Below are positions 1-45,495 of a stretch of 45,495 nt of DNA, piece by piece (positions within the stretch are counted from its first letter, which is position 1; every line of letters begins with the position of its first letter). Position numbers and translations under genes: made by a program. This stretch comes from Nemertoderma westbladi (lineage: Eukaryota > Animalia > Xenacoelomorpha): the NCBI GenBank assembly GCA_032718475.1, contig JAUCBJ010002367.1, forward strand, positions 1 through 45,495, written 5' to 3'. The notes under the pieces were generated by a model, which saw nothing but the letters and a program-made list of their open reading frames with translations, was not told the origin of the DNA and ran no database searches.

Positions 1-905
1 TAGGGGCCCTACGGTTAATATTTACTATTTTATAAGAGTCAATGAGTTGCTTGGTCCTGATGTCTGTTCTTAGAATAGGTGTATGTTTGTCTACTATCTT
101 TTGTATTGATCCTAATATAGGTTCAGTGTTACTAACATAAAATATGGTATATTTACTTTTATTTTGTTTTTTATCATTTTGTAGAGATTCTAACTGTGTC
201 TGAATAGCTGCCGCTGCAAATTGTGTAGTAACATCGGCCATTCTCCAACCCCTAGCAATGAATGCTGCTCCATTATTCATAAAGTGCTTGCATTAAATCC
301 TCCATTCGTGAATTGTTACGCCTCAATCGCAGGGCAACCCCATATGGAACGTGTTTAAGTTGACTGTGCGGATGGGCTGAGTGCGGACATATATATTGAT
401 GGACGTCTGTTGGTTTGTGGTATATTTTTGTTTGAAGTATTCCATTGTCATCAAAAAATATAGTTAAATCTAAGTAATTAATTTTCCTTCCATATTCTTC
501 TAATTTAAACTTTATTTTCCCAGGTTTAACGGTGTTGTTGAGGTGGTCGATCAGAATACCGATATCTTCATCTTCTTGTTCAAGTGTAATAGCTATTCCA
601 TCATCTCTAAATCGTTTCCATTCTTCTGGAGGCTTTGGTGAAGTTCGGACTGCTGTATCAATATATTCAGCACCAAAAATGTCTGTGTAAGAGCAAGAGT
701 ATGATGGGCCCATTGCCGACCCATCTACTTGTGTGTAATGTTTTCCATTAAAACTACAATTATTACAATTTAAACATAATTCTAGAGCTTCAGTCAAACA
801 TTCTACTGGGGGAGAGTCTTCTAGTAATAAATCTGGGTGTTCCGTAATTGTTCTCCTAACTGCTGCAATACCCGTTATGTTATCCACTGAAGGGAAGGAA
901 CTAAA
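1..905 (-). pseudogene. Penelope-like element reverse transcriptase, thumb and linker fragment (frameshift near 275, runs off the window start)
   Basis: ORF 273-887 has PLE-type RT motifs: Q.dGsAMGPS.S.sY..IF, WKRFRDDG, YLDL, YHKPTD..QY...SAHP...vPYG.ALRLRRN. Another frame continues AFIARGW...KHTPIL...NRRAP towards base 1. Confidence 0.88.
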
Positions 906-909
906 TATT

Positions 910-1240
910 GAAAACTAAATATGAAATTAAACAGCGCCTTACCTGTGATGACAAAGATATAATATATGTAACTTACAAGGAATCGGATCAACAGAAACAT
1001 TTAAACCAAGGCTATCACAATATAAGTGTAATATAAAGAATCATAAGCCACAAACGACTATAGAGAAACATTTTTGTAAAAATGAAAACCATGATTTTTC
1101 GCATTTCGAAATAACACCCATTGAAAAGGTCCATTACAAAGGCAGGGGAAAGAAAGATCCGCGACGGGAGATCCATACAAGGGAAGGATACTGGCAGTGC
1201 ACCTTAAGAACAATCAAGCCATTTGGTCTCAACACTATAA
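910..1240 (+). pseudogene. Penelope-like GIY-YIG endonuclease fragment, inverted relative to the RT fragment
   Basis: Manual translation gives LTCDDKDIIY / (frameshift) CNLQGIGSTETFKPRLSQYK...IEKHF...H...ITPIEKV...REGYWQCTLRTIKPFGLN, matching the PLE GIY-YIG pattern (IY..YIG, R, HF, RE.YW...L.T..P.GLN). Confidence 0.82.
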
Positions 1241-1503
1241 ATGGCCGTTATATCGAACCGCCCATGTCCAAGGAACAGCTCACGCGTGAATTGGACTATA
1301 GAAAATTCACCGCTCGCTATACGCATCGTAATGGTACATATATGGACTTCTTAACTACTGGCCATCCTATCGATTTACACGATACGGACGATCTAGACAC
1401 CGAAAGGGAAATGGTTCTCTTTAAATATCATACCCAGCGGAGTCGGAACGATAAACCGAGAATCGAACACGAGAATTCTATTCGAAACCGCCTCGAAAGA
1501 TAG
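1241..1503 (+). pseudogene. Accessory ORF N-terminal fragment of copy A (unknown function)
   Basis: GRYIEPPMSKEQLTRELDYRKFTARY... is homologous to 13902-14354 (B) and 20488-20874 (C). Confidence 0.75.
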
Positions 1504-2325
1504 AATGTGGAGGAAAGTTTAAAAGAGCAAGTAGAGGAGAACCCACTGGAGAAAAATCATACGTTAATGTCCAGGGTCCATAATGTGAACAGTTCCCCGG
1601 GGAGTTTCCCCGGGGCACGGGTGCTCGCGGGCGGTCTCCTTCGGGAGGCTGTAATTTCCTCTTACTTCATCCTCTTCCTGCAATTATTGTGATCAGTGTC
1701 GCAATCAAAGAGCAAGAATGAATGATGACGTAACGGGAAAACATGTCCATCATGGTATCTTATAGATACTACCACATATCCTTCCCCCTCCTTACTACTA
1801 TTCTCCCTCTATACATCGCTATTAAAGATACAACATACTTCGTCCCATCCTCTCTTCCCAACGCGCTCGGAGCTTTTGGGAGACGATCGACCAATCATTG
1901 CCGTATCGTGGTATTGATCGTAACGCCTCTTACTAAACCTCCCACCCTTACTGTTTATTTGGATGCTTATATTGGTGTCCGCACCTCCTGTCCATGTACC
2001 ATTGTGTTGGTATTTATAATATCAACTTCCATCCCTCTTGTTGTTGATTAGATAATCAACCACCAATAATTTCCTTAAGTCCACGACCGTGATACAAGGA
2101 CTGAAAGGACACGTGGATAGTCTGTGAACAACTGGTACCATTATGTGTCATAAATCTGGTTGTTCACCTCCCTTAATGATCGGGGATAAATTCATTTGAA
2201 GATGGTCTTCGAATGTTGCATCCTCCTACTGAGATCGTATTTCTGAATATTTCGGAATGCGACATAGGTCTTCCCCTGTTCTCTACCATCAATGGCGGAA
2301 AACCTATTAGGAATACAACAGGAAC

Positions 2326-2961
2326 ATGGAGAACATTCCATATCCTTTCATAGATACTCAGCTGATTGCTCCCTGGGCAGAAGGCCGAGGTTTCTTCCGA
2401 ACTACGTATGCCAATACACCCAGCGGCATCAACAAAGTACAACGAACCTCCATCGGACATCTTGCCTTTCAAGAATACGGATGGAATTTCAAAGTCGGAA
2501 ACCCTATAAACTATCAACAAGTATATGGAGATCATTATTCTCGATTATACTTCGACGGACCATTGACCGCACCTGGCGTCGTGTATAGCTTCATGAGTGT
2601 TCCACTTCGTCCCTCATTAGCTATATACACTATCTTCGAGAACGCCGCACTTGCCGGTTGGCTAGCCGATGTGTGCAGTCGTACTATACGCGCCCATCCC
2701 TTAATGCTTGGAACTCAACACGCCAAGTTAGATGAACACAATAAATTCATCCGTTTCGAATGCTTCAGGCGCTTTCTGACTCCGTTCCGCAACGTTGATA
2801 GTCAGTTCAAGGACCGCGCTCTGACCAAGCTCAGCCTAAGAGACTCAGCTGCTGAGAAGTTAGACAACGCTGGATTCGCCATTTTCAAGGACGTTTGTAT
2901 ACAGAACTTACATCCCCACGGGTTATTCTATCGTGGAAGTTCAGACACTGGGTTCGCTTGA
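2326..2961 (+). CDS. Accessory ORF segment of copy A, 211 aa, unknown function (absent from B and C)
   Basis: Open, protein-like frame on the element's sense strand inside the accessory region; no motif recognised. Confidence 0.55.
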   Translation: MENIPYPFIDTQLIAPWAEGRGFFRTTYANTPSGINKVQRTSIGHLAFQEYGWNFKVGNPINYQQVYGDHYSRLYFDGPLTAPGVVYSFMSVPLRPSLAIYTIFENAALAGWLADVCSRTIRAHPLMLGTQHAKLDEHNKFIRFECFRRFLTPFRNVDSQFKDRALTKLSLRDSAAEKLDNAGFAIFKDVCIQNLHPHGLFYRGSSDTGFA

Positions 2962-4052
2962 GGAGACAGCTACACCTACCTCAGCTATGCAATCGGAAGA
3001 CGAACCAATATGCTTAGAATCCGAGGAGATTCAACCTACGACATCCCGGAGTAGTGACAACGACTACGTACTGGAATGGTATCAGGGTCTGCAATGTCTC
3101 ACAGCGTACGATTATCGGCATGCCAATTATGTCTCTAGGAAACGTTGCCGATTATGCGCATCTCGAGACCATTTCACCCCTATAGACTCCAATGTACCCT
3201 GCTCCTACTTCCATGAACAGCCTACTATGGAGATCTATTGTGCGTATTGTAGACTCAATAATGTGCACATTTTCTCAGTCTGCCCCCAGTTTATGACTCA
3301 ATGCCATCATTGTCAGTTTAAAGGACATGCAAGTTTTGATTGCCCTTTCAACCGCGATCTAGAAAGCGTAGATGAAATGATTACCCTGCGCTATGTCCGA
3401 GCTTGGGAAGCGAACGCGGATTTACATTGTGAGTCACGTCATCGTTATTACCCTGGACGCGCCTACGAAGGAGTTTATGCGTTCCACCCTTATCTATTCG
3501 CGTCTGTTGAACAAAAATCTCGCATACCGAGTTACGAACTAATGAAGCGTGTTGGCGAGAGTATTTCAACCAAATTTGTTCGTAAATATCACAGGAACAT
3601 TAATCCCAACGATCTCAATTTCTATAACTTGATCAACTTCATTCGTTAAGATCCGGAATATGGCGATTTGTTCATCAACTCGCATCCAGAACTACAGGAA
3701 GTTCATAGACGACCCTATGAATATAGAGCTCGAGAACTCGAGTTGGAAAGAACCATCAAACCGAGGAAATTTCTCACTACTCACGGTCTACCCACCGCTC
3801 TCGTGCAAACGACTCGTCAGGGACCAGTAAGAGCTGCTGTACTGAAACGCGCTTTGAAGGTTGTTCGACCTCGCTCCACTGAGGTTGATATCGATCAACC
3901 GGGTACCTCGACCGGCGGATACACCGACCGTAATCCTAAACCTTCCGATGCAATTGTATAGCCCTCCTAGTAAAGTGGCTCGCACCAAAGAGAAAAGGAC
4001 TCTTGCTAGCCTTAAAAAACTGTGTAAACGCCGTCCGCGTAAGAAAGACTAA
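2933..4052 (+). pseudogene. Accessory ORF with three Cys/His zinc knuckles and a basic C-terminus (in-frame stop at 3647-3649 and further disruptions)
   Basis: CRLCASRDH(X9)C, CAYCRLNNVHIFSVC, CHHCQFKGHASFDC. The downstream part (IKPRKFLTTHG...KKLCKRRPRKKD) is shared with B and C. Confidence 0.7.
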
Positions 4053-4122
4053 CTGTTTAGAGTATTTTTATATTTTAGAAACTGTGATTTTTTATATTTT
4101 ATAGAATTAAATCCCATTTTCT

Positions 4123-4130
4123 GGGAGCGG
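4123..4130 (+). promoter_or_regulatory. Polypurine tract of copy A
   Basis: GGGAGCGG immediately before the LTR-initial TG; the same site occurs at 15515-15522 (B) and as GGGAGTGG at 18773-18780 on the minus strand (C). Confidence 0.75.
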
Positions 4131-4407
4131 TGTAAAAGCTTTTGCGGATATAACCAGTCATTTTTCTCCGCAATGAACTGTTTAGTTGTTTTAGCGGACA
4201 TAACAAGCTATTTTCTCCGCAATGTACCCTGTAAGTGTTTTAGCGGACATAACAAGCCATTTTCTCTGCAATGTACCCTGTAGGTGTTTTAGCGGACATA
4301 ACAAGCCATTTTATGCCACAATACGCCAAATACTCTAAATAGAGTGTAGTTCAGATGACGAAATCTGTCAGCTGATTTGATGTCGATGTGGAGCTTTCTT
4401 ACCTTTC
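4131..4407 (+). repeat. Copy A 3' LTR, first part; contains ~39-40-bp tandem subrepeats with core TTTAGCGGACATAACAAGC
   Basis: Starts TGTAAAAGCTTTTGCGGA and ends at the CTTTC target duplication (4403-4407). Confidence 0.85.
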
Positions 4408-5600
4408 TGTAAAAGCTTTTGCGGATATAGCTAGTCATTTTCCCCGCAAAGTACTCTGTAGGTGTTTTAGCGGACATAAAAAGCCGTTTTCCTACTGTGT
4501 AGGTGTTTTAGTGGACATAAAAAGCCATTTCTTCTGTATGTGTACTTTAGCGGACATAACTAGCGATTTTATGCCGCAATGCACCAAATACTTAATACAG
4601 TGTAGTCCGATGACGACATCTATCAGCTGATATGTCGACGTGTAGCTTTTGGCTTTCTTTGTTCTTTGTTTGGCTCGCTCGACCAATCAGAGCGATTTTC
4701 ACTTTGTGTTGTACCATACCTACAGAAACTCACGCAATTCAGTCAGTGTGTATTTTTCCTAAGCCTAGAACACCGGCTGTGGAATTATTCTGTGTTTCAG
4801 ACTTTAGCCAAACATTAGAACGGCTTTGATTATAGAAACGTATAACTGTTATCAAACTTATCACAAACCATATCAAAGCAGACTCATAGCAAATAAACTC
4901 AATCTTTCACCGCATTATTTTACTGCTATTTATTGTCGGTTATTAATTGTATCAGTTGATGGAACATTGTTATATTTGGAGAATAACGATAAATAACCAG
5001 AAAACCCCAATCTTCTTGATATACTAAAGGTTAGAGAGACTGGTTACATATAGCAATTGCGACTTACATTAAAGTGGTTTTGGAGTGAATCTAATGCTAT
5101 TTCATAGGCCCTACATGTGTCGGTTGCTGTTCTCTTTATATGTGACTAAAATTAGTGAAGGTCGGCAGATCAGTGTGCAGCAGTGTGCGGTATTGTGCAT
5201 GAGTGTGATAGATAACAAAGCATCTCCTAAAGAATGCGCCTTATACGTGAATCAATAGCCATCCCGTTGTGTCTAGTGTAAGTCATAACTCTGTTTATAT
5301 ACTTAGAGCGCCACGTCCTAAAAGGAACTGTTAATATTTCCCGAAAGTGAATAATATTTGTCAGAGATTATATATAAACGATCAATCGAATAGTACAGTA
5401 GGCCTACACCGCAATAAGGTCAGAGCTTCCGAATCCAGTCTCCTGGGTAAATCCAGTGGGTGAATGGTCGCGCATAGGCTGGCTTCGGCTAATGTAGTTT
5501 TATGTGCATCAAATATTTGTCATAGGCTAAAGTCGATTTATAACCTAGAAGACACCTAAATTTGGCAGGTTAAACTGCTAAAGGTCTAAAAGCGCGAACA
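4408..5600 (+). repeat. Copy B 5' LTR (1193 bp)
   Basis: TGTAAAAGC...GCGCGAACA; about 14 substitutions against the 3' LTR by eye (~1%); CCAAT at ~4683. Confidence 0.95.
4842..4852 (+). promoter_or_regulatory. Putative 11-nt self-primer in the LTR (ATAACTGTTAT); homologues at 15957-15967, 16915-16925, 18354-18364 (minus), 34623-34633 (minus)
   Basis: Exact reverse complement of 5601-5611; covaries with the PBS-position sequence between copies B and C. Confidence 0.7.
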
Positions 5601-5611
5601 ATAACAGTTAT
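5601..5611 (+). promoter_or_regulatory. Non-tRNA primer-binding site of copy B (ATAACAGTTAT)
   Basis: Directly abuts the LTR end, lacks the TGG of a tRNA PBS, and is complementary to 4842-4852. Confidence 0.7.
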
Positions 5612-7601
5612 CGGTCTCAGAGAATATAGTTGTCTATTGTTCTGGTAAGAACAATAACAGTTATATCTTCTGATTGCAGTGTAGGCAATAAATATAGTTG
5701 TCTATTGTTCTGGTAAGAACAATAACAGTTATTGCTTCTTTATTGCAAAGTAGGCAATAAAGCAAAGGTACCGGTCGACCGGTAACCAGTAGGCCTGACT
5801 GCCTAACCACCCGAACCGGTACTTACAGCAGTACAGGTACAGCAGTATTATTCGATTTTGATAATTATATACCAGTAGGTCTTGATATTTAATCGGGGAC
5901 GCCTGGTTTTTTATTGGGATTTTACTTAGGCCTATTTCTGTCAGTTTTATTTATTTGAAAGTTAATATTGAACAGAAGGCGTGTAAGCCTGCTCAGATTG
6001 TACAGATAATTTGTAGGCTGGATTGTTGTCTGGCTGTTGTTAAGTCTGAAGAGATTGCAGTGTGTGTAGAGTATATGTCCGATAAAGTACTAGTTAGGAA
6101 CGTAGGGGCTTCCAGTGCTGTAAGGTAAATCCCCTCCCGAAAGAATAAGTCGTACTACTCGGTTAGAACGCATACTAACTAACCATTTCGGAGTCTGCAT
6201 ATACTGTAGTTTATTTAGGCTTGATAGTAGTCTGCCAGCATTTGGTTTTTATTTTGTTTGTGTAGTCTGTACGGGTAGCGTAATATTTATTATTCAGAGT
6301 TTATGCGATTATTCGCAACATTCACAAACCCCAAGTTTATTCCTACAGTAATTGTGCTTATTATACATACCGTTATAGTTAAATTAACCCCGGTACTACA
6401 TCAGGGCTGCTCGGCGTAGGTAAAGACTGGAGATTTTATGCTTTGGTCACTCCGGCAGATACCGTGGTTCTTTTAGCTGTACAAGTATTTTTAACTGCTG
6501 ATTATTTGTTGTATAAGTACTTGTACCTAATTTAGGGTTTAGTGTACAGTGCTTTCCGAAGGTAATTAGTGTGTAGGCAGTATATTTGTGTTGTAAAGTG
6601 GTTAATAGGCACGTTGGCTCTGGTAGGCCGTGGTAATTAACTTCTAGGTAGGAACACTCCGTGTACATAACGTAGTACTTATAGCGCTATGGCTATTTTT
6701 GGGTATTTTTCCTATCTGGACAACGCAATATATTTACTACTGCTTTATTATTTTCAAATACCGTAGTATCCTGTCCGCTTGTAATAACCAGATATTCTAA
6801 CCCTTTGTTAGGCTGGTTTGTAGATTTCTTGTAAAATTAACCCTAAAAATTCGTACGTGTAATTTTTGTGTTTATTTAGAGATTGTAATCTCACCCCGCA
6901 ATTGTATGTAATTTGTAGTAATAAGTTTGTTTTAGTGTCCAATTAGTACCACTTCACTGAGAGCGTACAGCTTCGGTGTAGTGACTCCTTCCCAGAAATA
7001 ATAACATTTATTTCAAATATTGTAACGAAACCCATTAAACGGGTATATATATTATAAATCAACTCAAACCGATTTATAAAATAGTAGGCCTGTCATACAT
7101 CAATTAGGTCTTAATATCAGTTGGACTACTGCTTAAATAACGGTAATAAAGTAAGTAAAGTAACCAAGTAACCCCTAAAATTCAGAAATTCAATTATTCT
7201 AAAATAATTGACATACCGGTATTTACAATAGGCTTATTATATTTATTTCTATAAATTTGAGCTGAAATTATATACCGGTATTCTGTAATTAATTCTAGTC
7301 TATAATTATACTTATATATACTATAAGTGTAAGCTGTATACCGGTATTCACGATAGGCTTATTATATATTTATATATATTTGTGCTGAAATTATATACCG
7401 GTATTCTGTGACAAACCTAGTCTGTAATAATACTTATATATATACTATAAGTGTATACCAGTACTCTAATATATTGTATATATATCGCGTTACATAGAGT
7501 AACGATATCGGTAATTAATTACTAGGCTAACAGTGATACTGAATTACTAGACTTGCTTTAACTGTAATTATAGTAGTAGGCATTCAACTGTACAATCAAA
7601 C

Positions 7602-10600
7602 ATGGCTGACACAAGGCAAACTCTGTCAGATAGTCTCCTAGAAACAACAGTCTGTTTCTCAGATAGGAGTATAGAGAATCCCAGACTGAGGTCTGAGACC
7701 CCTCCTACTGTAAGAAAGGCACCCCTACAGTAGTTGTGTCAGAACCTAGGTTAGTAGAAGCAATTTCGCAATTTGCGAAGTTAGTGAAGCGCCGTAGGTC
7801 TGTCATAGGCACTCAGGCTCAAGTCAAGCGGGACCAAGAAGCAGCTGTTAAACAGCAGCAACACCCTAGCCGAGAACTTATTTCTCAGCGGCCCGATAGC
7901 GCCAGTAGTTCGGATACTGTAGAGCTGACACCCGAGCGCGGAGCAAAGATGGCAGATGCGGTTTATTCAGATCCCCTTCTCATTCTTCCTGCAGCCGTAC
8001 TCACTAGGGTATTGATTGCGGTGGAGGAACACCAAATTGATTGGGCGAGAAGTAAGCGATCGACCAAGGACAGTTATGCGGGATATACAAGGGAGGAACT
8101 GAAGTCTATTGTCGAGTCGCAATGGAACTTCCCTGGACCCGGACTCCCGTTTGACTTATCGGAAGCTGCCTGGGAAGACATACACAGGATGGGAGTGACA
8201 AAGCATACTAGTGATCGAGCTGTATGGAAGAGGTCGGCAGCAGGATACGTACAGGGATTCTTCAGCTCTTTGGAGCGATTAGAGGAACAACTGTTTCAAC
8301 AACCACAAGGACCTCAAGAGCAGGGAGAGCTGCTTTATCAAGTTAGAGAAAGAATTCTAAGAATCAGACTAATCCTATCGGCCTTTGAGGAAGCTTCGAA
8401 AAGAAGACAAGACACGTCGTTGCAAGTTGCCGTAAAGACTTGGTTCCAGCGGGTGGGTCTCAAGGTTCAAGAAACAGCCCAGTGGAAATCTCAGCTGGCT
8501 GAGCGCTTAACCCATGGAGAATCAACAGACGCTACCTTTTCTCAAGTGGAAAGCGAAGCGACAGCAGAGAAACCGCAGAAGAGGGACGCTATTGACATCT
8601 ATCTGTCAGACTATCAAAGATTTATAGGTGCCGAAGAGTTGAGGAGATGGCTGGCTGGACTTCGCCCTAATAGTGAAGGAGCCAAGTTTGTATTGGACGC
8701 ATTAGATACGGAAATGTTAGCTGCGAACCAAGCTAAATTTGATGAAAGACTCCGCATCGCTAGGGTCCAAGAAGAACAAGTAAAGAGAAAACGTATAGAA
8801 GACAGAAAGACAGCAGCAGCGGCAATGGCAGCGGCAGAAGCGGAAAGAAAAGCGGCAGAGGCAGCAGCAGAGGCAAAAGCGGCAGCTGCAGCAGTAGAAG
8901 CAGAAAGAAAAGCGGCAGTGGCAGAAGCAGAAAGAAAGATAGCAGTGGCAGAAGCAGAACGGAGAGCGTCTGAAGAGACCACCCAACTAGAGTTGGAAAA
9001 TCTTCAAGAGAAGCAAGACTACATAAATAAACAGTTAACAGCTAGTCAAATGCAGATGATGAGTCGATCTACTCCCAAAAGACAGGGATTTACATCATCT
9101 GATGAAGGCGATACCACCGATCCTGAAGGCGGAGGAAATAGATCTCGTTCCAACAGACGTAGAAGAATGCCTCACCGTCAGAAATTGCCTGATTTGCCCC
9201 CAGCCGTGAGAAGGCAACTACCTAGCACAGACTTAGGTAGTACAGAACCCACAGACCAAATTATTAGAGTCAAAAGACTCCCTACTATAGTAGATGAGCC
9301 TGAAATAATTAGGCCTGTTCTCGAAGCCACCCCTTCGGTGATAGAGACACCTGTACTCCCTGAACCTACCTCTAAATTCCCTCTGCACAGCACTAAACTA
9401 CCTGTGCCCAACAGAACCACCCCTGAAAATGTTCATGTCCTGGACTCCGAGCGAAGTATTAATGATTTGTCGCCCATTGTCGCGCGTCCGCCCGCTACTA
9501 TGTTGGCGCCTCCCGCTTCGGCGGTCGAGTGGGTAGATGAGGGACGACGGGAGATGGGTCTCCTGCTCGGGCAGCTGAGGGAACACCGTTTGTGCTCCTC
9601 TCAGCAGGTCCGGGAGATGGAAGGGACTGTGCAGCAGTTAAAGGGAACAGTCAGAGAGTGTAGGTTAGAGTGCAGCAGAGTATCGCGTTAGAACGCGACA
9701 AATTTGTAAATATACAAAATGGTATACCACCACCTCCTGTAACAATGTGTCAACCTGTTAGGTCTGAAGTATTTCATGCGCAAGGTGTGGAGCCTACACG
9801 CATCTATACTGCTAGTGAAGTAGAAACTCCTATAGTAAACCCTATTAAGGGTAATTATAAAACCTGTTGACAATGATATTGCATATAGACCTGATCATAA
9901 TCCGAGAAATTTATATACCGATAACTCGATATTAAATAACACGATGGCCCAAGAATGTTTTACGCGTCAAATGGCTAGAACCAAAGCCCGTCAAGCGGTA
10001 AAGGTGGGAGAGATCGTCAAGTTCAATGGAGATGAGATGAAATGGTTACCTTTTAATGAATATTATAAAGATAACATACAGAACTCTATGCTATCTAACG
10101 GAGAGAAACTTAGATTCCTCATCGAGTGTTTGGAAGGACCTCCCAAGTTAATGGCGTTAAAGTTTATTGGACATCCAGATGGATTAAGACAAGTTTGGGA
10201 TACACTAAACATCAGGTATGGTAATAGGACTAACATAGCTAGGTATTTATATGCGAAATTAATGGCGCCCCGAAAGTTTCTTAGCAGCGGGATTATAGAG
10301 TTTTCCGACGAGATTCAGGAGATCTGTAGACAACTAGATTGGTTAGGTAAGTCTCATGAATACCAGAATTCTATGGTTGTAGGAGCCTTAGCATCTACTT
10401 TGCCCAAGGGTGGAGTAGGTACACACTGGGACAAGAAAGTGTTATATATGATGGAACAACAACGAAGAGACCCTACCATGGCTGATCTCATGTCATTCTT
10501 AGATGGAGAGGTAAAATTACAGCTCCTAAAGCAGTCCAGAGAGAAGACACCGGAAAATAAGGTAAGTGAGAAACCCGTTTCTAGGAGAAAGGTAATACCA

Positions 10601-12195
10601 GTGTGTTATACAGACGACGGCGAAAGCCAGGCTTCTCAAGAGGAAGACAGTGGGAAAGACACTGAAAGATCTTACTATGACAACAAAGCGCCTAAGGACG
10701 TAAGTAAATTCAAGTCTCGAACCAATGACAGGATAGAACAGGTAAGAAAAACTCCTCCTACGTCTCCTAAGATAATTCATGGAAGAAAGCCCGAGGAAAG
10801 AACGAGTGTGCACAACGTTACCCAAGGTAAAGTAAGTAACATCAAACCAAAATGTGTGCTGTGCGACGGGCCCCACCGTTTAAGTGTGTGTGAAGAATTT
10901 CTCAAGAAATCACTAAAGGATAGACGTGAAGTCATGTGGGATAAGCGGTTGTGTTATAATTGCCTCAGACAAGGACACCAACGGCGAACCTGTTACTCCG
11001 ACGTAAGGTGTGCAAAATGCGGCGCTAAACATTTGCTGGACAACCCAAGTTCCGAACTAAGTTAAACATGTCAGGAATTATGCAGGTTTGGAAATCTACA
11101 GTAATCGCAGATTACTATGTAGGTGCGTTGTCCACCCCCCAGGATGAACTAGGAGAACACCGTATAAGGTCAGTAAAAATGGTGGCGATAAAGAACTTCG
11201 CTACCAGCCAAGTGGAACCTTATAACTGGGATGAGGACGATTTCACCCAGCAGCATAAGATACCTAGATTCAACACAGACTACCCTGGAGTGCAAATACT
11301 CATCGGCCAAAATGCGCATGAGGCGCTTGAGACATTAGAGAAACGGCCTGCTCGACCGCAACCATTGCGAACCTATGCGGGAAGAACAAGAGTAGGTTGG
11401 TACCTCACAGGACCTTCCCGTAGGACACTCCTAGAAAGACTACCCAAAGATCAGGTCCATCAGGAGAGTGAATGGGAAGAAGACATCAGTGAGGGAGAGA
11501 CGACCACAACTGAGGGAACACCATACTCCTCAGATAATGACGATATTAACTCTAATGTAGATCAATGGAGACATTGCCCCGAGACGATTAATCTAGCCGA
11601 CATCGCTTCCAGAGGAGCAACTCCTCAAGAACTGACAGATACTCCAGACTGGTTAGGTGGACCCGACTTCCTAAGTAAAGAAGATGAATAGCCTCCCCAT
11701 CTTACCACGGCTGAGATTAGACAAGCCAAGGGAGCGGAGAAAGTCAAACCTAAAACCCGGACGAGTAAATCAAGGTTATTTAAACCCGTGATAGATCTGT
11801 CTGTACTGCACATTGCCAGGGACGACGCTGTGGATCTAAACTCCCCCACCGCGAACAGATCTGTTGTGGAGATCAGAGAGAGAGACTGGAGATCTGGAAC
11901 ACCAGACGTCTCGCAGGAACTCTCACCTCTCCTGCCGGGAGCGATGGACCACTATAGATCCTGGAATCGGCTTTGTAAGGCCGCCGTGTGTTTGAAGCGA
12001 TGTTTCTATCGTCACTATTCCATGACGAAGAGGAAACCGGGAATTGTCTTCGAGACGCAGCAACTCAACCGCCCAGTCGGTCGTTTATGTTTACTGGAAA
12101 GAGACTGAGAACTCTCCGGAAACTATGGAAGGCAAGATACTCTTCCCACGACCACCTCCCTAATCCAACAAATATCTAGGGACTCCCCAACGTAA
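7602..12195 (+). pseudogene. gag-pol: Copy B gag-pol remnant: Gag (coiled coil, DUF1759-like domain, BEL zinc knuckles) with the protease active site, RT, most of RNase H and the integrase core deleted
   Basis: ORFs 7736-9691 and 9944-11065 (FNGDEMKWLPF..LSNGEKLRFLIECLEG; CVLCDGPHRLSVC; CYNCLRQGHQRRTC; CAKCGAKH), then 11068-11691 and 11788-12108. Deletion junctions at ~11032, ~11550 and ~12030 relative to copy C. Confidence 0.9.
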
Positions 12196-12724
12196 CAGCG
12201 TCTGGAGTGGGTGTGTGACTATATTATTTTATATTTGTTTTTATTATTTTATATTTATGTATGTATTATTATGTAATTTTATTATAATCGTTTTCTTTAA
12301 TTTTATTTAGTAGAATGTTATTTTTGCGATTATTTAGTAGATTAGTGCAATATATATTAGTGTTTATTACTTACTTAATTATATTATATTATATATTTAG
12401 TGCAACGGCGAGAAATAATTCTTTTTCTCTTTCCTTACTGTCCGTATTACATTACAAATGCGTGACTACAGTAAGATGAAATATCCGTACTTATTAAAGT
12501 ACAATAAAGCTCCTACTATATTCAAGTATTATTGGTAAGTAGAGTATTAGGAATGCAAAATTCAGATCCACGTGTCTCGGCTAAACCAAGCTCTGGGTAG
12601 ACCTTGGAAACGACTTGCCTCTTCTCACTGACATTGCTTCTTGCAATATTGCTCTCATACCGTATATTAAATAATACATATAGTAGCGTGATTTCCCTTT
12701 AACAGTAGCGTAAAACGCAAAATA

Positions 12725-13085
12725 AATCTGTTAAACCCTTTGACCATCTGTAATTCTAGTCGATTAAGATATCGCGGCACCCACCGATATACTTGAAAGA
12801 CAAAATTCTAGAATCAGTGGTTAACGTCCCCAGACAAGTTCTGGAATAAACCGGTGCCCATCTTAAATATTAACTATTAATATTTGTAAAATCTGTCAAA
12901 CAAATACAATAGAGTAAATACTTACAAGTTAACTCTAGAAAATCTATAAATTAAAATCTGTTAAATTTTAGATCCTTTAAAATTCTAGTCGATTAAGATA
13001 TCGTAGCACTTACCGATACTCTTAAAAAGACAAATTTCCTAGAATCAAGGATCCCAGTCCCCAGACATGCTCTGTAATAAAATTG
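12725..13085 (+). repeat. Diverged ~130-bp direct repeat pair in the post-pol non-coding region (also in C at ~21700-22080)
   Basis: AAATCTGTTAAA...AATTCTAGTCGATTAAGATATCG...GACAAA..CTAGAATCA...GTCCCCAGACA...AATAAA at ~12725 and ~12953. Confidence 0.8.
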
Positions 13086-13901
13086 CGTCTATTCCATATT
13101 AAATAATAAAATTTACGGGAATAAATTTAAATTCATATCCTATCATGAATTTGATAAATTGTTATTTTATACAATTTATAATATTCCCAAAATTCCATTA
13201 ATTAATAGATCATGGGATCGGAGATTCACCCTATTAAGTGTATTAGTGTGCGAGAATCTCCAATATATAGTCAATAGCCGATAAAATTCATAAAATCATG
13301 TATAAAGAGGAATATTGACAATTAAAGAATTACTATTAAATAGCATCCCAGATCTGTATGCATGAGAATTACCCTAATTCTACTGCTAGCTTTCCATAAT
13401 GTCACCATGGCAACAACCATGCTAGAATTAGAAGTGAGTTAAAAGAACAATAAAGGCTTGCCCCATTGAATAGCATAGGGAATAAATAGCATACTGCTAG
13501 TATCCAAGGATACATAATAATAACGTGGCATTCTGGAAGGCACTTTACTAACGGACAAATAGCCCGAATGTGTGCGATTTGTGACAGTTGTGTGGAATTT
13601 GTGCGTTTATAGGTGAATGTTACTACTAAAGTGTGTTTACAGTAGTGAGTCGCAATTGTGAAAGTAGCCCTAACTCTCCAGTGAGAACCTGAAGTAAATC
13701 TAAGCCTTTGGGACGGACAGTTGAGTGACTCGCGCTGGTTATTGTTGTCGTTGTGTAGCTACTACGTTGGCGAAAAACACAGCGACGACGGTACATAGGC
13801 GCTGAGGATCTTGCACTGTCCAGTGGCCGAGAGGGGTAGGCAGCGACGCCCGCTAGCCTAATTATAACCAATTATAATATTGATAAACTCATATAGCAGA
13901 T

Positions 13902-15444
13902 ATGACTGAGTTGATAGAAGATGATCTTGGTATCAGGGAGCGATATACTCTACCGTTGCAAGCATTTGTTGATAGCTTAATATGCGGCGACACTGGTCCA
14001 ACTACTACTGAGGACTATGGTAGTTATATCGAACCGCCAATGTCCCAGGAGCAACTCACTCGTGAGTTGGACTATCGAAAATTCACTGCTCGCTATACGC
14101 ATTGCAATGGTACGCATATGGACTTCTTAACTACTGGTCATCCTATCGATTTACACGATACGGACAATGTCGACACCGAAAGGGAAATGGCCCTATTTAA
14201 ATATCCTACCCAGCGGAGTCGGAACGATAAACTGAAAATCGAATGCGAAAATTCTATTCGAAATCGACTCGAAAGAAAAGACGTTAAAGAACGCGGTAAC
14301 TCCAACATATATTGGGAATTCTTGAGAAAAAAAAAACATTGTAAAACCGAATAAATATCACCCGCTTTTCCCCTACAAGACGTGCGTCTTTGGTATTATT
14401 GCGATGAATGCCCAAGACCCAACCAACAAACGGAAAGACATAAACATCCGCGGAGACGTTGCTTTAAACACGGTTTTACTCGCTATATTTACGGGAGTTT
14501 CGAGCGAAACTTGTTCGATGTGCCACCTACGCTCGCTCGACTCAAACGATCATAAACCCATGATCAGAGTTCCGGAATGCTCGGTCAGACCTCCTCATTC
14601 CCTAGTTAGACCTCAGACTCTTGATCCTAATAGTATCACAGATCCTCCCGAACTGTACTCACTGTTCAAAGATCTAGTGTTACCCGAACAGTTAGTCGGT
14701 GGCACTCCGGTTGTGGGCTCCCTAAATATTCGCCCATCTTACCTAGTCGGATTGACGCGCGGACATCTAATATCGCCATTCAATCGTATCATCGTCCCGG
14801 TTTAACCCGATACAACCTGTCACCGAGGATGAGGAGAGAGTTGTACGAAACGCGTTGGACGCTATTCGTCAAAGATCGGAAAAGGAACCTACAATTGTTT
14901 AGAGAAATGTAAATTGTAGCAGCAAGTCCAAGCAGTAAACGAATTAGCTTTATCTCAGTTCGATCCGGAAATCCAGAATCTCTAAGAAGATATCGAACTT
15001 TGGCGACCCTACTCTCTAAAAGAGTTTTAGACGAATGCTTCCAACAACAAGCGGAGGAAAATCAGCTCGAGGAGAAGCATATCGATTCCGATAGAGCCCG
15101 AGAACGCGAGTTGAAAAGAATCATCAAACCGAGCAAATTTCTCACTACACACGGTCTACCTACCGCTCTTGTGCAAACGACCCGTCAGGGACCAGTAGGA
15201 GCTGCTGTCCTAAAACGTGCTCTAAAAGCCGTTAGACCTCGCTCCACTGAGGTTGATATCGATCAACCAGGTACCTCGACCGGTGGATACACCGACCGTA
15301 ATCCTAAACCTTCCGATGCTATTGTATTGCACCCTTCACCCAGGAGTTATAGCCCTCCTAGTAAAGTGGCTCGCCCCAAAGAGAAAAGGACTCTTGCTAT
15401 CCTCCAAAAAACTGCGTAAACGCCGTCTGCGCAAGAAAGACTAA
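13902..15444 (+). pseudogene. Copy B accessory ORF remnant (frameshifted, large internal deletion at ~15085)
   Basis: MTELIEDDLG... through ...KRRLRKKD; homologous to the A and C segments. Confidence 0.75.
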
Positions 15445-15522
15445 CTGTTTAGAGTATTTTTTATATTTAGAAACTGTGATTTTTTATATTTTATAGAATT
15501 AAATCCCATTTTCTGGGAGCGG

Positions 15523-16715
15523 TGTAAAAGCTTTTGCGGATATAGCTAGTCATTTTCCCGGCAAAGTACTCTGTATGTGTTTTAGCGGACATAAAAAGCC
15601 GTTTTCCTACTGTGTAGGTGTTTTAGTGGACATAAAAAGCCATTTCTTCTGTATGTGTAATTTAGCGGACATAACTAGCGATTTTATGCCGCAATGCACC
15701 AAATACTTAATACAGTGTAGTCCGATGACGACATCTATCAGCTGATATGTCGACGTGTAGCTTTTGGCTTTCTTTGTTCTTTGTTTGGCTCGCTCGACCA
15801 ATCAGAGCGATTTTCACTTTGTGTTGTACCATACCTACTGAAACTCACGCAATTCAGTCAGTGTGTATTTTTCCTAAGCCTAGAACACCGGCTGTGGAAT
15901 TATTCTGTGTTTCAGACTTTAGCCAAACATTAGAACGGCTTTGATTATAGAAACGTATAACTGTTATCAAACTTATCACAAACCATATCAAAGCAGACTC
16001 ATAGCAAATAAACTCAATCTTTCACCGCATTATTTTACTGCTATTTACTGTCGGTTATTAATTGTATCAGTTGATGGAACATTGTTATATATGGAGAATA
16101 ACGATAAATAACCAGAAAACCCCAATCTTCTTGATATACTAAAGGTTAGAGAGACCGGTTACATATAGCAATTGCGACTTACATTAAAGTGGTTTTAGAG
16201 TGAATCTAATGCTATTTCATAGGCCCTACATGTGTCGGTTGCTGTTCTCTTTATATGTGACTAAAATTAGTGAAGGTCGGCAGATCAGTGTGCAGCAGTG
16301 TGCGGTATTGTGCATGAGTGTGATAGATAACAAAGCATCTCCTAAAGAATGCGCCTTATACGTGAATCAATAGCCATCCCGTTGTGTCTAGTGTTAGTCA
16401 TAACTCTGTTTATATACTTAGAGCGCCACGTCCTAAAAGGAACTGTTAATATTTCCCGAAAGTAAATAATATTTGTCAGAGATTATATATCAACGATCAA
16501 TCGAATAGTACAGTAGGCCTATACCGCAATAAGGTCAGAGCTTCCGAATCCAGTCTCCCGGGTAAATCCAGTGGGTGAATGGTCGCGCATAGGCTGGCTT
16601 CGGCTAATGTAGTTTTATGTGCATCAAATATTTGTCATAGGCTAAAGTCGATTTATAACTTAGAAGACACCTAAATTTGGCAGGTTAAACTGCTAAAGGT
16701 CTAAAAGCGCGAACA
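15523..16715 (+). repeat. Copy B 3' LTR (1193 bp)
   Basis: Follows the PPT; near-identical to 4408-5600; followed by the CTTTC TSD. Confidence 0.95.
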
Positions 16716-17669
16716 CTTTCTTTGTTCGGCTCGCTCGACCAATCAGGACGATTTTCATTTTATTTTGCACAGAGGCCTACTGAAAGTCGCGCAATGCATG
16801 ACGGTCTTTGTTTACCTTTCTGAGCAAGAACAACTGCTTGGAAATTATTCTGTACTTCTGTGTTGGAAGTTTCAGACTTTGGCCAACATTAGACGGCTTT
16901 GATTATAAAAACGTAAATCTATTATCTGACCACTGGCATGGTCTGACAAATCAAACCAAACTCTGCACTCACGCAATCCTATTCACCGCATTATTTTACT
17001 GCTATTTACTGTCGGTTATTAATTGTTACCTGTTGATGGATATGTTGTTATATTTGGAGAATATCGAGAAATAATCATAAAACCCCAAATCTTCTTGATT
17101 ACCAAAGGTTAGAGAGACCAGTTACCGGTAGCAATTGCGACTTACATTACAGTGGTTTTAGTGTGCATTAAATGCTATTTCATAATCCCTACATGTGTCA
17201 GTTGCTATCCTCCTTATATATGATTAAATTCAGTGACGGTCGGCAGATCAGTGTGCAGCAGTGCGAAGTTGTATGCAGCAGTGTGACAGATAATAAAGCA
17301 TCTCCTAAAGAATGCGCCATTTACGAAAATCAATAGCCATCTCGTTGTGTTTAGTATAAGTCATAACTCTGTTTATACTTAAAGCACCACGTCCTAAAGG
17401 AACTGTTAATATTTCCCCGAAAGTGAATAATATTGTCAGAGATTATATAGTAACATCAATCGAATAATACCGTAGGTCTGCACCGCAATCCCTTCAAAGC
17501 ATCCGAATCCAGTCTCCCTTAACCGTGGGTGAATGATGGCGCATAGACTGGCTTCGGCTAATGTTACTTCATGTGCACTAAATACTTGTTATAGGCTAAA
17601 GTCGATTTATAAACAAGAGGACACCTAAAATTGGCAGGTTAAACTGCTAAAGGTCTGAAAGCTCGAACA
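16716..17669 (+). repeat. Copy A 3' LTR, second part
   Basis: Continues the LTR sequence from the point interrupted at 4407; a diverged variant of the B LTR; ends GCTCGAACA. Confidence 0.88.
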
Positions 17670-18772
17670 CAATTATTTAATGTACTGAAGTTACATCCGC
17701 CGAAGCCAGTCTGTGCGCGATCATTCACCCACATTTAAGGGAGACTGGATTCGGGTGCTTTGAAGTTATTGCGGTGCAGACCTACTGTTTCGACTGTATT
17801 CGATTGATCGTTACTATATAATCTCTGACAAATATATTTACTTTCGAGGAAATATTAACAGTTCCTTTAGGACGTGGCGCTTTAAGTATAAAAACAGAGT
17901 TATGACTTAAACTAATCACAACTAGATGGCTACAGAGTTTCGTAAATAGCGCATTCTTTAGGAGATGCTTTATTATCTGTCACACTACTTCACACGACTT
18001 CACACTACTTCACACTGATCTGCCAACCGTCACTGAATTTGATCATATATAAGGAAGATCGCAACTGACACTTGTAGGGATTATGAAATAGCATTTAATT
18101 CACACAAAAACCATTATAATTTAAGTCGCAGTTGCTACCGGTAACCTGTTCCTCTCACCTTCAGTAATCAAGAAGATTGGGGGTTTTATGATTATTCATC
18201 GGTATTCTCCAAATATATCAGCAATATACATCAACAGATAACAACAATTAATAACAGAAGTAAAAATAATGCGGTGAACAATCAGCATGTGTTACATAAG
18301 TCAGTATGTACGCAGTTAATGTTTCCAGGCAGGTGATCGGTAGGGCCAGTCAGATAATAGATTTACGTTCTTGTAATCAAAGCCATCAGATGTTTAGGCC
18401 AAAGTCTGAAACTTCCGAAACAGAAGCACAGAAGAATTCTAAGCCGGTTCTCTGGCTCAGAAAGGTAAAACAAAGACTGTAATGCATTGCGCGGTTTTCC
18501 GTAGGCCCTTGTTCAACATAAAGTAAAATCGATCTGATTGGCTGAGCAGAACAAAGAGGTTCCACGTCTACAGGAAATCAGCTGACAGATTTCGTCATCT
18601 GAGCTCCAATCTTTTAGAATATTATGCGCATTGTGGCAAAAATGTCTTGTTATGTCCGCTAAAGCACCTATACTGTGCATTGTGGGGAAAAATGACTTGT
18701 TATGTCTGCTAAAGCACCTATACTGTGCATTGCGGGGAAAACTGACTTGTTATGTCCGCAAAAGCTTTTACA
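17670..18772 (-). repeat. Copy C 3' LTR (cut at the copy A junction)
   Basis: Direct repeat of 33944-35042; preceded on the minus strand by the PPT GGGAGTGG. Confidence 0.92.
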
Positions 18773-18850
18773 CCACTCCCAGAAAATGGGATTTAATTCT
18801 ATAAAATATAAAAAATCACAGTTTCTAAAATATAAAAATACTCTAAACAG

Positions 18851-20874
18851 TTAGTCCTTCTTATGTGAACGGCGTTTATGAAGTTTTTCGAGGCTAGCAA
18901 GAGTCCATTTCTCTTTGGGGCGAGCCACTTTACTAGGAGGGCTATAACTCCTGGGTGAGGGTTGCAATACAATTGCATCGGAAGGTTTAGGGTTACGGTC
19001 GGTGTATCCGCCGGTCGAGGTACCCGGTTGATCGATATCAACCTCAGTGGAACGAGGTCGAACAACCTTTAGAGCGCGTTTCAAGACAGCAGCTCTTACT
19101 GGTCCCTGACGGGTCGTTTCCGTCGTGGACCGTGAGTAGTGAGAAATTTCCTCGGTTTGATGGTTCTTTCCAACTCGTGTTCTCTGGCATTATATTCATA
19201 TGGTTGTCTATGAATTTCTTGTAACTCTGGATGCGAGTTTATGAACAAGTCACCGCGTGATTTATCAATGGTAGAAACTTTAAACTGTATGTGAGATCTT
19301 CCGGTTTCACCATATAATATTGAGTTAAATTGACATAATAAGGGCAGTCTTTGATCCCATAAAATGAGTTCGGTAGAGGTCTAGCGCGTAGGTTGACCTC
19401 ATGTACCATACGACGGACAAGATCCGCTCGAATGTCCGGAGGTTCAACGAGTATACCGTCGACACGAGTGGCCTCGATTGGCGGACGTTGTAACATAGGA
19501 GCGTCAGCGATAAGATCTCTAGATCTTAGGTTGATATCAACCGGTTGGGGTTGTACCGTGGCGAAGAGTTTGTCTCCGAAATGGGGAACCATCGAGGGAT
19601 GAATGATGGTTTTGGGATAGAAATAAGGATTTGAGCTTCTGGCTGGGCTAAAGCTGCTTCTTCTCTCTCGTCCATTTCGATATGCTTCTCCTCGAGCTGA
19701 TTTTCCTCCGCTTGTTGTTGGAAGCATTCGTCCAAAAACTCTTGCAGAGAGTAGATTCGTCCACGTTTGATGTCTTCCTCGAGATTCTGGATTTCCCGAT
19801 CAAACTGGGGTAAAGCTAATTCTTTTACCGCTTGGACTTGCCGCTGCAATTTACGTTTATCTAAACAATCGTAAGTTCCTTTTCCAATCTTTTGTCGAAT
19901 AGCGTCTAGCGCGTTTCGTACAATGCTCTCCTCCACCTCGGTGACGGGTTGTATCAGGGTTAGACCGGGACGATTATACGGGTTGAACGGCGATATTAGG
20001 TGTCCGAGTCCCAATCCGGCTAGGTAAGATGGGCGAATATCTAGGGAGCCCACAACCGGAGTGCCACCGATTAATTGTTCGGGTAACACTAGATCTTTGA
20101 ACAGTGAGTACAGTTCGGGAGGATCCGTGATACTATTAGGATCAAGAGTCTGAGGTCTCACCAGGGAATGAGGAGGTCTGACCGAGTATACCGGAACTCT
20201 GATCATAGGTTTATTTAAGAATCGTTTGAGTCGAGCGAGCGTAGGTGATACGTCGAACAAGTTTCGCTCGAAACTCCCGTAAGTATAGCGAGTAAAACTG
20301 TGTTTAGCGCAACGTCTCCGCGGATGTTTATGTCTTTCTGCCTGCTGGTTGGGTCTAGGGCATTCATCGCAATAATACCAAAGACGCACGTCTTGTAGGG
20401 GAAACGCGGGTGATCTTTCTCCAGTTTTACAATGTTTCTCTCAAGAATTCCAAATATACGTTGAAGTCACTGCGTTTATCCGGTTCTTCAACGTCTTCTC
20501 TTTCGAGTCGATTTCGAATAGAATTTTTCGTGTTCGATTCTCAGTTTTTCGCTCCGACTCCGCTGGGTATGATAATTAAATAGGATCATTTCCCTTTCGG
20601 TGTCTACATCGTCCGTATCGTGTAAATCGATAGGATGACCAGTAGTTAAGAAGTCCATATACGTACCCTTACGATGCGTATAGCGAGCAGTGAATTTTCT
20701 ATAGTCCAATTCACGCGTGAGCTGTTCATTTGACATTGGCGGTTTGATATAACGGCCATCGTCCTCCGTAGTAGGTTGACTAGCGTCGCCGCTTATTAAA
20801 CTATCAACAAACGCTTGCAAGGGTAGGGTATATCGCTCCCCGACACCAAGATCATCTTCTATCAACTCAGTCAT
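18851..20874 (-). pseudogene. Copy C accessory ORF remnant(s), with an internal deletion at ~19260
   Basis: ORFs 20488-20874, 19526-20389 (YYCDECPRP...HKHPRRRC; coiled-coil-like QQQAEENQLEE), 19239-19727 and 18851-19084. Confidence 0.75.
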
Positions 20875-22602
20875 AGCTGCTATATGAGTTTATCGATATT
20901 ATAATTAATCATAATTTAGGCTAGCGGTCGTCGCTGCCTCCCCCTCAATGCCCCCGGACAGCGCAAGCTCCTCAGCGCTGATGTACTGTCGCCGCTGTGT
21001 CTCTCGCCAAACGTAGTAGCTACACAATGACAACTATAACCAGCGCGAGTCACTCCACTGTCCGTCCCAAGGGCTCAGAATTACTTCAGGTTATTGCTAC
21101 AGAGGCAGGGTAACTTTCACAACTGCGACTCGCTACTGTAAACACACTTTAGTAGTAACATTCACCTATAAAGACACAAATTCCACGCACTTGTCACAAA
21201 TTGTACACATTCGGGCCATTTGTCCGTTAGTCAAGTGCCTTCGTGCCAATGCCACGTTATTATTATGTATCCCTGGATACTAGCAGTGTGCTATTTATTC
21301 CGTATGCCACTCAATGGGGCAAGCTTTCTATTGTTTCTTTAACTCGCTTCTAATTCTAGCGTGGTTGTTGCTATGGTGACATTATGGAAAGCTAGCAGTA
21401 GAATTAGGGTAATTCGCATGCATACAGATCTGGGATGCTATTTAATAGTAATTCTTTAATTGTCAATATTCCCCTTTATACATGATTTTATGAATTTTAT
21501 CGGCTATTGACTATATATTGGAGATTCTCGCACACTAATATACTTAATAGGGTGAATCTCCGCTCCCATGATCCATTAATTAATGGAATTTTGGGAATGT
21601 TATAAATTGTATAAAATGACAATTTATCAAATTCATGAGAGGATATGAATTTAAAATTTATTCCCGTAAATTTTATTATTTGATATTAAAATGGACACAA
21701 TTTTATTCCAGAACTGGTCTGGGGACTAGGATCCTTAATTCTAAGAAATTTGTCCTTTTAAAAGTATCGGTAAGTGCTACGATATCTTAATCGACTAGAA
21801 TTTTAAAGGATCTGTATTTTAACAGATTTTGGATTTCTAGATTTTCTTAGTTTACAAACTCCTTAGAGTTTATTTGTATGCATTTACTCTATTATAACAT
21901 TTGTTTTAATAGATTTTTATAAATATTAAATATTTAAGATGGGCACCGATTTATTCCAGAACTTGTCTGGGGACGTTAACCACTGATTCTAGAATTTTGT
22001 CTTTCAAGTATATCGGTGGGTGCCGCAAAATCTTAATCGACTAGAATTACAGATGGTCAAAGGGTTTAACAGATTTATTTTGCGTTTTACGCTACTGTTA
22101 AAGGGACATCACGCTACTATATGTATTATTTAATATACGGTATGAGAGCAATATTGCAAGGAGCAATGTCAGTGAGAAAGGCAAGTCGTTTCCAAGGTTT
22201 ACCCAGAGCTTGGTTTAGCCGAGACACGAGGATCTGAACTTTGCATTCCTAATACTCTACTTACCAATAATACTTGAGTATAGTAGGAGCTTTATTGTAC
22301 TTTAATAAGTACGGACATTTCATCTTACTGTAGTCACGTATTTATAATATGATACGGACAGTAAGGAAAGAGAAAAATAATTATTTCTCGCCGTTGCACT
22401 AAATATATAATGTTAAGTAATTAAGTAATAAACACGAGTATATATATTGCACTAATCTACTAAATAATCGTTAAAATAACATTCTACTAAATAAAATTAA
22501 AGAAAATGATTATAATAAAATTACATAATAATACATACATAAATATAAAAATAATAAAAACAAATATAAAATAATATAGTCACACACCCACTCCAGAAGC
22601 TG

Positions 22603-24092
22603 TTACATTGGGGAGTCCCTAGATGTTTGTTGGATTAGGGAGGTGGTCTTGGGAAGAGTATCTTGCCTTCCATAGTTTCCGGATAGTTCTCTGTCTCTTT
22701 CCAGTAAACATAAACGACCAACTGGGCGATTGAGTTGCTGTGTTTCGAATACAATTCCAGGTTTCTTAAAGATACGTCGCATGACGACGAATTCTACCGA
22801 TCGCACTAAACCATCATCGGATATATGAGTCTCGATGATACGACCTGTCTGCCACCGCTTACGTGGAAGATCTGATTCCACAATAAGTACCATGTCTCCG
22901 GCGCTGACGTTTTCTTGCTGTGCAAACCACTTGGTTCGAAGTTGTAGCGTAGGCAGATAATGTTTTTCGAAATGGTCAGCGAAACGATGGGATAATAACT
23001 GCATGAGTTGCCAAGTTTGTCGGCAGTATTCGTCTCCGTCCGTGATTTCCGATTGTGGGAGCATGGCTACAGGTTTCTTCAGTAGGAAATGCGCGGGTGT
23101 TAGCGCTTCTAGGGAGTCGGAACTCGATGAGACTGGCATAAGCGGTCTCTCGTTAAGATAGGCGGCGATTTCTTCCATTAACGTCCGCAAAAGTTCGTTG
23201 GTGAGATACGCGCGGCAAGGCACTATAAAGTGAAATGCGGTCTTCACGCTCCTTATTAATCTCTCCCAACTTCCTCCCCACCAAGGGGCGTCGGCGGCGT
23301 TGAAGGTCCAGCTAGATGCGGTTACCCTTAGCTGATCGTCCACCTGTCTTTGGTTCCAATCTTTAACGTAAGCCTTGATCTCATTATTGGCGCCAATGAA
23401 GTTCGTTCCCTTATCAGATCTCATCGTGTTGCTAGTTCCAAAGCGAGCGATCTGTCGGCGTAAAGTCAGTATGAAGCTGTTGGTAGATAGATCGTTCACC
23501 ATATCTAGATGGATCGCTCTACAAGTCATACAGACAAAGATGACACACCATCGCTTGACTATAGTCCTAGCACGATATACTTCAATAGGGCCAAATAAAT
23601 CCACACCAGTATTAGTAAAGGGTGGTTCATAGAAGCTTACTCGTTCCCTAGGTAATTCTGCCTCTCGCTGTGTTAAAGGCCTACTGAATGCTTTCCTACA
23701 GGGTATACAGTTCCTAAGAACTTGGTTCAGAGCTCTACGGGTTTATGGAAATAATAGCGAGTTCGAATTTCGCTCAGAATTCGTTCTCTACCAGCATGGT
23801 AAAGCCTACTGTGAACATCTACAATCATCTTGATTTGTATTTCAAGATTTCTAATGAGTATGGGAAATTTAGTGTCAAAGGACAATGGAGCATTAGTTAG
23901 TCTCCCTCCAACACGTATTAACCCATCTATCATTGTGCTAGAGAAACGATCCTTTAAGCGCATCTGTGGATTTCTCAACAACAGGAAATACTTATCAGAA
24001 TCTTCATAGCATTGCAGGAGTCTCAGTATCTGCTTATTGGTTTCTTCATGCTCTTGGTAACTGATCTTCACCGTCAGAAAACTATCCGACAT
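22603..24092 (-). pseudogene. pol: BEL/Pao integrase (HHCC, DDE core, DUF5641-like C-terminus), frameshifted
   Basis: GLIRVGGRL; H..LYHAG; DLFGP; RAIHLD; SDKGTNF; APWWGGSWERLIRS; LNERPL; LTPAHFL; GDMVLI; DGLVRSV; RPVGRLCLL. Confidence 0.95.
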
Positions 24093-24467
24093 TTAGTAGG
24101 TGGGAAGATCTTTAATAGCATGGACCTGCTCGGATGTCAGTGGAGCGGTATCACTAGCGATCTTCGTCCTGGAGTAGTGATGATGGAAGCATCGCTTCAA
24201 ATACACGATGGCCTTACAAAGCCGATTCCAGGAGCTATAGTGATTTATCGCTCTCTGCAGGAGAGGTGAGAGTCCCTGCGAGACGTCTGGTGTTTCAGAT
24301 TTCCAGTCTCTTTCTCTGATGTCTATAACAGATTTATTTGTGGGGGGGGAGTTTAGATCCACAGCGTCGTCCTTGGAGATGTGTAGTACAGACAGATCTA
24401 TCACGGGTTTAAATAACTTTGATTTACTCGTTCGGGTTTTAGGTTTGACTTTCTCCGCTCCCTTGGC

Positions 24468-25190
24468 TTATCTAATCTCAGCCGTGGTGAGATGAGGAGG
24501 CCATTCATCTTCTTCTTTACTAAGAAAGTCGGGTCCACCTAACCAGTCTGGAGTATCTATCAGTTCTTGAGGAGTTGCTCCTCTGGAGGCGATGACGGCT
24601 GGATTAATCGTCCCAGGGCAATGTCTCCAATGATCTACAGTAGAGCGACTAAGTATAATGGCTACTCTGTTGGTAACGAAGACACTGAACTGACAGACTT
24701 CATTTGTTATATACTCCAAAACGAGTAAAGCAACGGTCCAATAGACAGTTTTCTCCAATGGATAGTCAATCTGTTCTGTTACATTCCGGCCGATGGCTGT
24801 AGCGTATAGAGCCGCCTTTAACTCCGCTCGAGGAACTCGTAGTTTGTTGTTTATCAAGGCCTTAGAGGTAACCAAGGCAACTTTGATTCCATCCAGAGTT
24901 TCAACCCTCAGGTAGGCTACTATACCTATTCCCATATCGCTGGCGTCTCCAAACACATGGAGTTGATAAGAATACGTGGGGAGAACGTGACCAAAATATG
25001 AACGGGAAATCGTAAAGTTCTCGATGGATGGTAGAGAATCTTCCCATTTCATCCACTTCTTTAGTAGTTCTCCCTTAAGTGGATCGTCCCACGAGTGGTT
25101 TTCAAGCCTCATTTGTTGCACTAAGCTCCAAGCAACCAATATAACTGGGCTAATAAATCCCAATGGATCGAAATAAGTGCTCAGGATACT
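24468..25190 (-). pseudogene. pol: BEL/Pao RNase H region (Peptidase_A17/Pao domain)
   Basis: FDPLGFISP; WDDPL; LHVFGDAS; PRAELKAA; FVTNRV; WRHCPGTINPA.IASRG. Confidence 0.93.
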
Positions 25191-25270
25191 TAGACAAATC
25201 CGTTTAGTTTGAACTGGATTATCTCGAAGTTTTAGCTGGAAAAACTATATATCTCTCTCCATGTCCCATT

Positions 25271-26781
25271 TTAAACCAAGGGTTTTGGTTTCCGGAAGAT
25301 CGTCCTTGATAAGGTCCAAGATAAGATAGAATAAGGGATAAGGTCTTCTACCGGGATCGATTCCAGAAACTCACGGGAGTTACTAGTGAATTTGGTTAGT
25401 CGAAATCCACCGCGTTTCAAGCACTCTACCGTTCCCTTGGCAACATCAATGGCTTCTTCCACCGATGGGAGGGACTTTAAATTGTCGTCCATGTATATAT
25501 GCCATTTGATGTTGTCGATAACTGCTTTAGAGAAGGCGTCTCGGTTGTCATCAGCAGTGGTACGCACTACTGAACAAGCGTTCGAGGGGCTCGAGATGAT
25601 CCCGAAAGCCTGGATGGTCATCCAGTACTCCGCCGGTTTTGGTTGAGGTCTCCTTCAGGCGACCACAGAAATCGTAGGCTGTCTCGATCCCTATCCAGCG
25701 CCTTGACTTGTAAGAACATGCCTTCTATATCCGAAGCAAAAGCGATAGAATATTGCCGTAATCTTAATAGTATTCCCAACAAGGATTGGAGTAAGTTGGG
25801 TCCAGGCAACAATTCGGAGTTCAGGGATTGGCCCATGTAAAGGGCAGAGCCGTCGAACACTACCCGGACTTCGTTGGGTTTACCGGGTTTGGGAACGTAA
25901 TGATGTGTTAGATAATACGTTCTCTCTGTGATGGGTGTTTCTTCCGGTACTAGCTCCGCGTATCCCTTATCGATAAATTTCTTCAGCTGGGTCTTATACA
26001 TTTCCCTGGCTGAGACATTAGCCGTAAAACGCCGATGTAGTTGCGTGATTCTCTTCTCCGCTAAGGGTCGGTTATTTATAAAGTTGGGTTCTCGCCGTCG
26101 GAACGGAAGACCAATCTCATAGCAACCTTGTTCTTTAAGAAAATGGGTAGTCGTTTCCTGAATCTGCTTGGCTCTCTCTTCCTCGACGGACAAGGCCTTG
26201 TCGAAGGAATTAGGCTCTATGGCTTCTTGAGTAAAGAATCGTATGGTGTGTTCATCGCGAATTTTATTGTTGTATCGATCTATCACCTCGTTTAATTCGT
26301 CGTTGTAGTTGAATTGTCCGCCATGATTGATGAGATGGCAAAGGTTTACTTGGTTTCGCCAATTTTCATTTTCGGTGAGGAGGTCGATTGTATTTTCCTC
26401 GTCGAATAATTGGTTAATATCGTCATTATCTGAGGAGTTTGGTGTTCCCTCAGTTGTGGTTTCTCCCTCACTGATTTCTTCTTCCCATTCACTCACCTGA
26501 TGTATCCTTTCTTGAGGGAGTCTTTCCATCAGTGTTCTACGGGAAGGTCCAGTGAAGTACCAACCTACTCTCGTTCTTCCCGCGTATGTTTGTAATGGTT
26601 GCGGTTGAGCAGGCCGTTTTTCTAATGTCTCAAGCGCCTCATGCGCATTTTGGCCGATCAATATCTGTACCCCTGGGTAGTCGGTGTTGAATCTAGGGAT
26701 ATCATGCTGCTGGGTAAAATGATCTTCATCCCAGTTATAAGGTTCCACTTGGCTGGTAGCAAAGTTCTTTATCACCACCAT
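25271..26781 (-). pseudogene. pol: BEL/Pao reverse transcriptase with upstream linker, frameshifted
   Basis: YEIGLPFR; YLTHHYV; VRVVFDGSA; SLNSELLPGPNL; DIEGMFLQV; DRDSLRFLW; FG..SSP; YMDD; GGFRLTKF.SN. Confidence 0.95.
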
Positions 26782-27077
26782 TTTACTGACCTTATGCTAT
26801 GTTCTCCTAGTTCATCCTGGGGAGTGGACAATGCGCCTACATAGTAATCTGTAGCTACTGTGGATTTCCAAACCTGCATAATTCCTGAAAGGTTCAACTT
26901 AGTTTGGAACTTTGGTTGTCCACCAAAGATGTCTTCGGCTAGTTCTTTGCGGATGAATGTACCTATGCTGCCGGAGTCAAGGAGGGCGTTTACTATAAAA
27001 CTCTTACCTAGCCCGTGGACTCTCAGCTGCACCACTGGGAATTCTCGGATTCCGACGTTGGATTTTGGCGCTTCCAA
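26772..27077 (-). pseudogene. pol: Aspartic protease (DUF1758-like)
   Basis: NALLDSGSIGTFIRKELA active-site motif lying between the Gag knuckles and RT. Confidence 0.9.
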
Positions 27078-30000
27078 GATGGTTGTCGGTCCGGAATAGT
27101 CAGTTGCGCTTCGTTATCGGTTTCAGTCTCATATGTAAGCGCTCGATACACTGCGGTGTTTATCATATTACAGAATTCGTTTTCGTCGGAGAATTCGTCC
27201 GTGTAGAATCCTTCCATCTCAGAGCTGTGGTCAGTGTTGTTCACATCACTGAATTGGACATGTAGTTCGGACTCACTTACCTGACTCGTGCGGGTTCTAT
27301 CAAATTCTGTGTGCAGCAAGATATGATGTTTCGCGCCACACTTAGCGCACCTCATGTCTGAGTAACAGGTCCGCCATTGGTGTCCCTGTCTGAGACAATT
27401 ATAACACAACCGCTTATCCCACATGACATCACGTCTATCCTTTAGGGATTTCTTCAAGAATTCATCACATCCATTCAAACGATGGGGCCCGTCGCACAAT
27501 GCACATTTGGGTTTGATGTTACTTACTTTAACCTGGGTTGTGTTGTGCACACTTGTTCTTTCCTCGGGCTTTCTTCCATGAATTCTCTTAGGAGACGTAG
27601 GAGGAGTTGTTGTTACCTGTTCTCTCCTGTCACTGGTTCGAGGCTTAAATTTACTTATGTCTTTCCTCGTTTTATTGTCGTCTGTATAACACACTGGTGT
27701 TACCTTTCTCCTAGAAATGGGTTTTTCACTCACCTTATTTTCCGGTGTCTTCTCTCGGGACTGCTTTAGGAGCTGTAATCTTACCTCTCCATTTAAGAAT
27801 GACATGAGATCAGCCATGGTAGGGTCTCTTTGTTGCTGGTCCATCATATAGAGAACTCTTTTGTCCCAACAAGTACCTACTCCACCCTTTGGCAAAGTAG
27901 ATGCTACGGCTCCAACAACCATGGAACTCTGATATTCATGAGACTTACCTAACCAAATCTAGTTGTCTACAGATCTCCTGAATCTCATCGGAAAACTCTA
28001 TAATCCCGCTGCTAAGGAACTTTCGGGGCGCTACTAATTTCGCATACAAATACCTAGCTATGTTAGTCCTAGCTGTTATCTTTGTTGACTTCTTGAAGGC
28101 CTTTGATTCAGTCTCTCGCTCACGTATGTTCAGCATACTTTCATTATATGGGATTCCTGATGAAATTATTGCAGCAATCAGATCAGTATACGATGGTTCG
28201 ACAACATTTGTGTCTACTGTTGACGGTGACACAGAACCATTTGAAGTGTTATGGGGCGTCCTCCAGGGAGACACACTTGCACCATTCTTGTTCATAATTG
28301 TTGTTGACTATGTTCTACGCATATCCTTAGATCATCATAATGATGATGGGGTGATGATAACTCCACCTACTGGCTCCAGAAGTCGAGGAAATCCTGCCAA
28401 GTACCTAACTGATCTAGACTTTGCTGATGACTTAGGAGTACTCTCAGAATCACTAGAGGGAGCCCAACGAACTCATTAGAACATGCTGCTTCTAGTGTTG
28501 GTCTTTTTATTAACTCCAGAAAGACCAAAATTTTGACAGTTAACTTTGAAAGTCCTCAGCAAGTCTCTGATCGGATGAGCATAAGCTCAAAAGATGGTAT
28601 GCTTGAGCATGTGGATGACTTCTGTTACCTGGGATCATGGATCTGGAAGTCAGGTGAGGACCTTCGAATACGTAAGGGAAAGGCATGGGCAGCCTTGAAT
28701 AGGCTTTCCAGGATTTGGAAATCACCGAGAATTAATCAGAAACTTAAGGTCCAGTTATTTAGAGCAGCAGTAGTTCCAGTACTCCTCTATGGGAGTCCAT
28801 GCTGGGCTCTAACTGCTGAGGACACCAAATCTCTGGATGGCACATTCACAAGAATGCTACGCCGGGTTCATTGTGTCAAGTTCAATGCTCACATTTCCAA
28901 CCAGACACTATATAACATTGGACGTGTCTCATTGGTTCCCCCAAGCTTGACACTAGAACAAAATCGCCTCCGCTTTGCAGGACATTGCTTTCGCCATGAG
29001 GAACAGCCAGTGCATAATCTTGTACTTTGGCAGCCTCATGGAGTGAATAAGCATGGTGGACAGCCCATGACTTTCTGGAAACGCATCTTAAAGGACACTG
29101 GTCTTGAAGATGCGGATGATCTAGCAAATGTCATGGGTGATAGGGAGTTGTGGCGATGCAATTTTGTCGACAAGCCGGCACAGCATTCTTAAAAATGCAG
29201 CTGCAATGCAGCATGCCGATACTAGTATGTTAGTCCTATTACCATACCTGATGTTTAGTGTATCCCAAACTTGTCTTAATCCATCTGGATGTCCAATAAA
29301 CTTTAACGCCATTAACTTGGGAGGTCCTTCCAAGCACTCGATGAGGAATCTAAGTTTCTCTCCGTTAGATAGTACAGAGTTCTGTATGTTATCTTTATAA
29401 TACTCATTAAAAGGTAACCATTTCATCTCATCTCCATTGAACTTGACGATCTCTCCCACCTTTACCGCTTGACAGGCTTCGGTTCTAGCCATTTGACGCG
29501 TAAAACTTTCTTGGGCCATCAATTGAATTTCAATTGTATTATTTAATATCGAGTTATCTGTATATAAATTTCTCGGATTATGATCAGGTCTATATGGGAT
29601 ATCATTATCAACAGGTTTATAATTACCCTTAATAGGGGCTACTATAGGAGTTTCTACTTCACTAGCAGTATAGATGAGTGTAGGCTCCACACCTTGCGCA
29701 TGAAATACTTCAGACCTAACAGGTTGACACATTGTTACAGGGGGTGGTGGTATACCTCTTTGTATATTTACTAATTTATCGCGCTCTAATGCGATACTCT
29801 GCTGCACTTCTTGCAACTCTAACCTACTCTCTCTTACTGTTCCCTTTAACTGCTGAACAGTCCACTCCAACTCCCGGACCTGCTGGGAGGAACATATACG
29901 ATGTTCCCTCAGCTGCCCGAGCAGGAGACCCATCTCCCGCCGTCCCTCATCCACCCACTCTACCGCCGAAGCGGGAGCCGCCAACATAGTAGCGGGTAGA

Positions 30001-31984
30001 CGAGGGACGACGGGCGACAAATCGTTAATGTCTTGCTTGGCGTCCAGGACCGGGATTGATTCAGGGGCTGTTCTACTGGGGACAGGTAGTTTAGTACTGT
30101 GCAAAGGGGATTTAGAGTTAGGTTCTGGAAGTACAGGGGTCTCTATCACAGAGGGAGTGGCTTCGAGAACAGGCCTAATTATTTCAGGCTCATCTACTAT
30201 AGTAGGGAGTCTTTCTACCCTAATAATTTGGTCTGTAGGCGCAGGATTACTTAAATCTACACTAGCTAGTTGCCTTCTCACAGCTGGGGGCAAATTAGGC
30301 AATTTCTGCCGGTGCAACGCCCTTTTACGTCCGCTGGAACGAGATTTATTTCCTCTACCTTCAGGATCTGTTGTGTCGCCTTCATCAGAGGATGTAAATC
30401 CCTGTCTCTTGGGAGTAGATCGACTCAGCAGCTGCATCTGACTAGCTGTTCTCTGTTTGTTTAAGTAATCTTGCTTCACTTGAAGATTTTCCAACTCTAG
30501 TTGGGCTGTCTCTTCAGATGCCCTCCGTTCTGCTTCTAACACTGCCTCTGCCGCTTTTCTTTCAGCTTCTGCCGCCTTTCTTTCAACTTCTGCCGCTGTC
30601 TCTGCCGCTTTTCTTTCAGCTTCTGCTGCCTTTCTTTCAATTTCTGCCGCTTCCGCTGCCGCTTTTCTTTCAGCTTCTGCCGCTTTTCTTTCAGCTTCTG
30701 CCGCTGCCGCTGCCGCTGCCGCTTTTCTTTCAGCTTCTGCTGCTTTTCTTTCAGCTTCTGCCGCTTCCGCTGCCGCTTTTCTTTCATCTTCTGCCGCTGC
30801 CGCTGCCTGTCTGTCTTCTATCTGTTTTTCTTTAGTTGTTCTTCCTGTTCCATAGCGATGAGGATGCTTTCATCAAATTTAGCCTGCTCAGCGGCTAATA
30901 TTTCTGCATCTAACGAGTCCAACACAAATTTGGCCCCCTCATTATTAGGGTGAAGTCCAGCTAGCCTTCTCCTTAGCTCTTTGTCACCTATGAATCATTG
31001 ATAGTCCGACAGATAGATGTCAATAGCATCCTTCTTCTGAGGTTTCTCTGATATAGCTTCGCTTTCCACCTGAGAAAAGGTAGCGTCTGTTGACTCTCCG
31101 TAGGTCATGCGCTCGGTTAGCTGAGCTTTCCATTGTGTCGTTCCCTGGACTTTAAGACTCACCCGTTGGAACCAAGTTTTTACGGCCACTTGCAACGACG
31201 TGTCTTGGCTTCTCTTCGAAGCTTCTTCAAAGGCCGAAAGGATTAGTCTGATCCGTAAAATTCGTTCTCGCACTTGATAAAGCAGCTCTCCCTGCTCTTG
31301 AGGTCCTTGACGTTGTTGAAACAGGTGTTCCTCTAAGCGCTCCAAAGAGCTGAAGAATCCCTGGACATATCCTGCTGCTGACCTCTTCCACACAGCTGGA
31401 TCTCGAGTCTCTCGTACTACTCCCATCCTGTATAAGTCCTCCCAGGCAGCTTCCGATAAGTTAAACGGGAGTCCGGGTCCGGGGAAGTTCCATTGCGTCT
31501 CGACAATAGACTTCAGTTCCTCCATCGTGCATCCCGCATAACTGTCTCTGGTCGATCGCTTACCTCTCGCCCAATCAATTTGATGTTCTTCCACAGCGAT
31601 CAACACTCTAGTGAGTACGGCTCCAGGAAGAATTAGAAGTGGATCTGGATAAACCGCTTCTGCCATCTTTGCTCCGATCTCGTGTGTCAACTCTACAGTG
31701 TCTGAACTACTGGAGTTATCGGGCCGCTGAGAAATAAGTTCTCGGTTCGGGTGCTGCTGCTGTTTAACAGCTGCCTCTTGGTCCTGCTTGACTTGAGCAC
31801 TAGTGCCTATGATAGACCTATGGTGCTTTACTAGCCTAGGGTCTGATACTACTACTGTAGGGATGACCTTTCTTAAAGTAGGGGGGGACTTGGACCTCGG
31901 TCTCAGATTTTCTATACTCCTATCTTAGTCACAGACTGTTCTTTCTAGGAGACTATCTGACAGTGTCTGTTTTGTGTCAGCCAT
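27023..31984 (-). pseudogene. gag: Copy C Gag (interrupted by the RTE and frameshifts); AEAERKAA repeat at ~30530-30810
   Basis: Homologous to B 7602-11030; three BEL knuckles ending CAKCGAKHHILLH; start ATG GCT GAC at 31984. Confidence 0.92.
28072..29225 (+). mobile_element. 5'-truncated RTE-clade non-LTR retrotransposon (RT C-terminal half), 13-bp TSD, antisense to the host gag
   Basis: FVDFLKAFDSVSR; GVLQGDTLAPFLF; DLDFADD; YLGS; VLLYGS..W; RLRFAGH..R. TSD TATGTTAGTCCTA at 28059-28071 and 29226-29238; copy B shows the empty site at ~10225. Confidence 0.92.
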
Positions 31985-33850
31985 ATTTGATTTTACAGTT
32001 GAATGCCTACTACTATAACGCCAGTTAAAGTAAGTCTAGTAATTCAGTATCAACAGTAAGCCTAGTAATTAATTACCGATACCGTTACTCAGTGTAACAT
32101 AATATATATATAATATATTAAAATACTGGTATACACTTATAGTATATAATACCGGTATATACCGGTATATAATTTCAGCCTAGATTTATATAAATATATA
32201 TAATAAGCCTACCATAAATACCGGTATACAGCATACACTTATAGTATATATAAGTATTATTATAGACTAGGATTAGTCACAGAATAGCGGTATATAATTT
32301 CAGCCTAAACTTATATAAATATATATAATAAGCCTACCTTAAATACCGGTAATATCAATTATTGATAATAACTGAATTTCTGAATTTTAGGGTTACTTTC
32401 CTTTACTTTATTACCGTTATTTAAGCAGTAGTCCAACTGATATTAAGACCTAATTGATGTATAACAGGCCTACTATTTTATAAATCGGTTTAAGTTGATT
32501 TATAATGTATTATATATACCCTTACAATGGGTTTTGACAATGTTTGAAATAAATGTTATTATTTCTGGGTAAGGGGGTCACTACACAGAAGCTGAATGCT
32601 CTCAGTGGAGTGCTACCTGTTAGACACTAAAACGAATAATTATACTTTACTAAGATACTTATCACTACAAATTACTTACAATTACAGTTTGAGATTACAA
32701 TCTCTAAATAAACACCAAAAAGTTACACATACAAATTTTAGGGTAATTTTACAAGAAATCTACAAACCAGCCTAACAAGGAGTTAGAATTTCTGGTTCTT
32801 ACAAACTGATAGGATACTACGGTATTTGAAAACAATAAAGCAGTAGTAAGTAAATTGCGTTGTCCAGATAAGAAAATACCACCGTCTGACGACTTATAGT
32901 CATAGCTCTATAAGTACTACATTATGTACCCGGAGTGTCCTTACCTAGAAGTTAATTACCGCAGCCAACCAGAGCTAACTTGCCTATTAACCACTTTACA
33001 ACACAAATAATACTGCCTACACACAAAATTACTTTCGGAAAGTACTGTACTCTAAACCCTAGATTAGGTACAAGTACTTATACAACAAATAACCAGCAGT
33101 TAAATATACTTGAACAGCCAAAAGAACCACGGTATCTGCTGGAATGCCCGGAGCACAAAATCACCAGTCTTTACCTACGCCAAGCAGCCCTGATGTAGTA
33201 CCGGGGTTAATTTAACTATTACGGTATGTATAACAAGCACAATTAATGTAGGAATAAACTTGGGGGGTTTTAGGTTGCGAATACTCGCATAGACTCTGAA
33301 TAATAAATATTACGCTACCCGTGCAGACTACACAAACAAAATACAGACCAAATGCTGGCAGACTACTGGCAAGCCTAAATAAACTACAGTATATGCAGAC
33401 TCCGAAATGGTTAGTTAGTAGGCATTCTAACCAAATAGTACGACTTATTCTTTCGGGGGATTTACCTTACAACACTGGATGCCCCCACCTTCCTAACTAG
33501 CACTTTATCGGACAGACACTCTACACACACTGCAATCACTTCAGACCTAACAACAGTCAGACAACAATCCAGCCTACAAATTATTTGTACAATTTGAGCA
33601 GGCTTACACGCCTTCTGCTCAATATTACACTTACAGATAAACAAAACTGACAGAAATAAGTAAAATCCAAATAAAAAACCAGGGCTGCAGTCCCTTATTA
33701 AATATCAAGACCTACCGGTATATAATCATCAAAATCGAATAATACTGTTGTACCTGTAAGTACCGGTTCGGGTAGTTGGGCGGTTAGGCCTACAGCTTAC
33801 CGTTCGACCGGTACCTTCGACTTTATTGCCTACAGTGCAATAAAGAAACA

Positions 33851-33861
33851 AAATCTATTAT
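33851..33861 (-). promoter_or_regulatory. Non-tRNA primer-binding site of copy C (ATAATAGATTT)
   Basis: Abuts the 5' LTR end; perfectly complementary to AAATCTATTAT in the C 3' LTR and A LTR, and pairs with one G-U to the C 5' LTR (AAATCTGTTAT). Confidence 0.7.
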
Positions 33862-35042
33862 TGTTCGCGCTTTTAGACCTTTAGCAGTTTAACCTGCCAA
33901 TTTTAGTTGTCTTTTTGGTTTATAAATCGACTTTAGCCTAGACCAATTATTTAATGTACTGAAGTTACATCCGCCGAAGCCAGTTTGTGCGCGATCAATC
34001 ACCCACAGTTAAGGGAGACTGGATTCGGGTGCTTTGAAGTTATTGCGGTGCAGACCTACTGTATTATTCAATTGATCGTTACTATATAATCTCTGACAAA
34101 TATATTTACTTTCGGGGAAATATTAACAGTTCCTTTAGGACGTGGCGCTTTAAGTATAAAAACAGAGTTATGACTTATACTAATCACAACTAGATGGCTA
34201 CAGAGTTTCGTAAATAGCGCATTCTTTAGGAGATGCTTTATTATCTTTCACAATACTTCACACGACTTCACACTACTTCACACTGATCTGCCAACCGTCA
34301 CTGAATTTGATCATATATATAAGGAAGATCGCAACTGACACATGTAGGGATTATGAAATAGCATTTAATTCACACAAAAACCACTATAATGTAAGTCGCA
34401 ATTGCTACTGGTAAACCTGTTCATCTTACCTTCAGTAATCAAGAAGATTGGGGGTTTTATGATTATTTATCGGTATTCTCCAAATATAACAGCAATATCC
34501 ATTAATATAACAACAATTAATAACAGAAGTAAAAATAAGGCAGTGAACAATCAGCATGTGTTACATAAGTCAGTATGTACGCAGTTAATGTTTCCAGGTA
34601 GGTGATCGGTAGGGCCAGTCAGATAACAGATTTACGTTCTTGTAATCAAAGCCATCAGATGTTTAGGCCAAAGTCTGAAACTTCCGAAACAGAAGCACAG
34701 AAGAATTCTAAGCCGGTTCTCTGGCTCAGAAAGGTAAAACAAAGACCGTAATGCATTGCGCGGTTTTCCGTAGGCCCTTGTTCAACATAAAGTAAAAATC
34801 GCTCTGATTGGCTGAGCAGAACAAAGAGGTTCCACGTCTACAGGAAATCAGCTGACAGATTTCGTCATCTGAGCTCCAATCTTTTAGAGTATTATGCGCA
34901 TTGCGCCAAAAATGACTTGTTATGTCCGCTAAAGCACCTATACTGTGCATTGCGGGGAAACATGACTTGTTATGTCCGCTAAAGTACCTATACTGTGCAT
35001 TGCGGGGAAAAATGACTTGTTATGTCCGCAAAAGCTTTTACA
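33862..35042 (-). repeat. Copy C 5' LTR (1181 bp)
   Basis: Minus strand reads TGTAAAAGCTTTTGCGGA...GCGCGAACA; flank at 35043 is TAAAG. Confidence 0.93.
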
Positions 35043-36689
35043 TAAAGTATGCACAAAAAGTCGTAAAAATGTCCCGCACTTTACATGGATTGAGTCTACT
35101 CTGAATTTGGACTTTTTTATTTCTCATTACAGCATTAGGCCTATTAAGTATTAGATAGCGCTTATTTCTATCTTTTAAACACTTTCCAAACGCTTGTAGC
35201 TAAGGAATGAAAGCGAAAATGAAACTGAGGAAGGAGTAGAAACTATCTATGTTTCAAATTTCATACAATCTCATTAAGATTTGTAAAAAAAAAATTGTGG
35301 GGAAGGGGGGGGTTATGCAGGACCTAAAATTATTTTATCGTCACCTCCACTTTTGGAAACATGGCTTCGCCCCTGGTATTGCGTAATAGCTAGTCTGTTT
35401 TGTGACTTGTATAATTTGCGACTGTGACCTGTAAGTCCTGATCTACCTAGAGGTGTGTATAAAATTAATTATGTGAAATCCTCTGCGAAAGATATATTCA
35501 TATTTCTATATTCAAAAATTGTCAGCTAACTGTACTGACACACACTTGATATTATTTCTTACAAAAATGTCCTAAGCCACCCCCGCGCGTGGTTCTGTCA
35601 TTGCGAAATACCGCAAAACTGTATTACTACTGTAGTATACATAGTTATTGCATGTACAAGCGAGCATTTGATCTGCCAGTTTCATTCAACCACGTCTATG
35701 TCACCCCTATAATATCGCAATATGTAACGCACATAAAATTCTCAAAGTCTGTTAATTTATTACATAATGAGCTGCTATTAAAAATAAAAAATTGTATTAA
35801 CATTGATATTGCATTAGTGAAGTTGGCTTTTCCCGTCAGTGGTTTTCCGGCGTTGAAGTAGTATTTATTTATTGAAGTGGTATTTATTTGCACTATAGGC
35901 CTATCATTATTAATATAATAAGAGTTCGTTAGTCTGACATATACGGTAATATTTTTAGTTAGATTTTTTTTGTAATTTACCACCCCCTTGAAAAATTCCT
36001 GCGTACGCCCTTGCCCCCCCCCCCCCCCCCCCAAATATAATTTTTGGTTTCGTCACTGATAGCTATTGGGCGCTGCATCATTGTACTGTACAGCAGCCAT
36101 TATGTTTCTCCATTTAGAGCCACCAAAATAACTAACTACATAACTTACAGTACTAAGCAGGACTTAAACCGGTGGAATCAACTAAGAAGTCTAAAACATT
36201 AGAGTATATTTTAGCCCAATGAACACCAGGTAGGGTGGACTTTAGGCGCAATCAAAATTAATCCCTATCCAGGGGATAATCAGAAGCAAATAACATTTGA
36301 ATACTCCCAAAAATAAAACTGTAACCCGTTCTATTGTGTTTAGTTTATTGTTTGGGTTAGAATAAACTGCTCATTACCCTTATAATTGATCATTTAACAT
36401 TGATGTGAGATATTAATTCGTAGTGAAAGAATTTGCATGAACACATACTGTCAACTAGTATCATTAATGATATCTATAATTATCATTAATAATTAATCTC
36501 AACTAATACATTGGAATTATAAATATCCAAATATCTGTCTCTGGCTCCGGCTCCGGCCGGAGCTCATATTTTAACCCTGAGAAACCTCCAGGCTCCGTTT
36601 CCGGATGAAATTTTCGCTCTGTTGCATCCCTACTGAGAATAGCAACCTAGCTATAACTGCAATTCCATGCGCACACTTTCGAGTAAACA

Positions 36690-39140
36690 TGTTGTTTTCA
36701 AATTAGCAGATACTGTAATTCCGCTATTATCCTTCTACAAGAAACTCTAAATCAGGAACTCTATTACCTAAACTCGGTTTCTGGAGACTTCTTTAGCGTG
36801 GGTTCCTCTCCAGTTGATTATAACAATGGAATCCTATACAGCCGGCCCTACGGAGGGCTAGCAGTGTTGTGGCTAAGGAGTCTGGGAACAGATTGTGTAA
36901 CTACTGTACATTGGATGACTCATATCCCCGTTTAATGGTTTTTGGTGTTTCTCAGCTAAAGGGTAAAGATTTTATTCTTCTGAACATACATCTTCCCTAT
37001 GAGAATCCCAAAGGCCTGTAAGAGTACATGGACTACCTAGCTAAAGTAATATTTGTAGCTGAAGCCACCGACAACCATGATATACGCATTATGGGAGACT
37101 TCAAGGAATACCCTACTAGGCGGTTTTTAAAGAGCTTCTATATTCGTGTTCAGAAGTTGGTTTGACCATTTTAGATAATCCCAGACTCCTTGCTGAAACG
37201 TTCACATTTGTTTTCTCGGCGAACAACTCTATATCGTGTTTAGACCATTGCGTTTGTAGGGGCAGCATGTGCGATCTCATTACTGTAGTAACATCACTGT
37301 TGACTACAGTATACTGTTACTTTCAATGATCATTTACCTATGTTAGTGGATGTGGTTACCATGGCTACAGGTGAACCAGATCCAAGTTTGGACGTATCAA
37401 GCGAAAATCGGGAAAAACGGCCTCCTACTCCTTGCTGGAAAAAGCTTCGTCTGAAAAAGCCTTGCTTTATTTAATATCTCTAGTTACGGCGCCCATTATG
37501 AGCATCTCCTGGCAGATATTGCGGTACTGCATGAAGCATTCCAATGCAGAGAACCATGTTGTGGAAATGAGGATTAGCGATATTAAGAACTTCTACTAAA
37601 CTCCAGCATTGTAAACTCAAGGCATCATGCAGCTTTTACTTGTATTCCAACTAAGAAGAATGAAGATGGAGTGAGAAACGACACACACAATGTTCCAGGG
37701 TGGAATGATCAAGTTGAGAATCTTCACCGTGTTGCCCGGGAAGCTTTTCTAGATTGGGTGTAACCAGAGTGCAGTTTAAACGGCGCCTCTGGTTCATTAA
37801 ACGTAACTCTGATAAATTGTAATTTAGTAAATAATTGAATAATGTGCGTCTCACGAATCAAAACCGGGTACTACCATCCTCGTCTATAGGTGGCGTTACT
37901 GGCGCTCCGAATAATGCTAACATGTGGGGGTACCACTGCCAAGGAATATTTAACACGGATTATGTACGAAGAACCACAATCGGCCGATCCGGCTCCAGCA
38001 GCAACTGAACTTAATTTTGAGTTCAATAAAATATTGTATGACATTGAAATGAATTTCACTTGTGAAGAGGTAGCTGCGGCACTTCGTAAACTGGATCTAA
38101 ACACCGCCGCAGGGCCAGATCATTTAGTGGATGAGCACCTACGTTACTCGGGAAATATACTCCCAGTCTATTTGTCACTACTTCAGCTCATGCAATGTGC
38201 ACAGCTTTATTCCGAAAGATTTAATATCCTCGGTTATATCTCCAATCCTGAAGGATAAATGTGGCGATATCAAGGATAAAAGTAATTATCGGCTGATTGC
38301 AGTATTGTGTGCAAGCTCTTTGAATTATTGATTTTATTTAGAATGGAGCCGATATTTACTACAACTAATAATCAGTTCGGATTCAAGAAGAAACAAAAGG
38401 ATTCAGACTTCCAAACCGGAGGTCACCTGTTCGATCCTATCTGGACGTCATTGCCGACTTTGGAAAAAGCTGTGCCCAAGAAAAAGTTATAAGAACAATC
38501 AAACAATCATGGCACTGAGCTCTGTACATACTGTACATATGCTCTGAAGGAGATAATAAATCATTATTTGAATCACGGGTGCAATGTGTACTGGGTATCT
38601 GTTTTTAGACGCCTCTAAAAGGTCTTTGATAGTATTCATCATTCGATATTATTCTTAAAACTTGTAAATAGTAAAGATCCATTTATTTCCATTAAGTTCC
38701 ATTTATTGTTCGTATTTTAGCTTGTAAGCTTACTAAGGTTCCACCTTGGTGTAGTGGTTGCATTGAATTCACATCTCCCGTAGGTCGTGGGTTCGATCCT
38801 CACATGGGCCAGGGCAGTTTTCGTTTCGGTATGAATGCTTTAAAGGGACCAGCCAGGGCGCATCTCTGCCTTGCATCCTTAAGTGGTAGCTAAATGAGTA
38901 CTGGAGTTTCCTCTGGGGAGTAAAGTTCTGGGGGGACCGCACTGGAAATAAGTCGTCAGACTTTGTGCGTAATCCCTTATTTTATAAATTATCTAAGCCA
39001 AGACCTAACACTTCCGAACTTGGCTGTTTATTAGATGGTACAGTTACGGTGGTTAATCAGTTAATTTGTGCCGACGATATCTGTATAATTTCTATTAATC
39101 CTTGTGCTCTTCAATCTTTAGTCGATTTATTAAGTTGCTT
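36690..39140 (+). pseudogene. Heavily degraded non-LTR retrotransposon ORF2 (APE endonuclease plus RT); clade uncertain (RTEX- or CR1/L2-like)
   Basis: Ordered motif remnants: IILLQET (~36726), RPYGGLAVLW (~36845), IMGDF (~37090), LDH (~37240), DHLP (~37328), AAGPD...EHL (~38105), PILKDK.GD....NYR (~38245), QFGFKK (~38373), FLDASK.FD (~38603), ADD (~39070). Confidence 0.8.
38737..38960 (+). mobile_element. tRNA-derived SINE with a Deu/Nin-type central domain (truncated; 3' end uncertain)
   Basis: Pol III A box TGGTGTAGTGG at 38747-38757 and B box GGTTCGATCC at 38790-38799. CTCTGCCTTGCATCCTT..GTGGTAGCTAAATGAGTAC (38864-38901) resembles the Nin/Deu core GCCTTTCATCCTT...GGT.GATAAA.TGAGTAC, recalled from memory. 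Confidence 0.65.
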
Positions 39141-39502
39141 CCTTGTATTTTAGTACAAGGTAACGGCAGATATTCCAGCGCATGTCAGTCTGTCTGTGAC
39201 GCGGTAACGCCGCAATGTGGCTTCGCCGTTGAACTAGTCCCACCATTCGTGGACAGAGTACAGTAAACCGTTTTGCCCCACTTCTCATTACATTTGTGTT
39301 TTATCCGTTGTGCTTTATTTTTTACACAAAATAACAATTTAGGTGATTAATTATCGCTCTGTCTAGTATTTTCGCGGTGTAGGCGTGAAGTAAAATTATT
39401 TAGCATAATGGTTTCAACATTAATTTTATATAAATAAATCAACATCGGTGCTCATGGATTCCGAGTTAATCAGTACATCGAGTCTAAGAGAACAATAATG
39501 GA

Positions 39503-42500
39503 AAAAAGGGTTCAATAGGTCAAAGTGAACAACAGCCATGTCAAAGGGTTCAAAATCCACGTCATCGGGTACAAATGTTATAGAAAGGGTACAACAGGAC
39601 AAAGTGAACAACAGCCATGTCAAAGGGTTCAAGATCCGCGTCAAAGGGTACAAATGTTATAGAAAGGGAACAACAGTACAAAGTGAACAACAGCCATGTC
39701 AAAGGGTTCAAGATCCGCGTCAAAGGGTACAAATGTTATAGAAAGGGTACAACAGTACAAAGTGAACAACAGCCATGTCAAAGGGTTCAAGATCCGCGTC
39801 AAAGGATACAAATGTTATAGAAAGGGTACAACAGTACAAAGTGAACAACAGCCATGTCAAAGGGTTCAAGATCCGCGTCAAAGGGTACAAATGTTATAGA
39901 AAGGGAACAACAGCACAAAGTGAACAACAGCCATGTCAAAGTGTTCAAAATCCACATAAAAGGGTATAAATGTTATAGAAAGGGAACAACAGCACAAAGT
40001 GAACAACAGCCATGTCAAAGGGTTCAAAATCCACGTCATCGGGTACAAATGTTATAGAAAGGGTACAACAGGACAAAGTGAACAACAGCCATGTCAAAGG
40101 GCTAAAAATCCACGTCAAAGGGTACAAATGTTATATAAGGGGAACAACAGGACAAAGTGAACAACAGCCATGTCAAAGGGTTCAAAATCCACGTCAAAGG
40201 GTACAAATGTTATAAAAGGGTACAACAGTACAAAGTGAACAACAGCCTTGTCAAAGGGTTCAAAATCCACGTCAAAGGGTACAAATGTTATAGAAAGGGA
40301 ACAACAGTACAAAGTGAACAACAGCCATGTCAAAGGGTTCAAAATCCACGTCAAAGGGTAAAAAATGTTATAGAAAGGGAACAACAGGACAAAGTGAACA
40401 ACAGCCATGTCAAAGAGTTCAAAATCCACATAAAAGGGTATAAATGTTATAGAAAGTGTACAACAGGACAAAGTGAACAACAGCCATGTCAAAGGGCTAA
40501 AAATCCACGTCAAAGGGTACAAATGTTATAGAAGGGGAACAACAGGACAAAGTGAACAACAGCCATGTCAAAGGGTTCAAAATCCACGTCAAAGGGTACA
40601 AATGTTAAAGAAAGGGAACAACAGGACAAAGTGAACAACAGCCATGTCAAAGGGTTCAAAATCCACGTCAAAGGGTACAAATGTTATAGAAAGGGAACAA
40701 CAGGACAAAGTGAACAACAGCCATGTCAAAGGGTTCAAAATCCACGTCAAAGGGTACAAATGTTATAGAAAGGGAACAACAGGACAAAGTGAACAACAGC
40801 CATGTCAAAGGGTTCAAAATCCACATAAAAGGGTATAAATGTTATAGAAAGTGTACAACAGGACAAAGTGAACAACAGCCATGTCAAAGGGCTAAAAATC
40901 CACGTCAAATGGTACAAATGTTATAGAAAGGGAACAACAGGACAAAGTGAACAACAGCCATGTCAAAGGGTTCAAAATCCACATAAAAGGGTATAAATGT
41001 TATAGAAAGGGTACAACAGGACAAAGTGAGCAACAGCCATGTCAAAGGGTTCAAAATCCACATAAAAGGGTATAAATGTTATAGAAAGTGTACAACAGGA
41101 CAAAGTGTACAACAGCCATGTCAAAGGGCTAAAAATCCACGTCAAAGGGTACAAATGTTATAGAAGGGGAACAACAGGACAAAGTGAACAACAGCCATGT
41201 CAAAGGGTTCAAAATCCACGTCAAAGGGTACAAATGTTAAAGAAAGGGAACAACAGGACAAAGTGAACAACAGCCATGTCAAAGGGTTCAAAATCCACGT
41301 CAAAGGGTAGAAATGTTATAGAAAGGGAACAACAGGACAAAGTGAACAACAGCCATGTCAAAGGGTTCAAAATCCACGTCAAATGGTACAAATGTTATAG
41401 AAAGGGAACAACAGTACAAAGTGAACAACAGCCTTGTCAAAGGGTTCAAAATCCACGTCAAAGGGTACAAATGTTATAGAAAGGGAACAACAGTACAAAG
41501 TGAACAACAGCCATGTCAAAGGGTTCAAAATCCACGTCAAAGGGTAAAAAATGTTATAGAAAGGGAACAACAGGACAAAGTGAACAACAGCCATGTCAAA
41601 GAGTTCAAAATCCACGTCAAAGGGTACAAATGTTATAGAAAGGGAACAACAGGACAAAGTGAACAACAGCCATGTCAAAGGGTTCAAAATCCACGTCAAA
41701 TGGTACAAATGTTATAGAAAGGGAACAACAGTACAAAGTGAACAACAGCCTTGTCAAAGGGTTCAAAATCCACGTCAAAGGGTACAAATGTTATAGAAAG
41801 GGAACAACAGTACAAAGTGAACAACAGCCATGTCAAAGGGTTCAAAATCCACGTCAAAGGGTACAAATGTTATAGAAAGGGAACAACAGTACAAAGTGAA
41901 CAACAGCCATGTCAAAGAGTTCAAAATCCACGTCAAATGGTACAAATGTTATAGAAAGGGAACAACAGTACAAAGTGAACAACAGCCTTGTCAAAGGGTT
42001 CAAAATCCACGTCAAAGGGTACAAATGTTATAGAAAGGGAACAACAGTACAAAGTGAACAGCAGCCATGTCAAAGGGTTCAAAATCCACGTCAAAGGGTA
42101 AAAAATATTATAGAAAGGGAACAACAGGACAAAGTGAACAACAGCCATGTCAAAGAGTTCAAAATCCACGTCAAAGGGTACAAATGTTATAGAAAGGGAA
42201 CAACAGGACAAAGTGAACAACAGCCATGTCAAAGGGTTCAAAATCCACGTCAAATGGTACAAATGTTATAGAAAGGGAACAACAGTACAAAGTGAACAAC
42301 AGCCTTGTCAAAGGGTTCAAAATCCACGTCAAAGGGTACAAATGTTATAGAAAGGGAACAACAGTACAAAGTGAACAACAGCCATGTCAAAGGGTTCAAA
42401 ATCCACGTCAAAGGGTACAAATGTTATAGAAAGGGAACAACAGTACAAAGTGAACAACAGCCATGTCAAAGAGTTCAAAATCCACGTCAAAGGGTACAAA

Positions 42501-42850
42501 TGTTATAGAAAGGGAACAACAGGACAAAGTGAACAACAGCCATGTCAAAGTGTTCAAAATCCACGTCAAAGGGTACAAATGTTATAGAAAGGGAACAACA
42601 GGACAAAGTGAACAACAGCCATGTCAAAGGGTTCAAAATCCACGTCAAAGGGTACAAATGTTATAGAAAGGGAACAACAGTACAAAGTGAACAACAGCCA
42701 TCTCAAAGAGTTCAAAATCCACGTCAAAGGGTACAAATGTTATAGAAAGGGAACAACAGGACAAAGTGAACAACAGCCATGTCAAAGTGATCAAAATCCA
42801 CGTCAAAGGGTACAAATGTTATAGAAAGGGAACAACAGGACAAAGTGAAC
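39503..42850. repeat. 79-bp tandem array (~42 units), each unit built of four 19-21-bp subrepeats
   Basis: Consensus GTCAAAGGGTTCAAAATCCAC-GTCAAAGGGTACAAATGTTA-TAGAAAGGGAACAACAGGA-CAAAGTGAACAACAGCCAT; ORF-track starts recur every 79 bp. Confidence 0.97.
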
Positions 42851-43059
42851 TTAACATGGATTTTTATACGGTATGAAACTCGCTGGTTACAGTAGTGGCG
42901 GCCTCAACGCTAATTAACGGCCCTTCCGGCCTAGATGGCAATAATGTCATAAATTCCGCTAAATTTCTTAGATTATGACAGAAGGTTAGGGTTACATGAC
43001 AGTTTTAATATTTAAAGACAGTTACCACAATAATAGACGAACTACAGTTCATAACCGCC

Positions 43060-43270
43060 TTGTTTGTACCCTTTCATGTTGTACCCTTTGATACATTTTT
43101 TTTGTACCCTTTGACGTCCTGTTTTGTACTCTTTGAGGCGTGGTTTTTGTACCCATTGATGTTGTATCCTCGGAGTCGGTTTTTTGTACCCTTTGACGTC
43201 TTGTTTTGTACCCTTTGACGCCTGTTTTTGTACCCTTTGTCTCGTTGTACCCTTTCATATTGTACCCTTT
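43060..43270 (-). repeat. About ten degenerate ~20-bp repeats (TTTGTACCCTTTGAC), the reverse complement of the satellite subunit core
   Basis: Directly visible; reverse complement is GTCAAAGGGTACAAA. Confidence 0.85.
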
Positions 43271-43759
43271 AACTCATTTTTTCGACCTGTTACGGTATAT
43301 GGCGCTGTATCCACATTATTGGTCGTTGTACTGTATGCAGTATTAGTCCGTTATGCAGTATGCAATATTAGTCCGTTATACTGTACGTAATATTAGTCCG
43401 TTGTGCAGCGTGATATTTTAGATAAGGCATAATAACGCAGTGGTATTTAGGTAGGGAAATCAAAACGCCCATATATTTGAAACCATCCATTTTGTATAGT
43501 ATGTAGCCCTACCTACGTAATTTTGTATTAGGATATGTAGACAGTTCCAGGGTAGCGAGTTTATTCGGACCCTGGATTTTGTGCTTACTGATATTAGTTT
43601 GATAGGGCTAGCATAGGGACGCCGTCCTGGCCATTCAGCAGCCAGAGACGTGAACCATTACCATATATGGTAATAATTTGAGGGAATAGGGCTACAATCC
43701 GGCCTCCTTATTGGACTAGCTGCTTCCAGGTTGGTCTAGTGCTAGCACGGACTGGAGAG

Positions 43760-43817
43760 CCAATAGGAGAGCGATTGAGTCACCCTATTGCATCATCCCA
43801 CTCGGATCACCTATAAA
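43760..43817 (+). promoter_or_regulatory. Possible Pol II core promoter (CCAAT plus TATAAA), perhaps in the LTR or leader of another element
   Basis: CCAAT at 43760-43764 and TATAAA at 43812-43817; no ORF or second LTR in the window. Confidence 0.25.
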
Positions 43818-45495
43818 TTGACGGCGTGCCGGTAGAACCCCACGTGACACCCCACTTATTGCTGTTGTACTTGCTGAGCTGTCCCTATGTATTTTTTGAC
43901 TGATTTTCTGCAATTTGCTAATTTTGATTAGTTTCTTAAAATAATTCGAGTGCGATTATTCTTGCTTGTGTTTCTCAATTAATTCCTGTCGATTACTGCT
44001 AATTACAACTGAACTATGATTTCTACCTTTTGATTAATGGTTCTACGTGATTCCTTTCTGAGCAATAATCCTAAGGGATTTCTGAGACTGTCAGACTTTG
44101 TGATTTGCATGCGCCGCTACGGTAGCTATTAGCATAATGGAGGGCTAAGGTGCCAGTAGGCGGTGGGCGCATCGGGGGGTTGGGCGACGAAGGGAGAGCG
44201 GAGGATTCAAAGGCGGGCAACGCTGGCGGGGGGTCAACGTTGCGGTCGGGCGATTTGGACTGTAGGTTGGAGACCGCTCGCTGGTACAGTAATTAGGGGG
44301 CTGATGATCCAAGGTTTTGTCTCTATTTAGTATTAGGGGGGCAGGAATTGGGTTAGTTAGGAGGCCTAGATGTACCCGGGAGGGGCCTGCATACCTTACA
44401 GTAAGTAAGTAAATGGGTAAGTACGTAAGTAAGTTGCGAATTATATAATTGCAGATTGTATAATTGCAAGTCGTGCTATTGTGATCTGTGATTGCTGACT
44501 CTGATTGATGTGTTACTAAAGTGTGCCTAAGATTACGAATGCTTAGATAGGCGCTCTTTTCCCTTTGATTGATTTCTATCTCTTAGTTTACTGTAAATAA
44601 TTACTGATTAGGTCAAAGTAATACAGTATTTTAGGCTGTTACATATTTGTGACTGTAATTAATTAGTAAAATTAAGAATTAGTACGCAGCATAGCGGAGA
44701 GTAGCTAAGGTAATAATTAGAGTACCGTAAACTATTCACGCTGAGCGGTTATTTGAATTAGCGGGCAATAAACTAGATCGCAATAGTCAGTACGCAAGAC
44801 ACTAGTAAGTTGCTGGCCTAAAGCCAGCTGCAGGCAAGTTTAGACCCAGAGCGGTATCACCTACGAAAGACATTGTACTGTACCAATTTTGATTATTTTA
44901 AATATTCTCGCATTCACACATTCCGTTAGGAAACCCTCAGTATTCGCGATTAGAAAAGACGTAAGCATCTTGGCGTATTTCAGTAGTAAAATTACAGTAA
45001 GAATATACTCTGAGTGCAAAGCCCCTCGCACTCGTCTTAAGTAAGCTTAGGGAGCCGACTCGGGTTTATTGTTTTGGTTATTCCCGCGTGGCTCATAGAT
45101 TCGAACAGTTAGCTCTCTATCGAGCGATCGGTAGAGAAAGGAACAAGCGATTTTGCAGGAGTTGTGTAAAATTAGTAAAATATATTAGCGGACGGCAGAT
45201 TAGCGCCATCCAACGGTAAGTAGCGGTTTTGTATTTAGCAACCTTTACAATTTAGTAATAGCACACTCCTGATCCCCTTTACTTAACAGTAGAGCAGTCT
45301 TTGTGCCTTATTGGTTAGGCGAGAGCTCATTAGGTTGGCAGAGAGGTATACGGGTATTTGTCTGTTCAACAGTTCTGCTGTTAGTATAGGTGTCGCGGTT
45401 GTTTATCAGTAATACGCGTGTTATTGGCTGTTGCTTGCGGCAGTCAATAGTGTATTCTTAGGCTGATAGTAGTATCACAGTATTAAGTAATAAGT

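Follow-up and report, generated by a model that had tools for sequence, protein, structure and literature searches.

What primes minus-strand DNA synthesis in BEL/Pao retrotransposons that have no TGG-type tRNA-binding site after the 5′ LTR? The question is raised by a stretch of 45,495 nt from Nemertoderma westbladi (assembly GCA_032718475.1, contig JAUCBJ010002367.1, positions 1 to 45,495, forward strand), referred to here as the window. A first-pass annotation had proposed an answer modelled on the S. pombe element Tf1, namely priming by the first 11 nt of the element's own RNA. Part of this proposal stands: the sequences of the window copies and of 18 other BEL/Pao families point to tRNA-independent priming by an LTR 11-mer. 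Because two copies in the window match their own LTRs and matches in relatives lie well above cross-locus controls, we consider it likely (probability of about 0.8) that the window copies are self-primed. The "first 11 nt" geometry, by contrast, is doubtful.

Comparison of the window with itself revealed three nested copies (A, B and C) of one LTR family (Table 1). Copy B (4408-16715, plus strand) has 1193-nt LTRs with 14 mismatches (98.8% identity), and copy C (35042-17670, minus strand) has LTRs that differ at 4.3% of sites. The end of the A LTR coincides exactly with the point at which the C 3′ LTR is cut, so that copy A probably sits inside this LTR in the opposite orientation; all three nesting junctions (within 4131-35042) fall within LTRs of one and the same family. 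Copy B is the youngest and is devoid of two segments found in C, of about 1.8 kb (at position 11550) and 1.4 kb (at 12031-12033), which comprise most of the RT/RNase H and integrase; it is therefore a non-autonomous derivative.

The three copies belong to BEL/Pao (Belpaoviridae). They present Pao-type pol domains, a DUF1759 gag and the order protease, RT, RNase H, integrase (PF03564, PF05380 and PF18701 matches in C and B, corresponding to DUF1759, Peptidase_A17 and DUF5641), together with direct TG...CA LTRs, a purine tract and a target-site duplication. The integrase of copy C has 122 relatives at E 0.001 or better, 31-46% identical, the named ones coming from fish, a crinoid, insects, a nematode and an acoel. 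The 18-nt site complementary to a host tRNA that figures in the ICTV description of the group, which is not a phylogenetic criterion, was not found: as already noted in the first-pass annotation, TGG follows neither the B nor the C 5′ LTR. No tRNA gene was detected in the window.

Several other features of the window were recorded. Long ORFs without Pfam match lie 5′ of the DUF1759 region (with an alanine/glutamate-rich repeat), and extra ORFs lie between integrase and 3′ LTR (7697-9691, 30995-31924 and 18851-20889), making the element far longer than typical BEL/Pao elements. Copy C carries a 1.15-kb insertion on the opposite strand (~28072-29221) with RVT_1 and DUF6451 matches, a LINE-like fragment. 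A stretch of copy A (1500-3660) with ORFs and a weak zinc-knuckle match has no counterpart in B or C and is probably another inserted element, and a satellite array (79-nt unit, 42 copies, 95% alike) occupies positions 39505-42850.

Table 1. Features of the nested BEL/Pao copies in the window.
Feature	Position	Strand	Basis or remark
Predicted self-primer, B 5′ LTR (LTR position 435)	4842-4852	+	Exact reverse complement of 5601-5611
Predicted primer-binding site of B, flush with LTR, no TGG	5601-5611	+	Sequence match
Predicted self-primer, C 5′ LTR, one G-U against binding site	34623-34633	-	Sequence match
Predicted primer-binding site of C, flush with LTR, no TGG	33851-33861	-	Sequence match
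B-specific 68-nt tandem repeat with two extra 11-mer copies (5654-5664, 5722-5732), each in a predicted local hairpin	5623-5732	+	Sequence, fold
9-bp stem just 3′ of last binding-site copy; C has same stem, other loop	5738-5762	+	Sequence; fold of C copy
CCAAT box common to A, B and C, 159-178 nt 5′ of primer	4683-4687	+	
Likely poly(A) signal position, AATAAA (A, C) or AACAAA (B), 372-391 nt 3′ of primer	5214-5219	+	Function inferred
Copy B 5′ LTR, TGT...ACA, 1193 nt	4408-5600	+	98.8% identity to 15523-16715
Copy B 3′ LTR, primer copy at 15957-15967	15523-16715	+	Self-comparison
Short purine tract preceding B 3′ LTR	15515-15522	+	Sequence
B target-site duplication, 5 nt	4403-4407; second copy 16716-16720	+	B inserted within A 3′ LTR
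Copy A 3′ LTR, left part	4131-4407	+	Self-comparison
Copy A 3′ LTR, right part; includes a primer site of the C type, 16915-16925	16716-17669	+	Self-comparison, match test
Copy C 5′ LTR	33862-35042	-	95.7% identity to 17670-18772
Copy C 3′ LTR, primer copy 18354-18364; cut about 78 nt short of end where A LTR ends	17670-18772	-	
B gag-region ORF, DUF1759	9839-11065	+	PF03564 E 1.5e-13
C, end of gag plus pol, distributed over several separate frames (zinc knuckles, protease, RT, RNase H region with PF05380, integrase and DUF5641)	22603-27958	-	PF05380 E 5.4e-34, PF18701 E 6.3e-21, translations

The 11 nt abutting the B 5′ LTR are, as first reported, the exact reverse complement of a site within that LTR, and they pair equally with the corresponding site of the 3′ LTR. 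In copy C, the abutting 11 nt match the C 3′ LTR exactly and the C 5′ LTR with one G-U pair, again as reported, and they also match the copy A site exactly. The context AACGT-[11 nt]-C is present in all five LTRs and, in an anchored test, the pairing ends at exactly 11 nt. The claim that the three positions (of 11) differing between B and C are all matched at the partner site holds against the C 3′ LTR and copy A, whereas only two of the three are fully compensatory against the C 5′ LTR. When the tests were crossed (B site against C and A LTRs, C site against the B LTR), 5-7 nt at most could be paired. A first-order Markov model predicts 0.0012 (B) and 0.0016 (C) chance matches per LTR; among internal 11-mers, a partner of this kind exists for 6 of 9912 and 6 of 15079. 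Three changes in 11 nt are in keeping with the LTR divergence of 17.5%; given three changes on each side, the probability that they agree by chance in place and base is 2.2e-4. These figures concern the only two binding sites within the window, and the two matches are not independent, the copies being homologous to each other.

The two LTRs of B stop at the same base, ahead of the target duplication, from which we infer that minus-strand synthesis of B started where the match begins. In the window copies, about 750 nt separate the predicted primer from the LTR end, versus 108-216 nt in five relatives. Contigs from four sequencing runs covering the B LTR correspond to a very abundant and diverse family (summed depth of 1e5-1e6 over much of the LTR); none of the 40 variants listed, out of 205 variant rows, falls in the primer or the binding site, and no piece spans both sites.

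To place the match among relatives, an integrase alignment of 53 sequences was used to assemble 95 loci, corresponding to one viral locus, 14 genome contigs and the best 80 of 530 metagenome loci confirmed in a scan of 13 of 64 parts. The 14 contigs (L002-L015) are filed under bacterial genomes and most likely represent animal DNA in these assemblies. Pattern searches for the LTR end in viral and genome contigs gave no match, nor did a single-protein viral scan. Both LTR ends could be set by direct repeats in eight loci: the post-LTR sequence matches the own LTR over 11-15 nt, 0-3 nt from its end, in five of them and in a sixth once its LTR end had been re-called, and the other two have TGG sites. 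In controls, 90 crossed pairs reached 9 nt at most, and 11 nt was attained in 3 of 3000 internal stretches taken at random.

A blind scan was then restricted to the 48 loci that have a gag start preceded by at least 80 nt. Self-matches of at least 11 nt were obtained in 18 of these 48 loci versus 16 of 384 cross-locus controls, four of the latter falling within one family (p 1.7e-10). Thirteen of the 18 span a junction with a GTAAG or GTGAG donor, two are contiguous and three (L004, the contiguous match of L006, and L056) were judged to be chance; for GTRAG-donor junctions alone, the ratio is 13/48 own versus 1/380 unrelated pairs. Curation of the 48 loci, which includes non-blind additions made by eye or in another pass and then checked by position, led to 14 families with a spliced junction (and two duplicates of them), four contiguous families, one ambiguous locus, four loci with TGG and 23 unclassified loci, mostly with incomplete LTRs. 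The ambiguous locus (L037) has a distal match that requires a spacer of 6 nt and coincides in part with a local 12-nt palindrome. In L048, the match grew from 7 to 11 nt when the first-placed LTR end was corrected; in this locus and in L017, the LTR copies cease to match at ...TA instead of ...CA, and a spacer of 2-3 nt precedes the self-matching site. One contiguous candidate (L027) was rejected as a chance match in a 5′-truncated copy of the L026 family.

In the 14 spliced families, the site matches the LTR only across a spliceosomal intron junction (10-15 nt in the spliced form versus 6-9 nt for the best unspliced match), the introns measuring 71-1022 nt. In all cases, the helix starts 0-4 nt past the LTR end; its sequence varies by family, always tracking the own LTR. 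What the window shows directly is a complementary site flush with the LTR end and the matched changes, and 18 other families have the same layout. Within it, the window family would correspond to the contiguous, intron-less state, and most readable relatives would need to splice an intron out of the LTR to form the primer.

We built a tree of 39 RT-RNase H-integrase sequences by a quick LG+G4 analysis, without bootstrap or root, so that no direction of change can be read from it; L027, duplicates, several unclassified loci and named BEL/Pao references are not part of it. The four TGG loci fall on one side of a branch (support 99) that also includes two unclassified sequences, and spliced and contiguous forms are intermixed, forcing at least five changes. 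The sisters L015 (spliced) and L050 (contiguous) have homologous 11-mers with two differences, both matched in the binding site, and L034 and L053 form a second sister pair, in which similar primers contain an intron in one family but not in the other. These two pairs suggest repeated intron loss or gain at the primer. Copy C sits on a long branch; the open node that it joins also leads to L044, the TGG group and two spliced families, so that its tie to the self-matching relatives is tentative.

Where does the primer lie in the RNA? In seven relatives, a TATA box is present no more than 260 nt upstream of the primer, which begins 221, 165, 133, 133, 122, 49 and 31 nt beyond it. Transcription usually starts 30 nt from the TATA box; with this spacing, the primer of five of the seven would lie 90-190 nt inside the transcript. 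Moreover, a start at the primer in the 14 intron families would leave a first exon of 3-9 nt. The Tf1-like position at the very start of the RNA is thus doubtful, since the primer is more than 120 nt (122-221) downstream of TATA in five of seven relatives and such first exons would be so short. In the window copies, the CCAAT box upstream and the likely poly(A) signal downstream would put the 11-mer within R, provided that the RNA starts close to the CCAAT box. We lean towards a primer inside R for these copies, and hold a primer that begins at the first transcribed base, as in Tf1, to be the somewhat less probable arrangement. The T|A at the first base of the primer fits an initiator, which counts against an internal primer. 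The TATA-like run at 16904-16910 (-11 of the primer), described in the first-pass annotation as not kept in C, is indeed perfect only in A, and it belongs to copy A. Another TATA-like run, located 527-545 nt 3′ of the primer, is conserved and counts against our preferred explanation. Priming near the poly(A) site was also considered and does not fit, the conserved signal being 372-391 nt downstream of the primer.

RNA folding does not support the primer helix. Predicted folds of B and C do not contain it (mean pair probability of 0.09 or less), and it appears in the fold of one (L017) of three correctly placed relatives. Forcing it would cost 0.9-1.9 kcal/mol if the RNA begins at the primer and 4.4-7.0 kcal/mol with 100 nt upstream, a difference that, in these models, would tilt slightly towards the Tf1 geometry. 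A U5 hairpin is predicted in B (5561-5582) and at the LTR end of C; the latter can also pair with the leader, placing the binding site in a predicted 9-nt loop. A donor-like AAG|GT(T/A/G)AGA is present in A, B and C about 190-205 nt past the primer and 5′ of the likely poly(A) signal (5027-5035 and homologous sites); it may belong to an intron or act as a U1 site, either of which would make the leader shorter.

Copy B carries the primer-binding 11-mer three times, starting at 5601, 5654 and 5722, a feature absent from the first-pass annotation. The repetition (5596-5732) includes the last letters of the LTR and is missing from C. Each 68-nt unit has an inverted near-copy that can cover the adjacent site by folding (-12 to -17 kcal/mol), and the tandem repeat could be a fold-back product of plus-strand synthesis.

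The explanation that we favour in full, and which we find fairly probable as a whole, is that the copies draw their primer from the LTR portion of their own RNA, with RNase H predicted to cut at the 3′ end of that segment. The transcript would begin in the 5′ LTR, at or upstream of the 11-mer, which would anneal to the binding site located some 750 nt further on; cleavage between the last U of the 11-mer and the following C would free a 3′-OH, to be extended straight into the LTR end as minus-strand DNA, and the resulting strong-stop DNA would jump to the 3′ repeat. A known ribozyme was rejected as the cutting agent, as an Rfam search of positions 4100-7700, directed at self-cleaving RNA motifs in the LTR, gave no match at E up to 1. 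The primer may then be copied into plus-strand DNA, as reported for Tf1, carrying its changes to the binding site, which would explain the covariation between the two. If the 3′ repeat is usually unspliced, the intron would be inherited; a spliced 3′ repeat would yield an intron-less family such as that of the window. Copy B would have been copied in trans, because it is devoid of most of the RT, RNase H and integrase.

Other readings of the same match have to be weighed against self-priming. That it arose by chance in AT-rich sequence, helped by the near-palindromic B 11-mer, is hardly credible. The B 11-mer does agree with its reverse complement at 10 of 11 positions, as had been pointed out, and loose scans of long flanks produced chance matches (rejected in L004, L005 and L027); but the C 11-mer is not palindromic (4 of 11), the match has the same homologous position in B and C with an expectation of only 0.001-0.002 per LTR, and the enrichment among relatives already largely refutes this reading. 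It is improbable, too, that the pairing is a conserved RNA structure serving packaging, dimerisation or translation, with priming by a host RNA that has escaped recognition, for instance an internal fragment of a tRNA. Half-tRNA primers do occur in Ty1/copia lineages, according to the available part of one source (PMC6317226), but a host RNA would need to change in step with a site that begins 0-4 nt past the LTR end in all cases and whose family-specific letters follow the own LTR, and the helix itself would block this site.

The same 11-mer could also prime in trans or from the RNA 3′ end, being supplied by another RNA packaged alongside, by the copy in the 3′ LTR or by a small RNA derived from the LTR. 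We hold this to be unlikely, even though sequence alone cannot tell it from priming in cis. The C site is perfect against the C 3′ LTR and the A LTR but forms a G-U with its own 5′ LTR, the distance in cis is long, the helix is absent from the predicted fold and the family is very abundant. However, with 4.3% of sites differing between the C LTRs, one post-insertion change explains the G-U pair. In addition, 14 families form the primer only after splicing and yet keep the intron in DNA, which fits a spliced 5′ copy combined with an unspliced 3′ copy.

The closest parallel to the proposed self-priming is Tf1, whose primer consists of the first 11 bases, freed by an RNase H cut between bases 11 and 12 (PMC7175516), and about half of whose cDNA retains a copy of the binding site made from the primer (PMC11042837). 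According to the portions of the literature available to us, self-priming has been described for Tf1 and Tf2 of S. pombe and Tj1 of S. japonicus and predicted for Tcn1 and TAR elements (PMC4600332, PMC5341516, PMC6317226). The window copies resemble the Tf1/sushi elements, as far as the accessible text describes them, by the absence of a tRNA site, the 11-nt complementarity between a site next to the LTR end and the own LTR, and the predicted RNase H cut (PMC7175516, PMC4600332, PMC5341516, PMC11042837). The B site, unlike the C site, starts with the same five letters as the Tf1 site given in the available text, probably by coincidence (PMC11042837). The window copies are nevertheless not members of Tf1/sushi, since they have BEL/Pao domains and not a Ty3/gypsy chromovirus pol. 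They also differ from Tf1 in the ~750-nt distance from primer to site; in most TATA-bearing relatives the primer would lie well inside the transcript, and an intron in the primer is not mentioned for Tf1 in the accessible parts of these sources (PMC7175516, PMC4600332, PMC5341516, PMC11042837).

As for BEL/Pao itself, the ICTV profile describes an 18-nt site that is complementary to tRNA-Arg or tRNA-Gly, with genome lengths of 4.2-10 kb, and it lists host-tRNA priming while calling replication poorly understood and priming assumed from other families (PMC8742986). The window elements share with Belpaoviridae (Semotivirus) the DUF1759 gag, zinc knuckles, protease-RT-RNase H-integrase order, PF05380, DUF5641, TG...CA LTRs and 5-nt target duplication, but they have no such tRNA site, measure 12-17 kb, and carry long leaders and extra ORFs (PMC8742986). 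We found no precedent for self-priming in BEL/Pao, including in the accessible parts of PMC3118150, PMC6238403, PMC554778, PMC3601003, PMC6934838 and PMC8220671; a brief one may exist in subscription papers on BEL-like elements, Repbase reports or supplements. In plants, self-priming has been predicted from LTR complementarity for Tcn1 chromoviruses and for the TAR/Houba/Osr-1 elements of Ty1/copia, and thus arises in more than one superfamily; the available part of the source mentions neither a BEL/Pao case nor a primer built by splicing (PMC6317226).

If our reading is correct, BEL/Pao would become the third LTR superfamily with self-priming, and annotation tools that require a tRNA site would miss or misread such elements. 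A broader proposal, on which we are evenly divided, is that a large part of BEL/Pao is tRNA-independent and uses an internal primer from its own RNA, made in most families by spliceosomal removal of an LTR intron so that splicing gates replication; intron-less families would arise repeatedly by copying back a spliced repeat, and tRNA priming would be confined to one branch. An internal primer, often across a splice junction, is a geometry not described for Tf1, and it would place element replication under the control of the host splicing machinery. As the sequence specifies the exact cut and junction, self-priming can be tested with RNA end-mapping data. The comparison with Tf1 suggests that the element most likely works like Tf1 in using its own RNA and probably differs from it in the position of the primer.

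What the first reader, a model, noticed from the sequence alone, without database searches (positions are those of the whole stretch)
13902..20874. Large accessory coding region between pol and the 3' LTR, apparently under purifying selection and not env-like
Seen: all three copies carry sense-strand ORF remnants ~1.7 kb after the pol stop, running from MTELIEDDLG... to ...KRRPRKKD just before the PPT. Divergence between copies is synonymous-biased: in the 28 codons from MSKEQ (A 1264 vs B 14040), 7 differ synonymously and 3 non-synonymously; in AVLKRALKVVRP, 6 of 7 differing codons are synonymous. I see no signal peptide, transmembrane helix or furin/fusion arrangement like the env ORFs of roo, Tas or Cer7. 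It has a Cys/His cluster (CDEC...HKH....C), a coiled coil, P-[T/G]-T-S motifs (QPTTS, QPGTS; possibly MATH/SPOP-type binding sites, speculative) and an NLS-like basic tail. Inference: one or more uncharacterised nuclear accessory proteins, for example for anti-silencing, RNA handling or targeting.
Basis: partly seen in the sequence, partly recalled or inferred. Interest (0 to 1): 0.75.

Follow-up and report, generated by a model that had tools for sequence, protein, structure and literature searches.

The report
Retrotransposon helper gene with swappable core
A large, many-copy retrovirus-like mobile element of an animal carries, behind its usual genes, an extra non-envelope gene whose conserved ends flank interchangeable middle parts; its protein likely binds the element's own RNA in the nucleus, a job not yet tested.

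Summary
The window holds three nested BEL/Pao LTR retrotransposon copies (A, B, C). [quoted passage not shown]

Pairwise dN/dS in that frame is 0.16-0.43, close to gag (0.17-0.34). The shifted sense frames give 1.2-2.5 and the spacer about 1. It is not env: there is no hydrophobic stretch and no env match.

The copies share only their N- and C-terminal ends. B and C have a Cys/His-plus-helical middle. A has an unrelated middle with tandem zinc knuckles, although A is C's closest relative in the ends. One contig in each of two other studies joins the N end directly to the zinc-knuckle part.

No protein homologue was found. The best lead is weak: yeast Air2 knuckles, E 0.012.

Best reading: a trans-acting nuclear RNA-binding helper that works like CERV of C. 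elegans Cer1 or HIV Rev, with an exchangeable zinc-binding core (confidence about 0.45; function inferred only). This is a new variant of a known kind: non-env third ORFs are described for Gypsy elements, and I found none described for BEL/Pao.

The parts
4408..5600 (+). 5' LTR of copy B (TGT...ACA), inserted into the 3' LTR of copy A
   Evidence: 14 of 1193 positions differ from 15523-16715, no gaps
5601..5611 (+). 11-nt primer-binding position of B; not a tRNA site, exact complement of an 11-mer at LTR position 435
7602..12195 (+). gag and deleted pol of B (lacks reverse transcriptase and most of integrase relative to C; non-autonomous)
   Evidence: jumps at 11032, 11550, 12031; DUF1759
12196..13901 (+). 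1.7-kb non-coding spacer of B, ending in a CAG two bases before the ATG (possible splice acceptor, inferred)
   Evidence: (dN/dS 0.76-1.09 in three sense frames)
13902..14280 (+). accessory gene of B, shared N-terminal module
14330..15085 (+). accessory gene of B, middle type 1 (Cys/His cluster, then helical segment); one stop and several small deletions
   Evidence: dN/dS 0.31-0.41 against C
15096..15444 (+). accessory gene of B, shared C-terminal module with basic tail; follows middle 1 in frame across the deletion
15523..16715 (+). 3' LTR of copy B
16718..17669 (+). rest of the 3' LTR of copy A
17670..18772 (-). 3' LTR of copy C
   Evidence: 36 of 1095 positions differ from its 5' LTR
18851..19258 (-). 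accessory gene of C, shared C-terminal module with basic tail
19259..19676 (-). accessory gene of C, segment absent from B and A (no second copy in the window, so selection untested)
19677..20440 (-). accessory gene of C, middle type 1; part of a 304-codon open frame (19526-20440)
20496..20874 (-). accessory gene of C, shared N-terminal module from the ATG
20875..22602 (-). 1728-bp spacer of C
22603..31950 (-). gag-pol of C (protease, RT, RNase H, integrase in BEL/Pao order), interrupted by a LINE-type insertion at about 28072-29221
33862..35042 (-). 5' LTR of copy C
1241..1500 (+). accessory gene of A, 5'-truncated N-terminal module
1501..2994 (+). stretch of A absent from B, C and the X4/X5 joined form; holds an orphan 216-codon frame (2311-2961)
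2996..3649 (+). accessory gene of A, middle type 2: tandem zinc knuckles (CX2CX5HX4C, CX2CX4HX4C, and a looser one upstream)
3650..4052 (+). accessory gene of A, shared C-terminal module, same frame as the zinc-knuckle part

Best explanation
This BEL/Pao family carries a third, non-envelope gene under purifying selection, with shared ends and exchangeable middles, and its protein is likely a nuclear RNA-binding helper that would carry the element's unspliced genomic RNA past nuclear retention and decay, as CERV does for Cer1. Shown: the frame, its selection, the lack of membrane features, and the different middles between shared ends. Inferred step 1: it is expressed from a spliced or internally started message, entering at the CAG just before the ATG. 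Inferred step 2: the basic tail takes it into the nucleus. Inferred step 3: the Cys/His cluster or the zinc knuckles bind element RNA, and the helical segment oligomerises. Inferred step 4: it works in trans, so deleted copies such as B can still move. Inferred step 5: the middles are exchanged by recombination between co-packaged RNAs, with the shared ends as crossover sites.
For: Selection: dN/dS is B-C 0.33-0.43 over 448 codons (p 1e-8 to 1e-5), A-B 0.16-0.21 over 179, A-C 0.22-0.29 over 197. Gag gives 0.17-0.34, the shifted sense frames of these three comparisons 1.19-2.48, the spacer 0.76-1.09. In A's knuckle module, 15 of 21 listed differences to other copies fall on third codon positions (p 4e-4). 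Not a membrane protein: best hydropathy 1.07. Exchange: A and C differ at 24 of 383 shared-end positions, against 40 for A-B and 40 for B-C, yet B and C share the middle. One contig each in X5 and X4 joins 1488 to 2995, and by length count the X5 contig stays in frame. B's deletion junction and A's knuckle-to-tail junction are also in frame. RNA-binding lead: Pfam zf-CCHC_3 E 2e-4 to 9e-4, below the curated cut-off; ESM Atlas neighbours are zf-CCHC and AIR2-like clusters at 0.78-0.86; best PDB match is Air2 (2lli) at E 0.012 with the same knuckle spacing, while the element's own gag knuckles match retroviral nucleocapsids and not Air2 (0 of 16 rows). Precedent: CERV sits in the same place, is unlike Env, comes from a spliced mRNA, has a Cys-rich loop, a coiled region and a KRKK signal, and is needed for gRNA export (PMC10309623).
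Against: No expression, localisation, splicing or binding data exist here. No homologue was found for C's 304-residue frame, the knuckle frame or the N module, so no function transfers by homology. The Air2 match comes from a hand-picked 79-residue stretch. The whole 261-residue frame found no Air2 at E<=1, and every Atlas score is under 0.9. The knuckles occur in one middle type only; the B/C Cys/His cluster matched no family. The N module alone is only weakly selected in B-C (0.44-0.61, second interval spans 1). The CAG before the ATG is a short motif seen in two copies. Both structure models are too poor to inform (pLDDT 48.9 and 32.9). The joined form rests on one contig per run, laid at 80% likeness.
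Confidence: 0.45

Rival explanations
1. The protein is an anti-silencing or transcription-activating factor acting on chromatin or on host defence proteins, like foamy-virus Tas/Bet or plant VANC proteins (recalled). The variable middle would be the arms-race interface.
For: Shared ends with exchanged middles; orphan status; basic tail; a family with very many divergent copies (31,179 contigs laid in X1). Giant planarian Burro elements carry AIR1, MATH and BIR motifs read as interference with host systems (PMC6431247, passages).
Against: No DNA-binding, chromatin-reader or ligase-adaptor domain was detected. The shared middle of B and C is under purifying, not diversifying, selection (0.31-0.41). 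The P-x-T-S motif is at background level. The one recognisable module is a knuckle array of the RNA-binding kind.
Confidence: 0.25
2. The protein is a particle or integration helper: packaged with Gag, chaperoning reverse transcription (this family seems to prime without tRNA) or steering integration.
For: Zinc knuckles are typical nucleic-acid chaperones (established knowledge). The primer site is complementary to the LTR and not to a tRNA. The three copies lie nested or adjacent.
Against: Gag already has its three knuckles. A's knuckles do not align with them. Three copies in one window do not show targeting.
Confidence: 0.12
3. The region holds several short genes, or captured host or transposon fragments that hitch-hike, rather than one modular protein. 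A's middle would be a secondary insertion.
For: All copies are broken, so no single full frame was seen. A carries 1.5 kb that the joined form lacks, including a 216-codon frame in another phase. Rotifer LTR elements share ORF3 types with unrelated retroelements (PMC5408684, passages).
Against: Selection covers the N, middle and C parts. B reads from the ATG into middle 1 in one frame with a single stop. Three different junctions keep the frame. No host gene or other element matched.
Confidence: 0.14
4. It is a decayed or very divergent envelope gene, or a small fusogen.
For: It sits in the env position, in the sense direction; furin-like strings occur.
Against: No signal peptide or transmembrane stretch in the selected frame (best 1.07); no Pfam, PDB or viral-fold match; the C terminus is basic and soluble.
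Confidence: 0.04

Closest known systems
CERV of the C. elegans Gypsy element Cer1 (PMC10309623)
   Same: [quoted passage not shown]
   Different: Gypsy, not BEL/Pao; CERV shares exons with gag and has tested function; no sequence likeness was found or specifically tested; no swappable middle in the parts of the paper I read
Env-like third genes of Belpaoviridae (roo F-type, Tas/Cer7/Atlas, mosquito gB-like; PMC8742986, PMC13524379, PMC554778)
   Same: Same position in the same superfamily
   Different: Those are membrane fusogens; this frame has no membrane features. The element is about 16.2 kb, against the 4.2-10 kb in the ICTV profile, and lacks the tRNA primer site
Non-env ORF3s of bdelloid LTR elements Vesta/Juno (PMC5408684) and plant additional ORFs (PMC7264820)
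   Same: Family-specific third ORFs, modular and shared among elements, often without homologues
   Different: There whole ORFs (DEDDy, GDSL) are gained or lost; here the middle of one frame is replaced between shared ends within one family
Air1/Air2 (TRAMP) zinc knuckles, and the AIR1 motif of planarian Burro elements (PDB 2lli; PMC6431247)
   Same: Tandem CX2CX5HX4C then CX2CX4HX4C spacing in A's middle
   Different: Only two clear knuckles; E 0.012 on a chosen stretch; no evidence of common descent or of TRAMP contact

Membership tests
BEL/Pao (Belpaoviridae) | LTRs flanking gag-pol with order PR-RT-RH-IN | tested here: met
   (motifs at 26984, 25495, 24950, 23601 on the minus strand)
BEL/Pao (Belpaoviridae) | Pao-specific domains (Peptidase_A17, DUF1759, DUF5641) and triple Cys-His box in gag | tested here: met
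   (E 5e-34, 1.5e-13, 6e-21); integrase at most about 46% identical to 120 database relatives, those named mostly from fishes
BEL/Pao (Belpaoviridae) | 18-nt primer-binding site complementary to tRNA-Arg or tRNA-Gly; genome 4.2-10 kb (ICTV profile) | tested here: not met
   11-nt site complementary to the LTR; C is 16.2 kb without its LINE insertion. Host tRNAs were not available to compare. The element is filed as BEL/Pao by its Gag and Pol, as an atypical member
Env or small fusogen (sORF2/FAST) | Signal peptide, fusion peptide, transmembrane anchor | tested here: not met
   (hydropathy scan only; no dedicated predictor was run)
Env or small fusogen (sORF2/FAST) | Profile or fold match to a viral fusogen | tested here: not met
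   the fold searches used a low-confidence model and are weak tests
CERV/Rev-like RNA export factor | Non-env ORF between pol and 3' LTR with Cys motif, helices, basic signal | tested here: met
CERV/Rev-like RNA export factor | Expressed from a spliced message | tested here: inconclusive
   CAG before the ATG in B and C; only contigs were available, no raw RNA reads
CERV/Rev-like RNA export factor | Nuclear, binds genomic RNA, required for its export | not testable with these tools
   needs cells
Air1/Air2/ZCCHC7 family | Five knuckles and the polymerase-binding motif (recalled) | tested here: not met
   two clear knuckles and one loose; no AIR2-like Pfam model hit; likeness only

The most novel reading that the evidence does not exclude
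A BEL/Pao lineage has become a 'complex' retroelement: 16 kb long, priming itself without tRNA, and carrying a cassette gene whose fixed ends accept interchangeable zinc-binding cores by recombination. One core mimics the Air/ZCCHC7 subunit of nuclear RNA surveillance to shield the element's RNA from the exosome.
Probability: 0.2. Interest if true: 0.85.

Novelty: new variant of a known kind. Interest (0 to 1): 0.6.

Why it matters
BEL/Pao elements are described with gag, pol and at most an env-like gene. A selected, soluble third gene would make this one a 'complex' element with its own regulator. How animal LTR retrotransposons get unspliced RNA out of the nucleus and past surveillance is answered for few elements (CERV is the example I found). 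Two natural middle types between the same ends are a ready-made comparison: they would show which part recognises RNA and which part meets the host.

Tried and rejected
No whole genome is held for this window, so copy number, intact copies and restriction to a clade could not be tested.

Protein searches that found nothing:
- C's 304-residue frame: none of 2,075 candidates at E<=0.001, none among 1.84 billion representatives, Atlas best 0.89 to unrelated bacterial clusters, one PDB sequence at E 0.9.
- A's knuckle frame: none of 80 candidates at E<=1.
They gave nothing useful in Pfam, PHROGs or PDB.

Locus scans found no relative: viral contigs, metagenome contigs.

AlphaFold without an alignment gave pLDDT 48.9 and 32.9. 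The second model was not searched. The wide PDB search was not run. Rfam gave nothing over 4400-16720.

No RNA holder was listed. X4 is only guessed to be RNA and is kept as contigs, so it is no evidence on expression either way.

Rejected readings:
- An antisense gene as the source of the signal: the best antisense frame gives 0.44-0.57, weaker than sense, and shares third positions with it.
- SPOP/MATH motif: at background level.
- Sequencing error as the cause of B's breaks: B's LTR pair has no gaps in 1193 positions.
- Selection on the 216-codon frame: only 6 listed differences, 1 at a third position, uninformative.
- A 105-codon hydrophobic frame in A (1734-2051, hydropathy 2.32) lies in the stretch that the joined form lacks and has no ATG-proximal partner in B or C; not pursued.

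No complex prediction was run.
Full report
Layout. Self-comparison of the window shows three copies of one LTR element. B spans 4408-16715 on the plus strand; its LTRs differ at 14 of 1193 positions with no gap. It sits inside the 3' LTR of A, whose remainder follows at 16718-17669. C lies on the minus strand from 35042 to 17670; its LTRs differ at 36 of 1095 positions. Pfam places the family in BEL/Pao (Peptidase_A17 E 5e-34, DUF5641 E 6e-21, DUF1759 E 1.5e-13), and the Pol motifs run PR-RT-RH-IN. The integrase has 120 database relatives at E<=1e-20, the best-scoring about 42% identical, those with names mostly from fishes, a few from an echinoderm, an acoel, a nematode and insects. C is 16.2 kb without a LINE-type insertion in gag. 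B lacks RT and most of integrase, so it is a non-autonomous copy that moved recently. No genome is held.

The observation. In B and C an ATG lies 1.7 kb behind the pol stop, and a frame broken by stops and frame changes runs to a basic tail just before the polypurine tract. C's version spans 2024 nt, about 670 codons; B's about 510. A begins only at 1241.

Selection. I counted synonymous and non-synonymous differences in ungapped blocks of pairwise alignments, without and with a threefold transition weight. B-C: 0.33 and 0.43 over 448 codons (95% intervals 0.22-0.48 and 0.30-0.65). A-B: 0.16 and 0.21 over 179. A-C: 0.22 and 0.29 over 197. Controls: the two shifted sense frames 1.19-2.48, the spacer 0.76-1.09, four gag blocks 0.17-0.34, protease region 0.16-0.21. 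One RNase H block gave 0.53-0.68, which shows how much decay after insertion blurs such figures. Left out were codon pairs with a stop, one block under 45 nt and other short blocks, and B-C blocks 14248-14326 and 15405-15461. The N module alone is the weakest (0.44 and 0.61, the second not significant). The best antisense frame (0.44-0.57) is the one sharing third positions. The region has thus been held as protein about as firmly as gag while the lineages diverged.

Not env. No 19-residue window in the selected frame exceeds hydropathy 1.07. Nothing in Pfam, PDB or predicted viral folds matches, though the fold searches used a poor model (pLDDT 48.9). That model gives four helices at residues 166-263 with pLDDT near 70.

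The copies share only the ends. B lacks about 490 nt of C, and its junction is in frame. A has a 2.15-kb middle with no DNA match to B or C. The only protein-level likeness is a 21-residue patch (score above all 200 shuffles). In the shared ends A and C differ at 24 of 383 positions, A-B and B-C at 40 each. A is therefore C's closer relative, yet B and C share the middle, which points to exchange rather than slow divergence. A's last 650 nt of middle hold tandem zinc knuckles and run in frame, across one stop, into the shared tail.

Other copies. Contigs of four runs (three labelled organism A, from three studies; one labelled organism B) were laid on C and on A at 80% likeness. X1 may be the source sample. 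On C's stretch 31,179 contigs were laid in X1 and 9,490 in X3, in all identity bands, and all 30 bins were covered in all four runs, so this is a large family. One contig in X5 (112 letters on the shorter side) and one in X4 (44) join 1488 straight to 2995, that is the N module to the knuckle module. By length count the X5 contig keeps the frame. X1 and X3 list no such joint among the 15 of 20 shown. Another X5 contig links the 216-codon frame to the knuckle module. A B-type joint appears once in X1 and once in X3, with sides under 30 letters, and may be this very locus. Of the 40 best-supported differences shown (443 more not shown), 21 fall in the knuckle frame and 15 of these on third codon positions (p 4e-4). 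The knuckle module is therefore a selected part of the family, not stray DNA. At least four layouts exist between the same ends.

What the protein resembles. C's 304-residue frame has no homologue among 1.84 billion representatives or by word search. The knuckle frame has none by word search. Locus scans found nothing. The knuckles give zf-CCHC_3 at E 2e-4 to 9e-4, below cut-off, Atlas neighbours among CCHC and AIR2-like clusters at 0.78-0.86, and yeast Air2 as the best of 10 PDB rows at E 0.012 with matching spacing. That stretch was chosen by hand after I recalled the Air2 spacing, and the whole frame did not find Air2. As a control, the gag knuckles found retroviral nucleocapsids and no Air2 in 16 rows. 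The lead is weak but is not simply the element's own gag pattern.

Mechanism. A soluble protein with a basic tail, helices and a zinc-binding core, encoded in the env slot behind a possible splice acceptor (CAG two bases before the ATG in B and C), fits CERV best. [quoted passage not shown] I put a CERV/Rev-like RNA role at 0.45, a chromatin or anti-silencing role at 0.25, several genes or hitch-hiking fragments at 0.14, a particle or integration role at 0.12, env at 0.04. All functional steps are inference. B's recent move with a broken gene and no RT fits action in trans.

Literature. Read: PMC10309623 (abstract, passages, section 15); PMC8742986 (whole text); PMC7264820 (first of three parts); passages of PMC13524379, PMC3118150, PMC554778, PMC6431247, PMC5408684, PMC6338049 and bioRxiv 10.1101/2025.03.14.642691. 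No supplements were opened. The ICTV profile lists only gag, pol and an env-like gene, a tRNA primer site and 4.2-10 kb. Eight searches (listings and abstract starts) showed no non-env third gene in a BEL/Pao element. The library lacks most subscription papers and Repbase, and I recall, unchecked, that C. elegans Cer7 was described with an extra small ORF besides env. Non-env third ORFs are known in Gypsy-type elements of rotifers, plants and nematodes, and an AIR1 motif in planarian Burro. Two earlier AI notes from other genomes report similar third ORFs in Gypsy-type or unspecified LTR elements; I did not test them.

Verdict. A real, selected, orphan accessory gene in an unusually large BEL/Pao family, with a middle that differs between copies. 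The kind is known; the superfamily, the swapped core and the accompanying self-complementary primer site are the new part. Function is open to direct test. Interest 0.6.

Noticed in passing
window 5601-5611 and 4842-4852 (B); 33851-33861 and about 18354-18364 (C, minus): No tRNA-type primer site. The 11 nt behind the 5' LTR are the exact complement of an 11-mer about 10 nt behind a TATA-like box in the LTR (B 11 of 11; C 11 of 11 in its 3' LTR, 10 of 11 in its 5' LTR). B and C differ at 3 of the 11 positions on both sides. This looks like Tf1-type self-priming (recalled); search listed no BEL/Pao case by title or abstract start. A fold of the predicted leader did not form this pairing.
   Followed up: partly
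window 12230-12830 and 13230-13430: Parts of the non-coding spacer differ by only 2-4.5% between B and C, against synonymous divergence near 0.2, so they are constrained or recently exchanged; a 160-bp direct repeat lies at 12724-12885 and 12954-13114.
   Followed up: partly
window 2311-2961: Orphan 216-codon frame in A's middle, covered by contigs of all four runs and linked to the knuckle module in one X5 contig; no Pfam, PHROG or PDB match, model pLDDT 32.9.
   Followed up: partly
window 273-914 (-) and 952-1240 (+): [quoted passage not shown]
   Followed up: no
window 27982-29192 (+): LINE-type RT fragment (RVT_1 E 1.4e-8, DUF6451 E 4e-4) inserted into gag of C in the opposite direction.
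   Followed up: no
window 17669/17670: The end of A's 3' LTR abuts C's 3' LTR in opposite orientation; C's LTR is about 80 bp short there, leaving a 1-kb inverted repeat.
   Followed up: no
window 8760-8960 and 30480-30850: Gag has an alanine/glutamate-rich AEAERKAA repeat whose copy number differs between B and C, and the leader before gag is about 2 kb long.
   Followed up: no
window 39502-42850: 79-bp tandem array of about 42 units with strong A/T skew, and a diverged inverted piece at 43064-43273.
   Followed up: no
window 13402-13758 (-) and 21020-21283 (+): Antisense open frames of 118 and 87 codons at matching places in the spacers of B and C; differences there are spread evenly over codon positions, so probably chance.
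   Followed up: partly
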